This document shows positions 1-64,000 of a DNA stretch of 64,000 nt, one piece after another. A program made the position numbers and the translations under genes. The notes beneath the pieces are model-generated. The model did no database searches. It saw only the letters and a program-made list of their open reading frames with translations, and had not been told where the DNA came from. The stretch's first letter is position 1. Each line of letters opens with the position of its first letter. The stretch covers positions 9,893 through 73,892 of the forward strand of contig CAVRAD010000013.1 of NCBI GenBank assembly GCA_963718845.1. Direction: 5' to 3'. Source of the stretch: an uncultured Acidobacteriota bacterium (GTDB taxonomy: Bacteria; Acidobacteriota; UBA6911).

Positions 1-241
1 GCTCCTCCATCTCCCCCCCACTCCGGTGGCGACCCTGGAGCGATCAAGGAATTGCGCGCTGAGCAAAGGCATTCGCTATGCCTATATCGGGAATGTGCCG
101 GACCATCCGGGCAATCACACATACTGCCCCCAATGCGGGAAGGTTGTGATTCGACGCAGCTCCTTTTTTATAGCGGAGCAGAATATTGTGCGCGGGAACT
201 GCAAGTTCTGCGGAAGATCCATTGCAGGTGTCTGGTCCTAA
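1..241 (+). CDS. amrS: AmmeMemoRadiSam system radical SAM enzyme, C-terminal fragment (5' end outside window)
   Basis: The frame is open from the window edge to TAA at 239-241. The tail GIRYAYIGNVPDHPGNHTYCPQCGKVVIRR...GNCKFCGRSIAGVW (YxGNV plus two CxxC pairs) is typical of this family's C-terminus. It sits directly upstream of a Memo/AMMECR1 gene. Confidence 0.7.
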   Translation, partial: LLHLPPTPVATLERSRNCALSKGIRYAYIGNVPDHPGNHTYCPQCGKVVIRRSSFFIAEQNIVRGNCKFCGRSIAGVWS

Positions 242-335
242 AATATGTTTTTGGCGTGCGAGCCTGCCTGCCAAACAAAGATCGTGAACCATGCGGGCTA
301 AAAATGCGAAGGATCCAATATTCAAGGGGAAAACC

Positions 336-1856
336 ATGAAAAGAAGCCTGGCTCTTGCCATTGCAGCCCTTGTGATTCTGGCTTCATCTGCAGGCTCCGG
401 CACCAAGCCGTCCGACACACGACCGCCGGCGGTTGCCGGCCAGTTCTACCCGGCCGATCCGCAAAAGCTGAAGCTTGCCATTCAGCAGTATCTCCAGGAT
501 TCCGTCGAAATTGCTATGGAGAAACCGCTCGCTCTCATTGTGCCTCACGCCGGATATATATATTCCGGACAGATTTGTGCGGACGCATACCGTCAGGTTG
601 CTGGACGCGCGTATGACGTCATTGTGCTGCTGGGAGTGAATCACACAACAGGGAATTTCAGCGGGATTTCGCTGGGAAACTATGGTTCTTTTCGCACTCC
701 TCTGGGCAACAGCCTGGTTGATGAAGAGATTACATCCGCCCTGCTGGCCGAGTGCACGGACTGCAATCGAAACCGCGAGGTTCAATTAAGAGAGCATTCC
801 ATCGAGGTTCAGCTTCCTTTTGTGCAAACCCTTTTTCCGAATGCCCGGATTGTCCCCGCCATCATCCATCCGCCGGACAGCAAAATGTGTCAGCGCTTCG
901 GCGAGGCGCTGGGAAAGGTGTTAAAGGGCCGGCGGGCGTTAATCGTGATCAGCTCGGACTTGTCCCACTATCCGACGAATACGAATGCAGAAAAAGCGGA
1001 TTCTCTGACTCTCACAACCATTGCCGCGCTGGATCCTTCACGGGTCATCTCCGTGATGCGCGTTCTGGACTTGCCTAATCTGGAAACGAGAGCGTGCGGG
1101 GAAGCCGCAATCCTTGCAGGCATGGCGGCAGCCAAGGCGCTGGGCGCCACGCGCGCTGTTGTCGCAGGCTACGCAAACTCCGGGGACGTCCTGGCAGGGT
1201 ATGACGCTGCGCGCACTGTCGGGTACGGAGCGGTCATTCTGGCTCCGGGAAAGACCCCGAGTGATACGACCGTCTTGAATCGCGCCCCCACGCCCTCCCG
1301 GGCAACGGCGCTGCAGAAATCAGAAAAGAAAATTCTGCTCGCATTCGCGAGGGAATCCATTCTCTGGTATCTGACGACACAAACGCTCCCGCTGGCGCGG
1401 AAGCTTCCCGCACGAATGGATTTTCCGCAAGGCGCGTTTGTTACACTCAGAAAGGCCGGACAGCTTCGGGGGTGCATCGGACACATCCCGGGAGATACTG
1501 CGCTTGGTAAAACGGTGGGATCGATGGCTTTGCAGTCTGCATTCGGCGACTCGAGATTTGCACCTGTCGAAATCAGTGAACTGAAAAATCTGGAAATTGA
1601 AATCTCTGTTCTGACTCCCATGAAAGCCATTGCTTCCTCCAACGAAATCGTCGTCGGCCGCGATGGCGTTCTGATGTCCGCTGCGGGGACATCCGCAGTA
1701 TTCCTTCCACAGGTAGCGACGGAAAATCATTGGGATCGGGCGGAAATGCTCGACAACCTCTGTATGAAAGCGGGGCTGCAAACGGGATGCTGGAAGCGGA
1801 ACGCAAAATTCCAGGTCTTTCAGGCAGATGTTTTCAGTGAATCGCAATTCAGGTAA
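336..1856 (+). CDS. Fused Memo-like (AmrB) / AMMECR1-like (AmrA) protein with N-terminal signal or anchor
   Basis: ATG 336 follows AAGGGGA. The hydrophobic N-terminus is MKRSLALAIAALVILASSAGSG. Memo-like motifs are PPAVAGQFYPADP, VPHAGYIYSG and SSDLSHY. The C-terminal ~190 aa are AMMECR1-like (GAFVTLRKAGQLRGCIGHI, FLPQV). Confidence 0.85.
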   Translation: MKRSLALAIAALVILASSAGSGTKPSDTRPPAVAGQFYPADPQKLKLAIQQYLQDSVEIAMEKPLALIVPHAGYIYSGQICADAYRQVAGRAYDVIVLLGVNHTTGNFSGISLGNYGSFRTPLGNSLVDEEITSALLAECTDCNRNREVQLREHSIEVQLPFVQTLFPNARIVPAIIHPPDSKMCQRFGEALGKVLKGRRALIVISSDLSHYPTNTNAEKADSLTLTTIAALDPSRVISVMRVLDLPNLETRACGEAAILAGMAAAKALGATRAVVAGYANSGDVLAGYDAARTVGYGAVILAPGKTPSDTTVLNRAPTPSRATALQKSEKKILLAFARESILWYLTTQTLPLARKLPARMDFPQGAFVTLRKAGQLRGCIGHIPGDTALGKTVGSMALQSAFGDSRFAPVEISELKNLEIEISVLTPMKAIASSNEIVVGRDGVLMSAAGTSAVFLPQVATENHWDRAEMLDNLCMKAGLQTGCWKRNAKFQVFQADVFSESQFR

Positions 1857-1858
1857 AT

Positions 1859-3991
1859 GTGGGATATCTATTCGCCGTCGGATTTGTCTCCATTCTGGCG
1901 CAGACTGTGCTGCTCCGGGAACTCAGCGTTGCCTTTTATGGCGTTGAGTTGATCTACACGTTTGCCCTGGGAGTCTGGCTGTTTTGCAGCGCCTGCGGTA
2001 CCATGCTGCGTCGTAAAACCCAATCTCCGTCCTCTTTCAGCATCCAATTTCTTTTTCTGCTATTATCCATCAGCATTCCTATTGACATAGCCTTCATCCG
2101 TTCCGTCCGCCTTCTCTTTTCGGATGTGCCGGGCGGATATCTTCCGCTGCACACGCAGATTGGCGTTGTGTGTGTTTCTCTCCTGCCTGCGGGACTGCTT
2201 CTTGGTTTGCTGTTTCAGTGGACGGCCAAGGCGTATATTGCAGGGACAAAGTCGCTGGCAACAGCCTATGGCATCGAAAGCCTGGGGGGATTGGCAGGAG
2301 GAATCTGCGCCACGCTATTTCTAAAATTCGGCTGTCAGAATTTCTTTATCGCCCTGCTGTGTGCGGGGGTCGCAGCCGGATCGTCATTGCTGACTTTTCG
2401 CCGAAGCCGCTCGCGCTGGCTCTGCTTTGCCCCCATGGTTGCTATCGGTATTTTGATAGCACTTGCCTGGAAGTCTTCCCCGCTGGACCGGCTCATGACA
2501 TCCTGGACCCACCGGAATCTCGTGGAGACAAGGGATACTCCCTATTCAAGAATTACGGTTCTTTCCCGGGATGGCCAGACATCTGTATTCGAAAACGACG
2601 CCGTTTTGTTTGACAGCGAAGGCACCCGGGCTGAAGAGTTTGTCCATCCGGCGGCCTTGCAGCATCCAAATCCTAAAAGGGTTCTGGTGCTCGGCGGGGG
2701 CATTGAAGGGACCGTTCGCGAAGTCCTGTTGCACTCGCCTGAATCGGTGGATTATGTGGAACAGAATCCCGCTCTGATCCGCATTGTTGCCAAACACCTC
2801 CCGTTGGACATACAAAACTCTCTTCGCGCCGCCAATGTTCGGATTATCTATGACGACCCGCGCCGGTTCCTCAATCGGGCGCCTGCCTATGATCTTATTT
2901 TGGTGGGCATGCCGGAGCCGACGTCCGGACAGACAAATCGCTTTTATACCCGGGAATTCTATCGACAATGCTATGCGAAACTGAACGCACAGGGCGTTGT
3001 CGCCTTCAGCCTTCAGTCGTCGGAAAACTTCTGGACTCCACAGCTTACGCGCAGAATGGTCAGCATCTATCGGGCAGCCAGATCGGTCTTTCCGGAAGTT
3101 GTTTTCATTCCGGGCAGCACGAACGTAGTGATTGGATCCATGAATCCTTTGCCAAAGGACCCTTCCGTTCAAGTTGCCCGGCTGGAAAACAGAGGGATCC
3201 GGGCCAGAATTATCTCGGCGAATTTTCTCCGATATGTCTATACCAACGACCGGTTTCGCGAGATCTCCCGGATACTCGAATCCGGGACCGCCCCGGTCAA
3301 TACCGATACGCGGCCCATCTGTTATCAGTACACAATTCTGATCTGGCTTTCCAAATTCGTCCCCTCCTCAATACTCCGGGATTTTTCATTTCCCGAATTG
3401 AGCGGCGGTCGCAAAACCTTCATCCTGGTTGTTCTCAGTCTGCCCTTTCTGCTGCTGATGCGCTCATCGTGGTCCATAAAACGTACGGTGCTAATGGGGA
3501 TGGCGGGATTTGCAGGCATGGTATTGGAGACGATTCTTCTTCTGCACTATCAGACCAAGCACGGCATTCTTTTCCAGGATATTGGGATACTACTCACAGG
3601 CTTCATGGGCGGATTGGCCCTGGGAGCATTTGCTTTCGCTCGGATGCAACATCGTATCTCCAAAGGATTCGGGATTGCGCTGTTTGCGGGATTTGCAGGG
3701 CTGAGTGCGGTTATTGGCCTGGAAATAAATTCCGGCAGTGAAGCAGGCCTTCTGGAAATCCTGGGACTGCTGGCGCTGACAGGTTTCCTTGTATCCGGAG
3801 TATTCGCGTTTGCCGGCCTGCACGCCGTGAGCGATCAAGGGAAAGTGATCACCCCTCTGTATGCTGCAGATTTGATCGGCGGATGCATAGGATCTGTGCT
3901 CGCAAGCCTGGTCTTGGCACCCCTCGTGGGATTGGCGGAAACCGCGTATTGGTTGATTCCCGCAGCACTGCTTTCCGTCCTGCTGTTTTAA
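1859..3991 (+). CDS. Polytopic membrane protein with spermidine-synthase-fold (aminopropyl/methyltransferase-like) core
   Basis: GTG 1859 lies 3 nt after the previous stop. Multiple hydrophobic helices on both sides flank RVLVLGGGIEGTVREVL, VDYVEQNP and DLILVGMPEPTSGQTNRFYTREFY. Confidence 0.7.
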   Translation: MGYLFAVGFVSILAQTVLLRELSVAFYGVELIYTFALGVWLFCSACGTMLRRKTQSPSSFSIQFLFLLLSISIPIDIAFIRSVRLLFSDVPGGYLPLHTQIGVVCVSLLPAGLLLGLLFQWTAKAYIAGTKSLATAYGIESLGGLAGGICATLFLKFGCQNFFIALLCAGVAAGSSLLTFRRSRSRWLCFAPMVAIGILIALAWKSSPLDRLMTSWTHRNLVETRDTPYSRITVLSRDGQTSVFENDAVLFDSEGTRAEEFVHPAALQHPNPKRVLVLGGGIEGTVREVLLHSPESVDYVEQNPALIRIVAKHLPLDIQNSLRAANVRIIYDDPRRFLNRAPAYDLILVGMPEPTSGQTNRFYTREFYRQCYAKLNAQGVVAFSLQSSENFWTPQLTRRMVSIYRAARSVFPEVVFIPGSTNVVIGSMNPLPKDPSVQVARLENRGIRARIISANFLRYVYTNDRFREISRILESGTAPVNTDTRPICYQYTILIWLSKFVPSSILRDFSFPELSGGRKTFILVVLSLPFLLLMRSSWSIKRTVLMGMAGFAGMVLETILLLHYQTKHGILFQDIGILLTGFMGGLALGAFAFARMQHRISKGFGIALFAGFAGLSAVIGLEINSGSEAGLLEILGLLALTGFLVSGVFAFAGLHAVSDQGKVITPLYAADLIGGCIGSVLASLVLAPLVGLAETAYWLIPAALLSVLLF

Positions 3992-4110
3992 TTGATTAAT
4001 GAGGAAGGTGCGCGTGAAGAGCAGCGCTTGCTTGCGTCGTTCCTATGATCCATTGTATAAAACGATAGCGTGTGGGGGGGCTTCAAACCTCAGTCAGAAG
4101 AAACGGAATA

Positions 4111-5112
4111 ATGCAGACAGACAGTTCAAACGGGAGTGTGCTTGTCACCGGCGGAACAGGCTTCGTAGGGCGAAATCTTGTCGAAGCACTGTTGCAGAGA
4201 GGACACGAAGTTACATGCCTCGTGAGAAACACAAGCGATACCCATGCGCTTCAAAAACTGCATGTGCGCCTCGTAATGGGAGATATGAACGACCGGGATT
4301 CCATCCGGGAAGCCGTGCGCGGAGTTCAAACCGTTTATCATCTGGCCGGACTGATCAAAGCTGCGCGGCGTGAGCACTATGTGCGGGTCAATCAGGCCGG
4401 GACTCGCCTTCTTCTGGAAGTGCTGGCAGAAACAAATCCTGATTTGAGACGATTTGTGCACATGAGCAGTCTGGCTGCCGCGGGTCCCGGCACCGGCAAC
4501 CGGGGGCTGAACGAAGAGGACAAGCCAAATCCAATTTCCTGGTATGGAGAGAGCAAGCTTCTATCTGAACAGGAAGTCCTGCAATTTTCACACGCCTTCC
4601 CTGTCACAATTCTTCGACCCTCGGCGGTGTATGGCCCGTACGACGCAGAAACGCTTCTTGCATTCCGCATGATCAAGCGGGGCTGCCTGTTCACGCCGGG
4701 ACGATTGATCCGTCGATTCAGCCTGATTTACGTTCATGATTTGGCCTCTGTCTGCATCCAGTCAGGCAACTGCGACACGCCTTCAGGATCGATATATTTT
4801 GTCTCCCGCCCGGAAGTCTATACCTGGGAGGACATCGGGCGCGCGATAGCGCAGGCTCTGGGGAAGCACTATCGGCACATCTCATTTCCTCAATGGCTTG
4901 CTGAAGCCATAGGCGGCGCGGGAGACCTCTGGGCGAAAGTCACTGGCCGGCCGGCAACACTGAACAGCCAAAAGGTCCGGGAACTGCTCCAGACATCCTG
5001 GATATGCGATTCATCTAAGGCGTTAGCCGCGCTGGGTTTCAGCCCTGCGACGGACCTGGCCAGCGGGATAAACGAAACAGTTCGTTGGTACCAGAGTCGA
5101 GGATGGCTATAG
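4111..5112 (+). CDS. NAD-dependent epimerase/dehydratase family SDR (candidate ceramide-pathway reductase CerR)
   Basis: Starts at ATG 4111. Rossmann motif VLVTGGTGFVGRNLV and YGESK (YxxxK). The family call is firm; the CerR role is inferred only from the neighbouring FAAL-ACP-Spt genes. Confidence 0.8.
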   Translation: MQTDSSNGSVLVTGGTGFVGRNLVEALLQRGHEVTCLVRNTSDTHALQKLHVRLVMGDMNDRDSIREAVRGVQTVYHLAGLIKAARREHYVRVNQAGTRLLLEVLAETNPDLRRFVHMSSLAAAGPGTGNRGLNEEDKPNPISWYGESKLLSEQEVLQFSHAFPVTILRPSAVYGPYDAETLLAFRMIKRGCLFTPGRLIRRFSLIYVHDLASVCIQSGNCDTPSGSIYFVSRPEVYTWEDIGRAIAQALGKHYRHISFPQWLAEAIGGAGDLWAKVTGRPATLNSQKVRELLQTSWICDSSKALAALGFSPATDLASGINETVRWYQSRGWL

Positions 5113-5306
5113 CTGGCAATGATAGGCTCTATCCCATGGGAAAACTGATTGAAAGTCTGCGCAAAACAGGCTATGTTCGACCAGCAGATCAAGATAGCGT
5201 GATGACAAAGGTTGCCGGGATTGGATCCAGGGGCGATTAAGGTTTTCATATGCCTGCCCTTGCAGGGAATCTGCAATCCAACGCGCCCTGACGGGACGAG
5301 GAGGAT

Positions 5307-7028
5307 ATGGAAGAGACGCTGAATGCTGCGTGTGATGCGATTGCGCACATAGAGCATAAAGGCTATACATTCCTTGACAACGACCTCACGCCCGCCGACT
5401 GGTCCTATTCAGAGGCTTGCAGGGAGGCTAAGAAGCTTGGTGCGTGCCTTCAAACACTCGGCTTGACGAAAGGGGATCGTCTTGCCCTGGTTTTGAACGC
5501 CCCGGAAGATTTTGTTCTGTCTTTCCTTGGGGCGGTCAGAATGGGAGTCATGCCCGTTCCTATGTACCCTCCCCTGGCACTTGGGCGGCTGGATAATTAT
5601 ATCGAAAGAGCGGCTGGCATTTTGCGTGTCTCGGGCGCAAAAGCGTTGCTCACCACCAAGGAACTCCTTCCTTTACTTCAGCCTGTTCTTTCCCGCGTGC
5701 CCACGCTGCAAAGCATTCTGGATATTGAATCCCTGCGGCAAATGGGAAACCTGACGCTGAACGAGCCAGGGACAAGGCCGGACGAGCCCTGTTTTCTCCA
5801 ATTCACGTCGGGATCCACCTCGGCGCCGAGAGGGGTGATCGTCACACACGGAAATCTCATTGCCAATGCAAAGGCAACCATCAAGAGTCTCGAAATTCAC
5901 CCGGATACCGATCGCGCCGTAAGCTGGCTCCCCCTCTATCACGATATGGGTCTTATTGGATTCGTGATCGCAACGATGGTCGCGCAAATTCCGGTGGTAT
6001 TCATTCCGACCATTGCGTTCGTAAAGCATCCCGGTGTATGGATGGAGACGGTCCATAAATATCGCGCCACGATCACCTTCGGGCCAAATTTCGCTTTTGA
6101 ACTTGCTGCGAAGCGAGCGCCCAAGACGTCTCGCATTAATCCGGATTTATCCTGTCTGCGCGTCCTCGGCTGCGGCGCGGAACCAATCAACCCCAAAACG
6201 ATGGAAAGCTTTATTGCCGCCTTTGCGCCCCTGGGACTCAAACCGAATGCGGTCCTGCCATGCTACGGGATGGCGGAAGCGACGCTTGCGATCGCTTTCG
6301 ACCATTTGCATACACCTATGCAAAAACTGGTAATCGACCGCCACGCCTATGAAACCAGGAGCATAGCGCGTCCCATCGGCTCCGACGAAGAAGTGACGGA
6401 TCCGAAGAGGAAATTTGAGCTGGTCTCCTGCGGTCGCACTTTTCCGGACCACGAAATCAAAATCCTGAACAACACAGGCAAACCGCTTCCGGAAGGCCAG
6501 GTGGGTGAAATTGTCTTCCGCGGACCGAGTGTTACCCCTGGATATTTTCAAAATCCGGAAGCTTCGCGCCAACTGTTGCAAGGAGGCTGGCTTCATACCG
6601 GCGATCTCGGCTTTATCCTCAACGGCGATCTGTATGTCTCCGGAAGGCAGAAGGATCTGGTCATTATCAATGGTCGCAATTATCCTCCGCAGGCAATTGA
6701 ATGGATTGTCGAAGAAATCGCAGGCATTCGCAAAGGCAGCGTGGTGGCATTCTCGGTCAATGGGGATTCTACTGAGAAGCTTGTGATCATTGCGGAAACC
6801 ACCATGACGAATAGTGAAGAACTGGCGCTGGTAATCGGCAATCAGGTGCGATCTGCGCTCGGCCTTGCAGTGCACAAGGTCGTGCTTGTCGGGCGTGGAT
6901 CTATTCCGAAAACTTCCAGCGGCAAACTGCAGCGCAGGCAAACCAAGGCTCTGTTTGAGGAGGGCCAGCTCGGATTCCCGGGCAGCGTAACAGAATCCTC
7001 TCCGGCAGAAGGCATGGTCCTCAGCTGA
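5307..7028 (+). CDS. Fatty acyl-AMP ligase / AMP-dependent synthetase (candidate acyl-ACP synthetase)
   Basis: ATG 5307 follows GAGGAGGA. Adenylation motifs are FLQFTSGSTSAPRGVIVTHGNL, YGMAEATL, HTGDLGF and SSGKLQR. Confidence 0.85.
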   Translation: MEETLNAACDAIAHIEHKGYTFLDNDLTPADWSYSEACREAKKLGACLQTLGLTKGDRLALVLNAPEDFVLSFLGAVRMGVMPVPMYPPLALGRLDNYIERAAGILRVSGAKALLTTKELLPLLQPVLSRVPTLQSILDIESLRQMGNLTLNEPGTRPDEPCFLQFTSGSTSAPRGVIVTHGNLIANAKATIKSLEIHPDTDRAVSWLPLYHDMGLIGFVIATMVAQIPVVFIPTIAFVKHPGVWMETVHKYRATITFGPNFAFELAAKRAPKTSRINPDLSCLRVLGCGAEPINPKTMESFIAAFAPLGLKPNAVLPCYGMAEATLAIAFDHLHTPMQKLVIDRHAYETRSIARPIGSDEEVTDPKRKFELVSCGRTFPDHEIKILNNTGKPLPEGQVGEIVFRGPSVTPGYFQNPEASRQLLQGGWLHTGDLGFILNGDLYVSGRQKDLVIINGRNYPPQAIEWIVEEIAGIRKGSVVAFSVNGDSTEKLVIIAETTMTNSEELALVIGNQVRSALGLAVHKVVLVGRGSIPKTSSGKLQRRQTKALFEEGQLGFPGSVTESSPAEGMVLS

Positions 7029-7070
7029 CTGAACCCAGACATGCTGTCTTTCTATTCTCCATTTTCGTTG

Positions 7071-7106
7071 CTGCCGATGCAGGCGCCTATGCGCGGCAGG
7101 TTTTTT
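7071..7106 (+). terminator. Possible intrinsic terminator/attenuator after the ligase gene
   Basis: ctgccg...cggcag forms a 6-bp GC-rich outer stem with a small inner stem, followed by TTTTTT at 7101-7106. The stem is bulged, so the call is weak. Confidence 0.35.
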
Positions 7107-7125
7107 AAAGAAGAGCGTTCACAAA

Positions 7126-7482
7126 ATGAAAAGCACGGATCAGGAACTGATACACGTTCTCAAGGCTGCCGTTTATAACATCAGCTTGAAGGAACTCGGG
7201 AGCATTGACACGGAAACAAAGATTTCAGAACTCGGCCTGGATTCCGTTGCGGTAATGGAGGTGATAGGCCTTCTGGAGGAAGACTTCTCGATACGCATAA
7301 GGGACGAAGAAGTTGCCGCTCTCGGCAGCGTGGGTGATCTTCTGAATCTTGTTCGCAGATTGTCCCCGTCAGAGCAGGCGGCGCCCCGTGAAATACCTGG
7401 ATCCGAAGCAAAGCCCGGCAACGGAAAAAGCAACGCTGCCAGCCACCGAGTGCTGGAATATAGCGGATTTTCCCGAAGTTAA
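7126..7482 (+). CDS. Acyl carrier protein
   Basis: Phosphopantetheine site LGLDSVAVMEVIGLLEEDF. The carrier fold ends near aa 80. The 38-aa tail overlaps the next ORF, so the 3' end is uncertain. Confidence 0.7.
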   Translation: MKSTDQELIHVLKAAVYNISLKELGSIDTETKISELGLDSVAVMEVIGLLEEDFSIRIRDEEVAALGSVGDLLNLVRRLSPSEQAAPREIPGSEAKPGNGKSNAASHRVLEYSGFSRS

Positions 7483-8662
7483 AAACCTCGAACGGCGACT
7501 GCAGGAAATGGAGCGGATCGGGCTGAAGAATCCCTATTTCCGCGCCCATGACGGGACCGCAAGAAACCGGAGCGTCATCGATGGCGTCGAGATGCTCAAT
7601 TTTTCAAGCTACAACTATCTTGGATTTTCAGGACACCCCGAAGTCAACGCTGCCGCCAAGGACGCCACCGACCGTTTCGGAACATCCGTATCGGCCAGCC
7701 GTCTGGTTTCCGGGGAGCGCCCTATTCATCGGGAACTCGAGCAGGGGCTCGCGCAGCATATCGGCGTCGAGGATGCGGTGGTTTTTGTCAGCGGCCACGC
7801 CACCAACGTCACAACCATCGGCCACCTGTTCGATAGGAACGACCTGATCCTGCACGATGCGCTTTGCCACGACAGCATTATTCAGGGAATATATTTATCC
7901 GGCGCGAAACGGCGATCGTTTTCACACGGCGATCTGATGGAGCTTGAACAGACCCTGGCGCAGTATCGCAGCCAATACCGGAGAGTCCTTATTTGTACTG
8001 AAGGGCTTTTTTCGATGGATGGCGATATCTGCGACCTGCCCGGCCTGATCGAATTGAAGAAACGGTTTCGATGCAACCTGATAGTCGACGAGGCACACTC
8101 CATAGGAGTGCTGGGCCCTTCGGGACGCGGTATCGCCCACCATTATCCCGGGATCGATCCTCAGGACGTTGATCTCTGGATGGGGACGCTGTCCAAGTCC
8201 TTTGCCAGCTGCGGCGGCTACATCGCGGGCAGCAGGCAGCTTGTGCACTATCTTAAGTACACGACACCGGGATTTCTCTACTCTGTGGGAATGCCCGCCC
8301 CGAATGCGGCCGCTGCGCTGAAATCCCTGGAGCTCATGCAGCGCCACCCGGAAATCGTCGAACAGCTGCGCCGGCGAGCGAAACTGTTTCTCGACCTTGC
8401 CCGCAGCAAGGGAATCAATACGGGATTGTCCGCGGGCGCGGCCGTCATCCCTGCCATCATCGGCAACTCGAATCAAAGCATGCAGGTGAGTCACGCGATG
8501 GCTGCCCGGCGCATTAATGTCCAGCCGATCGTCCATCCTGCAGTCGAGGAAAATGCCGCCAGGCTGAGGTTTTTTATCAGCGCGACTCACACCGAAGAGG
8601 AAATACGGACCGCGGTCGATGTACTGGCAGAGGAACTGGAAAAAGTCGGCAGCGCTTTCTGA
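7349..8662 (+). CDS. spt: Alpha-oxoamine synthase, serine palmitoyltransferase-like
   Basis: Motifs NFSSYNYLGFSGHPEV and DEAHSIGVLG, with PLP-lysine motif GTLSKSFASCGGY. The ORF opens with TTG 7349; GTG 7388 is an alternative, so the start is uncertain. Confidence 0.85.
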   Translation: MFADCPRQSRRRPVKYLDPKQSPATEKATLPATECWNIADFPEVKNLERRLQEMERIGLKNPYFRAHDGTARNRSVIDGVEMLNFSSYNYLGFSGHPEVNAAAKDATDRFGTSVSASRLVSGERPIHRELEQGLAQHIGVEDAVVFVSGHATNVTTIGHLFDRNDLILHDALCHDSIIQGIYLSGAKRRSFSHGDLMELEQTLAQYRSQYRRVLICTEGLFSMDGDICDLPGLIELKKRFRCNLIVDEAHSIGVLGPSGRGIAHHYPGIDPQDVDLWMGTLSKSFASCGGYIAGSRQLVHYLKYTTPGFLYSVGMPAPNAAAALKSLELMQRHPEIVEQLRRRAKLFLDLARSKGINTGLSAGAAVIPAIIGNSNQSMQVSHAMAARRINVQPIVHPAVEENAARLRFFISATHTEEEIRTAVDVLAEELEKVGSAF

Positions 8663-9804
8663 TATATGCGGTAGCGCTTATAAATCTCAGCGCCGAAGAG
8701 CCGCATGCTTCGATTGATCAGGTCGTTGTTTTCCAGTGTCCAGGAAAACTCGCAGCTTTGATATCCCGCGGCCACGCCGCGGCGGAAAGATTCGTAATAA
8801 AGCGCGGCGCCGAGACCGCCCCAGTTCTGCACCTTCTTTGCGATTCCCAGAGCCAGCACGCGGACCTGCCGGATATGCCGGCCATAATAGATCAGCTTGG
8901 GAAGACCAAACGGCAGAAGCCTTCCATTGATCTTTATCAGCGCCTGGTTGAAATCGGGCAGAGCTAACGAGAAGGCGACCGGCTCCCCGTTTTTTTCCGC
9001 GATCAGGACCACGCGCGGATCCACGATCGTTTTCAGATCTTTGGCCATGTGCCCGAATTCGGCGTCCGTCATGGGCACAAATCCCCAGTTAGTGCTCCAA
9101 GCGTCGTTATAGATTCTTTTGAGAACTTCAACTTCATCCCAAAATTTTTTCATGTCGATGGTACGAATCCGTATTCCTTCATCCTTTAAAACCATCTCGC
9201 CCACTCGAATGATTTTGGGATTCAACCCTTTTTCGGTCAGCAACCACCAGGCATAGAGGTCCATCGCTTTGTCAAACCCGGCTTTTTCAATCAACTCGGG
9301 ATAATAGCGCGGATTGTGAGGCATCATGAGGCAGGGGCAGGAATCAAATCCTTCAATGAGGGTCCCGACGGTTTCATTGGTCGAGTAATTCATCGGCCCG
9401 CGCAATTGATGCATGCCACGATCCCGTGCCCACCGGGCGGCACGATCAAGCAGCGCCGAGGCAACGTCCTGGTCGGGAATCGATTCGAAGAAGCCGAAAA
9501 AGGCAGTGTTTTCGTTGTGGTAGCGATTGTGATTGTTGTTCAGGATGGCCGCGATGCGACCGACAACCTCGCCCTGCCGCACGGCAATAAAAAAATCCGC
9601 GCAGGAGTGATCGAAAAAGGGATTCTTGGTTTTATCGAGCACCTTCTGCATGTCGACGATCAGAGGCGGGACCCAAAAAGGATCCTCGCGATAAACCTTC
9701 CACGGAAGCCGGATAAACTGCCGCAAGGTTCTGGCATCTGTCACAGGGACTATGTCTGGTCGGTCCAAATTTCCCACTCCTCGACCTTGGCTTAATCGCT
9801 TCAC
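8587..9804 (-). CDS. GNAT-fold ~400-aa acyltransferase (candidate bacterial ceramide synthase)
   Basis: Motifs LPWKVYREDPFWVPPLIVD, NPFFDH, GFFGFFES and RGPMNYSTNE. It converges on spt, and the ORF ends overlap by 76 nt. The ceramide synthase role is inference. Confidence 0.6.
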   Translation of the reverse strand: MKRLSQGRGVGNLDRPDIVPVTDARTLRQFIRLPWKVYREDPFWVPPLIVDMQKVLDKTKNPFFDHSCADFFIAVRQGEVVGRIAAILNNNHNRYHNENTAFFGFFESIPDQDVASALLDRAARWARDRGMHQLRGPMNYSTNETVGTLIEGFDSCPCLMMPHNPRYYPELIEKAGFDKAMDLYAWWLLTEKGLNPKIIRVGEMVLKDEGIRIRTIDMKKFWDEVEVLKRIYNDAWSTNWGFVPMTDAEFGHMAKDLKTIVDPRVVLIAEKNGEPVAFSLALPDFNQALIKINGRLLPFGLPKLIYYGRHIRQVRVLALGIAKKVQNWGGLGAALYYESFRRGVAAGYQSCEFSWTLENNDLINRSMRLFGAEIYKRYRIYQKALPTFSSSSASTSTAVRISSSV

Positions 9805-9935
9805 TTGCAGGCCAAGTATATATCAAGTCGAAGCGTCCCCTCTCTCCAAGAATGCGGCAACCGCCGAACCATGATATGATGCCCGCCGTCCATTGCCCCC
9901 CGTTCGGGCGGATCCTATTGGCGCACGGGAGTCCC

Positions 9936-10937
9936 ATGAATCATCCGTTTCGAAGATTGCTGCCGGCAATTCTGGTTATCCTGTCTGTGGTTTTATTTGG
10001 CATCTTGGCTTATACGCTCGTCGAGAAATGGACGTTTCTGGAAGCCATTTATATGATCACTACGACGCTTTTTGCCGTCGGATTCCAGGAAGTGCACCCT
10101 CTTTCGCCAGCCGGCAGAATTTTCACCATGTTCATCATTGTCGGCGGTGTCGGCAGCGCCATCTATGCTGCGGGCCAGGCGGTGGAGATTATCGTTGAAG
10201 GTGAGATGACCGGATATCGAAAGAGGAAGAGGATGGACAAAATAATCAGGGAAATGAAAGGCCACCACATCATCTGCGGATTCGGCAGAGTGGGCCACCA
10301 GGTAGCGCAAACGTTTGAAGCATCCCACGTCCCTTTCGTGGTAATCGACAGCAAAAAGGAAACCCTGGAAGAACTGGAAGCCAAGGGTTTCGCCGGCATC
10401 CTCGGGGATGCTACCAACGACAGCATTTTGCTGGCAGCGGGAATTCTGCACGCCAAAGGTCTTGTGGCTTGCTCGGATTCGGACGTAGCCAACGTCTATG
10501 TAACGCTGTCCGCGCGCGTCTTGAATCCGAGCCTCAACATCGTGGCCAGAGCCGGCCTGCACGATACCGAAAAAAAGCTGATTATGGCAGGTGCGAACAG
10601 GGTTATTTCGCCCTATTTCATATCAGGCACCCGCATGGCAGCGCTGGCAACACGGCCTGTGGCCAGTGACTTTCTCGATCTCGTCACTCATGGCGGGCAG
10701 GTGGATTTCAGCCTGTTCGAAATCACCATCCCCAAAGGCTCACCGCTGATTGGCAAAAGTGTCCGGGATGCAGACATCACAAACATATCCGGCGCCTTGG
10801 TTCTGGCCATGCGAAAAGCCGACGGCGCCTTCGAAATGCAGCCTAAAGCACTATCAAAGATCGAAAAAGGTGATGTGCTGATCGTGCTGGGAACTCAAGA
10901 GCAATTCGAAGCGCTGGAAAAGATAGTGGAACTGTAA
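9936..10937 (+). CDS. 2-TM potassium-channel-like protein with RCK (TrkA-N/TrkA-C) domains
   Basis: Starts at ATG 9936. TM1, pore loop ITTTLFAVGFQEV and TM2 are followed by HIICGFGRVGHQVA (NAD-binding-like RCK) and a C-terminal TrkA-C-like domain. Confidence 0.8.
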   Translation: MNHPFRRLLPAILVILSVVLFGILAYTLVEKWTFLEAIYMITTTLFAVGFQEVHPLSPAGRIFTMFIIVGGVGSAIYAAGQAVEIIVEGEMTGYRKRKRMDKIIREMKGHHIICGFGRVGHQVAQTFEASHVPFVVIDSKKETLEELEAKGFAGILGDATNDSILLAAGILHAKGLVACSDSDVANVYVTLSARVLNPSLNIVARAGLHDTEKKLIMAGANRVISPYFISGTRMAALATRPVASDFLDLVTHGGQVDFSLFEITIPKGSPLIGKSVRDADITNISGALVLAMRKADGAFEMQPKALSKIEKGDVLIVLGTQEQFEALEKIVEL

Positions 10938-10970
10938 TACGGCAGCAGGCAGTTGCTACGAAAACTCCCG

Positions 10971-11714
10971 TTATTGTGAAATGGGAAAATCCTCTTCGAC
11001 GACGGTAGCGTAATTTTTAAAGCCTCTGGCGATCAGGATGTCCATATTCGTCAGCCGCACACCGGTCTGATTGATGCGCTCATAAATTCCGCATACGCCG
11101 GCAATGTCGTATCCCTCCAGAGTTATCAGGGGAATACTGTAATTCGTGAAGACAAATTGCAACTGCTCAAGATTCTTGTTGACCGACTCGGAAAATCCCT
11201 GCAGAGAAGTGAGCGAGCAACGGTAGTCCGCCGACAAGCCCGGGGCGTCTTTCAGGCGAATGAGAAACGCCGGATCGGCATCCCATCGATGCTTGTAATA
11301 GTCTTTCTCGAAGAAAAATTCCGCCTTGGTCAAATCAAAATAGAGCGTATAGTCGAACGAAAACTGCTCCCGGGTTCTGCCCGTCCCGCCGTAAAAGGAG
11401 GCAAGCAGGGACGTGGCTCGCTGCTGCCCGTCGAGAATATAGGACCGTGACGATTGGTTGGAATCGTTGTCCCCCGGAAGATAAAACCCGCCCAACTGTC
11501 TGTGCACATGAAGCCGGACTTTGGTTTTCCAACACAGAATGCTACCGATCGGATAGCACCGGTAGATGCTGTCCCATAGATTGACGATGTGCTCCGGATC
11601 CCAAATGAACAAGCGCTGAAACGTCGGAATCAGAAACTCACCGGCCGCAAGCTGGCATATAAAGTCACTGAGGTTCTTATTCCTGGTGGTGATTTTTCGA
11701 TTGCGGTAATCCAA
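10971..11714 (-). CDS. DUF262 (ParB/GmrSD N-terminal-like) domain protein, no nuclease partner domain
   Basis: Motifs IPTFQRLFIWD and ILDGQQRATSL. At 247 aa it ends without a DUF1524/HNH module. The region is visibly more A/T-rich than its neighbours. Confidence 0.75.
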   Translation of the reverse strand: MDYRNRKITTRNKNLSDFICQLAAGEFLIPTFQRLFIWDPEHIVNLWDSIYRCYPIGSILCWKTKVRLHVHRQLGGFYLPGDNDSNQSSRSYILDGQQRATSLLASFYGGTGRTREQFSFDYTLYFDLTKAEFFFEKDYYKHRWDADPAFLIRLKDAPGLSADYRCSLTSLQGFSESVNKNLEQLQFVFTNYSIPLITLEGYDIAGVCGIYERINQTGVRLTNMDILIARGFKNYATVVEEDFPISQ

Positions 11715-11876
11715 AATCTCCTCCTACCGCAGCCCTATTTACCCAATGCGAACGAAATCGGGACTGAAAATCTATCTCAATCCCGCTCTGCTCAACATGC
11801 CTTCTTAACCCTTAACTGTCAATTATATTGAATATCCTGCAAAAACTGGGGAAAATTGGGGCTGGAGGTATTATCC

Positions 11877-12614
11877 ATGGCCGGAGAGAAGACTACCCAG
11901 AAAAAGAAGCGTTTTTCCAGACGCGATTTTGTTATCGGCAGCGGAACCGTCCTTGCGGGCGGAGCTCTAACCGCCTATACGCCGGATGCCGCGGTGGCCA
12001 CAACGGCTGTCGAAGCGCCAAAAAATCCTTATGCAAAATCGACCGGATACCTGGTGTACGACAGCCGCCGCTGCGCAGGGTGCCTGAGCTGCATGCTTGC
12101 CTGTTCCCTGGTCCACGACGGGGAGACCAGCACTTCATTGTCGCGAATTCAGGTCAGCCGCTCCGTCCTCACGCGCTATCCCTACGACATACAGATCGCC
12201 GTATGCCGGCAATGTCCCGATCCGCTGTGCGTAAGAAGCTGTCCGACAGGCGCCTGCCATGTCAGCGCGGAGAACGGCAATGTGCGCATGATCACGGCCG
12301 AAAAATGCATCGGCTGTCAGTCCTGCGTTAAAGCTTGTCCGCACCACCCGCACCGCCCGATCTGGAATCCAGCGTCAAAGAAGACGACAAAATGCGATCT
12401 GTGCACGCATACGCCCTATTTCAGCAAAAAGGGCGGCCCTGCCGGCAAACAGGCTTGCGTTACAACCTGCCCGATGGGCGCATTGAAGCTGGTCGCGGAA
12501 ATGCCGGCGCAAGCCGACATCGGCGGGTATGACGTAAATCTGGCGCCGCCGACGCCTCCCAAAGCTCCTCCCGGCCCAAGTCCGGAAGCAAAGCCGACTC
12601 TTTCCGGGCACTAA
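11877..12614 (+). CDS. Tat-signal 4Fe-4S ferredoxin-type subunit (YdhX-like)
   Basis: ATG 11877 follows GGAGGT. Twin-arginine signal KRFSRRDFVIGSG. Ferredoxin cysteine motifs are CAGCLSCMLAC, CRQCPDPLC and CIGCQSCVKACP. Confidence 0.8.
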   Translation: MAGEKTTQKKKRFSRRDFVIGSGTVLAGGALTAYTPDAAVATTAVEAPKNPYAKSTGYLVYDSRRCAGCLSCMLACSLVHDGETSTSLSRIQVSRSVLTRYPYDIQIAVCRQCPDPLCVRSCPTGACHVSAENGNVRMITAEKCIGCQSCVKACPHHPHRPIWNPASKKTTKCDLCTHTPYFSKKGGPAGKQACVTTCPMGALKLVAEMPAQADIGGYDVNLAPPTPPKAPPGPSPEAKPTLSGH

Positions 12615-12643
12615 ACGCAAAGCGTGAAAAAGGGAGAGCACAA

Positions 12644-14719
12644 ATGGGAACACCGGGATTTGCAGGTAAGATACTTCTTATCAATCTGACAACCAGACAA
12701 ATCAGTGCATTAGATTCTGCTAAATATGAAGCATACGGCGGCGGGCACGGAACAGGCACTGCCCTCTTCTGGGACCTCTGCGTGGCTCCGGGCGGCTGGG
12801 ACCTTCAAGATGCCTTCGATCCGAGAAACATTGTAGCATTGATGACGGGGCCACTGGCCGGCACAGGACTCGCATTTGCAGGAAGAACCAGCGTCTCCGG
12901 CCTGGCTGCGCAGACCTGGCCGATCAATTGGTTCGGCCACAGCAATTTCGGCGGCAGTTTCGCACCCGCGCTCAAGCTTGCCGGATGGGACGGTGTGGTA
13001 GTCCAGGGAAAATCGGAATCACCCGCCTATATCAACATCGTTGACGACAATATCACGATTGAGGATGCCGGCCCCTTGTGGGGACTCAACGTTTGGGAAA
13101 CCCAGGAAGAAATCTGGAAAATGGAGAGCACAAAGGCGCCCGTTCGATACGGCTCCGAGTGGCAGAATCTGGGAAACAAATATTCCACACAGCGCCCCTC
13201 CATCGTGACTATTGGCCCGGCTGGTGAAAACAAATCCCGTATCGCCTCCCTCGTTCATGCCGGAGGATCCGGCGCCGGCCAGGGGGGATTCGGCGGCGTT
13301 TTCGGATCCAAAAACCTGAAAGCCATCGCGGTCGTCGGCACCGGCAGCATCAAGATAGCCAATCCCAAAGCAGTGCTGGAAGCGAGGGAGTGGTTTGAGG
13401 CCACATTCCCCATGAGCGGTCAGCGCGGCCCCGGCAGGGATATAAAGCCGGGAGTTTCCTGCTGCATGGGCTGCAACCGCGGATGCCACAGCAGGAGCCA
13501 GATTCAGGGCGTGGATTCGGACAGCTGCACCGAAATGGTTTGGTATAGTCTTCCTTCTCCTCCTTACAAACGCACGCCGACATCGGACATGTGGAAAGCA
13601 AGCGACGCGGTCCAGAAGCTCGGCTTGAATGCTTCCGACCTCTGCTTCATGGGGGCCGCGAGTTTCCCGGCACTGCCGGACACTGAGATAGGGTCGATAT
13701 GCCCAGCGAACACCGGCGCCGGGTGGTACATCAAGAGACTGTATGACATGGGTGTCATCGGTCCGGGAAAAAAGATAGACACCCATCCCCTGCCGATGGA
13801 TCAGTATGAAAAAGTTGAATTCGCCGAAATATTTGCGCTGGCAATCGCCAAGCGCATCGGGATAGGAGATTTGCTCGCCGACGGGATCGTCCGCTTTGCC
13901 GAAAAAATAGGAAGAATCAGCGACCTGGACAGCATCCTGCGCTTGCCGGCATGGGGATACATGGATCACTGGACCATGCCGACGGTGGAGTGGGCGTATG
14001 GCAACCTGATGGATTCCAGAGACATCAACAACCATGACATGCAGCTTGGCCCCACCAAGCTGATGTCTTGCGAGCAATATGTCAAATTGCTGGCGTCCGC
14101 AAGTCCTCCCTATAGCGACGACCCCTTCATGTTCGATTACAGCTGGCAGGGTGAACAGGCATACAAAACCGGCATCTACTCCGACCACAAAGCCAAGTTC
14201 GTCGCCTGGCACCAGCATTATGCAACATACTATAAGGAATCGGCACTCTTTTGCGATTGGGCAATGGGCAACTATTTCAATCCGTCCAATCCCGACGGAA
14301 AGGGAGCAACACCGGAAGCGGAACCCCGTTTCCTCAACGCCGTCACAGGAAAGAATCAAACTTTTCTGGATGGCATCGAGATCGGCCGCAGAGCCTGGAA
14401 TCTGAAGAGGGCTATCTTCGTACTGCAGGGCAGGACCCGGGAAAACGAAAAGTTTTCAGGGTATATGTACAAACGGGGCGCATCCATGGCCAACTTCGGG
14501 ACTACATTGCCGGTCTACGACGGTTCCAAGTGGGACTGGGCTGACTGCCGGGAGCTGTATCTTGACGACAAGGGCGTCGAACAATGGAAGACCGCCTTCT
14601 ATCAGATTGAAGGCTGGGATTCCAAAACAGGCTATCCCAAGAGAAAAACGCTGGAAGATCTCGGCATGAAACATGTCGCAGACGTGCTCCAGTCGAATAG
14701 CAAGCTTGGACAGGCATAA
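12644..14719 (+). CDS. Aldehyde:ferredoxin oxidoreductase family (W/Mo pterin) enzyme
   Basis: AGGGAGAG RBS. AOR-type N-terminus GFAGKILLINLTTRQI and YGGGHGTGTALFWD, with cluster motif CCMGCNRGC. 691 aa. Confidence 0.9.
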   Translation: MGTPGFAGKILLINLTTRQISALDSAKYEAYGGGHGTGTALFWDLCVAPGGWDLQDAFDPRNIVALMTGPLAGTGLAFAGRTSVSGLAAQTWPINWFGHSNFGGSFAPALKLAGWDGVVVQGKSESPAYINIVDDNITIEDAGPLWGLNVWETQEEIWKMESTKAPVRYGSEWQNLGNKYSTQRPSIVTIGPAGENKSRIASLVHAGGSGAGQGGFGGVFGSKNLKAIAVVGTGSIKIANPKAVLEAREWFEATFPMSGQRGPGRDIKPGVSCCMGCNRGCHSRSQIQGVDSDSCTEMVWYSLPSPPYKRTPTSDMWKASDAVQKLGLNASDLCFMGAASFPALPDTEIGSICPANTGAGWYIKRLYDMGVIGPGKKIDTHPLPMDQYEKVEFAEIFALAIAKRIGIGDLLADGIVRFAEKIGRISDLDSILRLPAWGYMDHWTMPTVEWAYGNLMDSRDINNHDMQLGPTKLMSCEQYVKLLASASPPYSDDPFMFDYSWQGEQAYKTGIYSDHKAKFVAWHQHYATYYKESALFCDWAMGNYFNPSNPDGKGATPEAEPRFLNAVTGKNQTFLDGIEIGRRAWNLKRAIFVLQGRTRENEKFSGYMYKRGASMANFGTTLPVYDGSKWDWADCRELYLDDKGVEQWKTAFYQIEGWDSKTGYPKRKTLEDLGMKHVADVLQSNSKLGQA

Positions 14720-14799
14720 TCAGCTATCGGCCTTCAACTGTAGGCGATTCTGGAAGCTGAAAGCTTAAGACTGATAGCTCCAAATTGTTCCGCTATTCG

Positions 14800-16745
14800 C
14801 TACGGCACTACCGGCAGCTCGATCGAGCTAGCTTGAGCGCCGGTGCGATAGATGCGCTGCGTCGCTTTCCGGAAATCCTCGGGCTTGGCATAAAAGATGT
14901 TTTCCACATAGGTTTGAGGATTGCGATCATAGAGCGGGAACCAGCTCGATTGAATCTGCACCATGATCCGGTGCCCCGGCAGAAAGACGTGCGATGCCGC
15001 AGGCAGATTCCAGCGGTATCGCTCCACGTCTCCTGACTTAACCGGTGATGGATGCGCAAAATCCTTGCGGTACCGGCCGCGCAGGATATCGGCCGAAATC
15101 ATCAGCTGATACCCTCCAAGTTCGGGCTGCGATGGATATAAATCGGGATAAACGTCAATCAGCTTCACAACAAAGTCGGAATCGGTGCCGCTGGTCGACG
15201 CGAATAGGTTCGCGACCGGCTGGCCGCTGATCGCAACCGGTTGGGTCAGGACATCCGATGAATAGCTTAAGACATCGGGGCGGGCCGCAATGCTGCGCTG
15301 ATCGTCCACGAGCCACCGCCCCCAGGTAGAATCCTGCGCATACGTCGGGCGGACCGGACGAAGCCTATAGGGCACAGGTTTCGCCGGATCGGAAATATAC
15401 TCGTCGCAGGCGATTCCTTCCGAGCCCGGCTTCTCAAATTCAAGCCGAAAGCCCTTCCGGAGATAGATCGTGCGCATGCCGGCAGAGCAGCCGGATTCAC
15501 AACTGCGGGGCCAGGAGTCATAGCGCTGCCAGGAGTTCATCCCGGTTTGGTACGCCAGCACAGGCGGCGTATTCGCCTTCGCCCCTCCCTCCTTGAGATG
15601 CTCATTCAAGAAGGGCAGCAGACACCGTGCTGACGAAAAAAGTAAGCCGTGTCCCCGTTGAATTTAATGGGTCCCAATGAAGATCCATCTCCATTGGAGC
15701 CGCTATGGGGCCAGGGGCCTATCACCAGATAATTCCTGTCATTGCGCAGGTCCTTGGATTCGGTCGCGCGGTAGGCGGCGATCGCGCCATAGATGTCTTC
15801 CTGATCCCAGAGACCGTGCACATAAAGCGTCGGGACATTCAGCGGCTGGCTGCCGAGTATTTTATCCAGAGCCTGCCCCTGCCAGAATGCGTCGTAGGAA
15901 GGATGCTGCAGCAGCTGGCGCCAGAATCCAAGTTGCTCCATTCCCACGCGACGTCCCAACTCGCCGGCCGAACCTGCAGCCATGAATAGATCGTACTGAT
16001 CGTATGTGTCGCTCCCCCAACTGATGGAAGAGTCGTGAGACGCTTCCTGATCATAGATGTAGTCCATCATGATTTGACGAAACGCGCCGTTGTGAAACCA
16101 GTCGTCTCCTATCCACGTATCGACCATGGGATTGATCGGGACCGCGGCCTTGAGCGCAGGATGCGGATTCACAAGTCCCATGAGCACCAGGAATCCGTCG
16201 TAGGAGGTGCCGATCATTCCGACGCGGCCGTTGTTTTCCGGCACGTTTTTCAGGAGCCATTCGATCGTATCGTACGTATCCGTGGAGTGATCCACGCCGG
16301 TTGAATTCAGCTGCCCGCGCAGCGGCCGGTTCATCCGGTACTCGCCTTCAGACCCGTATTTGCCGCGCACATCCTGATAGACGCGGATATAGCCCGCCGT
16401 GGAGATCACATCGTCTCCGCCGGGCAGAACCGCCTCGAGACGCGGGCTCTGATCGCGGGAAGAGCGCCGGGACGCGCCGTACGGTGTGCGTGTCAGCAGA
16501 ACCGGCATGCGCTCCTCTGCTCGAGGTATCATAATAATCGTGTGAAGCTTCGCCCCGTCCCGCATCGGGATCATTTCTTCCCGTCTGACAAAATCGAAGT
16601 TTTGCGTTACCGCCTGGAATGCATCGGGGATTTCATCGGGAGCATGAACATCCATCAGCGGAGGGATGGTTTGAGCGGTCGAGTGCAATTCGAATACAAC
16701 CAACAGCACAATGGCCGATGCGGATAAGGCTTTCCACAGTCTCAT
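14800..16745 (-). pseudogene. CocE/NonD family hydrolase (S15 X-Pro dipeptidyl-peptidase-like), frame disrupted
   Basis: Two abutting ORFs. ORF 15606-16817 carries signal MRLWKALSASAIVLLVV and the nucleophile elbow GTSYDGF. ORF 14800-15609 is the C-terminal beta-sandwich domain. The other frame reads ..LLPFLNEHLKEGG across the junction, so there are indel(s) near 15613-15633. Confidence 0.75.
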
Positions 16746-16816
16746 GTCTGGAGCTCCTACAACAGAACGATCCCGGAGTTCTTGCCGCAGCAAAAGGCTC
16801 TGCTTAGAACAGAGCA

Positions 16817-17761
16817 TTAGCGTAGATCAAAGAAGGTATCGAGGTCCGCTACGCCTTTTTTTACCGCGGCCGCACTGTCACGAAGCAGAGCTTTTTCCGA
16901 TTCATCGAGATCCAGTTCCACAATGCGTTCGACTCCGTTCTTCCCCAGAAGAACCGGCACGCCGATGAAGAGGTTCTCGATACCGTACTCCCCGCGCAAA
17001 TACACGGCGCACGGAGCCAGCGTCTTGCGGTCTGTGATGATGGATTCGACCATCTCCGCAACGGAGGCTGCCGGGGCATAATAGGCGGAGCCCGTTTTAA
17101 GGTGCGCAACGATCTCCGCTCCGCCGTTGCGGGTCCGGTCCACGAGTCGGTCGATGGCGGATTTATCCAGCAACTGTGTAATTGGAATTCCCGCCACGGT
17201 GGCAAAGCGGGGCAGAGGCACCATCTGGTCCCCATGCCCGCCCAAAACCATCGCATGCACGTCGGAGAGAGCACAGTGCAATTCGTCCGCCACGAAGCAG
17301 CGAAAGCGCGTCGAGTCGAGGATGCCGGCCATGCCCACAACGCGCCGCACGGCGAACCCTGTAGTGCGATACGCGACATGGCACATTATGTCCAGGGGAT
17401 TGGACACTACAATCACCGTCGAATTCGGGGCATACCGTGCAATATGCTTTGCCGCCGTTTTGACGATTCCCGCATTCACCTTGAGCAGATCCATGCGATC
17501 CATGCCCGGCTTGCGGGCCACGCCGGCCGTGATCACCACAACGTCGCTGTCGGCTATGGCAGAAAAATCGTTCGTTCCTTGTATGGAAACGTCATAGCCG
17601 CGCATGGGGCCGGCATGCAGAAAGTCGAGCGCCTTCGTCTGCGGCATTCCTTCGACCACGTCAACCATGACGATGTCGGCGATCACTTTTTCAGCGATAT
17701 AGTAAGCCGATGTTGCGCCGACGTTACCGGCGCCGATTATGCCGACTTTTCTCCTAGGCAT
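16817..17761 (-). CDS. mdh: Malate dehydrogenase (LDH-like type)
   Basis: ATG 17761 follows GGAGG. Motifs KVGIIGAGNVGAT, ARKPGMDRMDLL, ILDSTRFR and LGGHGDQMVP. Confidence 0.85.
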   Translation of the reverse strand: MPRRKVGIIGAGNVGATSAYYIAEKVIADIVMVDVVEGMPQTKALDFLHAGPMRGYDVSIQGTNDFSAIADSDVVVITAGVARKPGMDRMDLLKVNAGIVKTAAKHIARYAPNSTVIVVSNPLDIMCHVAYRTTGFAVRRVVGMAGILDSTRFRCFVADELHCALSDVHAMVLGGHGDQMVPLPRFATVAGIPITQLLDKSAIDRLVDRTRNGGAEIVAHLKTGSAYYAPAASVAEMVESIITDRKTLAPCAVYLRGEYGIENLFIGVPVLLGKNGVERIVELDLDESEKALLRDSAAAVKKGVADLDTFFDLR

Positions 17762-18710
17762 CTCGCGCACCTCCCGTTCGATCGCACCAGCCCCCTGCGC
17801 GCCCCAGAGATGCGCGCAGCGAGGCTGCCGCATTCTGAAACTCCGCGCGTTCTCCGGCGCTCAATTCAACGCTGACTATCTGCTCTACCCCTCGGGCGCC
17901 GATGCGAGCGGGGACGTTGACGGCAATTTCGCTCTGGCCATATTCTCCTTCAAGCCGGATGGATACCGGCAGAACAGCTTTTGTGTCGCGCACGATCGCA
18001 TGCACTAGAGCCGCAATGGCGGCGCTGGGCGCATAAAAGGCGGCAGACTGTTGCGACATATAAAGAATCGTGTCATCGGCTTTGCGCACTTCCGCAATGA
18101 TCGAGTCGAATTGCTCCGCGGCCAACAGCGCATCCGCCGGGATCCCGGAAATTCTGACGGTATTTCGCAAGACGACCATATCTGTATGATGGGGCCCGAT
18201 AACCATGCCGGTAACATCGCGAGGAGAAACTCCCAGCGCCGTGCTGACAAGATACCGCAACCGGGTTGAGCTCAGCAGGCCTCCGACTCCCAGAACTCGC
18301 GTGCGGTCAAATCCAAGAAGCCGTTGCGCCAGCAGCGTGGTCATGTCGACAGGTTCTATGACATTGATCACCACAGCTTCGGGAGCCAACTCTCTGATAT
18401 CCGCGCAAATGCGAGGCAAAAGCTGCCCGTTGTCGCCATAGAGATCCTCGCGGCTCTCACCCGGTCTGCGCACTCTTCCCGCAGCAATAACAACCACGTC
18501 GCTGCCGCGAATTGCCCGGATATCATCGGCGCCTCGAATCGCGGTATCGTAGTGCCTGATCGGCCCCGCTTCCGATATATCCAAGGCTTTGCCGGTGGAA
18601 AGACCCTGCTTAACATCCACCAGCAGGACCGATGCCGCGCGGTTTTCCGCAATGAAGAAGGCGCAATTTGCGCCCACGTTGCCGCTTCCGATGACACTGA
18701 CCTGTTTCAT
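17754..18710 (-). CDS. LDH/MDH-family paralogue, divergent active site
   Basis: Starts at ATG 18710. Motifs VSVIGSGNVGAN and RVRRPGESREDL, but LLSSTRLR replaces LDSxR and IGPHHTDM replaces GGHGD. It overlaps the mdh start by 8 nt. Confidence 0.7.
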   Translation of the reverse strand: MKQVSVIGSGNVGANCAFFIAENRAASVLLVDVKQGLSTGKALDISEAGPIRHYDTAIRGADDIRAIRGSDVVVIAAGRVRRPGESREDLYGDNGQLLPRICADIRELAPEAVVINVIEPVDMTTLLAQRLLGFDRTRVLGVGGLLSSTRLRYLVSTALGVSPRDVTGMVIGPHHTDMVVLRNTVRISGIPADALLAAEQFDSIIAEVRKADDTILYMSQQSAAFYAPSAAIAALVHAIVRDTKAVLPVSIRLEGEYGQSEIAVNVPARIGARGVEQIVSVELSAGERAEFQNAAASLRASLGRAGGWCDRTGGARDA

Positions 18711-18764
18711 AGCAACACTACAAAGGAAATTCAAACACGTTGGTGTAAATTCGAGGTATTCCTT

Positions 18765-20021
18765 CTATCTTTTCTCGATCGGCACATAGTGATTTTCCGT
18801 CGGCCCCTGGTATATCTGGCGCGGCCGGTAAATGCGCCCTTCCTTGTCGTCCATAATCTCTTTGTAATTGGCGATCCAGCCCGGCATCCTCCCTATGGCA
18901 AACATCACGGTGAACATGTTGATCGGAATCCCGATGGCCCGCATGATAATTCCGCTGTAGAAGTCGACATTAGGATACAATTTTCGCTCCAGGAAATACG
19001 GATCGCTTAACGCGGCTTCCTCCAGCCGCTTGGCAATATCCAGAAGCGGATCTTTTTTATTGAGCGCGGCAAGCAGCCTGTCGCATTTGGCTTTGATGAT
19101 TTGAGCGCGCGGATCATAGTTTTTATAAACGCGGTGCCCGAACCCCATCAGTTTCTTTCCGGAATTCTTGTCTTTTGCCTGATCTATGAATTTCGAACCG
19201 TTGTCCCCCGATCGATGTATATCTTCAAGCATCTCCAGGACCGCCTGATTCGCCCCTCCGTGCAGGGGGCCCCAGAGAGCGCAGACGCCTGCTGCTGCGC
19301 ACGCAAAGAGGTTTGCTTTGCTGGATGCCACCATCCTCACAGTGGACGTCGAGCAGTTCTGTTCATGGTCCGCATGCAGAAGGAATATTAAATCGAGCGC
19401 CTGAACAACTTCGGGCAAAAGCTCGTAGTCCTGGTAGGGCTCGGAGAACATCATGTGGAGCAGATTCGCCGAATACTTATAAGTGGGTTTGGGATAAATA
19501 ATTGGCAGTCCCAGCGACTTGCGGTAGGAGAATGCTGCGATCGTCCGCACCTGCGACATCAGCCGCGCCACCTGAATGACAAACAATTCATCGCCGGGTT
19601 CGAGCACCTGAGGGACAAAACACCCGGCGGCATTGATCATGGAAGAGAGGATTGCCATCGGATGCGCGTTCGTGGGAAAGCCTTCAAAATGAAACTTCAT
19701 GTCTTCATGGAGCATTTCGTTTTTCGTCAGCAAATGCGAAAAGTTTTTCAATTCCTGGATCGTGGGAAGTTTGCCCCATATCAACAGGTATGCCGCTTCC
19801 ACAAACGTTGATTTTTCCGCCAGTTCTTCAATAGGAATTCCCCGGTAGCGCAGGATTCCTTGCTCGCCATCGATGAAGGTGACTTTGCTCTGGCACGAAC
19901 CTGTATTCCCATAGCCGTCATCGAGGGTTATGTAGCCGGTCTTGTTGCGCAGCGCGGAAATGTCGACTCGCATGCTCACCTTCGGATCCCACCACTTCCG
20001 GCAATTCATATTGCTTTCCAT
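18765..20021 (-). CDS. gltA: Citrate synthase
   Basis: Starts at ATG 20021. Motifs [14 protein letters not shown] and [14 protein letters not shown]. 418 aa. Confidence 0.9.
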
Positions 20022-20255
20022 TCAGTTCAATGTTGGCCATGTTGGTTCGATGCCTCCATTTTTTCGTAGTACCTAGTCCCTTTTTAAAACATACCATAAT
20101 GGCTGCGCGGATGAAGCAAAAGTAGAGGCCTGTTCCTCGTTGCGGGGCATCCCGGTGCTTTTCTTGACCGAACTCGTGAAATGAGTATAGTTAAACTGTA
20201 GTCCGCTTACGCTGCAGGGGACAAATTCAGTTTCAGTGGCTCGAAATGGTTTGCC

Positions 20256-20326
20256 GGTCAGGGCTTCAGACACTGTCTCTCCACTAAACTATATTTAGTG
20301 GAGAGACAGTGTCCGAAGCCCTGACC
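20256..20326. repeat. Long near-perfect inverted repeat (33-nt arms, 1 mismatch, ~5-nt centre)
   Basis: ggtcagggcttcagacactgtctctccactaaa / tttagtggagagacagtgtccgaagccctgacc, in the divergent gltA-pckG intergenic region. Confidence 0.85.
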
Positions 20327-20458
20327 AGCAGGGTGTAGTTGCTTTTGGATTCATAGTATCGGCTATTGCCGCCGCGGCAAGTTTGATGCTGTTCGAACAA
20401 TACCGCAGGGCGAGGCAAAACTTGCATTATTCATTCTTCCATATCGAGGATTATTTCA

Positions 20459-22270
20459 ATGACAGTTCCAACCGATAACGCCAAGCTTCTGTCTTGGGTT
20501 GACGAAATCGCCACAATGACCGAACCGGATTCCATCGTCTGGTGTAACGGGACCAAGGCCGAATACGACTCACTCATCAGGACTGCGCTGCAGGAAGGCC
20601 TGGCAACGCCCCTTCCCAATCGTCCGAACTCTTTCCTGTTCCGATCCGACGCCTCCGACGTGGCTCGCGTGGAGAATCGCACCTACATCGCATCCAGATC
20701 CAAAGAGGATGCCGGTCCGACCAACAACTGGATCGAGCCCCTTGAACTAAAAGAAACTCTGAAAAAGCTCTACACGGGATCCATGAGAGGCCGCACGATG
20801 TACGTGATCCCTTTTTCCATGGGACCCGTGGGATCTCACATCGCCAAGATCGGCGTTCAGATTACGGACTCCGAATATGTCGTCATCAATATGCATATCA
20901 TGACGCGCGTCGGCATCCGGGTACTTAAGGTTCTCGGAGAAAACGGCGAGTTTGTTCCCTGCCTGCATTCGGTTGGCAAACCGCTGCGCTCTTGCCAGGA
21001 CGACGCCGGCCAATGGCCCTGCGCGCCACTGGACAAGAAATATATCGCGCACTTTCCCGAAGAGAAAGCCATCTGGTCGTACGGTTCCGGTTATGGAGGG
21101 AATGCCCTGCTCGGCAAAAAATGCCTCGCACTGCGCATTGCATCCGTTATAGCCAGAGACGAAGGCTGGATGGCGGAACACATGCTGATCCTCAAACTCA
21201 CAAATCCGGAAGGCAAAGTAAAATACGTCGCGGCCGCATTCCCTTCCGCATGCGGCAAAACAAACCTGGCCATGCTGGTCCCGACTATTCCGGGGTGGAA
21301 AGTCGAAACCATCGGGGACGATATTGCGTGGATGAAGCCCGGCAAGAATGGCAGGCTTTACGCAATCAATCCCGAGGCGGGTTTCTTTGGGGTTGCTCCC
21401 GGGACTTCCTTGGGTTCGAATCCGAACGCCATGCGCTCGATCGAGCGCAATTCCATCTTCACGAATGTTGCGCTGACCGAAGACAACGATGTCTGGTGGG
21501 AAGGAATCGGATACGAAGCTCCGGGCAAACTTATCGACTGGAAAGGCAAGCCCTGGATTGCGGACAAGACGAAGAAGGAACAGCCCCCTGCAGCCCACCC
21601 TAACGCGCGTTTTACCGCACCTGCAGCGCAATGCCCGGCCATCGCTCCCGAATGGGAAGATCCGGCGGGGGTTCCCATCGACGCTTTTCTGTTCGGCGGC
21701 CGCCGTCCCTCCACGATCCCTCTTGTGACGCAAGCTTTCGACTGGAATCACGGCGTGTTCATGGGATCTATCGTGGGCAGCGAAGTGACCGCTGCGGCTC
21801 TGGACCTCAAGGCCGGGTCTGTGCGCCGGGATCCGTTTGCAATGCTGCCATTCTGCGGCTATCACATGGGAGACTATTTCGGACATTGGATCAGGATGGG
21901 CGAAAAGACTCCAGTCGCATCACAACCCAAATTTTTCTTCGTCAACTGGTTCCAAAAAACCAAAGAAGGAAAGTGGCTCTGGCCAGGGTATGGGGAGAAC
22001 AGCCGAGTGCTTCAATGGGTATTCGAGCGATGCGACGGCCGTGGAGCGTCTGTTGAAACACCTATCGGCTGGGTGCCCGCGGCCGATGCTATCGCCCCGC
22101 CTGCCGGCGTCACGGCCGAAGATATGCGCGAACTGCTCAAAGTGGACATTGACGGCTGGAAGGCCGAGATCGCCGACGTCAGATCGGCCCACTACCCCAA
22201 ATTCGGCGCGAGAATGCCGAAGGAACTCATAGAACAGCTGGAGGCGATCAGTAAACGTTTGGAGGATTGA
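20459..22270 (+). CDS. pckG: Phosphoenolpyruvate carboxykinase (GTP)
   Basis: ATG 20459 follows GAGGA. 603 aa. Motifs [29 protein letters not shown] and [11 protein letters not shown]. Confidence 0.92.
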
Positions 22271-22326
22271 CAGCATCGAAAGCCCAAGGGAGACCCCTTG
22301 GGCTTTATTCCCAAGGAGAGAATACT

Positions 22327-23625
22327 ATGAGCCCCTATAATCCCCTTGCTGAAGCTTTGAATGCAGACCTTCAGTCTGGAGCTCCGCAAGTCTTCACGAT
22401 GCTTTCTGCGCGCGGCAAAGCCATTTATTTTCCCTCCAAGGGAATTCTGGGCCAGACAGCCGAAGCGAAGACAGCGAAGATCAACGCAACGATAGGCACA
22501 GCCTTTGAAAATGACGGGTCGCCGCTCACGCTCGAGTGCATGGAAGCCCTCGTCAATATACCTTCAGACTCCTTCCTCTATGCGCCCAGCTTCGGGCTGC
22601 CCAAACTGAGAGAAGAATGGGGAAAGCTGCTGACAATTAAAAACCCGGGACTCAAGGGCAAGACGTTCAGCCAACCCGTGGTAACGGCAGCGCTCACCCA
22701 TGCGCTCTCGATCGCCGGTTATATGTTCCTCGATCCGAGCGATGAAGTTATTATTCCCAACCTCTATTGGGACAACTACGAACTGGTGTTCACCGAAGCC
22801 TTCGGAGCAAAACTCTCTTTCTATAATACGTTTGTAAACGGCGGCTTCGACATAGAGGCTTTTTCAAAGGCGCTCAATTCAGGCAAAGTCGGAAAGAAAT
22901 TCGTGCTCTTGAATTTCCCGAATAATCCTACCGGCTATACACCCACCGAAGCCGAAGCCAACGCCCTGACAGCCGAAATCCGGAAGGCTGCCGAAGCGGG
23001 CAACCAGGTTGTGGTTGTGCTTGATGATGCCTACTTCGGGCTTGTGTACGAAGAGGGCATTGCACGGGAATCTCTCTTTGGCTCGCTGGTGGATTTGCAT
23101 CCCAACGTCCTGGGAGTGAAGCTCGACGGCGCCACCAAGGAAGACTACGTGTGGGGATTCCGCGTGGGCTTTATCACTTTCGGATTTAAAGGTGCCAATG
23201 CCGCCCAGCTCAAAGCTTTGGAAAACAAAGCCGCTGGCGTCGTGCGCGGCAATATTTCCAATGCCCCATGCGTTTCCCAGTCCATGCTGTTGAAGGCCTA
23301 TACCGCTCCGGAATACGCGGCGCAAAAGAAGCAGAAATATGAAATTCTTGCGGAGCGTGTTGCGAAGATCCGCGAGACTCTCAAAGCGCATCCGGAATAT
23401 GCGAAGAGTTTCGAAGTAATGCCGTTCAACTCGGGCTACTTCATGTGCATAAAGCCCATCGGAGTCGATTGCGAGGCGCTGCGCAAGGAGCTGATTGCGA
23501 ATTACAGCACAGGAGTGATTGTGCTCGTCGGTTTGATCCGGCTGGCCTTCTCGGCAGTGCCTACCGGTTTGGTCGAGACCCTGTTCGCCAACCTGCACGC
23601 CGCAATCCAAAAGCTTCGCGGGTGA
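22327..23625 (+). CDS. Class I/II PLP-dependent aminotransferase
   Basis: ATG 22327 follows AAGGAGAG. Motifs LNFPNNPTGYTPT and GATKEDYVWGFRVGF (PLP-lysine region). Confidence 0.8.
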   Translation: MSPYNPLAEALNADLQSGAPQVFTMLSARGKAIYFPSKGILGQTAEAKTAKINATIGTAFENDGSPLTLECMEALVNIPSDSFLYAPSFGLPKLREEWGKLLTIKNPGLKGKTFSQPVVTAALTHALSIAGYMFLDPSDEVIIPNLYWDNYELVFTEAFGAKLSFYNTFVNGGFDIEAFSKALNSGKVGKKFVLLNFPNNPTGYTPTEAEANALTAEIRKAAEAGNQVVVVLDDAYFGLVYEEGIARESLFGSLVDLHPNVLGVKLDGATKEDYVWGFRVGFITFGFKGANAAQLKALENKAAGVVRGNISNAPCVSQSMLLKAYTAPEYAAQKKQKYEILAERVAKIRETLKAHPEYAKSFEVMPFNSGYFMCIKPIGVDCEALRKELIANYSTGVIVLVGLIRLAFSAVPTGLVETLFANLHAAIQKLRG

Positions 23626-23662
23626 CCCGGCGATTGCGGCTGCGCCCTTTACGGAGCTGCCA

Positions 23663-24904
23663 GTGAATGCTCGCAAGACAAGTCTGAGAGGGTTGCCCCG
23701 CAATCTCTGGGTCGTAACGGCTACTTCTTTTCTGACCGACATTTCCTCGGAAATGATCTTCAACCTCATACCGCTGTTTCTGGCCAACGTGCTCAAAGCC
23801 GGGACTGCGACAATCGGCCTGATTGACGGCTTGGCCGAAACCACTGCAAGCTTGATGAAGATCTACTCCGGCGCTCTCTCCGACAGACTGGGAACGCGCA
23901 AATGGATCACGGTCGTCGGCTACGCTCTCTCCGCATGCGCTAAACCATTTCTATATTTTGCCGATGCCTGGAGCTTGGTTCTGGCGGTTCGGGTATCCGA
24001 CCGACTGGGAAAAGGCATCCGTACCGCACCACGGGACGCATTAGTCGCCGACAGCATCGACGAAGAACGCCGTGGGCTCGCATTCGGCTTGCATCGTGCC
24101 GGAGATACGGCAGGAGCGTTTATCGGGGTCCTGACCGCCGCGGTCATTGTCTGGATGACCGATCGCAGCGCTTCCGAACTATCTCGTCGAACATTCCAGA
24201 TCGCGGTCCTGATCAGCATCCTTCCCGCACTATTGGCCGTCCTTATCCTTGCCTTTGGCGCTAAGGATACCGGCATCCGCAGCAAATCGAAAACGCCCAT
24301 GCTGAGCATGAAAGGAATGGAAAAGCGATTTAAGCTTTTCATGCTCGTGCTGGGTCTTTTCGCCCTGGGCAATTCATCGGATGCATTCATCATTCTGCTG
24401 GGCCAGAATCGCGGACTGAGCGTAATGCAAATCATGCTCATGCTGATGACTTTCAACTTCGTCTATTCTGTCCTGGCCGGTCCTTTGGGAGCACTCTCAG
24501 ACAGAATAGGGCGTCGACGCCTGATTCTTTGCGGCTGGATTGCCTACGGACTGGTCTATTTAGGTTTTGCCATTTCGAAGACCGGGTGGCAGGTCTGGTC
24601 GCTGTTCGCCCTGTATGGGATGTATTATGCTGCCACCGAAGGCTCTGCTAAGGCGTTCGTTGCCGACCTGGTGGCACCCGATCAACGGGGCAAAGCATAC
24701 GGCATATGCAATGCTGTCATCGGCCTGGCAGCTTTCCCGGCTTCGGTCATTGGGGGATTGCTCTGGCAGGGAGCCTTTGGATGGAGCGGCTTCGGTCCGT
24801 CGGCGCCCTTTTTGCTCGGTGCCGGATTGGCCGTACTGGCAGGAATCCTGTTCTGGAAAATAGTGCCCGCACAGAATCAAAGCCCTGATTCCCCGATGAG
24901 CTAA
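23663..24904 (+). CDS. MFS transporter
   Basis: GTG start. About 12 hydrophobic helices and the MFS loop motif SDRLGTRK. Confidence 0.8.
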   Translation: MNARKTSLRGLPRNLWVVTATSFLTDISSEMIFNLIPLFLANVLKAGTATIGLIDGLAETTASLMKIYSGALSDRLGTRKWITVVGYALSACAKPFLYFADAWSLVLAVRVSDRLGKGIRTAPRDALVADSIDEERRGLAFGLHRAGDTAGAFIGVLTAAVIVWMTDRSASELSRRTFQIAVLISILPALLAVLILAFGAKDTGIRSKSKTPMLSMKGMEKRFKLFMLVLGLFALGNSSDAFIILLGQNRGLSVMQIMLMLMTFNFVYSVLAGPLGALSDRIGRRRLILCGWIAYGLVYLGFAISKTGWQVWSLFALYGMYYAATEGSAKAFVADLVAPDQRGKAYGICNAVIGLAAFPASVIGGLLWQGAFGWSGFGPSAPFLLGAGLAVLAGILFWKIVPAQNQSPDSPMS

Positions 24905-24919
24905 ACCCGGAACAGGTTA

Positions 24920-25456
24920 TTATTTCTTCCGATCGATACCGAAATCATAGGCGGGCACAGCATTGCCCAGCACCAGAAGATATTCGCCGGGGGGCAATTC
25001 CTTCTCAGGCAAAACAGAAAAAAAGCCATCCGGAGATTCCTGAAGGATCAATTTAAAAACATCCTCTCTTCTGAAGCCCCCCTTGTTTGCCGTGGTGACG
25101 TTCGAGAAAGAAGTCTTAACAAGGCGCTGGTCTCTCTTTTTCGTCAGCCTGACGAGCATCGCATCCTTTGCGGAACCGATCGCGCGAACATACAGCACAG
25201 GCTTCGGCGCGAGTATCCGGATTAAAGCCCGGGATCCTGGACACACGACATTAAGGTCAAGGTCTGTGTAGCCTTCGGTATACACAAATAACTGCAAGCC
25301 CTTGGCATTCGCATCCGAGGTGACGACGGGCTGGAGGGGGACCCAGGCGGATTCGTCCTGGAGATAATAGACACCGGGAGCCTCAGGCACATCCGGCGCG
25401 CGCACGGCATCGCCAGCCTGGACAAGAAACAGAAACAATAGACCGAGCACTGTCAT
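24920..25456 (-). CDS. Hypothetical exported protein
   Basis: ATG 25456 gives signal-like MTVLGLLFLFLVQAGDA. I recognise no family. Confidence 0.4.
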   Translation of the reverse strand: MTVLGLLFLFLVQAGDAVRAPDVPEAPGVYYLQDESAWVPLQPVVTSDANAKGLQLFVYTEGYTDLDLNVVCPGSRALIRILAPKPVLYVRAIGSAKDAMLVRLTKKRDQRLVKTSFSNVTTANKGGFRREDVFKLILQESPDGFFSVLPEKELPPGEYLLVLGNAVPAYDFGIDRKK

Positions 25457-25621
25457 GGAAGAATCGTACCACGCGGATTTCAGATTCCTGATTCCTGATT
25501 TTACGGATCCGGCAAACTTCTGGTATATTGTGGGCGCAAGCTCTGAAAGAAACATTCGTCTTATCACCATGGCAGCCAAGGAGTCGCCCACCGTCTTATG
25601 GCAGGCAATCAAAATGTAGTT

Positions 25622-27289
25622 ATGTATAGCGACTGCTTTAAATTAAGCGAACCGCCATTTTCGCTGACGCCGGATCCGCGCTTTCTGTTTATGAGTGAGC
25701 GGCACCGGGAGGGCTTGGCTCATCTATTCTACGGCGTCCAACAACCCGGAGGTTTTGTTCAATTAACAGGCGACATTGGATCCGGCAAAACGACTCTCTG
25801 CCGGTGTCTGATCAAGCAGCTTCCGCCCGGAACCGACATCGCGTTGATCCTGAATCCCCGTCTGACGGTCATCGAGCTACTGGCCACCGTCTGCGACGAA
25901 CTGGGTATTTCCTACCCGGTGGAAGCCGCGAGCAACAAGGTCCTGATCGACGCGCTGAATCAACGATTGCTGGAATCGCACGCCAAGAGCAGGCGGACTG
26001 TTCTTATCATCGACGAAGCACAAAACCTGAACGAGGATGTGCTGGAGCAGATCCGGCTATTGACGAATCTTGAAACGTCCAAGGAAAAGCTGCTCCAGAT
26101 AATTCTGATCGGGCAACCGGAGCTGCTCTCGCTTCTCAAGCGAAAGAACCTTCGGCAGCTCGCGCAGCGCATCACGGCGCGATACCACCTGCTCTCCCTG
26201 TCCAGGAGCGAGACGTATGCCTATATCCAGCACCGTTTGTTGGTCGCAGGCAGGAAAGACCCTCTTTTCACCCGGTGGGCGATGCATTGCGTCTATCGTC
26301 GCTCCCGGGGGATACCTCGCGTTATCAACATCATTTGCGACCGGGCCTTGCTCGGGGCCTATGCACTGGATGCCCAGCGCGTCAGCGCCGGCATCGTGCG
26401 CAAAGCCGGCCGGGAAACGAAAGGATCAATTTCTTGGCTCAGGAGGGTTCGCTTTGCCTGGGTTGCCGGAGCCTTGGCGCTCATGGCATTGATCGTGGCG
26501 GCCGCGATATATTTTGCGCCTGTAAGTCTATCCGAACTCCGCCAGAAGACAGCAGATTTTGGGAAACAGGGCAATCCACAATCCGCCAACCAATCCGAAC
26601 AGGCTCCCGCAATACCGGGGGAATATGCCGCCGGCTCTCCAGTCACGGATCGCCGCAAGGCCCGGCTCGATGTGCTTCTGGCCGGAGCTCCTGCGAGCGG
26701 CAAAAGCGGTTTCAGCTACGCCAACCTATATGACCGATGGGGACTCAAGCTCGCTGCCAATGAATCCAATACCGGTTGCAGCGCCGCCCGCGCCCGGGGA
26801 TATGATTGCCTGCAGCAGACAGGAAATTGGCTCAAGCTGCGCCGATATGATTTGCCGGCTGTTCTAGAGATTGTGCTGCCCAGCGGGAAGCGGCGCCAGA
26901 CAACGGTCGTCGAGCTAAAAAATGAAACGGCAACTCTTGCCATCAACAATCGGGAATACACATTCGCTCTGTCTGAAATCAACGGAGTGTGGGACGGATC
27001 CTTCACTGTTCTGTGGAAACCCCCTTTTCCCTTGCGCCCGCTTTCGATCGGCGACAGCGGAAAAGAAGTGCTTTGGATCCGGCATGCACTCGACACGATG
27101 GAAGGGAAAGCACAAAATCCGGCTGATTCGGAATTGTTCGACGAAGACCTCAGGCAGCGCATCCTGGCATTTCAGCGCAGCCAATCCCTAATTCAGGACG
27201 GACTGGTAGGCAGCGAGACGCTTGTGCGGATGACCGTTGCCCTTCAGGGAGTGAACGCTCCATCCCTATCTCGTCGCGCTCGACACTAG
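25622..27289 (+). CDS. ExeA/GspA-family AAA ATPase with C-terminal peptidoglycan-binding domain
   Basis: Starts at ATG 25622. Motifs FSLTPDPRFLF, Walker A GDIGSGKTT and LIIDEAQNL, a TM segment, and a C-terminal PG-binding-like LRQRILAFQRSQSLIQDGLVGSETL. Confidence 0.8.
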   Translation: MYSDCFKLSEPPFSLTPDPRFLFMSERHREGLAHLFYGVQQPGGFVQLTGDIGSGKTTLCRCLIKQLPPGTDIALILNPRLTVIELLATVCDELGISYPVEAASNKVLIDALNQRLLESHAKSRRTVLIIDEAQNLNEDVLEQIRLLTNLETSKEKLLQIILIGQPELLSLLKRKNLRQLAQRITARYHLLSLSRSETYAYIQHRLLVAGRKDPLFTRWAMHCVYRRSRGIPRVINIICDRALLGAYALDAQRVSAGIVRKAGRETKGSISWLRRVRFAWVAGALALMALIVAAAIYFAPVSLSELRQKTADFGKQGNPQSANQSEQAPAIPGEYAAGSPVTDRRKARLDVLLAGAPASGKSGFSYANLYDRWGLKLAANESNTGCSAARARGYDCLQQTGNWLKLRRYDLPAVLEIVLPSGKRRQTTVVELKNETATLAINNREYTFALSEINGVWDGSFTVLWKPPFPLRPLSIGDSGKEVLWIRHALDTMEGKAQNPADSELFDEDLRQRILAFQRSQSLIQDGLVGSETLVRMTVALQGVNAPSLSRRARH

Positions 27290-27302
27290 AGAGGAAGATG
27301 CT

Positions 27303-28082
27303 ATGTCGTATATCCTCGACGCATTGAAAAAAGCCGAACGGGAACGGGATATCAAGCAGGTGCCGACCCTCATGGCCGCGCATCTGCCCGGGATCAAGCA
27401 CTCGAAGCGGCCCTGGGTCATTCTCGGAGCGCTGGCGATTTGTGCGGGCGCGGCGATCTGGCTCCTGCTGCTTTTGCAGAAAACGATGAATGCGCCGGAG
27501 CCCTCTCGAACGGCCGGCGAATACAGTCCGACCCCGAAGGAACTTGAATTATCGCCGTCCGGAGCAACAGCCTCTTCGGCAATGCCGGCCAAACCGGAAA
27601 TCCCAACTGAAAAAGCAGCCGGACCGGAGACAGTTGCTCCGCGCCCGATTGTCCCGACCGGTCCCCGTAATTCCCCTGCCGCAAATGCCATCGATAGCGA
27701 ACGCCTCCAGCAGATGGCCGAATGGATGGCTGCGGCAGCCCGGCGGGGAGAGGATGATTCTGAAGATAGCCCTCCGCCTGAAATGATGGATAGAATGCAG
27801 CCACGCGTTCGCACACCCGGACGCACGACGAAAGCAGAAATGCCCGCTGCTGAAGAACCCAAGGACAAGCCTGCAACCTTGAAGGAAGTTTTAAATGAAA
27901 TGACCCTGAGTATTCTGCTGTATGATGAAGACAAAGCAGGAAGAATGGTTTTCATCAACGGCAGAAAATATGTTGAAGGGGATCTTGTCGAAAGTGCCTA
28001 CCTTCTGGAAAACATCACCTTGGAGGGTGCCGTCCTTAGCTATCGGGGAGAGCGCGCACTGCTGCGGCCAAAAGCAAAATAA
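27303..28082 (+). CDS. gspB: GspB-like general secretion pathway protein B
   Basis: Hallmark N-terminus MSYILDALKKAERER, one TM helix, and C-terminal FINGRKYVEGD. It immediately follows the exeA-like gene. Confidence 0.7.
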   Translation: MSYILDALKKAERERDIKQVPTLMAAHLPGIKHSKRPWVILGALAICAGAAIWLLLLLQKTMNAPEPSRTAGEYSPTPKELELSPSGATASSAMPAKPEIPTEKAAGPETVAPRPIVPTGPRNSPAANAIDSERLQQMAEWMAAAARRGEDDSEDSPPPEMMDRMQPRVRTPGRTTKAEMPAAEEPKDKPATLKEVLNEMTLSILLYDEDKAGRMVFINGRKYVEGDLVESAYLLENITLEGAVLSYRGERALLRPKAK

Positions 28083-28102
28083 CAAATCTACCGAGGATAT
28101 GT

Positions 28103-29542
28103 ATGACAATCACCCGCGCCAAAAGAGCTCCAGCACTATTGACCACCGTTCTTGATCCTAGAGGGCAACCGACGATCGTTGTTCGGCCGCAGCCGCTCGC
28201 TCCTCGTCTCGACACAATCCAGGGGAAAACCATATACCTGGTGGATGTGGGATTTGGCGGGGGGTGGGAATTTCTGGAAGAAACCGTCGCATGGTTCTCC
28301 CGCAACATGCCCAGCGTTAAAACCACGCTGCTGCATAAAAAGGGCATCATGTTCGTCGACGAACCCGAGATGTGGGCGGAGATGAGTCAAAAGGCAGATG
28401 CCATCATCTTCGGAGTCGGTGGCTGAGACGGATGCACGGCGAGTGTCGCCGCACATTGCAGAGAGATTGAAACCAAGCATGGAATCCCCACCGTACCGCT
28501 GGCCAGCGCGCGCTTCGCCGAGTACGCGGCGCAGGACTCTCAGAATCACGGCATGAAATTGCGTTTTTCATTCCCTCCCTATCCTCTGGTGGGAAGGCCG
28601 CGTGAAGTGCTTCGCATGTATGTCGAAGGGAACGATCCCGTATCAGGCAAACCGCTGATGCCGCAGATCATCGATGGATTCACCCGGCCTCTCACCGAAG
28701 AAGAAAAGAAGCCTAAAGCCTCGCGGCGCAAAGCGAGACCCCGGCTGATGCAGCCGGACACGGAAGAGAATCTTCATAAATTATTTCTCGAAAATGGATG
28801 GACGGATGGAGCCCCCATCGTCCTGCCCACCGAAGAGCGCGTGGCGCACATGTTGACGGGCACTGCAGCAGATCCAAACGAAGTTGTCGGCCAGATGACG
28901 ATCACCATCCACCAGGAAAAGCTGGAATACACGGTTGAAAGAGTTGCGGTCAATGCCGTTATGGCGGGCGCCGGCCCCGAGCATCTGCCTGTCATCCTCG
29001 CGCTTGCTGCCAGCGAAGAAGGATCCATGCCAAGTTCAACCACGTCGTTCGGCAGGATGGCAGTGGTTAACGGGCCGATTCGCCAGGAAATAGGAATGAA
29101 CTCCGGCCTGGGAGCGCTGAGCCCCTTTAACCATGCCAACACCGTGATCGGTCGAGCCTGGACTCTGATGACCATAAACCTGGGAGATGCGCGGCTCGGC
29201 GAGACGTTCATGGGATCGACCGGCAACACCATGAACTACAACAATATGATGATCGCCGAAAACGAAGAACGAAACATCTGGGAACCGTTCCACGTGAGGA
29301 TGGGTTTCAAGAAAGGCGAAAGCGTCGTCAGCCTCTTTCAGGGCTGGAGCGCGATCAATAGCATGGGCGCCGCCGGCTGTTGCCGTCCCGCACAAGAAGA
29401 GATGTTGATCATCCTGCAGGCTTTTCCATGTCTGCAGGGAGCTCTCACGCTTGTCATGGATCCGCTCGTTGCCAAGCACTTGAAGGAGCAGGGATTCGAC
29501 GATCCCCAAGCAGCTCTCCAAATATCTGTCGGAGAATTTTAA
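28103..29542 (+). CDS. Candidate selenoprotein: UGSC-like UxxC module fused to an unassigned ~330-aa domain (TGA 28424-28426 read as Sec)
   Basis: ORFs 28103-28426 and 28553-29542 share a frame with no other stop between them. The TGA lies in IIFGVGG-U-DGC-TASVAAHCREIETKHGIPTV, and a hairpin follows it 11 nt downstream. Confidence 0.65.
28431..28457 (+). other. Candidate bacterial SECIS hairpin
   Basis: The upper stem cggcga/tcgccg (28437-28451) has apical loop GUG and starts 11 nt after the UGA. A lower 4-bp stem is separated from it by a 2x2 internal loop. Confidence 0.5.
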
Positions 29543-29543
29543 G

Positions 29544-29885
29544 ATGACGGCCGGGCAGTTCTGGGGATCCGATGTAGTGTATTCGCTGGTGGAACCCAAC
29601 GCGCGCAATGGCATTGAACCGTATGCATCCTGGTTGAAGCTGCCTAAGGACGCGAGGATCGCACCCTATACTGTTCCAGAAAAAATCAACGTGATCGTTG
29701 TCGGCGGCGAAACCCAGGCGCTCTGGCTTACAACGGACATGTGGCACACCAAGACGGTTTCCATCGATAGGTGGAGGCCGAAAACCGGCGCTTACAGGGA
29801 AGATGAACAGGCTGCCCGCCGCCGCCAAGCCCGTCAGAAGCGGCATGCGGCAGCGCTAAATGCTTCGGGCTACGATTTGAAATAA
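29544..29885 (+). CDS. Hypothetical protein, probably the displaced C-terminus of the preceding gene
   Basis: It starts 1 nt after the previous stop. Removing one C from the run at 29504-29507 joins the frames as GFDDPKQLSKYLSENFKMTAGQFWG. Confidence 0.4.
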   Translation: MTAGQFWGSDVVYSLVEPNARNGIEPYASWLKLPKDARIAPYTVPEKINVIVVGGETQALWLTTDMWHTKTVSIDRWRPKTGAYREDEQAARRRQARQKRHAAALNASGYDLK

Positions 29886-29929
29886 GCCGCAGAACAAGAA
29901 CTTCTATTTTCACGGAGAGGCTTCGGAAA

Positions 29930-30232
29930 TCATTGGCCGATCCACATTAGCCCGTAGCCAAGAGCTTCGCCGCAGGACTTTTGCGGCATTGAACTATTTT
30001 CGGGATAGGAACCGATAACAACCCATCCTTCTTTATTTAATTCATCGAAAGCGTTGTTTTTTGTAGGCCATCTGCGCGTCGACTCCTGGACATCCGCAAA
30101 AAGGCCAACTAAAAAATGCCAATACCCCTTCTCATGCTCCAGCCAGGCATAACGGCTCGCCGATGTTTCGGGAATTATGGGGCCGGGCGAATTGCCTTGA
30201 TTAATGCGCAATAGAAATGCATAGCGTCCCAT
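29930..30232 (-). CDS. Hypothetical small protein
   Basis: 100-codon ORF in an A/T-richer islet. I recognise no family, and the RBS spacing is poor. Confidence 0.25.
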   Translation of the reverse strand: MGRYAFLLRINQGNSPGPIIPETSASRYAWLEHEKGYWHFLVGLFADVQESTRRWPTKNNAFDELNKEGWVVIGSYPENSSMPQKSCGEALGYGLMWIGQ

Positions 30233-30651
30233 CTCCTATCCGGCTCGCATTCTTCACAGAATCCCATTTTGCGAAATGAAGTCCGTGGCGAAAGCGGGCA
30301 CGCTCGCTCCTGCAACAAGTCTGCATTTTCACTTCAATGCGACGATTTATTTGCAATCGACATGCCAGAAAGGGGCAAAGGATCAAACCAAACACAAAAA
30401 AATGGGAATACCCTTATTTTATGCGGGATTACGAATACCACCCATTTTGCCCATGATGCCATCCCATTTGAGCGCTCCGGAAATCCCTACTCCAAACTGC
30501 TGATTTTCAGCATTTTTGTGCGCAAAATCAGCGCTGCAAACCGGTACGCCTCGAAGGAGTGACGATCTAAATTGATCGGGATTGGTGAGTCCTGTCACAA
30601 CACCGCAGCGAATTGGGCGCTACAATCGTTTTCAGAAAGGAGATCTCCAAC

Positions 30652-31503
30652 GTGGCCGACAGTCCAATTCCTTTCACTCCGCGTCTGTGGATTAGCTATC
30701 CATACATAAACGGCGAAGAGCGGGATTTCTCGTATCTCATATCCCAACTAAAAAAGGCAAATATTGAAGCTGCCTACGATTCGTTTCAGCTGATGCCAAC
30801 CGTGCGCCTTTGGGAACGGATTGTGCCAAGGCTGGTCAGCATTGGCTTTGATGGCTGGCTCTATATACTGACACACCAGTGTTTCACCCGCAAAACCTAT
30901 ACCGATGAATTGATGGCAGCGATTGACAAAATCATGCTGCGTCTTGGTCCGCAATTTCCCATGATCGGGCTGATGCATGGGATTGCCACACAAAATGTCC
31001 CTACGGCACTAAGAGTCCGGCCCTGCATATCCTTGGGTGATCCGGAGTGGAAGCAGCAGCTAACTGAAACCTTACGAAAAAGCGCATTGCCCGGAAAGAA
31101 CAGGACAATGCGAAAAGAAACACGATTTTCCTGGAAAATTCATTCCTGCTACGGCGGTGATCCATCGATGACGGCAGTGGAAGTGCGATCCATGGCTGAA
31201 AGAATTCAGTATTGGCGATTCGCAGTCCCTAAGTCGGCTCAAACTGCCAGGTGGGGTCAGGGACCCGCGGGAGGCTGCGATATTTCCCGCGTGCGGTTTG
31301 CGGAAGCCAATGGATCGGGGAAATATGAACACTGCGATATCATGTGGTTTGGAGCCGCCAACACCGTCTCTGATACCGAAAGCGCCTATGCCGTTTTCCT
31401 GGGGACGCTGCCCGATTTCATATGCTTCGGGTCCGCAAAGAGCCCCTTTGGCCCTCCGGACTCAATGGAGGTCATGCGTCCCAGGAGTCTGTCCGAGCAA
31501 TAG
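30652..31503 (+). CDS. TIR-like domain protein with unassigned C-terminal domain
   Basis: GTG 30652 lies 9 nt after AAGGAG. TIR-like pattern RLWISYPY, DFSYLISQLKKANIEAAYD, WLYILT and TYTDELMAAI. The C-terminal ~150 aa are unrecognised. Confidence 0.5.
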   Translation: MADSPIPFTPRLWISYPYINGEERDFSYLISQLKKANIEAAYDSFQLMPTVRLWERIVPRLVSIGFDGWLYILTHQCFTRKTYTDELMAAIDKIMLRLGPQFPMIGLMHGIATQNVPTALRVRPCISLGDPEWKQQLTETLRKSALPGKNRTMRKETRFSWKIHSCYGGDPSMTAVEVRSMAERIQYWRFAVPKSAQTARWGQGPAGGCDISRVRFAEANGSGKYEHCDIMWFGAANTVSDTESAYAVFLGTLPDFICFGSAKSPFGPPDSMEVMRPRSLSEQ

Positions 31504-31606
31504 CAGGGGTCACCCTCTTCTATTACTCGGGCAGTCTCCCCGCCTTCCGGGCAAATCCAGCCGGCTTGAGTAATTCCCAGGCAAAACGACACTCCCAGTC
31601 AAACTG

Positions 31607-32266
31607 CTATTTCAGTGGGCGAAGAATGGCGCGGCATGGGCCCGCATCGCCATGGTACATGAGAAGCGGGAGGCACAGCAGTTCGTACTCGCCGGGCGGA
31701 ACATTGCCCAGGGCGCAGGCCTCCAGGATATAAATCCCTGCCGAAAGCAGCGCCTGGTGTGTTTTGACGATATTTGGCTCATCCTTGAGGTAGCCGATCG
31801 TAATGTTATCCAGACCGAACAGACGGATCTTCTTTTCTGCAAGATACTCGGCCGCAGCACCGTCAAGATAGACGTAGTCCTCAACAAATTTCGGCGATTC
31901 ATAGACTATGGGAGAGTTCCGCGTCTTGAACAACAGCCGCTCGCCCTTCTTGATATTATGTTTTTTCAGCTCGGAGACTTTGATTTTCTCCTCGTCTTTG
32001 ATTTCGATTACGCGCGCACGGCCGACGGTGGCGTCCAGCGGCATGTCGGATATGGTGGATCCGCCGGGGATAAAATGGAGCGGCGCATCGATGTGCGTGC
32101 CCGTGTGCGAGATGATTTCCAGCATGGACATGGTAACCTTCGCGCCTAGTTCCACGTCACTAAAACGATAAATTTTCGGTGGCACAGGATCCAGGGGCAA
32201 ATAGTTCATCCCCTGCTTGAGAGGCACGGAGATGTCATACCATCCTTTCGGGGCTCTTACTGCCAT
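31607..32266 (-). CDS. Cyclase family protein (kynurenine formamidase-like)
   Basis: Motif HTGTHIDAPLHF, plus DISVPL. 219 aa. Confidence 0.8.
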   Translation of the reverse strand: MAVRAPKGWYDISVPLKQGMNYLPLDPVPPKIYRFSDVELGAKVTMSMLEIISHTGTHIDAPLHFIPGGSTISDMPLDATVGRARVIEIKDEEKIKVSELKKHNIKKGERLLFKTRNSPIVYESPKFVEDYVYLDGAAAEYLAEKKIRLFGLDNITIGYLKDEPNIVKTHQALLSAGIYILEACALGNVPPGEYELLCLPLLMYHGDAGPCRAILRPLK

Positions 32267-32513
32267 CGGAAGCCTCCTTGTTTTAGCTTTGACGATCTAT
32301 TAGTAAAGGAATAATCACACAAAGCGCGTTGCGCGCGTACCTGTGATCTTATACCGCCCCCAGGCATCAGAGGAAACGAAAAATCCACACCAGCGATTTT
32401 GTCCGGCATTCCGCATGAAGCACGGGTGGAATCCGCACGCCGAATGTAAAGAAATCACACGCCCCTAACACTCTGCTTAACCGTAAGTTATTGATAAATA
32501 TGACTATTGCTTC

Positions 32514-32529
32514 AGGCACGCCAATTGCA
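32514..32529 (+). promoter_or_regulatory. Candidate sigma-54 (-24/-12) promoter
   Basis: aGGCACgccaaTTGCA matches TGGCAC-N5-TTGCA with correct spacing. It lies ~35 nt upstream of the ECF sigma start, and a sigma-54 activator gene lies in the same gene string. Confidence 0.45.
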
Positions 32530-32563
32530 CTACGTAAGTGTTCGTATATTAACGGGAGCGTAT

Positions 32564-33310
32564 ATGGAAACGACGATTTGGGATTCATCAAACCTGCAGG
32601 ATCGCTCGCTTATCAGCAAGAGCCAGAACGGCGATCATATTGCCTTTGAAACTCTGATACAAAAATATCAGCATCAGCTTTTAAGCCTGGTTTGCTGGCA
32701 TGCCGGACCGGCGGCGGACACTGATGACCTCCTGCAACTCATTATGTGCAAAGTATATTTCTCCCTGAAATCGTTCGATATTGATCGCCCCTTTTATCCC
32801 TGGCTCCGGCGCATTGCGGTCAATCGATGTTGTGACGAGAGAAGACGGCTCCGCCGCAGGAGAATCCTTACGTTTGCGGATTTGAACCTGGAGGAAACCG
32901 GCATCGAGAGGGAACTACCGGCATTGCGCGCGATATCTAATTCTTATTATTCGGACCGGCAACAGGATTTGAATGACGCGTTGCATGCTATCATCGAGCA
33001 ACTCCCCAAAGAGTACCGGGAAATCATCAACCTCCGCCACCTGCAGCAGAACTCTTACGAGGAAATCGCGGAGATGCTGCAGTGCACGCCACGCGCCGCA
33101 AGAGTTAAAGCCTGCCGGGCGCGAACCGCGCTAAAGAAATTGATTCTCAAATCCTCGTGTGATGAAGCCGCGCAGCCGGCGACTTTTAATGTCTTCCAAA
33201 GGCTCAGCGATTGTTTTCGGCGAGATGCCGCGCAAGAGTTGCCCCAGACCCGAATTCCAAGGCTTCCTGCCCAATCTAACTCAAGGCAGTACGTCATGCG
33301 GGCGGAATAA
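32564..33310 (+). CDS. ECF-type RNA polymerase sigma factor with ~50-aa C-terminal extension
   Basis: Starts at ATG 32564. Region 2 motifs are FETLIQKYQHQL, DLLQLIMCKVY and FYPWLRRIAVNRCCD. Region 4 motif is YREIINLRHLQQNSYEEIAEML. Confidence 0.8.
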   Translation: METTIWDSSNLQDRSLISKSQNGDHIAFETLIQKYQHQLLSLVCWHAGPAADTDDLLQLIMCKVYFSLKSFDIDRPFYPWLRRIAVNRCCDERRRLRRRRILTFADLNLEETGIERELPALRAISNSYYSDRQQDLNDALHAIIEQLPKEYREIINLRHLQQNSYEEIAEMLQCTPRAARVKACRARTALKKLILKSSCDEAAQPATFNVFQRLSDCFRRDAAQELPQTRIPRLPAQSNSRQYVMRAE

Positions 33311-33483
33311 TGACACAGGCATGCCGTATGAGAATAAAGAACCTTTGTCCGGCAGATTTTGTTTCTTGCGATGGCGCACTCAACTGTTATAAAAAGGATG
33401 CAGCAATCATATTTCCGGCCGATGCAGCAAGCTGGCGCTCCGGGCATTCTCACTAATGCTCCGACGATGCTATTGAAAGGTAT

Positions 33484-34128
33484 ATGCTCGAACTGATCCT
33501 GAAGAGATGGATTCTGACCTCCATGCTGATTTGTATCGGAGCTGCGACTGTTGCCCGGGCGTTCCAATTCCCCACCATGCCCGCGCCGAAAGCACCGGAC
33601 ATGTGGCAACCGGGGGATCGGAAAGGGCCGGACTGGCTGGATGAGACTACAAAGCGGCTGGAAAAGGCCAAGAGCATCAGCCAACCGGGGCCTGAGATTG
33701 AATTCCTGCAAGCCAGAGCCTCGGATTTGCTGGAGCGGGCAAAATCATCGCGCGAAAATTTCTTCCGTTTTGGCAGGTTTATCGCGGCAGCGAACGCCAT
33801 GCTGGAAGCAAGTGATAGAATGCTATGGTTGCGCAAGACGGAACGAACTCCCCAGGAACAGGACTTCTGGGGCGCCGGCTTTATGCTGCCGGGCTGCTAT
33901 TTCAGAGTCCGGCAAGCGGAATTTTTCGCGTCGTTGGGCGGAGAAAAGAATTTCGACCAATACGTCACATGGTCAAAGAGTTTTTATCAGCAGGCTCGGG
34001 TCGCCTACGATGCCCATGAATACCAGAGAGCGAGGTTGTATGGCGACGCATCCTCTTTCATCGTGTTTGCTTTGGAATGCATCGCGCAGGCAAATGTTCA
34101 AATGCCTGACGCCCCCACTACGAAATAG
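33484..34128 (+). CDS. Hypothetical exported protein
   Basis: Signal-like WILTSMLICIGAATVARA. Helical, with no family recognised. Confidence 0.45.
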   Translation: MLELILKRWILTSMLICIGAATVARAFQFPTMPAPKAPDMWQPGDRKGPDWLDETTKRLEKAKSISQPGPEIEFLQARASDLLERAKSSRENFFRFGRFIAAANAMLEASDRMLWLRKTERTPQEQDFWGAGFMLPGCYFRVRQAEFFASLGGEKNFDQYVTWSKSFYQQARVAYDAHEYQRARLYGDASSFIVFALECIAQANVQMPDAPTTK

Positions 34129-34134
34129 GTTTCA

Positions 34135-35607
34135 ATGCTCTGGCCCGCGCCCGTAAGCTTCCGAGCTCAAGCCTTCATCATCGCTGCAGCGTCTCTGGCC
34201 GTTGCCTGTCTGGCGGCCTTCATCGTTCGGGATGTAATCTTTGCTACCGAAAGCAAGCTCCTGGCGGACTCACAGCAGTTGTGCATCGCGGCAAGCCAGG
34301 AACTCAGAACCCAATACCAGGAGCGCGCGGCGTATGCTGGGGACCCGCTAAAAAACCTGCCGCGCGATGCACAGGAAATCTCCCTCATGGGGATTTCCGC
34401 AACGGTCCTTAAAGCTTACAAAGGCATCAAGGGAGGAATGTTTCTGACGGAAACCGACAGGATCATGGGTTATTCCTACCCGACGGCCGTTTCCGGATCC
34501 GAATCGGAGCTGACGGAAATCGAGCGGATATTTATCCGATCCTTGGCCAATCGTTCGGCTGGAGACGAAGCGATCGCCACGCAGTCGGAGTGGTACGATC
34601 GCGATCTGATCGTGGGCGCGGCGGTACGATCGGGAGGAATGGTTCTCTGGACAATGCGCCGTGTACCCGTCCTCCGCTATCCGTTGATGGGAACGCAGCG
34701 CTGGTGGCTGGCAGCACTGGTGTTTTCAACATTGCTTGGTGTGGGCGGCATCATTTCGATCTGGTATATGCTTCATTCAGGGGTTGCGGGCATCCGGCAC
34801 GGGCTGCGCCATTTGGAAGACAACTTCTCCTATCGCCTGCCGCTCATCCGCGGAGATCTGGGTCAGGTTGCTCAGGCCATCAACCGCATGGCGGAACGGC
34901 GGGCGGCGCTCGAAGAAAAGCTTCGCCAACAGGATCGGTTGGCCGCTTTGGGCAAAGTGGTGGCCGGCGTAGCCCATGAAGTCCGCAATCCGCTGAATTC
35001 CATAAAACTCACGCTTCAGCTGCTCGATCGCCGATTAAAGAAAGGAATTACGGCGTCGAATGAAGTCGAGGAATGTCTGCAGGAAATTGACCGTCTTGAT
35101 ATGATAGTAGGAAGGCTTCTTGCCTTCGGCCGTCCAGTTATGACGAACCGTCACATGCAGGAAATCGAGCCTCTGATTCATCAGGCAATCAAGATGGTGC
35201 ACGAGCCCATGCAGAATAAGAGTATTCAGATTATTGTCAACGAAGTGGAGAAGGGCTTGAGCGCAGATGTCGACGGTCCTCAGATCATCCAGGTACTGAT
35301 CAACCTGTTGCTCAATGCCATCGAAGCGGTTCCTTCTTCCGGAACGGTTCGATTGACAGCCGAAAGCCTTGGGCCGAATGTCTGCATCCGCATAGCCGAC
35401 GAAGGCGCGCGCATCCCGGATGATGTCAGACAACACGTCTTTGATGCCTATTACACCACAAAACCCAACGGCAGTGGACTGGGACTGTCGGTGTCCAGGG
35501 AAATCGTGGTGAACCACGGAGGCGCATTGGAATTTGAATCTGAATTTTCCGGCACTACATTCATAATGCTGCTTCCCATCGAGAGGAGCCAGGCCGATGA
35601 GACCTAA
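34135..35607 (+). CDS. Sensor histidine kinase (TM-sensor, HAMP, HisKA, HATPase)
   Basis: H-box [14 protein letters not shown]-box LLNAIEA, and G-boxes DEGARIP and GSGLGLS. Confidence 0.85.
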
Positions 35608-36956
35608 AGCGTCGGTGCTCATTGCGGAAGACGAAGCGCAGGCGCGGGAATCGCTCCGTGCGTTGCTGGAAGATGAAGGGTACCAGGTTCTCTGCGCATC
35701 CGATGGCATGGAAGCATCCAGGATTCTCAGCCAGTCCACAGTGGAGGCGGCACTCATCGACATCCGCATGCCTTTCAAAGATGGGCTGACTCTTCTGCGA
35801 GAGCTGAAGGAGTACCCGGCCCCTCCAGCCGTTTTGATCATGACTGCCTATGGAACCAGCGCGCTCGCCATCGAAGCCATGGCGCTCGGCGCATTTGACT
35901 ACATCACCAAGCCGCTTGATTTTGAAGAATTGCGGATCCAGTTGCAGCGGGCCATCGAAGACCGGCGGAAAACCAGCGAACTCGAAGCCTATAGAGAAGA
36001 AGACGCGCAGCAGGATACCGAGATCGTCGGCAAAAGCGCGGCCATGCAGAAACTGTATAAGCTGATTGGACAGGTGTCGGCGACGGACTCGACCGTTCTG
36101 ATTCGCGGGGAATCCGGGACCGGCAAAGAAGTAGTGGCGCGCGCAATCCATAGACACAGCCTGCGCTGTCGCCAGGCGCATGGTAAAAGTGAATTGCGCC
36201 TCCATCCCGGAGACGCTCCTGGAAGCGGAATTGTTCGGGCACGAGCGAGGAGCGTTTACAGGCGCCTCACAGCGCAGGATAGGGAAATTTGAATACGCGG
36301 CCGGAGGAACGCTTTTTCTGGACGAGATCGGCGATCTCGCGCCTTCCACGCAGATCAAACTACTGCGTGTCCTGCAGGACCATTGCATCGAGCGCCTCGG
36401 TTCCAACATCACGATACCCCTCGACGTGCGGATCATTACCGCTACCAACCGTGATCTCGAGGCTGCCGTGCGGGAAGGACATTTTCGCGAAGATCTTTAC
36501 TATCGCCTGAATGTCGTCACCATCCTCATGCCCCCGCTGCGCCAAAGGCGCGAAGACATTCTTGAGCTCGCTCAATATCTGCTGCGCCGCAGCGCGGCGC
36601 GCCTGAAGATGCAGGTCCCTTCGCTCTCGGAAGAAGCCAGGGAGCATCTCTGCGCCGGCGACTGGCCGGGAAATGTCCGCGAATTAGAGCATTGCCTGGA
36701 ACGCGCGCTCATCCTCAGCAGGTCCGGCTCCATTCTCAGGGAGCATGTGCTATCATCCGCCAGCCCATCGACAGGCGATCCCGCAAATGCTTTCCCGCTT
36801 GAAGAGGGATTGCACAGCGCCATAGCAAAACTGGAGCGCAGTCTGATAGAACGCGCTTTGGCATCCGCGGGGGGCAACCGAACCCGCGCCGCAGAAATTT
36901 TGAAGATCAATCGCCGGCTGCTGTATGACAAGCTGCGGGAACACGGCCTGGAATAA
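35597..36956 (+). pseudogene. Sigma-54-dependent response regulator (NtrC family), one frameshift
   Basis: Receiver (VLIAEDE..DIRMP) plus AAA+ (GESGTGKE) ends out of frame. ORF 36180-36956 continues with [34 protein letters not shown] and an HTH domain. There is a +1 shift near 36158-36182. Confidence 0.8.
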
Positions 36957-37255
36957 GCGCCTCCAATATTCATCGGAACCAAAAGAGAGTAGCCGCGAAT
37001 TTCACGGATTAGAATTCCTAATATTTCTAGAAAAACAGTCTGGCCGCAAAATTCCAGCCCAATCGGGATTAAATCCTTTTCATCCTGAAAGGAATAGTCT
37101 ATAAGCTAGCTCTGTCCGCGAGAGCATTGTGGCGCGATAGAATTCCTTTGAGAAATGCGGTTTCAACGCGTATCGAAGCCCGATAGCGGTTGCGATGTCG
37201 GCTTCGAAGATTATTGTCTGTTGAATTCTTTTTGAGGCACCGAGGAGAAGCGGGA

Positions 37256-38842
37256 ATGGCCCAAGAGCAAGTGACGGCGGCGGAATACAATTTTTCCAAA
37301 AAGCAAATAACCTGGGCAATGGTAGCTATTTTTGCCGTCTACGGCACGATGGCCTATTTCATACAAACGCTGACCATCGCCAGACCCAAAATGGCGGCCG
37401 ATCTGGATGGCATGTCACTCTACTCCTGGTCTGTCTCCATTCCGAGCTTGTTCAGCGCTATTGTAACTTTGATATTCGGAAAGCTCTCGGACATTTATGG
37501 GCGCAGGATCATGCTGCTACTATCGGTGATCCTCTGCCTGGTAGGCACTATCCTCAGCGCGATCAGCCCCAATTTTATATTCCTGATCGTTGCCGGCGTG
37601 ATCAGTGCCATAGGCACGGGCGCCATGATGCCGCTGGTTTTCGCAGTGGTCGGCGACGTCTTTCCGCCGTCGCAACGCAGCAAATGGATCGGCCTGCTTA
37701 ACATACCTATTGGCCTTTTCTCGTTGATCGGACCCACGCTGGGCGGATGGTTTGTGGACAATTTGAATTGGCGCTATCTCTTCTGGATTTCGCTGCCGCT
37801 CCTGGTGGTATGTCTGGTCACGGTTCCGATCGGCGTGCCTTCTTTGATCCAGCGGGGTGTCAGTCGGAAAATTGATTTCATGGGGTGTTTCCTGGTCGCG
37901 GTTGCCTCCGCAACTATGATCATCGGGCTTTCATTTGTAGACACCTACGCCTGGGCATCGATCCAGGTAATCAGCCTGCTCGGCGTCTCGCTACTTTTTT
38001 GGGTTTTGTTTTTTAAATTTGAAAGCGGGACGGAGGAGCCGGTCCTGGATCCTCTGGTTTTCCGCAATCGTTCCTTTCTGACCATTGCTACCGCCACCAT
38101 CCTGTCCTTCTTCGGGCAAATGGCAATGATGATGTACTTCCCGATGTTCCTCCAGGGAGTCCAGGGAATCAGCACAACGCGCAGCGGCCAGATCATCACA
38201 CCTTACAATGTGCTCATGGCTTTTGTCGGCGTGCCCGTAGGATTCATACTTGCCCGGTCCAAGCGGTACAAATGGATGTATATCCTGGGCCTCGGCATCC
38301 TCACGGTTGACATGTTTGCGGTCATCTTCTTCACCGCACAAACTCCTATTGTATTCAGCGTACTTGCATGCACGCTTGCGGGCCTGGGATTAGGGGCCGT
38401 GCCGACTGTAAATACAATGGTCATCCAGAATGTCATTCCCAAAAGACTGCTGGGCGCCTCCATGGGCGCCATCTTCTTTTGTATTTTGATGAGCGTCGCG
38501 ATTTCGCCTGCCGTCCTTGGCCCTGCTATGAATGTAACCTATGAGAAGGCGCTTACTGCCTCGCTGCCAAACGAATTGCAGGGATTGGCCGACGGTGCGA
38601 TGATGGCAGCCATCCGGAACCAGCGCGTGCTGCTGTCCGATGACTCAATGACAGAGCTAAAAGCAAGATTTGACAAAATGGGTCCGGAGGGGCAGGTGCT
38701 GTTTCCTAAAACGGTTGCTGCCATCCGCAATTCGCTGGAAGCGGCATTGCGAAGTGTCTTCTGGATTGGTGCGATCACCATGCTGCTTGCTTTTCTGTTG
38801 ATCAGCACAATTCCGGAAGTGTCACTGGATAATCAAAGTTAG
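37256..38842 (+). CDS. MFS transporter, DHA2/EmrB-like (14 TM)
   Basis: ATG 37256 follows GAGGAGAAG. MFS motif GKLSDIYGRR. About 14 hydrophobic segments. Confidence 0.85.
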   Translation: MAQEQVTAAEYNFSKKQITWAMVAIFAVYGTMAYFIQTLTIARPKMAADLDGMSLYSWSVSIPSLFSAIVTLIFGKLSDIYGRRIMLLLSVILCLVGTILSAISPNFIFLIVAGVISAIGTGAMMPLVFAVVGDVFPPSQRSKWIGLLNIPIGLFSLIGPTLGGWFVDNLNWRYLFWISLPLLVVCLVTVPIGVPSLIQRGVSRKIDFMGCFLVAVASATMIIGLSFVDTYAWASIQVISLLGVSLLFWVLFFKFESGTEEPVLDPLVFRNRSFLTIATATILSFFGQMAMMMYFPMFLQGVQGISTTRSGQIITPYNVLMAFVGVPVGFILARSKRYKWMYILGLGILTVDMFAVIFFTAQTPIVFSVLACTLAGLGLGAVPTVNTMVIQNVIPKRLLGASMGAIFFCILMSVAISPAVLGPAMNVTYEKALTASLPNELQGLADGAMMAAIRNQRVLLSDDSMTELKARFDKMGPEGQVLFPKTVAAIRNSLEAALRSVFWIGAITMLLAFLLISTIPEVSLDNQS

Positions 38843-38848
38843 GCGAAG

Positions 38849-38956
38849 CCTTTCGGAGTGCGGCAGCTTGCTGCCGCTTTCAAGAGCATCCTTGAAAAGC
38901 AGGCACATTGGGCTGTTTTCGAAAGCGGCAGCGAACAGCCGCACATCTCCGAAAGG
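38849..38956. repeat. REP-like element: two inverted copies of a hairpin-containing unit
   Basis: Arm 1 (38849-38880) is cctttcggagtgcggcagcttgctgccgcttt. Arm 2 (38921-38956) is gaaagcggcagcgaacagccgcacatctccgaaagg and is degenerate. The same unit occurs at 61009-61132. Confidence 0.85.
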
Positions 38957-39043
38957 CGCCCTCTGGGCGCGGTCTTGTAGAAAAACTGGACGGCATGAGG
39001 CGAGCGGGAAAAATCGACCCCGAAAACGATAATTACCAAACAA

Positions 39044-40576
39044 CTACGGCATACTCGAATATTCCAGTTCCTCCAGAGTCTCCCAGACATGCCGTTCTTC
39101 TTCATACACAGCTTTTTCCACTCGGCTATTGCTGTCGAAAATCATCGATGCCCTGCCCTCGCAGTACTGCGGCCAATCGCCCAGGCTCTTGCAGCCCGGA
39201 TTGCCGGCGCGCGCAAAACTCAGCCAGGCATCCTGCATTTCCCGCGAGAGTTTATCTGCGGCAGGACCGCTCCCGCAGAATGTAGCGTTATAATTGCCGA
39301 AGACAAACCCGACCTCGAGGGCATGGCAGGCGCCGAGGCGTCCTCCTGCCGCCGGCGATTTCCAGCAGAATAGATAGTTGTACCCGCCCGCTGCATGCTT
39401 GCATTGGGCCTCCGCGATGCGTATCGCGGTTTTGCGAAACATCACGTCGGTACTCAGTGCCGAGTATACTTCGAAAGGCGTCACCGGTTCTCCGCGCGAC
39501 GCTTTCGCTTTTCGATAGACATCGACCAGTTCGGCAGCATCTCCGGCGGCGACAAATTTTGCGGCAGCCTTGCGCAGACCTTCCTCGTCTATCTTGTAGA
39601 CTTTGGGATTCATCATGGCAAAGAGCTTGTCTTCTTCAAGATTAGATCCGACAAGAGTCGGAACTCTAAATCCCAGGCCTCTCTCCAGAGATTCCAGCGG
39701 CATCCTTGGCATCACGACACCGTCGGCGACAGGAATTACAGGAGCGCCTCCCTGCCCCATCTTGGCAGCCACGACCACCTGCGCCCGGATCATTTTTTCT
39801 ATGGAGAGGTTCCGAAGCGTGGAGATGTCATGAGGACTCAGATCCAGCGCCTTTAAAAATTCCCCCGCGACTTCCACGGACATACCCAGCGGGCGGGCCA
39901 TTTCTCCCACAGGGCTCTCGAGGATGGCTTTGTGAAAGAGTCCACGCGCTTCAGGCAAATTCAGCAGGCATCCGATGCTCATTGCGCCGGCGGATTCGCC
40001 GAAAACAGTAACGTTGTCAGGATCACCCCCAAATGCCGCGATATTGTCTTTCACCCAGTGCAGCGCGGCGATCTGGTCCTGAAGCCCTTCATTCCCGGTG
40101 GAGGGTATTTTGCCCTGGGTCAGCTCTTTCAAATTCAGAAAACCCAGGGCTCCCAGCCGATAATTGATGGTAACCAGCACAACGTTGCCGTTGGCAGCCA
40201 ACGTGCCGGTGCTGTACATCTGCATGGAACCGGATCCCATGCAGAAAGCGCCGCCGTGGATCCAGACCATCACGGGACGGCGCGCGTCATCCAAACCGGG
40301 AGAGAAGACATTCAGGAACAGACAGTCCTCGCTTTGCCGCTCAGGCTTTTCCACCAGACCCGGCAACGCCATCACGTTTTGCGGAGCGATCGCTCCATAT
40401 TTTTTCGCCGGTCTGACGCCTTGCCAGGATTTGAAGGGTTGCGGGGGCAACCATCGTAGTTCTCCGACCGGAGGAGCGGCGTACGGCACGCCTTTAAATA
40501 CATTGAGATTCTCCTCGAAAACACCTTCCAGCTCGCCGCATTGCGTTTTAACGATCAGTCTTCTCTGAGTACTCAT
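39044..40576 (-). CDS. Carboxylesterase type B family
   Basis: Motifs VMVWIHGGAF, nucleophile elbow FGESAGA and EDCLFLNV. 510 aa. Confidence 0.9.
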   Translation of the reverse strand: MSTQRRLIVKTQCGELEGVFEENLNVFKGVPYAAPPVGELRWLPPQPFKSWQGVRPAKKYGAIAPQNVMALPGLVEKPERQSEDCLFLNVFSPGLDDARRPVMVWIHGGAFCMGSGSMQMYSTGTLAANGNVVLVTINYRLGALGFLNLKELTQGKIPSTGNEGLQDQIAALHWVKDNIAAFGGDPDNVTVFGESAGAMSIGCLLNLPEARGLFHKAILESPVGEMARPLGMSVEVAGEFLKALDLSPHDISTLRNLSIEKMIRAQVVVAAKMGQGGAPVIPVADGVVMPRMPLESLERGLGFRVPTLVGSNLEEDKLFAMMNPKVYKIDEEGLRKAAAKFVAAGDAAELVDVYRKAKASRGEPVTPFEVYSALSTDVMFRKTAIRIAEAQCKHAAGGYNYLFCWKSPAAGGRLGACHALEVGFVFGNYNATFCGSGPAADKLSREMQDAWLSFARAGNPGCKSLGDWPQYCEGRASMIFDSNSRVEKAVYEEERHVWETLEELEYSSMP

Positions 40577-40728
40577 CAGGCATTACTCCTCAGCAACATC
40601 TGCAGTGGATCAATCGAGCGCCAGCGTCTCGCCTAATGCCGCATAGTTTTCGCGCCCTCAGGGCGCTTTCGGAAATTTCAATCGTGGGTCCGCCTCTAAA
40701 GCCCGGACCCACTCGAGAAATACACATC

Positions 40729-43060
40729 TCATTCAGATATGCCGAGAATGGATCTCTCTATCAACGTCTTCGCAATATCTACTTTGTATTGATTCATAGT
40801 GAGCGGCAGCACCGCCGCCAGCGCCGCCCGTGCTGCCTCAGCCGCGCTTTTTTCATTGATGGATTTCCCTTTTAGAACGAGCTCTGCTTCTCTGGCCCTC
40901 ACGGGCGCCGGGGCAACGGCCCCCAGAGCGATGCGGGCATCGGAACAGACGCCATTTTTTGCGGTAATGATCGAAGCTACGCTCACAACGGCGAAATCGA
41001 TTGGCTTCCTCAACGTAAACTTCAAGTAGTGCTGCCGCGCGCCTCTCGGAGGCTTGGGAATCCGAACCTCCTTAATCAGCTCATCCGGTTCAAGAACGGT
41101 AGAGCACGATGCGGTAGCAGCGAAGAAAGCTTGGGCAGGAAGGGTTCGCTTGGTGGTCACAATGCTTGCATCCAGGACCACCAACGCTATCGCAATATCC
41201 GACGGGGCGACTGCAAGACATCCGCAACTCACACAGCGGAACGCTTCCTTCTGGATTTCGCTGTCGCTGAGTCCAGCCACATCCTCGACAAAAATGCTAT
41301 GGACGCGCTCGGCCGCCGGTATCTCCCGGACTTGTGTCCGGGGGATTTCATCAAAATGAGACTCAGGATATTGCGCTTGCGCGCTTTCGTTTGCAGACTC
41401 CGGTTTTGCCGTGCCGAGAAACGCCTCGATTGCACTTACGGCTTCCTTAGCGGAAACCACGGCCTGAATCACCGTAGACGAGCCTTCCACCATGTCCCCG
41501 CCAATAAATACGCTGCCTCCCTGAATAAAAAGCGTATCTTCGGCAGTCTGCCCGATTGCGACAATCACGCTCTCGCCCCGCAAACTCGATGATTCCGCCC
41601 CATCCTCGTATATGGGATTAAATCTGCCATCAGGTCCACGCACGGAAGTGCACTTCCTGGACACTATGCCGACAGCCGCACCATTCGCCGTTTTTATTTC
41701 TCTTATTCCCAGCGATGGATGAATGACGATTCCCTCTTCCTCGGCTTCCAGGATTTCCTGATCGAGAGCCGAGCATCCTGTCTTTCGAAGCAAGGTCTCG
41801 AGTCTCAAGGCATACGACGAGGACCTCACTCGCGCCAGTTCTTCTGGCGGTCCGCGCCGCATCGATTGCGACACTTCCTCCGCCAATCACAATCACTCTT
41901 TTGCCGAGAGATATCTTCTCGCCGAAATTAATCCTCTTGAGATAATCCAGCGCTGAATAAACACCCCGGGCATCTTCACCGGGAACACCCAGCCTCAGAC
42001 TTTTCCAGGTCCCGCCTGCAACGAAAACTGCGTCAGAACCGGTCTTGATACTTGCGGCCAGGCCGCTGTCCATAGTCACTGCGGTTTCAAATTGAATGCC
42101 CATGCTCTTTAGCGCCCGGATCTGCTTTCCTACAACTTCTTTGGGCAGGCGATACGAAGGGATGCTATACCGCAGCATGCCGCCCGGCTCCGGCAGCTTT
42201 TCATATACGGTGACCTGATGGCCGCTTTTTCTGAGATAGTATGCCGCGGCCAGCCCCGCAGGTCCGGAGCCGACAATGGAGACTCTTTTGCCCGATCCGG
42301 TTTGAGGTGGAGCGAAATAATCGACCGCGTGGTCAAGAATATAATCGCCTACGCCGCGTTCGATGCTGTGGATTGCGACGGGCTCGTCATATTCGCTGCG
42401 GTTGCAGTGCGGTTCGCAATACACCGGGCAGACTCTTCCGGTAATGGCCGGGAAGGGGTTGTCGCGCAACAGTGTGCGCGCTGCTTCGGAAATATTATTC
42501 TCGCGAACCAGCCTCAGGTATCCGGGGATATCGACATGCGCCGGACAATGGCTGGCACAGCGTCGGTCGGATGCGGGCGCGGCGCCAAAAATGGAGTGAT
42601 AGCGGTTATCGCCGACAAGCGCGCTGCAGGCTTTACCTCCCTTGCGCAGGCAGACCACGGGCCCGCCGATTTGCTGCGGGTACCGGTAATACCAACAGCG
42701 GACATCCTGCGCCAGGTTCCCTCCGAGCGTAGCCACATTTCTGATATTGGGGTTCGCCACTGAAACCGCCGCTTCGGCAAGAAGCGAGTAATCCTGCCTG
42801 ACCGCCGGTGATTTTACGATATCCGCCAGTTTGGCAAGCGCTCCTATCCTCATACCCCTGCCACTGGCTTTAATGTAGCCAAGATTCGAAATCGTTTTGA
42901 TGTTGATCAACGCTTCCGGATACTCAGGTATGCAATGATCCCTCAACTCGCCGATAAGGTCGGTCCCCCCGGCATTGACCCTGGCCCTCCCGTTGTATTT
43001 TGAAAGCAGCGATGCTGCCTGCTTGAGCGTGCGGACATTGTGGTGTTTGAACGTTTTCAT
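40729..43060 (-). pseudogene. Molybdenum hydroxylase FAD-binding subunit (PaoB/CoxM-like) with nested GltD-like NAD(P)H/FeS module, one frameshift
   Basis: ATG 43060 overlaps the upstream stop. Motifs AGGTDLIGEL and NRYHSIFG are followed by GltD-like CPAHVDIPGYL, CPVYCEPHCNR and IVGSGPAGLAAAYYL. The protein then resumes with CLAVAPSDIAIALVVLDA and the CO_deh_flav_C-like end. Deleting the base at 41772 restores ..DRMPALDQEILEAEEEG. Confidence 0.8.
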
Positions 43061-45327
43061 TATGCGGCTCCTTTCGAGCGGGTTTTGAGCACCCGGTCTG
43101 GAGTCACAGGGTATTGATATAACCATGCCCCGATAGCGTTTGAGGCTGCCATCAGCGTTGCGGAAGGCCCCGGAGATGTAGTAATTTCGGCAACTCCCAC
43201 TGCGTGAAAACGATGGCTTGGGAAAGGCGTTTCGAGCACCACGTTTTCAATGACGGGTAATTCTGCGAATGTCCGCCATTTATAGTCGATCAGGTTGGCG
43301 TTGACAATGTGCCCTTTTCGGCGGTCGAGGATCGTCTCTTCGAAAATAGCACTGTCGATACCTGCAGAACCCCAGCAGGCGTTGAGCTGGCCTTCGAGAC
43401 CCAGCGGATCCATGATTTTGCCGACATCGGTGGCATTGACCACCCGCAATAATCTGAGCTTCCCGGTTTCGACGTCTACTTCAATCTCGACAAAAGACAT
43501 AAAGCAGTTGCACATGGTAAAATCGGATTCAAACCGCCCGTAGCCGAGAAGGGTGCGGTCATTGCCCATCACTCGCCATTTAATTCCCTTGTCCGGCTCC
43601 CCTTTTACAAAGATAACTCCGTCGGCTGTATCGAGTTCTTTGGGATCGGCGCCAAGCTTGGGCGCTGCCAACTCCAGCAGCTTTCTTTTGGCATCTTCCG
43701 CCGCATTGATCACTGCGCTTCCGATAGCATACGTGCCTCTGGAACCTACTGGACCAAATTCGTAAGGAGTAACAAGAGTGTCGGCCGGAACCATTTCAAT
43801 ACGGTCCGGCGGGATCTGAAGAACCTCTGCGGCCATTTTGATGTAATTGGATTTCTGGCCGGTCCCGAATTCCGCTACACAGAGAAAAATCGTTGCGGTA
43901 CCGTTATAGCCGAGCTGCACATACGCTTCCGCGGTATCTTCACCGATATCGGCATTCCCATGAACGGCAACTCCGACACCTCGTCGTTTGGGACCGTCGA
44001 CAGCAGTGGGCGTAAGCCAGCCCTTCCATTTGTCTTTCCAGCCGAAAAGCTGGGCACCTTGATCCATGGCCCTGCTAAAATCAATTCCCCTATTTTCATA
44101 GAACTCGCCATCGCGCCAATAATAGCCTCCGCCCGGTTTGACGAAGTTTTTCTTATACACATCGAAGGGATCAAGCCTGGCTTTTTCCATGGCCAAATAT
44201 AAGGTTGGATTGAAGGCGCACTCCAATTCCTGGCCGCCGAATCCCCTGGTTGAACCGGAAGCATTGCGATTGGTAGCGACAACAATATTCTTAAGATCCC
44301 AGTTGGGACACTGGACCATGATCATCAGTTCACCGGCGCCGACCGCCACCTGACATTGCGTCGTGGAGGAATAATAGCCGGTATCAACGTACCAGGTGCC
44401 CTGGATGGCCGTAATGGTTCCATCCTTTTTCATCCCGACCTTCGCTTGGATGCGGGATCCGATACGGAGGGTGAAGTTCGCCATATGCTCTTCTTTGGTA
44501 AACATGATTTTGACGGGACGCAGCGTGGCCCGCGCCAGGATGATGGCGTAGGCCTGAACTTGCCAGCACATGAATTTGGTCCCGAAGCTTCCGCCGACAT
44601 TATGCCCGATGCTTCGGACTTCCAATCCCCGGTTGAATACGTGGAATAGCGTAACCTTGTCCATGTAGGGCGCCTGACTGGTCCCATAAATCGTAGCCCT
44701 GTTGGGCGGCTCCCAAAATGCGACGACGCCTAAGGCTTCAGCCGGGAGAGCATTGGGCATATTTTCGTATCCGAAAGTGCCTTCTGTGATGATGTCGGCT
44801 TCCGCAAATCCCTTTTCGACATCTCCGCGTACGACACCTTGAAGGCAGTTGGGCCCATAGATAGGTGTGCCGCCGGGAATGATATTGCTTTTGAGCTCTT
44901 CATAAAGAAGCGGAGCGTCCGGCTTAAGAGCGGAATCGATATCGAAGACCGCCGGCAGGATTTCGTATTCCACGTCGATCAGGCTTAAGGCCTCTTCGGC
45001 AATCTGCTCCGAAGTTGCGGCTACGAGAGCAACTGCGTCTCCCACGTACCGGACTTTTTTATCGAGCACGCGCACAATGCGCGGAGTGCCGCCCCTCCAG
45101 TCCGGGATGTCTTCCCATGTAACGACCGCTTTAACGCCCGGCAGCGCTTCCGCTCTGCTCTTGTCTATTTTTCTGATGTTGGCGTGCGCATGGGGACTAC
45201 GCAGTACTCTGCCATAGAGCAGGTTCTGGAATTTCAGATCGTCCATAAATTGAGCGGTGCCACTGACAATACCCGAAGCATCCCGTCGCTGTAGAGGCTT
45301 GCCTATGTATCTATACTCGTTGCTCAT
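43060..45327 (-). CDS. Molybdopterin-binding large subunit, xanthine dehydrogenase/aldehyde oxidase family
   Basis: ATG 45327 lies in an ATGA overlap with the upstream stop and has a GGGGGAGG RBS. The N-terminus is YIGKPLQRRDASGIVSGTAQF. ~755 aa. Confidence 0.9.
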   Translation of the reverse strand: MSNEYRYIGKPLQRRDASGIVSGTAQFMDDLKFQNLLYGRVLRSPHAHANIRKIDKSRAEALPGVKAVVTWEDIPDWRGGTPRIVRVLDKKVRYVGDAVALVAATSEQIAEEALSLIDVEYEILPAVFDIDSALKPDAPLLYEELKSNIIPGGTPIYGPNCLQGVVRGDVEKGFAEADIITEGTFGYENMPNALPAEALGVVAFWEPPNRATIYGTSQAPYMDKVTLFHVFNRGLEVRSIGHNVGGSFGTKFMCWQVQAYAIILARATLRPVKIMFTKEEHMANFTLRIGSRIQAKVGMKKDGTITAIQGTWYVDTGYYSSTTQCQVAVGAGELMIMVQCPNWDLKNIVVATNRNASGSTRGFGGQELECAFNPTLYLAMEKARLDPFDVYKKNFVKPGGGYYWRDGEFYENRGIDFSRAMDQGAQLFGWKDKWKGWLTPTAVDGPKRRGVGVAVHGNADIGEDTAEAYVQLGYNGTATIFLCVAEFGTGQKSNYIKMAAEVLQIPPDRIEMVPADTLVTPYEFGPVGSRGTYAIGSAVINAAEDAKRKLLELAAPKLGADPKELDTADGVIFVKGEPDKGIKWRVMGNDRTLLGYGRFESDFTMCNCFMSFVEIEVDVETGKLRLLRVVNATDVGKIMDPLGLEGQLNACWGSAGIDSAIFEETILDRRKGHIVNANLIDYKWRTFAELPVIENVVLETPFPSHRFHAVGVAEITTSPGPSATLMAASNAIGAWLYQYPVTPDRVLKTRSKGAA

Positions 45328-45833
45328 AAAGCTACCTCCCCCCTCTCTGCGACGGATCGGACAGCCCTCAACACGTGGTAGTGGCTGACGCACCGACAAA
45401 AATTGCCCGAAAGGGCTTCCTTGATTTCCTCCTCCGTAGGATGAGGATTTTCATTGAGAAGGGCCTTAGAAGTCATGATTATTCCGGGAGTGCAAAAGCC
45501 GCATTGAAAAGCGGAGTGCTTGATAAAAGCCTGCTGCAGCGGATCAAGCTCGCCGGTTTTCGGATCTCTCAATCCCTCGATGGTCGTGATGTTTTTGCCA
45601 TCGCATTCAATTGTGAGAATTTTGCAGGAATTGATTGCCTTGCCATCCATAATGACGGTACAAGCGCCGCAGGCTCCTTGGCCGCAGGCGGCCTTGGTAC
45701 CCGTCAACCCCAGAGTTTCTCTCAGCGTGTGGACTAGAGAGTGCGCGGGATCCAACTGTCCCGGCTTTTTCCCCACATCGAGTTCATGCACCTGCCCATT
45801 AACAGTCAAACTGATTGATTTTGTCGTTGCCAT
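45324..45833 (-). CDS. [2Fe-2S]-binding small subunit of molybdenum hydroxylase
   Basis: Motifs CGQGACGACTV and FQCGFCTPG. 169 aa. Confidence 0.9.
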   Translation of the reverse strand: MATTKSISLTVNGQVHELDVGKKPGQLDPAHSLVHTLRETLGLTGTKAACGQGACGACTVIMDGKAINSCKILTIECDGKNITTIEGLRDPKTGELDPLQQAFIKHSAFQCGFCTPGIIMTSKALLNENPHPTEEEIKEALSGNFCRCVSHYHVLRAVRSVAERGEVAL

Positions 45834-45967
45834 TTCTCTTACCCATTTTTTTCACTCTAAACACAGACTCGAAATCGCAAAATTATAACCTCGAGCACAC
45901 TGCCGGTTGCTGCGGGAATCCATGATACATTGCATCATTTATGGCGAACAGGAAAAACACACTTGTG

Positions 45968-46036
45968 CGGTACCTGGTTATACTGTCCCTACCCATATTT
46001 CCGGGGAGGGACAGTATAACCAGGTACCGATTTTTT
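45968..46036. repeat. Perfect 23-bp inverted repeat with 16-nt spacer followed by T6
   Basis: cggtacctggttatactgtccct (45968-45990) pairs with agggacagtataaccaggtaccg (46007-46029), followed by attttttaa. It lies ~135 nt upstream of the Mo-hydroxylase operon start. Confidence 0.8.
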
Positions 46037-46322
46037 AATTGACTGCTTTCCAATTCGGCTTCCAAAATAGTAATTCATTTTTGAATCCAGTCGATTATAA
46101 GCTTTGGAACTCACAGCATTTTACGAGTGGTAGAGAGGCTTTTGGGAGATAGTTTAAAAGGGAGTCCTTTTCGCGGGAACAGAATGCAGCCGCCAGCGCC
46201 AAGTGCACACACTTGCAGGGACACGGCATAAAGTCTATAGATAATTCTATAGCTTTTTTGTAACCGGGGTCCCGATCATCAGCATCGCTGCCATTTGGTT
46301 CAAGGTGAAAGGAGAGGCAATC

Positions 46323-46553
46323 ATGGGAATTCTTACTGCAAGGCAAGAAAAGTTGTTAGTTCTGTTCAAAGCCGCCGTCCAAAGCGAAAAGGATGCACAG
46401 AGGGATTACAGCACGATGCTGTCTTTCAGTGACGATCCGGTGATCAAGGGCGTTATCGAGGGTCTTCTAAGCGAGGAGAAGCAACATGAATTGAAACTTC
46501 TCAAAATCTACAATGATCTGCGGACAACCGGGGAATTCAAAGACGCCACCTAA
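46323..46553 (+). CDS. Small ferritin/rubrerythrin-like helical protein
   Basis: ATG 46323 follows AAAGGAGAGG. Helical repeats AVQSEKDAQRDY and LLSEEKQHELKL. 76 aa. Confidence 0.5.
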   Translation: MGILTARQEKLLVLFKAAVQSEKDAQRDYSTMLSFSDDPVIKGVIEGLLSEEKQHELKLLKIYNDLRTTGEFKDAT

Positions 46554-46833
46554 CCGGGCGTGACGTCCATCAGTCGGCCGCCAGTCGGGTGTATAAAGAT
46601 TTTTTTCCAAAATACTGCTCTCCGGCCGAAATTCTTTAAATAAAACCACTCCTCATCAATGCATGGCAGTTGCTGCCGCTGGAGCGCCGGAACAGGTCTG
46701 AGCCATTGAGGATCTGCGCTAACTCCCAGTCACATTCTGAGAAGTAATCGGGCAAGAGCAAATTGGTGGGTGAATAATTAGGATGTAGATTATCGATATT
46801 CTTCCTTTATTTGGCGTACGGGGAACCAGGGAT

Positions 46834-47742
46834 TCACTTCTTAGGGGGGGGTGCCGCGGCCTCGGCAGCGGCGGCGGCGCCAGCCTGCATTTCCTGCTGC
46901 TGCTGCAGTGCCTGCCTTGCCTGCTCCTGCTGCGCCATCGCTCTTAGCTGCTCCTGTTGCGCTGCCCATTGTGCCCGCTGCCGCTCATCTGCCAGCTCTT
47001 GATTCCGCTGGTCCATCATCCATTGTATACGAAACAGATCTGAGTAAAAGCTCATGTTGTAATTGAAATTGCGCAACCATCCCTGGGATATGGGCTTCCA
47101 GTGCACTTGTTCAGCGGTGCCAAAATTGGCGAGGAAAGGTCCCATGATCTTTGCGCAGCCCATTTGTGCAACGCATCGGTCGCATTTGCATCAAATTTTG
47201 CCGATGCCGGATCACCATCCAGGCGAACCATTCTCTCGCTTTTTATTGTGGCTTTCCTTTTTCCATTCGCCACCACTGCTTCTCCGCCATATACTCGAAG
47301 CTCGCTAGAAGCGGCGTCGAGCCGGTAGAGGCCGGCTTTCTTAATCTCTACAAAGCCCGTCGAAAGGCGCACCTTGATCCGACCTCTTGTCTTTTCTACG
47401 ACTTCGACCAATGCGGAGCCGCGTTCCAATACAAACTGCATGTCGTCGAGCCGGTTCTGTTCCATCCGCAGCGAACCATCTCTGCCCAGCCTTAGATAGT
47501 CCGAGTTCAGGACCAGCTCCAGGCGGCCGTGCCTGGTACTCAAACGCTGGCCGTTTTCCAGCTGAATATAGCTGCCTCGGGGAAGCCGCAGCAGATTGCC
47601 ATCCAAAAACACCTCTCCCTGGATGTGTTGCAGGATTCCGGCTTTTGCACCCAAGAACTGCTGAGCTTGAACGCTGTCGGTAAAAACAAGCACAATAAGA
47701 ATTATTGCTGCAGATGCGGCATTCTTAATAGGATCGTTTCAC
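46834..47742 (-). pseudogene. FecR-domain exported protein with Gln/Ala-rich tail, two frame disruptions
   Basis: GTG 47742 gives MKRSY, then one extra T (47722-47730) precedes KNAASAAIILIVLVFTDSVQA. The FecR-like core is GEVFLDG..LRLGRDGSL. A second shift near 47140-47165 joins ALHKWAAQR to MGPFLANFGTAEQ. Confidence 0.6.
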
Positions 47743-48132
47743 GATATCGTTCTCCGTCAGAGGCTTCACCCTCGATAAAAATGGGGAGATGAGCGCCGGA
47801 AATCAGTATGCTTAACCAGCTAGCTATAAGGATAGGCCTAGCTTATTACAGTTCAAAGAAAAATAGCCGGATCGGCCAGGCAACGGGTGCCGTGCCGATT
47901 AAAATGACTGAATCAGCAGCTTGAGAAGCAGCGATTTCCAACTCCTGGATAACACCAATTATCCGAAAAGTGGAATTTCCCCCCCCCCTCCCCCGACTTC
48001 CCCGAAACCCTATTCGGGGAGTAATCTTGTACATAAGGGACGCGATCTCTGCCCAAGGGGAATACTTCCTATAACTCCTGCTAAACAGGGTTTTCCCCTT
48101 GCCGATTCCTCTTTTCATGTTTTAATTCAGGC

Positions 48133-49013
48133 ATGCTCTCAACCATTCCTCTCGATTACCACATGCACTCCAATTTTTCTTCCGATTCGGACGCAAGCGT
48201 ACGCGCTATGTGCGAGAGCGCTATTCAAAAGGGCATTCCCGAGATTGGCCTGGCAGAGCATTACGACCTGCATCCGAAGGATCTCAATCCGGTCTTCTAC
48301 CGGCCCGAAGCCTGGTGGGAGGAGATCGATCGTGTCCGCAAAAGTCTTGATGGCCAACTAATCCTGCGGGCTGGCGTAGAATCGGCGAGCGCATCGCTTC
48401 CCGGGTGAAGTCGGGAACCTGCTTAATCGTTATCCGTACGATTTCGTCATCGGCTCTTGCATTATGTCGGCAATGATTTCATGTTTGACAATAAGCTCCT
48501 GGAGCGCAGGGGCGCCGATGAAATAATGCCAATCTTATTTCCTTGAATTGGGAGAAATGACCAGAGCCCCTCAATTTGATATCCTCGGCCACATGGACGT
48601 TCCGGTGCGGAATGGGAGACCAATCTGGGGATCTACGGACCGAGACGCTATGAAGCGCTCGTGCGGACCGTGCTCCAGAACTGTATCGATCGTGGGGTAT
48701 CGCCCTTGACGTCAACTCTGCAGGGCTGCGCAAGCCGGCCAATAACCTCATGCCCGATTTGCTGATCCTGTACTGGTACCGGGAAATGGGCGGCCAACGT
48801 CTGACCCCCCCCCTCGGCTCCGATGCACATGAGCCCCCAGCCGATGTCGGCCTCCATCTGGGATCAGGCTTTGAAATACATCCGGGAGATCAGGACTGGA
48901 AGAAATTCATCACACGCTACGAACGGCGTCAGGCGTCGCTCGTGCCATTGGATCAGCAGCAAACATCGCCTTGGACCGGATTGTCCAAGGTGATTTCCCT
49001 TCCGCTTCACTGA
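48133..49013 (+). pseudogene. PHP-family (HisJ-type) histidinol-phosphatase-like gene, multiply frameshifted
   Basis: The N-terminus PLDYHMHSNFSSDS is intact to 48408. RYPYDFVIGS, FDILGHMDV and GSDAHEPPADVG then appear in different frames. Confidence 0.75.
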
Positions 49014-49093
49014 TTTATTGTTCCCCGTTCCGGCCCGGAAATATCTAAGGACATAAGGCTTCCTATATCCCCCCCCTCGAGGATCATTCACCG

Positions 49094-50224
49094 CTACGCA
49101 TTGATGGCTGATAGCGCACTATGAAGAGCTTCAATACGCTTTTCGACGTGATTTCGGGCTTGCTGCAGTTGTGTGGCAAATTGGCCCGGCAAGAACCACG
49201 TGTCAAGAACGAGGTACATCATCCTCTCGGCCATGGGAATGTCCGTTGAAAGTATGTCCAGAGAATTCATGCGGGGGGGACATACACTCCCGTCCGCTTT
49301 TCTCATCGGCCATGCATCATAGAGGGCATTGGTGAACTCGACAAGCTGTTCCAAAGCCAACGCATCCAGAAGTTCTCTTGCGTCAAGCCTCTGCAATAGG
49401 TGGTCATAGCCTCTTAGATAGTAGACAAGCACGGATGTTGCGTGTCTGCTGTACTCATACCATGACATTCCGTCGACTGCTTTGTCGAAGATCTTTATGG
49501 CGGATGCGCTTAAGAACTTGAATTCCTTGCTCGCTTCACAGCCGGCGCTTCTGCAGCCATCGGTATGATTGAAGAATCCCACTTGGTCACGTCCGTCGTA
49601 ACCGTGAGATGTTTCCGCCAAGGGGTGGGCCATGCAACCGACCGTCCTTTCCCCATCAACAAATCCCAACAACTGACACTCCGGCAGTTCGCCTTTCTGA
49701 AGATGCTTCGTCGGAACCGATCCGCCAAGAAATAAGGAAACGAGCCCTGTACTCGCTTCAGGCTTATACTTGTACCCTTCATTTCTTTGTGCCGCTTTCA
49801 TATACAAAGGCAAGGATTGTCTCGGTTGCTCCCGGTCATATATGCGGAGAAATAGCTCTCTTCTTTCTGAGAATCGCCTTTCCATCTCTTCTCTTCCGAC
49901 ATCCGAAAAAGAGTCCTCGTATTTTGATGCTTCAATTTGGGGATCCTTCAGAGGGTTGAAATTCTTGAACTTCATCAGGATGTTGCGTGGACCGAGATAT
50001 CTGCCTGAATATTTGAGATGATAGGCACGGGCACTTCTTTTGAACAGAGCGATTCTCTGCTCCTCTGTACCCTCCAGGTGTGAATCTCCTCCTATGTGGG
50101 GAAGACAGCATCGGACGCAAGAAACGTTCTTATATTGGCACAGGCTCACATTGGTGGCTTCTCCCGAGCGCCTTATCTCTTGCTCTGCAAAAATTCTCTT
50201 TGCTTGCTCCGCTGAGTAGACCAT
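49094..50224 (-). CDS. Cysteine-cluster protein (YkgJ/UPF0153-like CxxCxxCC N-terminus), function unknown
   Basis: CQYKNVSCVRCC, then CQLLGF..GCMAHPL and GCRSAGCE. 376 aa in an A/T-richer stretch. Confidence 0.5.
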   Translation of the reverse strand: MVYSAEQAKRIFAEQEIRRSGEATNVSLCQYKNVSCVRCCLPHIGGDSHLEGTEEQRIALFKRSARAYHLKYSGRYLGPRNILMKFKNFNPLKDPQIEASKYEDSFSDVGREEMERRFSERRELFLRIYDREQPRQSLPLYMKAAQRNEGYKYKPEASTGLVSLFLGGSVPTKHLQKGELPECQLLGFVDGERTVGCMAHPLAETSHGYDGRDQVGFFNHTDGCRSAGCEASKEFKFLSASAIKIFDKAVDGMSWYEYSRHATSVLVYYLRGYDHLLQRLDARELLDALALEQLVEFTNALYDAWPMRKADGSVCPPRMNSLDILSTDIPMAERMMYLVLDTWFLPGQFATQLQQARNHVEKRIEALHSALSAINA

Positions 50225-50296
50225 GATTATATAAAGATATTAGTCCAAATTCAGTCCTCTCGGAAGCCGGGCTCTTGACATATCTGGTACTATTCG

Positions 50297-52420
50297 TTGC
50301 TAACTTTGGATTTCAAGAAAGAGGTTACGGCTTTGATCAGGGACCTGCGACGCGTAAGAAACATAGGAATCAGCGCACATATCGATTCCGGCAAAACCAC
50401 GCTGACTGAGCGCATCCTTTTCTACACCCAGCGAATTCGTATCATGCACGATGTCAAGGGCAAGGATGGCGTCGGCGCCACAATGGATTCGATGGAGCTG
50501 GAGCGCGAGCGCGGCATAACCATCGCCTCGGCCGCCACATATTGCGAGTGGGCCGGCCATTTTATCAACATCATCGACACGCCAGGCCACGTGGATTTCA
50601 CGATCGAGGTGGAACGCTCACTTCGAGTGCTGGACGGGGCAGTGCTGGTGCTCTGCGGAGTTGCAGGCGTCCAGTCCCAATCGCTTACGGTAGACCGGCA
50701 AATGCGCCGCTACAATGTGCCGCGACTGGCCTTCATCAACAAGCTCGATCGATCGGGGGCCAACCCTTTTCGAGTGGTCGAGCAGCTGCGGGACAAGCTG
50801 AAACTCAACGCCGTCATGATGCAGATGCCGATTGGACTCGAAGCCCAGTTCGAAGGGGTCGTGGATCTGGTCACGATGAAAGCCCATTACTTTGACGGCG
50901 CCAACGGCGAGATTCGCAGAACCGAGCCGATACCGGATTCCCTCCTCAGCCAGGCTGAGGAAAAGCGCCAGGAAATGCTGGATGCTCTCTCGATGTTCTC
51001 CGATGAACTTCTGGAGGCAGTCCTGGAGGAAACGGCCACTCCGGAAATGATCCACGCGGCGGCGCGGAAAGGAACCATCGCGCTGAAGCTGACTCCCGTA
51101 TTCATGGGTTCGGCCTATAAGAACACGGCCATTCAGCCGCTTCTGGACGCAATAACTTTTTACTTGCCCGATCCTACGGACGTCAGTCAACGAAGCCCTG
51201 GACGTCTTGCAGGATGAGGCAAAGGTTATTCTGACGGCGGATCCTGCGGATCCCTTCGTCGCGCTCGCGTTCAAGCTCGAGGAAACAAGATTCGGTCAAC
51301 TGACCTACATTCGGATCTACCAGGGCACGATCAAGAGGGGCGATACGATCGTCAACCGGCGCACCGGGAAGGATGTGCGCGTCGGCAGACTCGTGCGGAT
51401 GCACTCGAATGAAATGGAAGATATCACGGAGTCTCATGGCGGCGATATCGTCGCTCTTTTCGGAATCGACTGTGCGTCGGGTGACACCTTTACTTCCGAA
51501 AAGGTGAATTTCGCCATGACCTCGATGCATGTACCGGATCCGGTCATCCACCTGACCATCAAGCCCAAGGACCGGAAGATGGCCGGCAATATGGCAAAGG
51601 CTTTGAACCGGTTCACCAAGGAGGATCCGACCTTCAAGACTCGTGTCGACGAGGAATCGGGGGAGACGATCATTTCCGGGATGGGCGAACTGCACCTCGA
51701 TGTTTATGTTGAGCGGATGAAACGGGAATACGGCGCAGAGGTCGAAACCGGAGCTCCGCAGGTGGCGTATCGCGAGGCAATCAGCCAGCGGGCCGAATTC
51801 GACTACACTGCACAAGAAGCAGACAGGTGGGTCCGGGCAGTACGGGCGCATCGGCGGGTATTTTGAGCAGCCTGGAAGCGGGAGACTTCGAGTTCGTGGA
51901 TGAAATCGTCGGGGGAGCAATTCCCAAAGAGTTCATCTCTTCCGTGGAAAAAGGGTTCCGCTCCATGCTGAAAAAAGGACGATTGATCGGCTTTCCGGTG
52001 ACAGGCCTTCGCGTCGTAATCAACGATGGCGCGTCACATTCCGTCGATTCTTCCGACAACGCATTCCAGGCGGCTGCGCGGGGAGCTTTCCGGGAGGTCT
52101 ACCATCGGGCCAAACCCCATATCCTCGAACCGCTCATGAAGGTATCTATCGAAGGTCCCATCGAATTCCAGGGCTCATTCGTCCGCACGATCATGCAGCG
52201 ACGCGGCATGATCGTCGGGACGACCGAATCCGAAGGATTCGTCCAAGTGGACGCTGACGTGCCGCTCTCGGAGATGTTCGGATATGCCACGGATCTCAGG
52301 TCTTCGAGCCAAGGCAAGGCGGAGTTTACCATGGAGTTTAGTCGATACGTTCCAGTGCCAGCTGAAGTCGCGAAGGAGTTGATCAAGAAATTCGGGACCG
52401 GCCTGGACAAGGATGAATAG
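50297..52420 (+). pseudogene. Elongation factor G paralogue (EF-G2-like), three frameshifts
   Basis: G domain motifs [22 protein letters not shown] and NKLD. The frame changes near 51182-51189 ([15 protein letters not shown]), 51810 ([16 protein letters not shown]) and 51871 (YFEQ/LEAGDFEFVDEIVGG). The start codon is uncertain (TTG). Confidence 0.85.
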
Positions 52421-52447
52421 CAAGAGAGGGTTGGTGGAGGAGATACC

Positions 52448-53149
52448 ATGCATCGAAAAGATCTGAATGAACGCAGCCCTCTGAGGCTCCTGGAGCAGTC
52501 TATTCACGGCGGCCTCGGCCGCGGTAACATCGGAGTTGTGGCAGCCCGGCACGGTTTGGGCAAGAGCGCCGTTCTGGTCGGCATCGCATTGGATGATCTG
52601 ATGCGAGGCCGTAAAGTGTTGCACGTGGCCTTGGACGAGCGGTTTGATAAGATCCGGGATTATTACGATGAAATATTCATGGATCTGGCCAGAACGGCGA
52701 ATCTGCAAGACGTCGACACCGAACGACGCGAAGTCGAGCAATACCGGAATATTCACACATACATCGGCAACAGCTTTTCTATCGCCAAGCTGCGTGAGGC
52801 CATCACGTTCCTCAACACATACATGGATTTCTACCCCGCAGCTCTGATCCTCGAAGGCTACAGATTCGAACAGGCGACGAAGGAGAATCTGGACGAACTG
52901 CGCCAAATTGCCCGCGAGATCGACGGAGAACTCTGGATGTCCGCCGTCACGCATCGCGAATCCAAGAAAAATGAGCGGGGAATCCCTGAGCCTGTGGCTC
53001 ATCTGGAAGACTCAATCGACGTGATCCTCGCGCTGGAGCAAGGAGAGAAATCCGTCACTTTGCGGCTGCTCAAAGACCACAACAACCCTGATGTCAGTCC
53101 CAGCCACGTGGCATTGGATCCAACCACACTATTGCTCATCCAGGAATAG
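52448..53149 (+). CDS. RecA-superfamily (KaiC/DnaB-C-like) P-loop protein
   Basis: ATG follows GGAGGAG. Walker A-like AARHGLGKS and Walker B-like AALILEGY. 233 aa. The family is not firmly recognised. Confidence 0.45.
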   Translation: MHRKDLNERSPLRLLEQSIHGGLGRGNIGVVAARHGLGKSAVLVGIALDDLMRGRKVLHVALDERFDKIRDYYDEIFMDLARTANLQDVDTERREVEQYRNIHTYIGNSFSIAKLREAITFLNTYMDFYPAALILEGYRFEQATKENLDELRQIAREIDGELWMSAVTHRESKKNERGIPEPVAHLEDSIDVILALEQGEKSVTLRLLKDHNNPDVSPSHVALDPTTLLLIQE

Positions 53150-53181
53150 GCGACCCGGCGAGGGAGATAAGAAGCCGATTT

Positions 53182-53742
53182 TTACATCGGCCTCTTATTA
53201 TGTTCCAGCAGCCCAATTAGTTTCTCCAGCCGGCGCTGGCGCGTAGCTTCCTGTTTGGCCTCCAGATAAAAGCCGGTGAACTGCTTTTTCAAGGACGGGG
53301 GCATCTTTTGAAAGTTGCTGGCCGCTTGCGAATTGGCGGCTATCATCTGAGCGAATCGTTGAATATCTTCCGGTTTGATGATCACTCTCTGCTGTTTGTT
53401 CCACGACCCATCCCGTTTGGCCCTTCCGATAGCTTGTTGGCCCGGAGAGGTCATTCGTCCGCATAGGATTAACCTCTGCGCCGTCTTTTTGTTTTTTTCA
53501 GACCAGTTGCTTTTGGTTCGGCGGGGTGAAAAGAACTTAACATATTGTGTCTCATCCACGCTTTTGATCAGACCATCGATCCAGCCAAAGCACAGAGCCT
53601 CCTCCAGCGCTTGATCAGGGGTTAGGGTTTTGACCGCATCGTTCTTGCCGAAGATCAACCAGAGGCCTTCCCGCCGCGCATGGTTTTGCCGGAGCCAATT
53701 ACGGAAAGCGGAGCGGTCTTTAAATGTCAGCTGGTCGGGCAC
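53182..53742 (-). CDS. YdeI/OmpD-associated family protein
   Basis: Motifs FRNWLRQNH, EGLWLIF, EALCFGWIDG and FSPRRTKSNWS. Confidence 0.75.
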   Translation of the reverse strand: MPDQLTFKDRSAFRNWLRQNHARREGLWLIFGKNDAVKTLTPDQALEEALCFGWIDGLIKSVDETQYVKFFSPRRTKSNWSEKNKKTAQRLILCGRMTSPGQQAIGRAKRDGSWNKQQRVIIKPEDIQRFAQMIAANSQAASNFQKMPPSLKKQFTGFYLEAKQEATRQRRLEKLIGLLEHNKRPM

Positions 53743-53753
53743 GGTTTTATCCG

Positions 53754-54131
53754 TTAAAAGGCGATTTTCTCGTAGTATTCCGCAACCACGGGACCATCCA
53801 GAAAAGCAGCGATATCGAGACCGAGTTCCTTTAAGTGTTGGCCGTGGGCCTGTATCGCGGCTTGATCTACGTATTCCTCGAAGAAAAGAAACAGGCGCGG
53901 ATTATCTTTGGACCGGCACATCGTATAGGCGCGATTCCCCGGCTCCTGCCGCACTTTAGGCACAATTCCTTTCATGAGCGTTTCAAACTCTTTTTCCTTG
54001 CCCGCTTTGATCGTCAGCTTGGCCGTCAGCGTAATCGTATTTCCTTCTGCTTTGCCAATATCCATAAAATTCCCCGCAGCTAAAATGAAACCACATACTG
54101 CAATGATCGCCAGAATTCTTCGGCCTTTCAT
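53754..54131 (-). CDS. Antibiotic-biosynthesis-monooxygenase (ABM) fold protein with signal peptide
   Basis: ATG 54131 follows GGAGGAG. Signal MKGRRILAIIAVCGFILAAG. ABM-like FLFFEEYVDQAAIQAHGQ. Confidence 0.65.
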   Translation of the reverse strand: MKGRRILAIIAVCGFILAAGNFMDIGKAEGNTITLTAKLTIKAGKEKEFETLMKGIVPKVRQEPGNRAYTMCRSKDNPRLFLFFEEYVDQAAIQAHGQHLKELGLDIAAFLDGPVVAEYYEKIAF

Positions 54132-54149
54132 AGGACTCCTCCCCAGCAA

Positions 54150-54210
54150 GGAATTTGGTGTCAGGCACCATTTTCACTAAAAGTGAAAATGGTGCCTGAC
54201 ACCAAATTCC
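54150..54210. repeat. Perfect 29-bp-stem hairpin (3-nt loop) in SDR-ABM intercistronic gap
   Basis: ggaatttggtgtcaggcaccattttcact aaa agtgaaaatggtgcctgacaccaaattcc. Confidence 0.9.
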
Positions 54211-54220
54211 AGATCCTTTT

Positions 54221-55066
54221 CTAGTGCATCAGGGTTCCGCCGGTTACATTGATAGAAACCCCCGTTATGTATTGCGACTGTTCGCTGACCAGATAATAGG
54301 TCACATCGGCGATATCTTCGACCTTTCCCATCCGTTTGAGCGGGACCATGTTGGTGAGCATTTTATATTCATCTTCCCGGAATTGCTCCACCGTGATGCC
54401 CTTCTCTTTGCTGTGGAGGGTGGCATCGTCATCGCGCAGGTTTGTCGCGAAGAAACCGGGATTGATCGCGTTGACATTGATCTTGTAGGGCGCCAGCTCC
54501 ATTGCCAGAGCTTGCACGATGCCGATCACAGCCCATTTGGAAGCGGCATAGGCAGCACTCCCGGGACAAGGCAGTTTCCCTGCTGCGGAAGCGATGTGCA
54601 CAATTTTTCCGCCTTCATTTTTGCGAATCATCTCTTTGGCGACCGCCTTGGAAACGATCATGGTCCCCAGCGAGTTGACGTCAAACATCAGGCGCCAATC
54701 TTTTTCGTCGCCGTCCGCGATGCTGACGCCCACGGGGCCCCGTGTTCCAGCGCAGTTGACCAAGATGTCGATCCTGCCAAACTTGTCGATGGTCGCCTTC
54801 ACTGCGGCATTTACTTCCTTTGAATCCTCAACACCTGCTACAGCCCAGATCGCCTTCCGGCCCAGACCTTCGATTTCCTTGACAACATCCTCCAGGCCTT
54901 TCCAGTTCTCATCCCCGGCCCAAGCGCTTTTGGGAGCAGCGAATTTATCGGTCACCATCACATCGGCGCCTTCTTGCGCCAGTCGCAATGCGACCGCTCG
55001 TCCCATGCCCCGCTTTGCTGCCGCTCCTGTGACAAAAGCCACTTTTCCGCTTAAAGCATTGCCCAT
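54221..55066 (-). CDS. SDR family oxidoreductase
   Basis: ATG 55066 follows AAGGAGG. Motifs VAFVTGAAAKRGMG, NCAG and YAASKWAV. Confidence 0.85.
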   Translation of the reverse strand: MGNALSGKVAFVTGAAAKRGMGRAVALRLAQEGADVMVTDKFAAPKSAWAGDENWKGLEDVVKEIEGLGRKAIWAVAGVEDSKEVNAAVKATIDKFGRIDILVNCAGTRGPVGVSIADGDEKDWRLMFDVNSLGTMIVSKAVAKEMIRKNEGGKIVHIASAAGKLPCPGSAAYAASKWAVIGIVQALAMELAPYKINVNAINPGFFATNLRDDDATLHSKEKGITVEQFREDEYKMLTNMVPLKRMGKVEDIADVTYYLVSEQSQYITGVSINVTGGTLMH

Positions 55067-55091
55067 ATCACTGCCTCCTTATTTTATTGAT

Positions 55092-55194
55092 GAATTTCGG
55101 TGACAGTCACCATAACTCCCAAATTCCTGCGAATTGACCGACCCCCGATACATCAGGATGAATTTGGGAGTTATGGTGACTGTCACCGAAATTC
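55092..55194. repeat. Perfect 35-nt inverted repeat with 33-nt spacer in PrpD-SDR gap
   Basis: gaatttcggtgacagtcaccataactcccaaattc (55092-55126) pairs with its exact reverse complement at 55160-55194. Confidence 0.9.
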
Positions 55195-55195
55195 G

Positions 55196-56566
55196 TTATG
55201 TCAGTAGACGGATGATTTCTCGAGCATCATTCAATTGCTCGAGTCCTCCGACTAGTTGCACGATATTTTCAATCCGCCCCGTATCCAGGCTTTTTGCACA
55301 ATCTCTGAATTTCCTCACACAATCATCGAAAGACATAGGCCGATCGAGACTGCCGAGAGGGTTCTCTACTACCTTCGCAAAAGTCCGGCCATCCTTTGTT
55401 AGTACCGTCACCCGCGTTGGCTCCGGGCCAGGCCTGTGAAGCGTGTTGTCCACTTCCACCCGCATCTTCTGAGTGACTTCCAGGACTTCGCGGTTCTTGA
55501 TGGCGTTTTCCGTAAAATCGTCCAATCCCACACGCCGCCCCACGATTGACGACGCAACGCCCCACGGAATGCTGAACTGGGCATCCACGGGACTTCGCGG
55601 GGATCGCTTCGCATCCAACGGTTGGCAAAGCAAAGAAAAGTGCGCATCGGTGACGGAAAGCACGATTTCCCTTATATCTCCGCTGCGGATATTCTCCTCG
55701 AGGGCCAAAGCTAATCCGGCGTCAATGGCTGGATGAATGCCGCGACAGCACGGATACGGCTTGATTGCGACATTAACGCCTTCGAATCGTTTTCCTATAT
55801 CCGCCGTAAGAATTTCCCGACTGTAATCCCCATGCATGTATTGCTGGTAGAGCCCCCATTCGCCTTCGAAGGAATTCTTTGCGCCGGTAACGCCGGCCTT
55901 CGCCAGCAATGCGGCCGTGATGCCTCCCTTGATGGCAAATCCCGGCCCCAGCCTCTTTGCCAGCGCACCGTCCTTGACACATTGACCGTTGCCTGCGCAC
56001 TGGTGATAGCCGATCCCGATAGCATTGACCATCGTCTCTTCATCCAAACCCATGACTCTGGCAGCTGTCGCAGCCGAACCCATAAAGCCGAACAGCGATG
56101 TCAGATGCCATCCCAGCTCGATCGGGCTCTTGCCGGGAGTTGTAGCCAGTGCCAACCGGCACATCATGTCGACGCCCAGCGCAGTGCTTGTGATCAGCTC
56201 CTTGCCGCTGAGACGCCCATGCGCTTCACCCACAGCGATGACGACGGGTATGGATGCGATACCCGGATGCATGACGGCCGCTTCGTGGACATCGTCAAAA
56301 TCCAGAGAATGCGCCATCGTGGCGTTGGCCTGCGCGGCATTGGGCGCCGGCACTTTCTGTTTGCTGCCGATGATGCTGCTTTCTTCCTTGCCGCCCCACT
56401 CCTTCACAAGCGCGCACACGTGCGTAGCGCCGGGCTGATTGGCGCCCCCCAGCGCGACACCTAGCAGGTCCAGAATCTCTTTCTTGGTTGCGTCCACAAC
56501 ATCGGCGGACAGGTCTTCGTACTTTGTATTTACAAAGTTTTTGGCAAACAAATAAGCAGCATCCAT
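55196..56566 (-). CDS. MmgE/PrpD family protein
   Basis: 456 aa. PrpD-like features are N-terminal FAKNFVNTKYEDL, then HSLDFDD and KPYPCCRGIHPAIDA. Confidence 0.85.
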   Translation of the reverse strand: MDAAYLFAKNFVNTKYEDLSADVVDATKKEILDLLGVALGGANQPGATHVCALVKEWGGKEESSIIGSKQKVPAPNAAQANATMAHSLDFDDVHEAAVMHPGIASIPVVIAVGEAHGRLSGKELITSTALGVDMMCRLALATTPGKSPIELGWHLTSLFGFMGSAATAARVMGLDEETMVNAIGIGYHQCAGNGQCVKDGALAKRLGPGFAIKGGITAALLAKAGVTGAKNSFEGEWGLYQQYMHGDYSREILTADIGKRFEGVNVAIKPYPCCRGIHPAIDAGLALALEENIRSGDIREIVLSVTDAHFSLLCQPLDAKRSPRSPVDAQFSIPWGVASSIVGRRVGLDDFTENAIKNREVLEVTQKMRVEVDNTLHRPGPEPTRVTVLTKDGRTFAKVVENPLGSLDRPMSFDDCVRKFRDCAKSLDTGRIENIVQLVGGLEQLNDAREIIRLLT

Positions 56567-56597
56567 ACTGTAATCTCCGATGATTCCAAATTCCTGA

Positions 56598-56650
56598 TTC
56601 CAGATTCCAGATTCCAGAATAATTCCGAGTCAGGAATCTGGAATCTGGAA
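56598..56650. repeat. Inverted repeat built from gattcca units (18-bp stem) in crotonase-PrpD gap
   Basis: ttccagattccagattcc (56598-56615) pairs with ggaatctggaatctggaa (56633-56650). Confidence 0.8.
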
Positions 56651-56653
56651 TTA

Positions 56654-57532
56654 TTATTTATCGAAATCGTCCAGCATTTTGAAAACGTCGTGCTTTTCGT
56701 GGGCAGCTTCCTTGACGCCTTTGTCTCTTCGCATCTTGAAGAAGTTGACTTCGCCCTCGTCCAGGACTCTGTTGGTCTGGACGGTGTGCATGATGTAGTG
56801 ATCGACCAGTCCACGATCGATGCCCATGGTCGTGTAAATCATCTCCCGCATCGCCTTGCCGACCGCTATGCCGTCTTTGGGGTGCATACACAGGCCGTGT
56901 GCCAGGTTTCGGACTTCTTCGTCGAGTTTTTCGGCCGGCACCGCTTTATTGATCAGGTTGTATTCTGCAGCTTTGATGCCGTTGAATCGTCTGCCGGTGA
57001 GGCAAAGCTCCATCGCGCGTGTGAATCCGCAGCGAAGTATCATGATGGGCGTGAGCGTCATACCGCCCTGGCCGAGGCGCTCTTCAACGTGTCCCATCTG
57101 GCAGTCCTCGCTGGCGATGATCATGTCGCAGTGCGATATGATATTGAATGCGATGCCGAGACAATAGGTGTGGAGTTGAGCGATCGTCAGCTTCTTGCAG
57201 TAGAGAATTCTTCTGTGGAAATCCAGAAAGACGCGCCGGTCGAATTCGAATTTTACTCTCAGGGGGATGCGCTGTTTTCCTTTTTCGCCGGGCTTCGGGT
57301 CTTTCATACCGTAGACGTAACCCACTCCCGTCAGGTCGGCGCCTGCGCTGAAAGCGCGTCCCGCGCCTTTGAAGACGATTACCTTCACATCGTCATCGTT
57401 CTCAGCTTCGTCTAAAGCCGCCGTCCAATCGCGATAAATCTCCGGGCCGATGGCATTGAGCCGGTCCGGCCGGTTTAGAGTGATGAATGCGATCTGTTTT
57501 TCTTTTTCGTATTTTATGAACTCTAGTTCCAT
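56654..57532 (-). CDS. Enoyl-CoA hydratase/isomerase (crotonase) family
   Basis: Motifs IAFITLNRPDRLNA and FKGAGRAFSAGADL. Confidence 0.85.
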   Translation of the reverse strand: MELEFIKYEKEKQIAFITLNRPDRLNAIGPEIYRDWTAALDEAENDDDVKVIVFKGAGRAFSAGADLTGVGYVYGMKDPKPGEKGKQRIPLRVKFEFDRRVFLDFHRRILYCKKLTIAQLHTYCLGIAFNIISHCDMIIASEDCQMGHVEERLGQGGMTLTPIMILRCGFTRAMELCLTGRRFNGIKAAEYNLINKAVPAEKLDEEVRNLAHGLCMHPKDGIAVGKAMREMIYTTMGIDRGLVDHYIMHTVQTNRVLDEGEVNFFKMRRDKGVKEAAHEKHDVFKMLDDFDK

Positions 57533-57550
57533 AATGAGACCTCCATTTAG

Positions 57551-58780
57551 TTATTCAAGTACACCTGCAGCAAGAAGCTCTATGAACTCTTCATCCGTCT
57601 TGCCCAGGATCTTCGTTAAAACATATTCGTTGTGTTCGCCCATGCACGGGCTTGGCGCTGACGCGCGCGCCGGCGTCTCTGACAAAACCATGCTTGCTCC
57701 GAGATGCGTGAACATGCCAATCTCGCTGTGCTCCATCGGCCAGAAAAGACCGCGCGCACGCAACTGGGGATCCTCAAAAAGGTCGGCGGAGTTTTCGACT
57801 ATCCCCGCGGGAACGCCTGCCGCCTGCAAGGAAGTCATCACGTCATCCGGCACCCGATCGATCGTCCACGCTTCGATCAAAGCATCCAAAGCCGTTTCAT
57901 TTTCTTTCCTGTGCTGCAGCGTGTCGAACCGCGGGTCAGTCGCCAGCTCCGGTTTGCCAATCAACTTGCACAGTGCCATCCATTGAGACTCGCTGGTTGC
58001 GGTGATAGTGCACCAGCGCTCCTCGCCTTTGCAGGGATACACGTTGTGCGGAGCGGCCCAACTCACGGCATTGCCGCTGCGAACAGGTTCACGGTCATTA
58101 ACCGCAGTGTCGAGAAGACCCGGCAACAGGAAATACAGCGCCGTTTCAAACTGCGCCAGGTCGATACGCTGGCCTTTCCCCGTCCTGTCGCGATAATCCA
58201 AGGCAGCAATAAGAGCGGCGGAGGCAAAACGCGGACTGATGCAGTCTGTATAGGCACCCACTCCCACAGGCAGCGGCCCTCTGTCCGGCCATCCGATGTA
58301 ATTGGGTATTCCGGCGATCGCCGCGAGGATCATCCCAAAGGCTGCCAGATTCTTGTACGGGCCCTCGGTGCCGAATCCATTTTGCCGCACCATGATGATG
58401 TCCGGGTTGATGCTCGTCAGCGCTTCGTAGCCAAGCCCCCATTTATCCATGACACCCGGCGTAAAGTTTTCCATCACAACATCCGCCCAGCCAATCAGCT
58501 CTTTCGCCACACCCATGCCCTGGGGGGTTGTCATGTTCAGCGACAGGCTCATCATGTTCGCGCTGAAGTGATTAAAATACCCACTGCGATTGAGCCCGGC
58601 GACATTGTCCTTGAAGGGCGCAGACGTTCTTGTGACGCAGGGACGCGTGCTCGTTTCCACGCGCACAACCGTCGCGCCGTAATCGGCAAAAAATTTCAGT
58701 GTCAGCGGGCCTACCATGGCCCAGCTAAACGCCGCGATCTTCAGATCCTCGAAAACTCTCTTCCCCATTTGTTCCTTCAT
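57551..58780 (-). CDS. CaiB/BaiF family III CoA-transferase
   Basis: The start is ATG 58780 or 58768. Motifs GPLTLKFFADYGATVVRVE, NRSGYFNHFSANMMS and ENFTPGVMDKWGLGYE. Confidence 0.85.
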   Translation of the reverse strand: MKEQMGKRVFEDLKIAAFSWAMVGPLTLKFFADYGATVVRVETSTRPCVTRTSAPFKDNVAGLNRSGYFNHFSANMMSLSLNMTTPQGMGVAKELIGWADVVMENFTPGVMDKWGLGYEALTSINPDIIMVRQNGFGTEGPYKNLAAFGMILAAIAGIPNYIGWPDRGPLPVGVGAYTDCISPRFASAALIAALDYRDRTGKGQRIDLAQFETALYFLLPGLLDTAVNDREPVRSGNAVSWAAPHNVYPCKGEERWCTITATSESQWMALCKLIGKPELATDPRFDTLQHRKENETALDALIEAWTIDRVPDDVMTSLQAAGVPAGIVENSADLFEDPQLRARGLFWPMEHSEIGMFTHLGASMVLSETPARASAPSPCMGEHNEYVLTKILGKTDEEFIELLAAGVLE

Positions 58781-58789
58781 TTCTCTTCC

Positions 58790-58893
58790 AAGGATCAAAG
58801 GATTAAAGGATTAGAGGATCAAAGGGAAAGAAGTATGAACCACTTCTTCCCTTTACCCCTTTAATCCTCGGATCCTTTAATCCTTTAATCCTT
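58790..58893. repeat. Imperfect ~45-50-nt inverted repeat of aaggatt-type units in OYE-CoA-transferase gap
   Basis: aaggatcaaaggattaaaggattagaggatcaaagggaaagaagt pairs with acttcttccctttacccctttaatcctcggatcctttaatcctttaatcctt. Confidence 0.8.
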
Positions 58894-58895
58894 CT

Positions 58896-60986
58896 TCACA
58901 CCTCACGGGCTGTACGCAGACCGGTGCCGATGGCATCCGCAATCAGCAGCGGCTCTCGGCAATCGCCGATGGCATAGACTTCGGGGACTTTTGCCTTTAG
59001 GCTGCTGAGCAGCTCGTCATTGGGCGTCAACGGCAGTGCCGTCGCGATGCTGTCTGCTTCGATCGTCTGCGTTTTGCCGTCACTCGTAATGATAGTTAGG
59101 CCTTTGCCGGTAATTTCGACGTATTCCTTGACGCCGCTGATCAGGGTTACGCCCTCTTTCCTAAACCACATCAACAGGTTAGACAGCAACGCATCGACCA
59201 TGCCTTCACCGATCATTGGCTTGGTTTCAACGACCGTGACTTTGCGGCCCCGCTTGGTAAGAAATTCGGCAAGCTCGCAACCCTGAATCGCTCCGCCGAT
59301 GACAATGACGCTTTTACCCATTGGCATATATAGCTTGGTCAGCGTTCTCAGCATTTCCGGCTTAAAAAACTTCAGGGCGAACTTCAGTTGACGGTGCAGA
59401 GCGACGCCGCTGATTACGTTAGGCTTGTCGATGCCAGGAATCTTCGGAACCGTTGAAGTGCCACCCGTGGCCAGGAAAACAACATCCGGCTTGATCCTGT
59501 CAACAACCGCGAGATCCGCCTCAGTCCCGAGTTCCACCTTTACGCCGAGTTTGGCAAGCTGCCGCGAGAAATAGTTGGTGATAAGCGACAGATCTTCGGG
59601 ACGAGAGCCCTTTACTATCGCGGCGAGCGGCATCAATCCGCCAAGCATGGTTGACTTCTCATAGAGAGTTACGTCATGGCCACGGAGCGCGGCGACTCTC
59701 GCGGCCGACATGCCACCCGGCCCGCCACCGATCACAAGGACTTTTTTCTTCGCCGGCGCCTTTTCGATAGTGTTGTACGGCGTGCCCAACAAGCCGTTGA
59801 TTCTGCATCGGCGGCTTCCCAGGCAGTTATCGCAGCCTGTGCACGGCTGGATATCGTCCACGCGTCCTTCGGCAAGCTTCTTCGGATAATCCGGGTCGGC
59901 CAGAAGACGACGAGTCATTGCGATAAAATCCACCTTCCCTTCCCGGAGAATTCTTTCTCCAAGGTCCGCGTCGAGTTTCCCCACCACGGTAACGGGAATA
60001 GATACGGCGCTCTTGATTCCGGCGGCGGCGGGAATATTGGCGCCCACGCCAAGATCACTTGCGTTGTATGCTTGTGGAAAATTCTCAATCGGTATGGGAG
60101 GCGCCGGGTAGAAAAGCGAGTCAGGAAGATACGCGCCGACGTGATATCCCAGAAAATGACTTCTGACCTGAATCGCGTCTGCGCCCGCTGCCTGCAAACA
60201 CTTGGCTATTTCCCGGGCGTCTTCATGCGTCAGGCATTCGCTGTCCGGAACGCCAATGGCCTGGCCCATTTCAACGCCATTTAGGATAATCGATACCGGA
60301 AAGTCATTCCCCGCGCGCTTTTTGATTTCCCGTATAACGTCCATCGCGAAGCGAGCCCGGTTCTCGATGCTTCCGCCGTAGTTATCCGTGCGCTTGTTCC
60401 AGAAAGGAGAAAAGAAATTATGCAGCAGATGGCTGCTGGCAGCGTTGATGTCCACGCCGTCGAATCCCGCCTTGCGAGCACGGAGAGCAGCGCTGGCGAA
60501 TTTGTCCACGATTTCCTGGATTTCTCCGACGGTAAGCGGGTGGGGCTTTTCCGCGTGAAAGTCGCCTTCAAACTCGAAACTGACGGCAGATGCGCCGATG
60601 GGCGGGCCGTCGTACATCGGCTCGGGCACGAAAGGAAGCTTTACCTGCCACGGCCCGTCGTGGTTCATCTGCATAAAGGTCGGGCAGCCATGTTTGTGGA
60701 TTATGGAGGTTAGCTCACTGAGTCCCTGGATATATTTGTCATCGTCGATGCGATAACGCTCTTTCCATCGTACGCCCCGGGGGTAATCAATTGTCGGCGA
60801 TTCCACGATCAGGAGACCGACGCCGCCTCTCGCAATACCCTCGTAAAACGCCATGACTTCCGGGCGCATATGCAGGTCATCCTGGTGCCACATGAGCATG
60901 CCGGCGCCTGATTTGACGATGCGATTTCTGGTTTTTACCGACCCTATGCGGCCAGGCTCGAGGAGTTTTTCATATTTTGGATTCAT
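58896..60986 (-). CDS. OYE-like NADH:flavin oxidoreductase fused to FAD/NAD(P)-binding domain (2,4-dienoyl-CoA/enoate reductase-like)
   Basis: Starts at ATG 60986 (GTG 61001 is also possible). The TIM-barrel OYE part contains HDGPWQ and GFDGVDINAA. The FeS motif is CTGCDNCLGSRRC, followed by VLVIGGGPGGMSAA. Confidence 0.85.
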   Translation of the reverse strand: MNPKYEKLLEPGRIGSVKTRNRIVKSGAGMLMWHQDDLHMRPEVMAFYEGIARGGVGLLIVESPTIDYPRGVRWKERYRIDDDKYIQGLSELTSIIHKHGCPTFMQMNHDGPWQVKLPFVPEPMYDGPPIGASAVSFEFEGDFHAEKPHPLTVGEIQEIVDKFASAALRARKAGFDGVDINAASSHLLHNFFSPFWNKRTDNYGGSIENRARFAMDVIREIKKRAGNDFPVSIILNGVEMGQAIGVPDSECLTHEDAREIAKCLQAAGADAIQVRSHFLGYHVGAYLPDSLFYPAPPIPIENFPQAYNASDLGVGANIPAAAGIKSAVSIPVTVVGKLDADLGERILREGKVDFIAMTRRLLADPDYPKKLAEGRVDDIQPCTGCDNCLGSRRCRINGLLGTPYNTIEKAPAKKKVLVIGGGPGGMSAARVAALRGHDVTLYEKSTMLGGLMPLAAIVKGSRPEDLSLITNYFSRQLAKLGVKVELGTEADLAVVDRIKPDVVFLATGGTSTVPKIPGIDKPNVISGVALHRQLKFALKFFKPEMLRTLTKLYMPMGKSVIVIGGAIQGCELAEFLTKRGRKVTVVETKPMIGEGMVDALLSNLLMWFRKEGVTLISGVKEYVEITGKGLTIITSDGKTQTIEADSIATALPLTPNDELLSSLKAKVPEVYAIGDCREPLLIADAIGTGLRTAREV

Positions 60987-61008
60987 GCTTACGCCTTTCA
61001 CTTTATAC

Positions 61009-61132
61009 CCTTCGGAGTGCGGCAGCTTGCTGCCGCTTTATGAGTTCCCGGTTTGCAGGTATCCTGCAAATAAAAACTGGGAACTGGAAACTCTAAACTC
61101 CAAAGCGGCAGCAAGCTGCCGCACTCCGAAGG
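61009..61132. repeat. REP-like element: perfect 31-nt inverted arms, each with an internal 8-bp hairpin
   Basis: ccttcggagtgcggcagcttgctgccgcttt (61009-61039) pairs with aaagcggcagcaagctgccgcactccgaagg (61102-61132). The same unit occurs at 38849-38956. Confidence 0.9.
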
Positions 61133-62380
61133 ATTCTAAATAACTCCAGAATTCTCAGCAATTCGAGCTTTTCCATCGACAGTCCCAATTCGCCGTAGAT
61201 CTCGGCGTTGTGCTCGCCGATGAGGGGCGCCCGGGAGCGCGTCGCCATCTCATTTTCCGAAGATCGCGCGAACTGTTTCGGATACGGGATAGTCATCCGT
61301 AACTCCGGATGCTCGATCGGCGCCCAGAAGTTTCTCGCCGCGAGGTTGGGATCGTTGAGGAGGTCATGGTTGCCCATCAGCGGACAGATGGAGATGTTTC
61401 TCGACATCGCCGCATCCAGGGCTTCCTTCTTGGTCCGCGTCTTGAAGAATTCGGCGATCGGCTGCGAAATTCGGTCTATCAGTTCCTGCGTGGCGCTAGC
61501 CATATCAAACTTTTCCCATTCATAGGTCAGAAGGAATTCATTGGCCATGCCCTCTTCCTGCATCCATTTCACCAACTGGCGGCAGGTCTTTGCGCCCTGC
61601 TGCCCGCCGATCATGAAGAAAAATACGAATCCGTCTTTGCACGGCCATACCTGCCGCTGCAAAGTACCCCGACTGCTTGTGCGAAAGGTGCCCACCCTGC
61701 CGAGGACGAGCTTGTCGATTTCCCAGTGAGGCACGGTCTGGGCCAGGAACCACGCGGCGCTCTGCTGCATGGAAACATCCACATGCTGCCCTTCCTCCGT
61801 CATCCTTCTATGATGATGGGCAAGCATCGAACCCACGGCCGCGTCCGCGCCCGCATGCAGGCATGCCTGCGGCACGCTCAAATTCACCGGCCTGCGATCC
61901 GAATCACCGGTCATGAAAAGCTCGCCGGACATTCCCATGACCACGAGGTCGGAAGCTTGATAGTGGCGGTAGGGACCTTTCTGGCCAAAGGGAGTGATCG
62001 AGGTGAGGATGATATCCTTTTTAATACGGCGCAGTTCCGAATAGCCGAGTCCCAGTCCTGTCCATTTCTCCCGGCGCAAATGATTCGATAACAAAATGAG
62101 CCGTTTTAACCAGATCGCGGAATAGGCGCTTCCCTTCCTCTGTTTCCAGATTGAGCGTAATTCCACGCTTGCTGCTGTTGTATGAAAACCAGTACAGGCT
62201 TTTTTCCGGATCGACCTCGTCATGCCAGAAGGGCCCGATATTGCGAGCAGCGTCGCCCCCGGGCCTTTCCACTTTTATGACGTCGACACCCAGTTCAGCC
62301 AGGATCTTGCCGCACAAAAAACCCTTTTCATCCGTCAGATCCAGGGCGCGATATCCTTCCAGCATTCTTGTACGCGTCAT
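61093..62380 (-). pseudogene. CaiB/BaiF family III CoA-transferase, one frameshift; 3' end runs into a repeat
   Basis: ATG 62380 gives MTRTRMLEGYRALDLTDEKGFLCGKILAELGVDVIKVERP. Removing the base at 62056 restores PGEMDRLGLGYSEL. The last ~13 codons (RSAAACCRFGV) are encoded by the repeat arm. Confidence 0.8.
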
Positions 62381-62385
62381 GGCTG

Positions 62386-62809
62386 CTAGGCTTTCCCTTT
62401 GGCTTTCAAATCGGCCCAAAGATCCGCAATGGCCGCTTTCACATCAGAGGCAGGCGGATATACACGGTCAAATCCCAGATTCTTGAACCTCACTTCGTCG
62501 TTCTCAAAGTCATGCTTTCCGACGCCGAGATTCCCGCCGATGTAAAGGATCACGTCATTCAGGCCCGCTGCGATGCAGCTTGTCTCTAAATCCCTGCACA
62601 TCGTTCTCCCCCATCCCATAAAGCGAACTCATGAGGATAGCGTCTGCCTTGTTCTCAAGAGCGGCCTTGATGAACTCCTCCGGGGGAGTCAGGATTCCCA
62701 ATTCCACAACATTGAATCCGGCATCACGCAAAGCGCGAGACAAAATTTTCGTTCCAATCACATGAGCGTCCCTGCCCACCGTTCCTGTCACTACCGTTGG
62801 ATTAGTCAC
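62386..62809 (-). pseudogene. glmS: Methylaspartate (glutamate) mutase S subunit-like B12-binding protein, one frameshift
   Basis: GTG 62809 follows AAGGAG. Motifs GRDAHVIGTKIL (DxHxxG) and SSLYG. Removing one base near 62578 gives FRDKCIAAGLNDVILYIGGNL. Confidence 0.8.
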
Positions 62810-62866
62810 AATTGCAATTCTCCTTCACTGAAATTAGCGATCCTTCTGCTCGACTTCGGGATAAAC

Positions 62867-62922
62867 CAGAATTCAGGAGTCCGAATATAAAAGCATCGAC
62901 TCAATCCTTCTTCTGAATTCTG
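62867..62922. repeat. Weaker inverted repeat (13 bp with one G-U) in glmE-glmS gap
   Basis: cagaattcaggag (62867-62879) pairs with cttctgaattctg (62910-62922). Confidence 0.5.
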
Positions 62923-62943
62923 CCTCCTGTCTTCTGTCTTCTT

Positions 62944-64000
62944 TTAAGGTTTCCCGATCAACTGGCCCTTGCTGAACGCCCAGAAGTCTTGAACGAAAGC
63001 TTCGTAATCCATTTTCCTGCCTTCGTTTTTTTCCCTCTCGGCCACCTTCTCCCGGTGAAATTTTTTGACTTCTTCAGGCAGCGGAAGATTACCGAAATCG
63101 AGATAACGAATGGCGCCTTTGCTGTCCTTGATGCCCATTACTTTATCTCGAACCTGCTTATTGGGACTGAAGCAGGAATCCAAAAAGCCCTCTTCCACGC
63201 ATTTAATGCAGCCCACGATGATGTCGCCGTTGCCCACCTCAAGGATCTTGTCCAAAAGGGCCCGTATTTCGAGTTCGGCGATATGGGCTTCTTCGTCGAC
63301 CTCCTTCATCTCAAATTTGATCTGCTGGCCACGGATGACATTGAGGAGCCAGTTTGTGGATTCGTAACTGAGCCCATGCGATTCTTCCGTAGGGATGCCG
63401 AGGGCCTCATCGATGGTCCTCACCGAAACGGCTTCCGCATTCCCGAGCGCAGCTACAACTGCCGTGTAGTTTGGAAACGCAAAGGCGCCCCCCATCCCCT
63501 GAGGCATGGGGAAAAGAGGCGTATGCTGCGCGAAAACGCCGGCGATCATTACATCCGCGTACCCGAGCTTGTCGAGATACTCGCGCATTAATTTTGGAGT
63601 CACGCGGATCCATGCCAGATCCTGCGCCATGTTGCCCATCAGGTGAACGACGGACGTAATGCTCTTTCCTCCCTGTTCGGCGACCATCAATGCATCCACG
63701 ATGGTGGTTGCGAGGTTCACAGTCATCGGCTGCATGCCTGTGAGAATCCATCCATGATTGTCAGTGGAAATAGTGACGCCGCGGTCGGCATAATAGCCGA
63801 TGAGCCGGTGGACATACTGGTTTGTGGCCATGGACTGCTCCAGCGTCGCATCCTTTTCGTACGCTGCCCATGAGATAAACGAAGACGCGGCGATTCCGGT
63901 CATGCCGGCCGCGAATGAGATTTCCGTTGCCAACGGATACGATTTCAGAGAAAGCCTGGGATTGAAGGCGCCCTGGTCGACACTCTCGATGATTCTTCTT
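62944..64000 (-). CDS. glmE: Methylaspartate (glutamate) mutase E subunit-like protein, N-terminus outside window
   Basis: The frame is open to the window edge. The C-terminus IRYLDFGNLPLPEEVKKFHREKVAEREKNEGR...SKGQLIGKP parallels the clostridial GlmE tail as I recall it. Confidence 0.75.
   Translation of the reverse strand, partial: RRIIESVDQGAFNPRLSLKSYPLATEISFAAGMTGIAASSFISWAAYEKDATLEQSMATNQYVHRLIGYYADRGVTISTDNHGWILTGMQPMTVNLATTIVDALMVAEQGGKSITSVVHLMGNMAQDLAWIRVTPKLMREYLDKLGYADVMIAGVFAQHTPLFPMPQGMGGAFAFPNYTAVVAALGNAEAVSVRTIDEALGIPTEESHGLSYESTNWLLNVIRGQQIKFEMKEVDEEAHIAELEIRALLDKILEVGNGDIIVGCIKCVEEGFLDSCFSPNKQVRDKVMGIKDSKGAIRYLDFGNLPLPEEVKKFHREKVAEREKNEGRKMDYEAFVQDFWAFSKGQLIGKP

Follow-up and report, generated by a model that had tools for sequence, protein, structure and literature searches.

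Does the locus analysed here encode a bacterial ceramide pathway, and if so, what kind of enzyme takes its first step? Bacterial ceramide synthesis was genetically defined only in 2021-2022, and its spread is now being traced largely through homologues of Spt, bCerS and CerR. The stretch of DNA that we analysed (the window; 64,000 nt, contig CAVRAD010000013.1 positions 9,893-73,892) comes from an uncultured Acidobacteriota bacterium (UBA6911), and at 4111-9804 it holds a cassette that the initial annotation read as the five-gene ceramide set of Caulobacter. The frames for an SDR, a fatty acyl-AMP ligase (FAAL), an ACP, an alpha-oxoamine synthase (AOS) and a convergent GNAT were all found where that annotation had placed them, and belong to the families that it had named. 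Together with their neighbours they are:

1859-3991, + strand: left border, 710-aa membrane protein with a spermidine-synthase-like domain (Pfam Spermine_synth)
4072/4111-5112, + strand: SDR (Pfam Epimerase, 1.4e-37)
5307-7028, + strand: FAAL (AMP-binding, 3e-68; NF006624 'fatty acyl-AMP ligase', 498 bits)
7126-7482, + strand: ACP frame as assembled (PP-binding, 8e-10)
7126-7395, + strand: ACP domain (PP-binding), its frame continuing out of register to 7482
7396-7400, + strand: 1-nt frameshift, one extra base, ATACCTGGAT versus ATA-CGGGAT in the closest orthologue
7349-8662, + strand: AOS (Aminotran_1_2, 2e-47)
7401-8662 (frame open from 7349), + strand: AOS domain, Spt-like, related to PKS/ACP-tethered types
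8587-9804, - strand: convergent GNAT of about 385 aa (Acetyltransf_1, 9e-6, plus predicted fold)
9852-10937, + strand: right border, TrkA/RCK K+ channel gene (Pfam)
10971-11714, - strand: right border, GmrSD_N gene (Pfam)

The system to compare is that of Caulobacter crescentus (aasR CC_1165, cerR CC_1164, acpR CC_1163, spt CC_1162 and cerS CC_1154), with its counterpart cluster in E. coli B (ECD_02851, 02852, 02853 and 02854 for CC_1165, 1164, 1163 and 1162, and yghO, ECD_02850, for CC_1154; PMC9386255, PMC11324152), from which the Spt was assayed (PMC9386255). All five window products show homology to this spt-acp-epi-aasR-yghO cluster of E. coli. Similar to both systems, the cassette has its own acyl-ACP synthetase and its own ACP next to an AOS, an extended SDR and a YghO-family N-acyltransferase, and its AOS would draw on a private acyl-ACP instead of acyl-CoA. 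In reciprocal searches, which used the E. coli proteins and took their equivalence to Caulobacter CerS (CC_1154), CerR and AasR from PMC9386255, the SDR, FAAL and GNAT were each reciprocal best hits (28-36% identity), whereas the AOS was not, since Kbl outscored Spt.

Looking at these partners individually, the SDR and E. coli 'epi' (CerR) find each other at 1e-29 both ways (next matches 1e-22 and 2e-8), and for both proteins the nearest curated model is HpnA at a sub-threshold score, that of the SDR being far under the cut-off. The SDR frame is open from a GTG at 4072, with the ATG at 4111 its likely start; no signal peptide was seen at the N-terminus, and the NAD motif begins at residue 27 of the 346-aa frame. 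We regard this protein as a candidate CerR-type extended SDR acting as 3-keto reductase. The FAAL pairs with E. coli AasR at 2e-95 and 9e-96 (next matches 3e-23 and 2e-16), and by homology is an AasR-like acyl-ACP synthetase, the predicted dedicated synthetase of a ceramide gene set. The ACP has weak similarity to its E. coli counterpart AcpR (5e-6); its PP-binding domain and DS motif, with the phosphopantetheine attachment Ser40 in GLDSV (nt 7243-7245), are those expected of the dedicated ACP of such a set.

The orthology of the GNAT to bCerS, on which the initial annotation had staked its reading, held up: the protein is 36% identical to E. coli YghO over 374 aligned residues, that is, over its full length (2e-85), and YghO, the counterpart of Caulobacter CC_1154 (PMC9386255), in turn finds this GNAT alone in the genome (2e-78). 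Its AlphaFold model has a confident tandem-GNAT fold (pLDDT 88.9, pTM 0.85), and the top Foldseek matches are the tandem GNATs 2wpw, 5kf1, 7q3a and MshD (E 4e-14 to 1e-10), suggesting two GNAT-like halves in one chain, similar to amine N-acyltransferases. Sequence comparison thus identifies the GNAT as a bCerS/YghO-family tandem-GNAT N-acyltransferase. More than 6000 database proteins match it (E <= 0.001), with the best 120 listed being 71-92% identical.

The grouping of these genes recurs well beyond the window. In all nine same-genus loci the SDR, ACP-AOS and GNAT are kept, and in seven of the nine the FAAL as well (L167 has a fragment at a contig end, and L166 and L168 have none). Of 18 sampled genomes of the genus, 13 have the cassette, always at the same site, and five lack it; one of these five (G300) has a clean empty site at that position, where GmrSD_N directly adjoins the gene for the 710-aa protein; in L163, L164, L166 and L168 it is the GNAT that directly adjoins GmrSD_N. 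The 710-aa protein marks the edge of the cassette and is no demonstrated member of the pathway. When 80 loci with homologous GNATs from many phyla were sampled, the 8 kb around the GNAT held an AOS in 51 and an SDR in 44, these SDRs being 33-42% identical to that of the window, and a Rubrobacter plasmid carries an AOS-GNAT-SDR operon. Given this recurrence the grouping is no product of chance, and the cassette genes are linked and co-inherited as one unit. The FAAL is found in just 3/80 loci (L012, L018 and L046); L046 belongs to the same genus as the window, and the FAAL of L012 and L018 goes with a core-clade Spt instead of an ACP-fused AOS.

In the nine same-genus loci ACP and AOS form one open frame of 507-548 aa (PP-binding plus Aminotran_1_2), and the window ACP aligns collinearly with the ACP domain at the N-terminus of the 513-515-aa fusion proteins that relatives have. 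This indicates a 1-nt frameshift in the window, which DNA alignment with the relatives G414 and G423 placed near 7396-7400; the extra base splits the gene into two frames that overlap by 134 nt. An AOS fused to a carrier protein, as with PKS/NRPS-type domains, is therefore what the relatives have, and in the window this fusion is broken by one base. Because the relatives have ACP and AOS as a single gene, we count the cassette as four genes, in five frames as assembled. Is it then a decaying pseudogene cluster, with a real frameshift and a lipid that this genome no longer makes? The extra base is seen in the window alone (0/9 relatives), the five genomes without the cassette show that loss happens, and the GNAT lacks its normal stop and spacer: its homology stops at nt 8650, and 8590-8649 encodes a 20-aa tail missing in homologues and antisense to the AOS 3' end. 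However, the catalytic residues are all intact, and the other frames are full length with 57-87% identity to relatives. Moreover, the shift falls in a linker of low conservation, translation of the AOS could begin anew from a GTG at 7388, and in Proteobacteria ACP and Spt function as separate proteins. A nearby peptidase S15/PepX_C gene (14800-16817) is likewise broken across frames, a sign of indel errors in the assembly, and the exact 118-aa product of the ACP frame is on record solely from the window's own contig. We therefore consider decay improbable, and the frameshift is probably an assembly error rather than a true inactivation.

What, then, is the AOS? It keeps the PLP-binding Lys283 in GTLSKS, His174 and D247-x-x-H250, and its best PDB match is the S. 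multivorum SPT (236 bits), with cysteate acyltransferases lower (179-189 bits). Nevertheless, it scores under every curated Spt cut-off (NF047600 (CFB), 320 vs 640 bits; NF047599 (BetaP), 244 vs 500; NF047603 (AlphaP), 178 vs 670), whereas E. coli Spt itself passes NF047599 with 599 bits. The reciprocal test against Spt fails both ways: the best E. coli BLAST match of the AOS is Kbl (211 bits, Spt 173 bits), and with E. coli Spt as query the Kbl-like gene of this genome scores above the window AOS. By these comparisons the AOS is no orthologue of proteobacterial Spt. One could accordingly ask whether it is a housekeeping BioF or Kbl with unrelated neighbours, as the raw scores favour, bioF being its top NCBIfam model (346 bits). 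That score is under the cut-off of 426, as is that for Kbl (301 vs 460), and a second AOS of this genome, a housekeeping one of the Kbl/BioF family, passes TIGR01825 and NF005394. In maximum-likelihood trees the AOS falls inside an Spt-like clade with E. coli Spt, S. multivorum SPT, eukaryotic LCB2 and all GNAT/SDR-linked AOSs (support 100/99 with 73 rows and 100/98 with 75 rows), with Kbl and BioF outside, so that the phylogenetic check against these families came out on the side of the initial annotation. Excluding the AOS from this clade costs 17.4 lnL (AU p=0.027), a modest support for a group that was named after the tree had been seen, in a tree that gives the AOS a long branch and includes neither ALAS nor CqsA. 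With the fusion to ACP and the co-inheritance with FAAL, SDR and GNAT added to cut-offs and tree, a housekeeping identity is effectively refuted.

Within the Spt-like clade the AOS is not part of the 46-row core clade of bacterial Spts (100/98-99) that holds the S. multivorum and E. coli enzymes. Outside the genus its nearest relative, at 58% identity, forms the C-terminal domain of a 1787-aa KS-KR-DH-AOS protein from another Acidobacteriota family, which is itself preceded by a CerR-like SDR. PLP-dependent AOS domains are known to occur embedded in PKS/NRPS lines (PMC3870968). The placement raises the question of the amino acid used, since glycine, alanine or another amino acid would lead by the same chemistry to a 1-deoxy-ceramide-like or other N-acyl amino-alcohol lipid. 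A position outside the core clade, scores below all curated Spt models and a PKS-embedded closest relative all fit such a substrate, and SPTs are known to accept Ala and Gly at low efficiency (PMC10196870). Serine specificity itself cannot be read from the AOS sequence, because the serine contacts of SPTs are mostly water-mediated or main-chain. Conversely, the sister groups LCB2 and the core Spt clade use serine, the best PDB match is an SPT rather than a cysteate acyltransferase, and SgaB, the sole characterised PKS-partnered AOS that our literature search found, has SPT activity (PMC12134224). A different building block thus appears rather unlikely, and L-serine is our favoured substrate.

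A second question from the tree concerns eukaryotes. LCB2/SPTLC2 structures (PDB 8c80_C, 6m4n_B and 7yjk_B) match the window AOS (P0004) at 205-230 bits, and the AOS and LCB2 have in common the motifs SYNYLGF, DEAHSIG-LGP-GRG, G(I/V)DP-DVD and YS--MPAP, which are absent from core bacterial Spts. In a site-heterogeneous ML tree sampled without Alphaproteobacteria, Myxococcota, Asgard archaea and LCB1, the AOS subclade and the LCB2 proteins of yeast, human and plant form sister groups (98/88), a weakly supported relation (AU p=0.047). That the ACP/PKS-tethered subclade (the window, its genus and the KS-KR-DH-AOS protein) might be the closest prokaryotic relative of LCB2/SPTLC2 is at present a doubtful proposition. 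The two enzymes also differ, in that eukaryotic LCB2 works without ACP as a membrane-bound heterodimer with LCB1 and uses acyl-CoA, while the window AOS is ACP-fused in its genus. Such a reading would differ from the alphaproteobacterial Spt origin proposed for the eukaryotic enzyme (PMC10411912). If it were true under dense sampling, the catalytic subunit of eukaryotic SPT would descend from a carrier-protein-dependent bacterial AOS lineage; it is a testable lead that would bear on the unsettled origin of eukaryotic sphingolipid synthesis.

Taken together, the gene families, three reciprocal best hits, intact catalytic residues, the place of the AOS in the Spt-like clade and the co-inheritance of the genes are the evidence for the following route. 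The FAAL would adenylate a long-chain fatty acid and attach it to the phosphopantetheine arm at Ser40 of the ACP domain, the PLP-dependent AOS domain (Lys283) would join acyl-S-ACP to an amino acid (most likely L-serine), releasing CO2 and giving a 3-keto long-chain base, and the YghO/bCerS-family tandem GNAT would N-acylate the amine while the CerR-type SDR would reduce the 3-keto group. The order of N-acylation and 3-keto reduction is disputed even for Caulobacter. Both tests that we ran on the ceramide reading, phylogeny and GNAT orthology, favour it and neither refutes it. We conclude that this is probably a compact four-gene cassette for a dihydroceramide-type or ceramide-like membrane lipid, made by the known bacterial route, with the amino-acid substrate, acyl substrate and lipid product being what we infer. 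As for the Caulobacter set itself, the same five activities are recovered by homology, but gene order differs (SDR-FAAL-ACP-AOS then GNAT, instead of FAAL-SDR-ACP-Spt as in Caulobacter/E. coli), a single gene of this lineage encodes both ACP and AOS, and the AOS belongs to another subclade than the Rhodobacterial Spt, its non-orthologue. LptF2/LptG2 or head-group genes, moreover, are not found beside the window cassette.

Other bacterial systems place the cassette further. Compared with the core Spt-bCerS-CerR triad (Stankeviciute et al. 2022, Nat Chem Biol 18:305, as cited in PMC11334938 and PMC11087976) in Zixibacteria, Ignavibacteria, Bacteroidota, Binatia, Eisenbacteria, other Acidobacteriota and Rubrobacter, the window GNAT (42-53% identity) and SDR are ordinary family members; unlike these triads with their core-clade AOS, the window has an ACP-fused AOS of another subclade in its place and an added FAAL. 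Similar to the PKS-derived sphinganine pathway PfSgaAB of Pseudomonas fluorescens MYb115 (PMC12134224) and to PKS-embedded AOSs, the acyl chain would come from an assembly-line-type carrier protein, a likeness to SgaB that is one of description and not of sequence comparison. Unlike them, the window has no KS, KR or DH, its chain would be a free fatty acid delivered by the FAAL, and its AOS is coupled to a bCerS-type N-acyltransferase. FAAL, ACP and AOS also follow the loading logic of natural-product lines, and with the nearest AOS relative lying within a polyketide synthase, the product might instead be a small secondary metabolite or signal, either an amino-ketone or alpha-hydroxyketone autoinducer of the CqsA/LqsA kind or an alkyl-amine, with the GNAT as a tailoring or self-protection acetyltransferase. 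We consider this very improbable: the CqsA-type model gives the AOS 155 bits against a cut-off of 428, the GNAT and SDR are of families that specifically accompany Spt in ceramide producers, and no KS, TE, regulator or exporter lies within the cassette.

What is new in the ceramide-type pathway proposed here is its predicted first enzyme, a carrier-fused, polyketide-related AOS instead of the usual bacterial serine palmitoyltransferase. It suggests that an AOS of polyketide ancestry, fused to its carrier and not orthologous to Spt, can take over the first step with bCerS and CerR retained as partners, so that surveys requiring a canonical Spt by curated HMM or best hit would miss such producers. 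From the cassette one would further expect sphingolipid-type lipids in a genus of Acidobacteriota that is uncultured and abundant in the environment, and since acidobacterial membrane lipids serve as environmental proxies, these predicted sphingolipids would matter for how such proxies are interpreted.

Five long frames lie within window positions 4072-9804, where the initial annotation had read a Caulobacter-type ceramide gene set from 4111 to 9804, and in family (Pfam/NCBIfam) and coordinates all five genes are as it described them:

4072/4111-5112, + strand: short-chain reductase-like protein (SDR; Pfam Epimerase, 1.4e-37)
5307-7028, + strand: adenylate-forming enzyme of 573 aa, whose top curated matches are fatty acyl-AMP ligases (FAAL; NF006624, 498 bits)
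7126-7482, + strand: acyl carrier protein (ACP; PP-binding, 8e-10; attachment serine Ser40 in GLDSV)
7349-8662, + strand: alpha-oxoamine synthase (AOS, P0004; Aminotran_1_2, 2e-47)
8587-9804, - strand: GNAT acyltransferase of 405 aa (P0005; faint Acetyltransf_1 match, 9e-6)

The SDR reached no curated NCBIfam cut-off, the nearest model being HpnA (150 of the 368 bits required), and neither P0005 nor E. coli YghO had any NCBIfam match, that collection having no curated bCerS/YghO model. A promoter and terminator scan of 3800-10100 returned fewer sites than shuffled sequence, and thus gives no operon evidence.

As a literature-anchored proxy for the Caulobacter proteins we used the E. coli cluster, for which Padilla-Gomez et al. 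list the E. coli B genes ECD_02850 (yghO), ECD_02851 (aasR), ECD_02852 (epi), ECD_02853 (acpR) and ECD_02854 (spt) as counterparts of CC_1154, CC_1165, CC_1164, CC_1163 and CC_1162, respectively, with 3-oxo-sphinganine being produced from acyl-AcpR by the E. coli B Spt (PMC9386255). In RefSeq E. coli genomes the neighbours of yghO are a FAAL, an NAD-dependent epimerase/dehydratase, an ACP, a gene that PGAP calls spt, and lptF and lptG, each as an additional copy. A 13-kb query from locus L006 (E. coli NZ_AP022222 775705-794705), running from lptF2 to glcG with partial end genes and including lptG2, spt-acp-epi-FAAL-yghO and glcC-glcF, was at least 80% covered in 4071 of the 5426 complete genomes of this species, a count that takes in the flanking genes. 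Ceramide-type genes therefore seem to be widespread among E. coli other than K-12, a strain with no spt cluster.

Pairwise matches between window proteins and their E. coli counterparts
GNAT and YghO: 36% identity, 2e-85
FAAL and AasR: 34% identity, 3e-105
AOS and Spt: 31% identity, 6e-53
SDR and epi: 28% identity, 8e-37
ACP and AcpR: short match only, 5e-6

Reciprocal best hits bore out the proposed correspondence for the SDR (1e-29 in both directions; runners-up 1e-22 and 2e-8), the FAAL (2e-95 and 9e-96; runners-up 3e-23 and 2e-16) and the GNAT, and failed for the AOS, where E. coli Kbl (211 bits; 211.7 with 1fc4) outscores Spt (173) and BioF (154). In the reverse direction E. coli Spt finds an AOS on contig 9 of the same genome (201 bits) ahead of the window AOS (172 bits); as the contig 9 enzyme lies above the Kbl/BioF-family cut-offs, the window AOS is an extra, non-housekeeping copy.

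P0005 is the sole hit in this reciprocal test with YghO, and tblastn against plasmid records gave ~36% identity to YghO over the full length of P0005. Since YghO is the protein listed for CC_1154 (PMC9386255), the assignment of the GNAT as the bCerS counterpart held, and P0005 is a member of the YghO/bCerS family. Its AlphaFold model (pLDDT 88.9, pTM 0.85) has a tandem-GNAT fold, the nearest solved structures being the amine-acylating tandem GNATs 2wpw, 5kf1 (a glucosamine N-acetyltransferase), MAB_4324 and MshD, and such a fold is consistent with an amine N-acyltransferase. At 8587-8662 the frame of the GNAT continues for 20 codons beyond the end of all homologues, including the closest (81% identity); this tail is antisense to the final 73 nt of the AOS gene, and the spacer and stop codon of the same-genus relative G414 are absent from the window GNAT 3' end.

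We surveyed the neighbourhoods of GNAT homologues in 80 species-level genomes from many phyla, and found within 8 kb an AOS at 51/80 loci, a CerR-like SDR at 44/80 and a FAAL at only 3/80. An AOS-GNAT-SDR operon lies on a Rubrobacter plasmid. AOS-GNAT-SDR is the published Spt-bCerS-CerR triad (PMC11334938, PMC11087976), and neither the GNAT nor the SDR of the window stands out within its ceramide-triad family.

The synthase is the divergent member. P0004 falls below the cut-off of every curated NCBIfam AOS model, scoring 346 bits with bioF (cut-off 426), 320 with Spt-CFB (640), 301 with Kbl (460), 244 with Spt-BetaP (500) and 178 with Spt-AlphaP (670); E. coli Spt passes Spt-BetaP with 599 bits. 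Against solved structures it matches S. multivorum SPT best, at 236 bits, ahead of yeast Lcb2 at 230, a Thermus Kbl/BioF enzyme at 215 and E. coli Kbl at 212. P0004 conserves equivalents of all seven residues that have PLP-binding or catalytic roles in S. multivorum SPT (His138, Ser185, Asp210, His213, Thr241, Ser243 and Lys244; PMC10196870). The S. multivorum SPT structures yielded no usable serine-specificity signature, because their serine contacts are mostly water-mediated.

Phylogenetic trees (IQ-TREE, LG+C20 PMSF) were built from AOSs adjoining GNAT homologues in many phyla together with the AOS paralogues of ten such genomes, from the best P0004 matches across 400 genomes of the window's phylum, and from E. 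coli Spt, Kbl and BioF plus PDB-derived sequences of S. multivorum SPT, the Thermus AOS and LCB2 from yeast, human and Arabidopsis. The window AOS fell into one Spt-like clade (support 100/98-99) together with all GNAT/SDR-linked AOSs, LCB2 and the Spts of E. coli and S. multivorum, whereas Kbl, BioF and the enzyme from Thermus fell outside it, so that the Spt-like reading of the synthase in the initial annotation survives. Forcing the window trio outside this clade cost 17.4 log-likelihood units (AU p=0.027, for a group named after the tree was seen), which moderately supports its placement. Inside the clade, the validated bacterial Spts sit in a 46-row core (100/98-99) to which the window AOS does not belong; its own clade, of 12 rows (95/89), also takes in the orthologue from the same genus, an AOS embedded in a polyketide synthase (PKS), the LCB2s from all three eukaryotes and six AOSs of Acidobacteriota with an SDR partner and no GNAT partner. 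P0004 is Spt-like, yet not a usual Spt.

Within this group LCB2 is sister to the window AOS group (98/88), with both stems long and key lineages missing from the tree, and the two have in common the motifs SYNYLGF, DEAHSIG-LGP-GRG, G(I/V)DP-DVD and YS--MPAP. At 7607-8260 (AOS residues 87-300) the window carries SYNYLGF, DEAHSIGVLGPSGRG and GIDPQDVD, shared with LCB2/SPTLC2 and absent from S. multivorum and E. coli Spt. As the AU test against the alternative to this sister relation was borderline (p=0.047), the affinity to LCB2 is not strongly supported and we treat it as a lead rather than a finding. Three loci (L156 in G299, L157 in G004, L160 in G386) hold a distinct Acidobacteriota AOS group, sister to the window/LCB2 group in the tree, in which each AOS is paired with a CerR-like SDR and neither GNAT nor FAAL was seen within ~9 kb of it; G004 additionally carries a canonical GNAT-linked Spt.

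The separate ACP and AOS frames of the window correspond to a single protein in its relatives. The orthologue in a 6.9-Mb same-genus genome is one 513-aa ACP-AOS protein, and a single frame (507-548 aa stop to stop, domains Pfam-confirmed) is found at 9/9 same-genus loci. Aligned at the DNA level, the window has one additional base at ~7396-7400, in a poorly conserved linker, so an A5 run at 7427-7431 was rejected as the indel site; by exact-sequence look-up, the resulting 118-aa ACP product is recorded only from the window's own contig, a record that does not confirm the frameshift independently. At 14800-16817 (- strand), Peptidase_S15 (403 aa) and PepX_C (269 aa), which we take to be parts of one CocE/NonD-type protein, lie in two frames overlapping by 4 nt, probably through a second single-base indel of the assembly. 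Because this peptidase gene is likewise split, an assembly indel is the more likely cause of the ACP/AOS frameshift.

Among the 400 sampled genomes of the phylum, the sole close relative of P0004 outside its genus (58% identity) is the C-terminal AOS domain of a 1787-aa KS-KR-DH-AOS protein from another Acidobacteriota family (L155, G019:C78, 5642-11955). Directly upstream, on the opposite strand, lies a CerR-like SDR gene; a 383-aa ORF there, considered as a GNAT, proved not to be one, and the real upstream gene is this SDR. At L155 no GNAT was seen, nor a PP-binding domain by Pfam, and the protein is a candidate PKS-type long-chain-base synthase. PKS lines with AOS domains are known (PMC3870968), and Pseudomonas sphinganines come from a PKS-plus-AOS pair (PMC12134224). 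The window ACP-AOS is of polyketide ancestry.

A GNAT orthologue (63-80% identity) is present in 13/18 sampled genomes of the window's genus, and a distant homologue in 1/12 other genomes of the class. The cassette's position is constant, between the gene for a 710-aa spermidine-synthase-like membrane protein and a GmrSD_N gene, with a K+ channel gene present or absent. In the 98% complete genome G300 (L170, G300:C137, 5996-8539) these borders are only 28 nt apart, a clean empty site, whereas the window (1859-11714) holds SDR-FAAL-ACP~AOS-GNAT-TrkA between them; the fixed site is thus polymorphic for the presence or absence of the cassette. Two same-genus loci (L166 in G424, L168 in G413) keep the SDR, ACP-AOS and GNAT in a cassette without the FAAL, so the ACP there must be loaded by another enzyme; the cassette at L161 in G414 is intact, with SDR, FAAL, ACP-AOS and GNAT. 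In window 1-3991, ahead of the cassette, a radical-SAM tail and a Memo-AMMECR1 fusion accompany the gene for the 710-aa aminopropyltransferase-like membrane protein. Among relatives, as far as their fetched flanks extend, the 710-aa gene lies beside the cassette in L161 and L163-L166/L168, Memo-AMMECR1 in L003, L164, L166 and L168, and the radical-SAM gene in L003 only; of these genes, the 710-aa gene alone was seen in G300, at a contig end.

Taken together, the loading logic of the window FAAL and ACP parallels that of AasR and AcpR, and in place of an orthologous Spt the cassette has an AOS whose carrier-tethered lineage belongs to the Spt-like clade, a non-orthologous replacement. With the amino-acid substrate as the main uncertainty, we consider it quite probable that the function of the cassette is the predicted synthesis of a dihydroceramide-type lipid.

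Follow-up and report, generated by a model that had tools for sequence, protein, structure and literature searches.

The region 28103-29885 is, with high probability, best explained as a single gene that encodes a selenoprotein of 593 residues, and what looks like a stop at 28424 almost certainly specifies selenocysteine (Sec) within this one protein. The gene lies in the window, that is, the whole 64-kb stretch of DNA that was analysed. In this assembly, the reading frame of 28103..29885 includes a single Sec-UGA and is broken by one extra C, whereas its orthologs are single frames of 588-590 codons. The recoding of the UGA is well supported, and the frame break most likely reflects an assembly error in a homopolymer. 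The features of the gene, each with its basis in brackets, are as follows.

28093..28097, + strand: Shine-Dalgarno sequence GAGGA, 5 nt 5' of ATG 28103 (read from the sequence)
28103..29885, + strand: whole selenoprotein gene, 593 codons plus TAA (translation, frame repair, orthologs)
28148..28621, + strand: UGSC-type Sec module, residues 16-173, predicted parallel alpha/beta (PF24696, AF2 model of a homolog, hhalign)
28424..28426, + strand: UGA codon for selenocysteine 108, the first residue of U-D-G-C (codon column in relatives)
28433..28435, + strand: TGC codon for Cys111, the presumed resolving cysteine of UxxC (Cys at +3 in relatives)
28433..28455, + strand: SECIS-like hairpin (folding, bSECIS criteria, covariation)
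28655..29777, + strand: conserved core of the C-terminal domain, residues ~185-558, of no known family (alignments A1 and A2)
29504..29507, + strand: CCCC run with one C more than all orthologs (removal of one C restores the ortholog sequence)
29778..29882, + strand: Arg/Lys-rich C-terminal tail of 35 residues, clade-specific (ortholog comparison)

In-frame TGA and its codon column

The original prediction described an open reading frame that starts at 28103 and closes at TGA 28424-28426 in a frame otherwise free of stops to 29542, and this layout is borne out. The sequence around the codon is IIFGVGG-[TGA]-DGC-TASVAAHC and thus contains the U-x-x-C motif that had been proposed. We compared this codon across 82 related loci at species level, which were taken from GTDB species genomes and represent at least nine phylum-level lineages. 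It is TGA in 72 of the 82 loci, TGC (Cys) in eight, and a Leu codon in two, while TAA or TAG occurs at this position in none of the 82. Complete chromosomes with a TGA ortholog include OY970253.1 and CAWENG010000004.1. The Cys at +3 is kept in every TGA locus and in every TGC locus. It had been suggested that Cys-containing orthologs should be sought at this codon, and they exist both as the eight TGC loci and as five stop-free, full-length homologs (P0129, P0135, P0142, P0151, and P0208) that carry CxxC at the same columns. The Cys form is found in cultured Rhizobium, Neorhizobium, and Pseudonocardia, among others.

Synonymous changes equal or outnumber non-synonymous changes in most comparisons on both sides of the TGA, and by the same measure coding constraint extends over the 42 codons that separate the TGA from ATG 28553. 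A Shine-Dalgarno-like motif comparable to the one at the start of the gene was not found before ATG 28553. TGA closes 7 of the 26 Pfam-confirmed genes in the window as an ordinary stop, and recoding at 28424 is therefore site-specific; a scan of the window for further genes with an in-frame TGA gave no credible candidate. No tRNA was detected in the 64-kb window, and SelA, SelB, and SelD were not found among its 30 largest ORFs. The missing selA, selB, selD, and tRNA-Sec genes say little, because only 64 kb were covered.

SECIS-like hairpin

The hairpin that had been noticed downstream of the UGA, CGGCGA-GUG-UCGCCG at 28437-28451 on a lower stem that reaches 28433-28455, is present and begins at a distance of 10 nt from the UGA. 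Its parts are a 6-bp upper stem (28437-28451), the apical loop GUG (28443-28445), and a 2-bp lower stem. Published bSECIS criteria comprise a loop of 3-9 nt with G in the first two loop positions, a stem of 4-16 bp, a distance of 16-37 nt from the UGA, and a minimum free energy (MFE) of -7.5 kcal/mol or lower (PMC13188914). The window hairpin agrees with all four, with a 3-nt GUG loop, a 6-bp stem, a spacing of 16 nt, and -9.2 kcal/mol in the local 27-nt segment.

The support for this hairpin is comparative. Taken alone, the window hairpin does not differ significantly from synonymous-codon shuffles (z = -0.6 to -0.8, p = 0.22). Among the relatives, in-register hairpins average -11.3 kcal/mol in TGA loci versus -5.6 kcal/mol in non-TGA loci (p = 1.2e-4), and those of TGA loci are stronger than their synonymous shuffles (mean z = -1.39). 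Covariation is seen both in the window's own hairpin class, with 96.6% of cells paired, and in the GGUC-loop class, with 84.7% of cells paired. Compensatory changes affect 6/6 stem pairs in one hairpin class and 2/7 in the other. In 500 shuffles, neither the covariation score nor the paired percentage of the real alignments was ever reached, and the signal collapsed when the register was slid; as the sequences are phylogenetically related, these figures are not strict probabilities. The MFE of the whole 63-nt segment after the TGA does not differ from that of synonymous shuffles, and only the local in-register test is informative. A scan of the window against Rfam at gathering thresholds gave no match. 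Altogether, the codon column, the CxxC homologs, the coding constraint, and the hairpin, through both its agreement with the bSECIS criteria and its covariation, support the selenoprotein that was originally proposed.

Frame break at the CCCC run

The extra C at 29504-29507 divides the gene into ORFs 28553-29542 and 29544-29885. It had been guessed that one spurious C in this run separates ORF 29544-29885 from the rest of the protein, and the guess proved accurate, as dropping one C joins the two and gives the orthologs' DDPKQLSKYLSENFKMTAGQ exactly. Frame repair combined with the reading of UGA as Sec yields the single 593-aa product, with Sec108 in U-D-G-C.

UGSC-type module

The read-through product matches PF24696 with 69.5 bits (cutoff 25) over residues 16-173 and profile positions 2-158 of 172, and the match spans the TGA. 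As such, the proposed alignment to the UGSC family holds at the Pfam level. At the level of the NCBIfam equivalog NF041046 (cutoff 125 bits), the window protein reaches only 49.5 bits, and six long-form homologs score 37-86 bits, all below 125. NF041046 is a single-domain model of 147 positions, whereas the window protein has 593 aa with a large extra domain. A full-length Cys homolog of 560 aa is labelled 'UGSC family (seleno)protein' in RefSeq, and the window's own clade has been deposited as truncated "hypothetical proteins" that start after the Sec codon. Public annotations treat the orthologs as separate genes.

Homologs P0036, P0151, and P0188 were used for exhaustive search and structure prediction. 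The AF2 model of P0151, a full-length Cys homolog (pLDDT 91.7, pTM 0.90), places the Sec-equivalent Cys between a strand (114-120) and a helix (125-138). Judging from this model, Sec108 and Cys111 would form a U-x-x-C centre in the loop and first helical turn that follow a beta-strand. When the N-terminal domain was compared with the selenoprotein B family by hhalign, the two alignments reached probabilities of 89.2% (E = 2.2e-6) and 94.7% (E = 6e-8), versus 0.5% or less for reversed and shuffled controls. The U/CxxC columns coincide in both alignments, and Cys111 pairs with the second Cys of the CPVC found in that family. By these profile alignments, the Sec module is remotely homologous to the region of GrdB/PrdB that bears Sec.

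C-terminal domain

The Sec module is permanently fused to the C-terminal domain, and the fusion, which the original prediction had asked to be checked in orthologs, is conserved across phyla. The claim that this domain belongs to no assignable family stands, while the size given for it does not: after frame repair it spans ~410 aa (residues ~185-593), not ~330. The conserved core comprises ~375 aa of this length, the rest being the Arg/Lys-rich tail, which is present in the window protein and its close orthologs and missing from most other clades. The core carries the motifs WTDG.P..LPTE, VNAVMAGA, VNGP, AN..IGRA, GN, ENEE, and SID.WR. In alignment A1, Thr243, Asn346, Arg351, and Glu386-Glu388 are invariant, and Asp235 and Trp393 occur in at least 90% of the sequences (window numbering). 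The polar invariant or near-invariant residues are thus Asp, Thr, Asn, Arg, Glu, and Trp, with no invariant Cys, and no cofactor site was identifiable in the domain.

The domain is abundant, forming about 4,000 clusters when grouped at 50% identity and occurring in at least 583 GTDB species. It has no match in Pfam or NCBIfam, and a Pfam search of 70 diverse members at E <= 1 returned no recurrent family besides UGSC. A profile search of the PDB gave only insignificant FtsZ GTP-loop matches, which fall on the N-terminal domain, and Foldseek comparison of the full-length model with the PDB retrieved generic alpha/beta domains only (query-normalised TM 0.19 or less). When the isolated domain was searched by fold, class I fumarase and 'Toblerone' amidohydrolases ranked best (E = 0.019, probability 0.28, TM 0.21), and we do not regard either as a match. 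A pyruvoyl-type domain was considered on account of a Ser-rich loop that is near-invariant in 13 sequences; the Ser residues are not near-invariant in the 69-sequence set, and the idea was dropped. Candidates for a standalone form of the domain were mostly truncated Sec forms or came from very short contigs, and we make no claim that such a form exists.

The domain also occurs in other contexts. In another subfamily it is fused to a peroxiredoxin-like domain, as in MEC7789067.1, a 'redoxin domain-containing protein' from Chloroflexota in which the same orphan domain follows an N-terminal thiol-redox domain. That type has an AhpC/TSA-Redoxin fold with a CPTT motif and no Sec, whereas the window protein has a UGSC/GrdB-like module. 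A tandem duplicate of the C-terminal domain without any redox domain exists as well. Furthermore, several full-length members carry T, M, G, S, H, or L at the motif, with neither Cys nor Sec, and still keep the motifs of the C-terminal domain. It follows that the activity of this domain cannot universally depend on the redox centre.

Gene neighbourhoods

Low-Mr thioredoxin-reductase-like genes directly adjoin the gene in eight loci from six lineages, an example being the flavoprotein gene of Rhizobium puerariae (locus L065, 4629-5597); no such gene was found beside the window gene or at any locus of its clade. In this clade an SDR is a recurrent neighbour, and the window gene itself is flanked by genes for an AAA_22/PG_binding protein and a T2SSB-like protein and by ORFs without a Pfam match. 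The neighbourhoods are otherwise heterogeneous. A split DUF169 gene in locus L001 was considered as a second selenoprotein of a relative and turned out to be a frameshift.

Discussion

We propose that the hairpin at 28437-28451, with its GU-containing loop 16 nt from the UGA, recruits SelB with Sec-tRNA(Sec). In the finished protein, a small substrate might be bound or activated by the C-terminal domain, the selenolate of Sec108 would then attack or reduce it, and Cys111 could resolve the adduct to form a selenenylsulfide. A thioredoxin or thioredoxin-reductase-type system would finally re-reduce the centre. This relay finds support in the thioredoxin-reductase-like genes that adjoin the gene in eight loci, in the joining of the C-terminal domain to a peroxiredoxin-like domain elsewhere, and in PrdB, in which Sec attacks a substrate held on the partner subunit and activity is lost when U is replaced by C (PMC11229817). 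It is possible that the Sec/Cys centre is instead non-catalytic, serving as a regulatory or protective switch or as part of a structural N-terminal domain, with a non-redox reaction in the C-terminal domain; we regard this as unlikely, yet it deserves serious weight. The members that lack Cys and Sec while keeping all C-domain motifs, the tandem duplicate that occurs without a redox domain, and the acid/base and Arg-type character of the C-domain invariants, none of which is a redox residue, would all fit a centre of this kind. However, Sec comes at a high cost and almost always occupies catalytic redox or nucleophilic positions, which argues for a catalytic role. The same is indicated by the catalytic nature of the homologous PrdB module, the independent fusion of the C-terminal domain to a peroxiredoxin-like domain, and the adjoining reductase genes.

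Another possibility is that the gene is real in relatives and a pseudogene here, in which a genuine frameshift cuts ~125 residues from the end of the C-terminal domain. The break is present in the given sequence, and P0010, a database protein identical to that of the window, has the same truncation. However, the frame beyond the break is open, ortholog-like to the normal stop, and carries no more lesions, and a +1 change in a homopolymer is a typical assembly error. Other indel-split genes occur in related assemblies, and the members of the P0010 cluster are fragments of many lengths. We therefore consider a pseudogene improbable and favour an intact gene.

Far less probable still is a read-through of the TGA that involves no selenium, for example with Cys, Trp, or Arg inserted by a near-cognate tRNA, or the use of a variant genetic code. 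The Sec machinery was unseen in the 64 kb covered, as such a reading would allow, but 7/26 well-supported genes of the window end in TGA, and the TGA loci come from many phyla that are unrelated to each other and keep to the standard code. Moreover, the codon alternates specifically with Cys, and a hairpin of SECIS type, with GU or GGUC in its loop, accompanies TGA and is weaker at TGC and Leu loci. Least plausible is a set of two or three separate genes, in which the TGA ends a 107-aa UGSC fragment and ATG 28553 and ATG 29544 are independent starts: gene callers divide every ortholog in this way and GGAGA lies 9 nt 5' of ATG 29544, but the Pfam domain runs across the TGA, the stop there is always TGA, the 42 codons that follow it are constrained up to an ATG without a Shine-Dalgarno motif, homologs with Cys at the codon are single uninterrupted proteins, and one frame continues through the 29542/29544 junction in all orthologs.

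For annotation, a single selenoprotein gene means that two or three mis-called ORFs should be replaced by one, with TGA read as Sec to recover the 593-aa protein. The UGSC selenoprotein family and a UGSC fusion are already on record (PMC2398784). Since the family was already known, the present find amounts to a solid correction of the annotation and a functional lead. What it adds is a Sec module that is related to the catalytic module of GrdB/PrdB, its permanent coupling to a very common domain without a Pfam model or solved structure, and the recurrence of thioredoxin-reductase-like genes as neighbours. Taken together, these three leads are reasonable grounds for studying the family's structure and biochemistry.

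Comparison with known systems

Selenoproteins containing UGSC have been on record since 2007-2008 (Zhang and Gladyshev; PMC1976440, PMC2398784), and a 'UGSC/Unknown_1' fusion was described in 2008 from GOS metagenomes (PMC2398784). UGSC is among the most abundant selenoprotein families of aquatic metagenomes, and no function has been assigned to it since its first listing (PMC2398784, PMC13188914). The C-terminal domain is a candidate for the 'Unknown_1' of 2008; its motifs are missing from the part of the sequence dataset that was covered. The window protein resembles the UGSC family in its UxxC motif, its Cys-containing homologs, and the lack of a known function, and differs in having U-D-G-C where the family has U-G-S-C. 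A Trx-like fold has been suggested in the UGSC literature, whereas the model and the homology obtained here point to a parallel alpha/beta module like that of GrdB/PrdB.

With GrdB/PrdB the window protein shares a layout of beta-strand, U-x-x-C, helix, LE..GIPTV, G[MV]P.RF, and P[YF]PL[VG]G. The GRDB-specific region N-terminal to Sec is missing from it, and Pfam GRDB (PF07355) gave no match to the window protein at E <= 1. No pyruvoyl-subunit gene (PrdA/GrdE) lies beside the window gene, and the 84 loci show no recurrent cluster of this kind. In the window protein the partner is part of the same chain, and a comparison that covered selenoprotein B sequences only showed it to be unrelated to them. 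A thioredoxin system is encoded in grd operons, and the thioredoxin-reductase-like neighbours described above would be a counterpart to it. GrdB and PrdB belong to amino-acid-fermenting clostridia, whereas the long-form UGSC proteins occur in soil and sediment Acidobacteriota, Actinomycetota, Chloroflexota, and Proteobacteria. We speculate, with considerable reserve, that the long form may represent a widespread class of single-chain selenoenzymes in these organisms, outside the Stickland-fermenting clostridia, that work on the principle of PrdA/PrdB or GrdE/GrdB. In such an enzyme, the orphan-fold C-terminal domain would bind or activate a small substrate of the organic-acid or amino-acid type, the GrdB/PrdB-like Sec module would carry out reductive bond cleavage or reduction, and a dedicated flavoprotein of the thioredoxin-reductase type would restore the selenol.

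Gene structure and reading frame

The selenoprotein gene and its immediate surroundings comprise the following features.

25598-28082, +, AAA_22 ATPase with a C-terminal peptidoglycan-binding domain (ExeA-like) and a T2SSB (GspB-like) domain protein, directly upstream of the selenoprotein gene
5 nt 5' of ATG 28103, +, Shine-Dalgarno GAGGA (sequence read)
28103-28426, +, first ORF, terminated by TGA 28424-28426 (sequence read)
28433/28434 with 28454/28455, +, two extra hairpin pairs (folding)
28437-28451, +, hairpin CGGCGA-GUG-UCGCCG (folding)

The gene at 28103-29885 stands as a genuine selenoprotein gene that has been mis-annotated; it is of the long-form UGSC type, which joins a UGSC-type Sec module and a large C-domain in one chain. 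On translation, the frame of the first ORF stays open past TGA 28424-28426 with no further stop until 29542, as the original prediction had it, and no Shine-Dalgarno was found ahead of ATG 28553, the point at which gene callers restart. The top 120 database homologs are mostly 440-480 aa long and cover approximately 70% of the read-through product; those read, a part of the 120, begin at codons just 3' of the TGA and continue past the frame break in the window (...GFDDPKQLSKYLSENFKMTAGQFWGSDV...). Removal of one C from CCCC 29504-29507, already suspected of being spurious, exactly reproduces this homolog sequence and yields a gene of 593 codons, with Sec at position 108 in the context GVGG-U-DGC. 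The break is most likely a homopolymer indel. In the homologous locus L001, a DUF169 gene (9509-10349, -) and an SDR gene (3412-4199, +) are both split by frameshifts and not by in-frame TGA; indel errors thus occur in assemblies of this type, which fits the CCCC break as an artefact.

The seeming fusion of the C-domain with a nitroreductase in a 690-aa ortholog (P0060) loses frame after ...VVVGE and looks like a frameshift artefact merging two adjacent genes. In the window's clade, the C-domain's conserved SIDRWR end is extended by a 35-residue Arg/Lys-rich tail (29778-29882, +), which most other clades lack.

Evidence for TGA as a selenocysteine codon

Three ortholog loci retrieved via protein identity (one actinobacterial MAG) each hold one frame of 588-590 codons, interrupted once, by a stop at the equivalent codon. 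When one genome per GTDB species was scanned, at least 583 relatives were confirmed, and the best 80 of these were combined with the three ortholog loci in a codon census. Among the 82 loci in which the Sec position was mapped, the codon was TGA in 72, TGC (Cys) in 8, a Leu codon in 2, and TAA or TAG in none, and all TGA and TGC loci encode Cys at +3. The TGA loci belong to Acidobacteriota, Actinomycetota, Chloroflexota, Bacillota, Desulfobacterota/Thermodesulfobacteriota, Rokubacteria, Binatia, Latescibacterota, and Proteobacteria, and the TGC loci chiefly to Alphaproteobacteria (e.g., Rhizobium puerariae, Neorhizobium, and Bradyrhizobium). Stop-free full-length homologs of 545-570 aa were also recovered when representatives of 50%-identity clusters were searched exhaustively; in these homologs, the columns aligned to U-D-G-C read CSTC, CPGC, or CGSC in some members and hold no redox residue in others.

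Over the 42-codon stretch that separates the TGA from ATG 28553, synonymous changes equalled or exceeded non-synonymous changes (e.g., 17 vs 7 and 19 vs 10) against all but the two most distant of 11 orthologs, and the 40 codons upstream of the TGA behaved in the same way. TGA terminates 7 of the 26 Pfam-confirmed genes in the window and is therefore not reassigned genome-wide. The selenoprotein reading is supported by these codon counts, which include the Cys orthologues sought at this codon, by coding constraint on both sides of the TGA, and by covariation in the adjoining hairpin.

Several genomes carry two or three long-form paralogs: L011, L031, and L044 (OY970253.1); L033, L036, and L067 (SAG JBHPCX); and L037 and L059 (CAWEJX010000012.1). 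TGA is usually present in all copies, and one genome pairs a TGA copy with a Leu copy without the redox motif.

SECIS-like hairpin

The SECIS-like hairpin of the original prediction agrees with the bacterial SECIS consensus published in PMC13188914 on all four of its points.

Window hairpin compared with the bacterial SECIS consensus (PMC13188914)
Feature; consensus; window
Apical loop; 3-9 nt; 3 nt
Upper stem; 4-16 bp; 6 bp
G within first two loop positions; required; G, then U
UGA-to-loop spacing; 16-37 nt; 16 nt
MFE; <= -7.5 kcal/mol; -9.2 kcal/mol

Taken singly, its energy of -9.2 kcal/mol is not significant against synonymous-codon shuffles (p = 0.22), and it is the comparative evidence that argues more strongly for a SECIS element. 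Mean fold energy at nt +10 to +36 was -11.3 kcal/mol in 73 TGA sequences vs -5.6 in 10 non-TGA sequences (Mann-Whitney p = 1.2e-4), with mean z against synonymous shuffles of -1.39 and -0.28 for TGA and non-TGA loci, respectively. The apical loop at nt 20-24 is GGUC in 30 sequences and GUG, GUC, or GUA in 25. The SECIS of E. coli fdhF likewise has GGUC at its apex. In gapless alignments made for each hairpin class, 84.7% of cells are paired in the GGUC class, where both sides change in 6/6 pairs, and 96.6% in the window's class, where two pairs are compensatory and one of these is a wholly synonymous GCG>GCC + GTC>GTG swap. In both classes, pairing collapses when the register is slid, and the observed covariation score or percentage paired was reached by 0/500 shuffles, counts that are not strict probabilities because the sequences are related.

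Domain architecture

With the TGA taken as Cys, PF24696 (Pfam UGSC) aligns to residues 16-173 on both sides of that codon and scores 69.5 bits (cutoff 25), and the predicted UGSC-like module with its U-x-x-C motif is thereby recovered as U-DGC. Agreement with UGSC models did not extend to NF041046 (NCBIfam UGSC equivalog, 147 positions), at 49.5 bits below its cutoff of 125. UGSC-containing selenoproteins, of unknown function, make up a major family in GOS metagenomes, with 255 Sec and 21 Cys sequences, and a 2008 paper reported a 'UGSC/Unknown_1' fusion and suggested a Trx-like fold (PMC1976440, PMC2398784). The 560-aa Cys homolog WP_358488424.1 bears the RefSeq name 'UGSC family (seleno)protein'; database entries from the window's clade are truncated and labelled 'hypothetical protein'.

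An AlphaFold2 model (pLDDT 91.7, pTM 0.90), built from 69 aligned sequences with the full-length Cys homolog P0151 at the top, suggests that two domains pack together with a defined mutual orientation. In this model, the N-domain has a parallel beta-alpha-beta fold, in which the Sec-equivalent Cys122 occupies the loop that joins strand 114-120 to helix 125-138, and the second Cys falls in the helix's first turn. The fused domain left unassigned by the original prediction is present in the single frames of orthologs and in the full-length homologs. Its conserved core (residues ~185-558, ~375 residues) aligns with the invariant or near-invariant motifs WTD..P...PTE, VMAG, NGP, AN..GR, GN, ENE, and D.WR and holds no conserved Cys. 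Searches of the C-domain, 70 diverse members included, returned no Pfam or NCBIfam match. Nor was there a match in the PDB by sequence profile, or a credible one by structure, with the full model or the domain modelled alone (pLDDT 87.4; top Foldseek E = 0.019, TM 0.21). The C-domain is found in two further settings: duplicated in tandem with no redox domain (P0195 and P0209), and joined to an AhpC/TSA-Redoxin domain (P0265, from a 90%-identity cluster of 177 member sequences).

Genomic neighbourhood

Of 84 loci, 8 have a low-Mr thioredoxin-reductase-like flavoprotein (Pyr_redox_2, HCASCDG motif) immediately beside the gene; these 8 represent six lineages and all belong to the U/C-STC clade. 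The recurrent neighbour in the window's clade is an SDR (18 loci overall), and AMP-binding, TctC, SBP_bac_5, PQQ-dehydrogenase, and glycyl-radical-enzyme neighbours occur at fewer loci. Around the window's own gene there is no informative partner, the AAA_22/PG_binding and T2SSB-like genes having no obvious selenoprotein link.

PFL-like glycyl-radical enzymes adjoin the gene at L002:1708-7545, L033:5026-7431, L053:18-2790, and L059:59-2612; three of these four loci also hold a radical-SAM activase, and two are Leu-containing variants. Elsewhere in the window lie the following.

291-1856, +, Memo-like and AMMECR1 domains in one ORF
12644-14719, +, aldehyde:ferredoxin oxidoreductase
40729-41886 and 43060-45399, -, two molybdopterin-hydroxylase-type subunits
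55196-62223, -, cluster of MmgE/PrdD, two family III CoA-transferases, and an Oxidored_FMN+Pyr_redox_2 (dienoyl-CoA-reductase-like) enzyme

Proposed mechanism and comparison with known reductases

The long-form UGSC type is already known, and interest remains in its C-domain, its thioredoxin-reductase association, and its link to GrdB/PrdB, the selenoprotein B of glycine/betaine/sarcosine and D-proline reductases. D-proline reductase holds its substrate on the pyruvoyl group of PrdA, and the Sec of PrdB attacks the alpha-carbon; the U151C variant is inactive (PMC11229817). By analogy throughout with that enzyme, the fused C-domain may bring a substrate to Sec108, a selenenylsulfide would form as Cys111 resolves the intermediate, and a thioredoxin-type system could regenerate the centre. 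Gene neighbourhoods back this proposal in part. The main counter-evidence is that members without Cys or Sec at the motif retain the C-domain intact, and a redox centre therefore cannot be universally required.

An orphan 313-aa GRDB-family gene (selenoprotein B-like, Cys form) without a PrdA-like partner lies in Phreatobacter stygius (L084:1338-6942), adjoining a LysR regulator and a divergent SDR, AMP-binding, TctC cluster, the kinds of neighbour seen beside long-form UGSC genes.

The window protein has no PF07355 match and its gene no pyruvoyl-subunit partner, which places it outside the GrdB/PrdB family. Its layout around Sec is nevertheless common to PrdB/GrdB reads in the GOS sequence file. 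Pairwise BLASTP aligned the motif weakly (E = 0.083), and profile-profile alignment to a set of 18 Cys-containing 'selenoprotein B family' proteins gave 89.2% probability (E = 2.2e-6). With the 83-sequence N-domain alignment, this rose to 94.7% (E = 6e-8) over 106 columns, superposing the Sec/Cys and resolving-Cys columns, whereas reversed and column-shuffled controls gave <=0.5%. Given these scores and controls, the Sec module and the part of GrdB/PrdB that bears the Sec are probably remote homologs.

Follow-up and report, generated by a model that had tools for sequence, protein, structure and literature searches.

Hairpins between the genes of an Acidobacteriota catabolic operon are probably copies of dispersed palindromic repeats

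Long hairpins lie between genes of a catabolic operon in the Acidobacteriota DNA analysed here (64,000 nucleotides, in the following called the window). They are probably copies of small, quickly turned-over palindromic repeats of several families dispersed in this lineage, and represent a known kind of bacterial repeat in a new variant form, not a new regulatory device. The host operon (Table 1) is presumably transcribed as one mRNA together with its hairpins, and its gene order is kept in 22 Acidobacteriota loci. All six inverted repeats described in the initial annotation were found at their positions, and the architecture it proposed, with one long hairpin and the next ribosome-binding site per gap, is real. 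The reading frames of the B12-binding gene and the first CoA_transf_3 gene abut in the window (5–9 nt lie between them in relatives), and the 18-nt CoA_transf_3|ECH gap (57533-57550) contains a hairpin in none of the genomes compared.

Table 1. Genes of the host operon, its hairpins (hp1 to hp6) and further hairpins of the window. For hp1 to hp6, MFE and z refer to the gap folded.
Feature	Position	Strand	Description	Gap folded	MFE (kcal/mol)	z
Host operon	53754..64000	-	9 genes, all minus strand (Pfam domains)			
glmE	64000-62944	-	first in transcription order; cut by window end			
B12-binding gene	62809-62386	-	second (Pfam)			
CoA_transf_3 (first)	62419-61093	-	third (Pfam)			
OYE + Pyr_redox reductase	60987-58896	-	fourth (Pfam)			
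CoA_transf_3 (second)	58780-57551	-	fifth (Pfam)			
ECH	57532-56654	-	sixth (Pfam)			
MmgE/PrpD	56566-55196	-	seventh (Pfam)			
SDR	55066-54221	-	eighth (Pfam)			
ABM	54133-53754	-	ninth, last (Pfam)			
hp1	54150..54210	-	SDR|ABM gap; 29-bp perfect foldback, 3-nt loop	54134-54220	-52.6	-10.7
hp2	55092..55194	-	PrpD|SDR gap; 35-nt perfect arms, 33-nt loop	55067-55195	-68.4	-10.9
hp3	56578..56663 (core 56597-56651)	-	ECH|PrpD gap; GATTCCA heptamer-unit foldback, period 7	56567-56653	-35.3	-5.1
hp4	58790..58893	-	OYE|CoA_transf_3 gap; 50-nt imperfect arms, octamer units (period 8)	58781-58895	-62.0	-8.0
hp5	61009..61132	-	CoA_transf_3|OYE gap; composite; 31-nt perfect outer arms	60988-61135	-91.9	-13.0
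hp6	62867..62922	-	glmE|B12 gap; weak 13-bp stem in TCTTCTG/CAGAAGA heptamer-like repeats	62810-62943	-30.4	-0.5
Hairpin	20252..20330	.	divergent gap; 37-nt arms, unrelated sequence			-12.4
Hairpin	38858..38944	.	convergent gap outside cluster; REP-like doublet of the same family as in hp5, as a second copy			-7.5
Hairpin	45968..46029	.	513-nt gap (scored divergent by a dicodon gene caller); 27-nt arms, unrelated sequence			-10.1

For each gap, the RNA of the coding (minus) strand was folded and compared with 200 dinucleotide shuffles. In the first five, the real sequence folded better than every one of its 200 shuffles (z -5 to -13), which bears out the initial description of these gaps as long hairpins. 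This description does not extend to the sixth gap, where 58 of 200 shuffles equalled the real sequence and the 13-bp stem of hp6 is therefore at chance level; hp6 is probably a decayed foldback. The view that other operons of the window lack such gaps was essentially right, with z <= -5 in only one of about 14 other same-strand gaps (30–500 nt). Three equally strong hairpins are present elsewhere in the window (Table 1), and the one in the divergent gap at 20252 shows that long hairpins are not limited to the operon.

Two classes of elements are found. Class 1, comprising hp3, hp4, hp6 and the centre of hp5, consists of a tandem array of 7-nt (sometimes 8- to 10-nt) units, a loop and the complementary array, with the unit types ATTCCAG, ATTCGAG, GTTTCCC, AGTTCCC and AAGGATTA. 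The octamer units of hp4 are AAGGATTA/AAGGGGTA, the centre of hp5 (61040-61101, 62 nt) is a foldback of AGTTTCC/AGTTCCC heptamers whose loop has the motif TGCAGGATA, and the hp6 region has a period of 7 at 62909-62942. Arms were periodic in 40 of 50 cluster hairpins (period 7 in 33), and the heptamer and octamer arrays of the window are mostly located in cluster gaps. Class 2 consists of REPIN-like doublets, i.e. two inverted 25–35-nt units, each with its own short palindrome (e.g. GGAGTGCGGCAGCTTGCTGCCGC and GAATTTCGGTGACAGTCACC), and comprises hp1, with the palindrome TGGTG-TCAGG-CACCA inside each arm, hp2 (arm core GGTGACAGTCACC) and the REP-like outer arms of hp5 (CCTTCGGAGTGCGGCAGCTTGCTGCCGCTTT), one of which is entered by the upstream CoA_transf_3 reading frame. 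The hairpin sequences were initially considered unrelated to each other, which does not hold for the arms of hp5, recurring at 38858, nor for those of hp1 and hp2, which have GAATTT(C)GGTG(T/A)CAG(G/T)CACCAT in common. An arm related to that of hp2 is present in the same PrpD|SDR gap of another genome (L005).

The initial conclusion of a common architecture rather than one repeat family is not supported: the hairpins belong to a few dispersed families, found at other gaps (convergent and divergent ones included) and in other genomes and operons. Their unit vocabulary is seen again across gaps and genomes and hardly occurs in outgroup loci totalling 731 kb. Besides its two copies in the window, the outer-arm family of hp5 was detected in four genomes (L008, L012, L014 and L016), and the REP-like arm consensus TTTGGAGTGCGGCAGCTTGCTGCCGC covers six elements in five genomes; in L008 and L012, paired changes in the small palindrome of the arm preserve complementarity. 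Copies with homologous loops are located at two different gaps in L001 (5452 and 9901) and at different loci in L012 (1739 and 5080). Two metagenome contigs (L078 and L138) contain the same composite of REP-like arms and heptamer foldback with the loop motif GCAGGAT, at least 120 metagenome contigs carry the GTTTCCC foldback, which sits in intergenic regions of every class, and the same families occur inside a thrS-infC-rpmI-rplT-pheST operon (L097). The window and the genome loci fetched contain no transposase linked to the elements, and no target-site duplication was recognised at the elements.

At the DNA level the elements change quickly, by gain and loss of units, arm-to-arm recombination (loop inversion), nesting and replacement by another family. 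In a close relative (L026, approximately 95% DNA identity to the window, 12% divergence at fourfold-degenerate sites), an unrelated TTCCCGT-unit foldback is found in place of hp1 and a GATTCGA foldback instead of hp5, while the counterpart of hp4 belongs to the same family with rearranged units and that of hp3 has GATTCGA in every unit of both arms. Compared with this relative, whose longer foldback has CAGAAGT units (gap z -4.5), hp6 is truncated. Only hp2 is intact, with three substitutions and one indel in the loop and none of 70 arm positions changed, where about 8 changes would be expected at the neutral rate (P about 1e-4, our own arithmetic). Between L003 and L004 (30% divergence at fourfold sites), 13–14-nt indels (about two heptamer units) are present in one arm, one loop is reverse-complemented (16 of 17 positions identical), and the arms differ by about 3–9%. 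Hairpin arms are thus better conserved than neutral sites. Nested and composite elements occur, and unit indels of 7 or 14 nt are one mode of change. For heptamer foldbacks, new or relocated copies could result from slippage, template switching or gene conversion.

In 22 syntenic Acidobacteriota clusters, gaps of 80–160 nt are found at the same six junctions, and most of them are strongly folded. Some genomes have empty gaps of 23–45 nt at these junctions (L003 and L004 at PrpD|SDR, also L015 and L017), and outgroup clusters such as L022 contain no hairpins; strong inverted repeats amount to 2.0 per 10 kb in acidobacterial loci vs 0.57 in outgroup loci. Before the elements entered, the ancestral spacers from a stop codon to the following Shine-Dalgarno sequence measured about 30 nt. 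Hairpins begin a median of 5 nt past the stop codon (interquartile range 2–8) and end a median of 17 nt ahead of the start codon, so that the Shine-Dalgarno sequence stays free. In the window, hp2 starts 1 nt past the stop codon of PrpD and stops 12 nt short of an AAGGAGG ribosome-binding site.

The explanation we favour, and consider somewhat better than an even bet, is mobile or recombining foldback DNA whose presence between stop codon and ribosome-binding site is tolerated; REP-like effects on the mRNA would be a by-product. Among the roles listed in the initial annotation, miniature insertion scars come closest to it. The elements would spread by a transposase, gene conversion or slippage. 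An insert that folds on itself would hold the stop codon near the next ribosome-binding site, keep the Shine-Dalgarno sequence single-stranded and offer Rho no unstructured RNA for loading, and for these reasons would not break the operon. In the transcript, each element is predicted to fold into a stem-loop (-35 to -92 kcal/mol) which, by analogy to REP elements of E. coli, most likely impedes 3'-to-5' exonucleases and acts as a partial transcription or processing point. If so, it would shift the relative amounts of the cistrons.

Host-selected operon punctuation, in which each intercistronic slot is kept filled by some stable hairpin of any sequence, is a less probable reading that still deserves some weight. 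Such a hairpin would determine the stability of mRNA segments, serve as a processing site for RNase III or RNase E, or uncouple translation, with the repeat families only as raw material. The comparison of orthologous clusters suggested in the initial annotation speaks for it: about 20 other Acidobacteriota genomes have strong hairpins in the same gaps with differing sequences, so that the hairpins are conserved in position but not in sequence, and 17 of 21 genomes have a strongly folded ECH|PrpD gap, for which at least nine sequence types are used. Hairpins were counted in 47 of 110 cluster gaps (43%) and in 10 of 73 other same-strand gaps (14%), six of these ten adjoining the cluster (Fisher p = 3.6e-5; sampled loci, a crude longest-ORF rule for gene calls outside the cluster, and counts that are not independent since the genomes are related). 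In the window alone, five of seven cluster gaps contrast with about one of 14 others, the latter delimited by a crude dicodon gene model. The arm conservation above the neutral rate, the free Shine-Dalgarno sequences and the fact that, between the window and L026, lost hairpins are replaced by other hairpins and not by empty gaps fit as well, and E. coli offers known cases of operon stoichiometry shaped by protective structures (PMC5927463). On the other hand, mismatches in the arms are of the G:U type in 24 and of the A:C type in 22 cases; this balance is strand-symmetric, as expected of DNA palindromes, and bears no sense-strand RNA signature, which in a selected RNA hairpin would be an excess of G:U. 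The flipped loop argues that the RNA loop sequence is unimportant, the operon is kept despite the short empty gaps, and many hairpins are decayed across genomes (z between -2 and -4). Furthermore, the families are also found in unrelated operons, as well as between convergent and between divergent genes. As to the equal density in all intergenic classes considered in the initial annotation, one family is indeed present in every class in roughly proportional numbers (15 same-strand, 5 convergent, 5 divergent; crude dicodon gene model outside the cluster), whereas cluster gaps of the sampled loci are about 3-fold richer in hairpins than other same-strand gaps. This enrichment, the frequent folding of the ECH|PrpD gap and the arm conservation are signs that passive tolerance is an incomplete account, and with the enrichment a selected role is possible.

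An origin in place, by replication slippage and template switching or hairpin-templated repair of heptamer foldbacks without any mobility, appears improbable. The two-unit indels, the many and often gap-specific unit types and the concerted change of both arms of hp3 are in line with it, and the same process is thought to underlie the STRR arrays of cyanobacteria. Heptanucleotide repeats are, moreover, reported to outnumber all other classes of long simple repeats in most genomes of prokaryotes, for which polymerase slippage is invoked (PMC4679880). It does not account for the homologous-loop copies at different loci of one genome, the composite with a shared loop motif in unrelated contigs or unit consensus sequences that are identical across genomes with saturated synonymous sites, and slippage cannot yield the aperiodic REPIN-like members. 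That the hairpins are intrinsic terminators or attenuators splitting the cluster into separate transcription units is very unlikely: they are strong, contain GC and start few nt past stop codons, downstream of which inverted repeats are generally enriched in bacteria (PMC13155455), and REP325 is a partially Rho-dependent terminator (bioRxiv 10.64898/2026.03.23.713779), but none is followed by a U-tract (as already noted from the missing T-runs in the initial annotation), terminator-like sites by consensus scan are rarer than after shuffling (9 vs 12.8), promoter-like sites after hairpins show no excess (7 vs 6.8), the stems are much longer than those of typical terminators, and conserved synteny, ribosome-binding sites and the lack of room for promoters favour one operon.

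Precedents are known from several bacteria. Y1 transposases and associated repeated secondary structures are known from Acidobacteria (PMC6006769, PMC3733652). The closest analogues of the foldbacks described here are the STRR hairpins of cyanobacteria, heptamer versions of which are located between hupS and hupL (PMC2670836), and the REP/REPIN elements; REP elements act both as terminators and as stabilisers (bioRxiv 10.64898/2026.03.23.713779).

The best-supported reading of the intercistronic gaps in the catabolic cluster is that they hold dispersed foldback repeat elements (two inverted arms and a loop), with maintenance and reshuffling taking place at the level of DNA. The cluster comprises, in the order of transcription, the genes for glmE, a B12-binding subunit, a family III CoA-transferase, an OYE-type reductase fused to a pyridine-nucleotide oxidoreductase, a second CoA-transferase, an enoyl-CoA hydratase (ECH), an MmgE/PrpD protein, a short-chain dehydrogenase (SDR) and an ABM protein. 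Judged by synteny and spacing only, these genes would be co-transcribed. The initial annotation had described six long inverted repeats in the gaps, and all six were found where it had placed them (hp1 to hp6, see Table). Five of the gaps fold far beyond chance when the coding-strand RNA is compared with dinucleotide shuffles (z = -10.7, -10.9, -5.1, -8.0 and -13.0; 0 of 200 shuffles equalled the native fold), while the sixth, that of hp6, folds at chance level (z = -0.5, equalled by 58 of 200 shuffles). Two junctions of the cluster are free of hairpins in the window, namely that between the B12-binding and CoA-transferase genes and the 18-nt gap between CoA-transferase and ECH. Other operons of the window lack such gaps, as had been proposed, with approximately one in 14 of the other same-strand gaps comparably structured. 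Three equally strong hairpins are located in non-operonic gaps (at 20252, 38858 and 45968), and no likeness to the cluster families was seen in the first and the last of these. Rfam 15 gave zero matches at the gathering threshold across the window, and only generic look-alikes of miRNA precursors below it.

Table. Coordinates of the cluster, its foldbacks and related repeat features
Feature	Coordinates	Context	Details
Catabolic cluster	window 53754-64000	minus strand	ten-kilobase stretch
hp1	window 54150-54210	SDR/ABM gap	in L026 replaced by unrelated foldback
hp2	window 55092-55194	PrpD/SDR gap	in L026 intact
hp3	window 56578-56663	ECH/PrpD gap	in L026 all units of both arms GATTCGA where the window has GATTCCA
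hp4	window 58790-58893	OYE/CoA-transferase gap	in L026 units rearranged
hp5	window 61009-61132	CoA-transferase/OYE gap	in L026 replaced by unrelated foldback
hp6	window 62867-62922	glmE/B12 gap	in L026 longer; window copy looks truncated
Period-7 arrays	window 56582-56618, 56633-56651, 61074-61092, 62909-62942		TRF
Period-8 array	window 58790-58893		TRF
Near-perfect hairpin, 37-nt arms	window 20252-20330	gap scored divergent by in-house gene caller	z = -12.4
Near-perfect hairpin, 27-nt arms	window 45968-46029	gap scored divergent by in-house gene caller	z = -10.1
Foldbacks of metagenome contig L097	2226-2297, 2692-2837, 3866-3906	three consecutive operon gaps

The cluster hairpins, claimed to be unrelated to each other, are built from a small vocabulary of units. 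Among 50 cluster hairpins, the arms have a period of 7 nt in 33 and of 8-10 nt in seven, and are aperiodic in ten. Recurrent arm units are ATTCGAG, ATTCCAG, ATTACGA, ATTGACG, GTTTCCC, GTTCCCC, GTTTCCG, AGTTCCC, AGTTCAG, GGTTCAG, AAGGATTA, GTTTACGC and CACGGATTT, and short-period arrays detected by TRF in the window are almost confined to the cluster gaps. The aperiodic hairpins are REPIN-like, with a small palindrome inside each arm (GCGGCAGC-TT-GCTGCCGC in the outer arm of hp5, GGTGAC-A-GTCACC in hp2 and TGGTG-TCAGG-CACCA in hp1). A core of about 20 nt is common to hp1 and hp2 and is found at the same gap in the related locus L005 as well. The arm family of hp5 (consensus TTTGGAGTGCGGCAGCTTGCTGCCGC) is present in the window at 61009 and 38858 and in four relatives (L008, L012, L014 and L016). 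In the doublets L008:15811-15889 and L012:11381-11470, two positions of the internal palindrome are not the same in both arms (GCGGCAGC/GCTGCCGC to GCGCAAGC/GCTTGCGC) and each arm is still self-complementary; the paired changes are covariation within the unit. Furthermore, hp5 is a composite with a 62-nt centre that is itself an AGTTTCC/AGTTCCC foldback, and this layout recurs together with the loop motif (T)GCAGGAT in two metagenome contigs (L078 and L138). Motif GGAGTGCGGC occurs in 10 copies at different positions in 6 of 23 acidobacterial sequences (22 related loci and the window), and copies with homologous loops occupy different gaps within one genome (L001, 5452 and 9901; L012, 1739 and 5080). 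Foldback motifs are nearly absent from the outgroup loci (731 kb). Two segments of L004 located 3.5 kb apart (10918-11044 and 14453-14579) have identical 15-nt arms (GCTTTTTCCAGTGAA) and 97-nt spacers starting alike, and are probably a local duplication. A REP-like motif (GGCTTCAGCCCCGAC / GGCTTCAGCCGCGAC), forming hairpins downstream of the cluster in L001:12945-13051 and L009:17273-17387, may be a further family.

PrpD homologues with 74-93% identity are derived without exception from Acidobacteriota MAGs or metagenomes; an exact look-up of the PrpD protein of the window gave no recorded match. The comparison set consisted of 22 loci with a syntenic cluster, and the two closest JGI contigs were compared by gene spacing alone. 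One locus, L026, has approximately 95% DNA identity to the window, yet represents another genome. The junctions of the B12-binding with the CoA-transferase gene (5-26 nt, mostly 5-9) and of CoA-transferase with ECH (17-24 nt) are short in all 22 loci, and the six remaining junctions are usually 80-160 nt long and strongly folded. L001 harbors hairpins at seven junctions, the seventh beyond these six lying upstream of the first CoA-transferase gene, and all of them differ from those of the window. Of 21 genomes, 17 have z values of -4.7 or lower for the ECH/PrpD gap, where nine or more unrelated sequence types are represented. Conservation of the hairpins in position but not in sequence, an idea raised in the initial annotation, is thus what the orthologous clusters display. 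Empty gaps of 23-45 nt are found at the same junctions in L003 and L004 (PrpD/SDR) and in L015 and L017, while the clusters of partially syntenic outgroups (Syntrophorhabdaceae, deltaproteobacteria) contain no hairpins. The hairpins are therefore insertions specific to this lineage, which placed 50-120 nt into spacers that were short.

Strong inverted repeats were counted in 47 of 110 cluster gaps compared to 10 of 73 other same-strand gaps of the 22 loci (Fisher p = 3.6e-5), with genes outside the cluster taken from our own crude longest-ORF caller and counts that are not independent due to the phylogenetic kinship of the genomes. Six of these ten gaps border the cluster. In convergent gaps, such repeats were present in 10 of 33. 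Single hairpin contexts outside the cluster were assigned with a second crude gene caller of our own, a dicodon model. The enrichment and the near-constant occupancy of the ECH/PrpD gap favor the main rival explanation, selection for an occupied hairpin slot, which is therefore kept alive, whereas the empty gaps in some genomes speak against it.

The median distance from stop codon to hairpin start is 5 nt (interquartile range 2-8) and that from hairpin end to start codon 17 nt, and the Shine-Dalgarno sequence is unpaired in every fold of the window. In one case, hp5, the upstream reading frame enters the hairpin arm; compared to L026, the transferase gene has a 2-nt indel close to its 3' end (61152), by which its frame is led into this arm. 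Single-base insertions relative to L026 at 62582 and 62056 split the B12-binding gene and the first CoA-transferase gene into two frames each, and L026 in turn is frameshifted in PrpD and in the upstream CoA-transferase gene. These frameshifts are either sequencing errors or real pseudogenes.

A metagenome scan with one family (GTTTCCCGTTTCC...GGRAACGGGRAAC) retrieved at least 120 contigs, and among the 120 matches listed three were in the same catabolic cluster. Sixty-two of the matches listed belong to an rve/AAA_22/AAA_25 module, inside the 3' end of its AAA_25 gene. Of the other 55 listed, those that could be classified were in same-strand (15), convergent (5) and divergent (5) gaps, the same-strand ones usually 5-20 nt past the stop codon. 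For these contexts, the genes of the cluster served to train a dicodon model, which was used in place of the longest reading frame, since GC-rich repeats are open in several frames and longest-frame calls are ambiguous. The presence of families in all gap classes is a further point against slot selection. A thrS-infC-rpmI-rplT-pheS-pheT operon (metagenome contig L097:1-5402) carries foldbacks in three consecutive gaps, so that multi-hairpin operons exist beyond the catabolic cluster. In these organisms the elements thus colonise intergenic DNA in general, yet are denser in this operon than in the sampled neighbouring DNA.

Turnover of the elements was traced in two pairs of relatives. The window and L026 differ at 12% of fourfold-degenerate sites, and their hairpins range from intact to replaced (Table). 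In the arms of hp2, 0 of 70 positions are changed, where about 8 would be expected at 12% (P ~1e-4, own arithmetic), while three substitutions and an indel fall in the 33-nt loop and two substitutions in the 16-nt spacer. This arm conservation beyond the neutral rate is in favor of slot selection. L003 and L004 differ at 30% of fourfold sites and retain the foldback families; their hairpins have one-arm indels of 13-14 nt, approximately two heptamer units, and slippage clearly contributes to arm length. The loop of the foldback between OYE and CoA-transferase is reverse-complemented in L003:7693-7791 compared to L004:2796-2880 (16 of 17 positions identical when inverted), which implies arm-to-arm recombination or re-insertion in the opposite orientation and argues against slot selection. 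The same applies to the mismatches in the 50 hairpins, of which 22 are A:C and 24 G:U on the sense strand. There is no G:U excess as a sign of RNA-level selection, and such strand-symmetric imperfections are expected of DNA palindromes.

For the foldback repeat elements, we envisage tolerance between stop codon and ribosome-binding site, as a self-folding insert would not separate these two functionally, would not occlude the Shine-Dalgarno sequence and would offer no loading site for Rho. The stems would have to form in the transcript, where, by analogy with REP sequences, segments upstream of a stem would gain protection and those downstream would be attenuated (bioRxiv 10.64898/2026.03.23.713779; PMC5927463). 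A more far-reaching and rather improbable reading takes the heptamer foldbacks as the bacterial counterpart of foldback transposons, with arrays read by a dedicated protein and a supply of interchangeable hairpins that the host co-opted as sequence-agnostic 'slots' for adjusting the cistron stoichiometry of selected operons. It would explain why the slots of the catabolic operon stay filled while their contents swap, and the candidate array-reading protein would be encoded in the rve/AAA_22/AAA_25 module.

This module consists of three genes, rve (DDE integrase core), AAA_22 and AAA_25 (L182:422-3623, minus strand), and was also seen in L076, L089, L145, L158 and about 57 other metagenome loci among the matches listed. 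It resembles a transposition unit of the Tn7/Tn5053 type. In every case, a GTTTCCC...GGAAAC foldback with the centre TCTATAGGG closes the last gene and encodes the C-terminal peptide FPVSRPIDPQGNGNGK; as a DNA motif it persists in L103 and L158, the most divergent homologues encountered. A second heptamer array was sought at the opposite side of the module and not found. The module was not found in the window or the genome loci either; the sole match was a weak AAA_22 (31% identity, E = 6e-6, window 25748-26251). It therefore does not resemble a parent element from which a MITE with matching ends on both sides would derive. Intrinsic (Rho-independent) terminators were dismissed, as a T-run follows none of the five hairpins, in agreement with the initial annotation, and a consensus scan yielded 9 terminator-like sites compared to 12.8 expected by chance; promoter-like sites do not exceed their frequency in shuffled sequence. 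An assembly artefact was dismissed too, as the same hairpin families are present in many independent public assemblies (MAGs and metagenome contigs) from different projects.

Acidobacteriota are abundant in soils and peat and genetically little studied. For one of their lineages, a foldback-repeat vocabulary is defined here and the repeats are shown to populate operon spacers with very fast turnover. They create spurious reading-frame tails, break assemblies and alignments, and are usable as strain-level markers. If a REP-like action holds true, they would provide regulatory variation without change in coding sequences or promoters. Should the enrichment in the cluster result from selection, it would offer a clear natural example of operon design in which structure alone is conserved.

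Literature searches gave no account of repeats of this kind in Acidobacteria. Eukaryotic Foldback (FB) transposons have long inverted arms of short tandem subrepeats in variable number, but are kilobase-sized, with a transposase known in some copies; the analogy is structural only and implies no relationship. Bacterial MITEs, e.g. the Correia elements of Neisseria, are small, non-autonomous elements with terminal inverted repeats inserted between genes; those of the Correia type are co-transcribed, form hairpins cut by RNase III and can give a reading frame a new end, as is seen at the arm of hp5. The elements described here, in contrast, consist almost entirely of the inverted repeats. A target-site duplication was not recognised around the hairpins, and the window and the genome loci yielded neither a parent insertion sequence nor an autonomous transposase element. 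The relatives with empty gaps are too distant for insertion boundaries or duplications to be delimited, and the one close relative, L026, shows replacement and not empty sites.

REP, BIME and REPIN sequences of Enterobacteria and Pseudomonas are likewise short palindromic intergenic units, located also in the interior of operons and at different locations among strains. A REPIN, as outlined in one account, consists of two inverted REPs making a long hairpin (PMC3337134). Inverted copies of a self-palindromic unit within a larger hairpin are found here only in hp1, hp2 and the outer arms of hp5. Transcribed REP copies stabilise upstream mRNA and attenuate downstream transcription (bioRxiv 10.64898/2026.03.23.713779). 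The REP unit has, in one description, a conserved GTAG or CGTC tetranucleotide at one end (PMC3733652); this head is absent from the arm ends here, which read GGAATTT, GAATTTC and CCTTCGGAGT. Y1 transposases with associated repeated structures are mentioned for Acidobacteria in two sources (PMC6006769, PMC3733652); none could be linked to the elements, and no RAYT gene linked to the repeats was found in 64 kb of the source genome and the 21-kb loci of relatives. The arms are also longer than those of REPs and mostly perfect, and nothing among REPs corresponds to the majority class, the heptamer arrays.

Cyanobacterial STRR (short tandemly repeated repetitive) sequences come closest, with tandem 7-nt units in intergenic DNA and a possible hairpin between genes of one transcription unit; here, period-7 arms are present in 33 of the 50 cluster hairpins. 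By its title, a paper of Jackman & Mulligan (1995; PMID 7496536, among the references of PMC2670836) reportedly described 'highly variable but structured intergenic regions' for closely related cyanobacteria, in their nif clusters. Between hupS and hupL of cyanobacteria, 7-bp STRR repeats form hairpins for which roles in transcript stability or translational coupling were suggested (PMC2670836). A related heptamer, ATTGCGA, is found both in Nostoc (PMC2408588) and in L003. STRRs are, however, direct tandem arrays by definition, whereas the foldbacks have two inverted arrays and a loop, sometimes inside REP-like arms; most of the acidobacterial units are unlike the cyanobacterial ones, and the two are likened by layout. 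As heptamer-built intercistronic hairpins, the foldbacks of Acidobacteriota are a second, independent example after the cyanobacterial STRRs.
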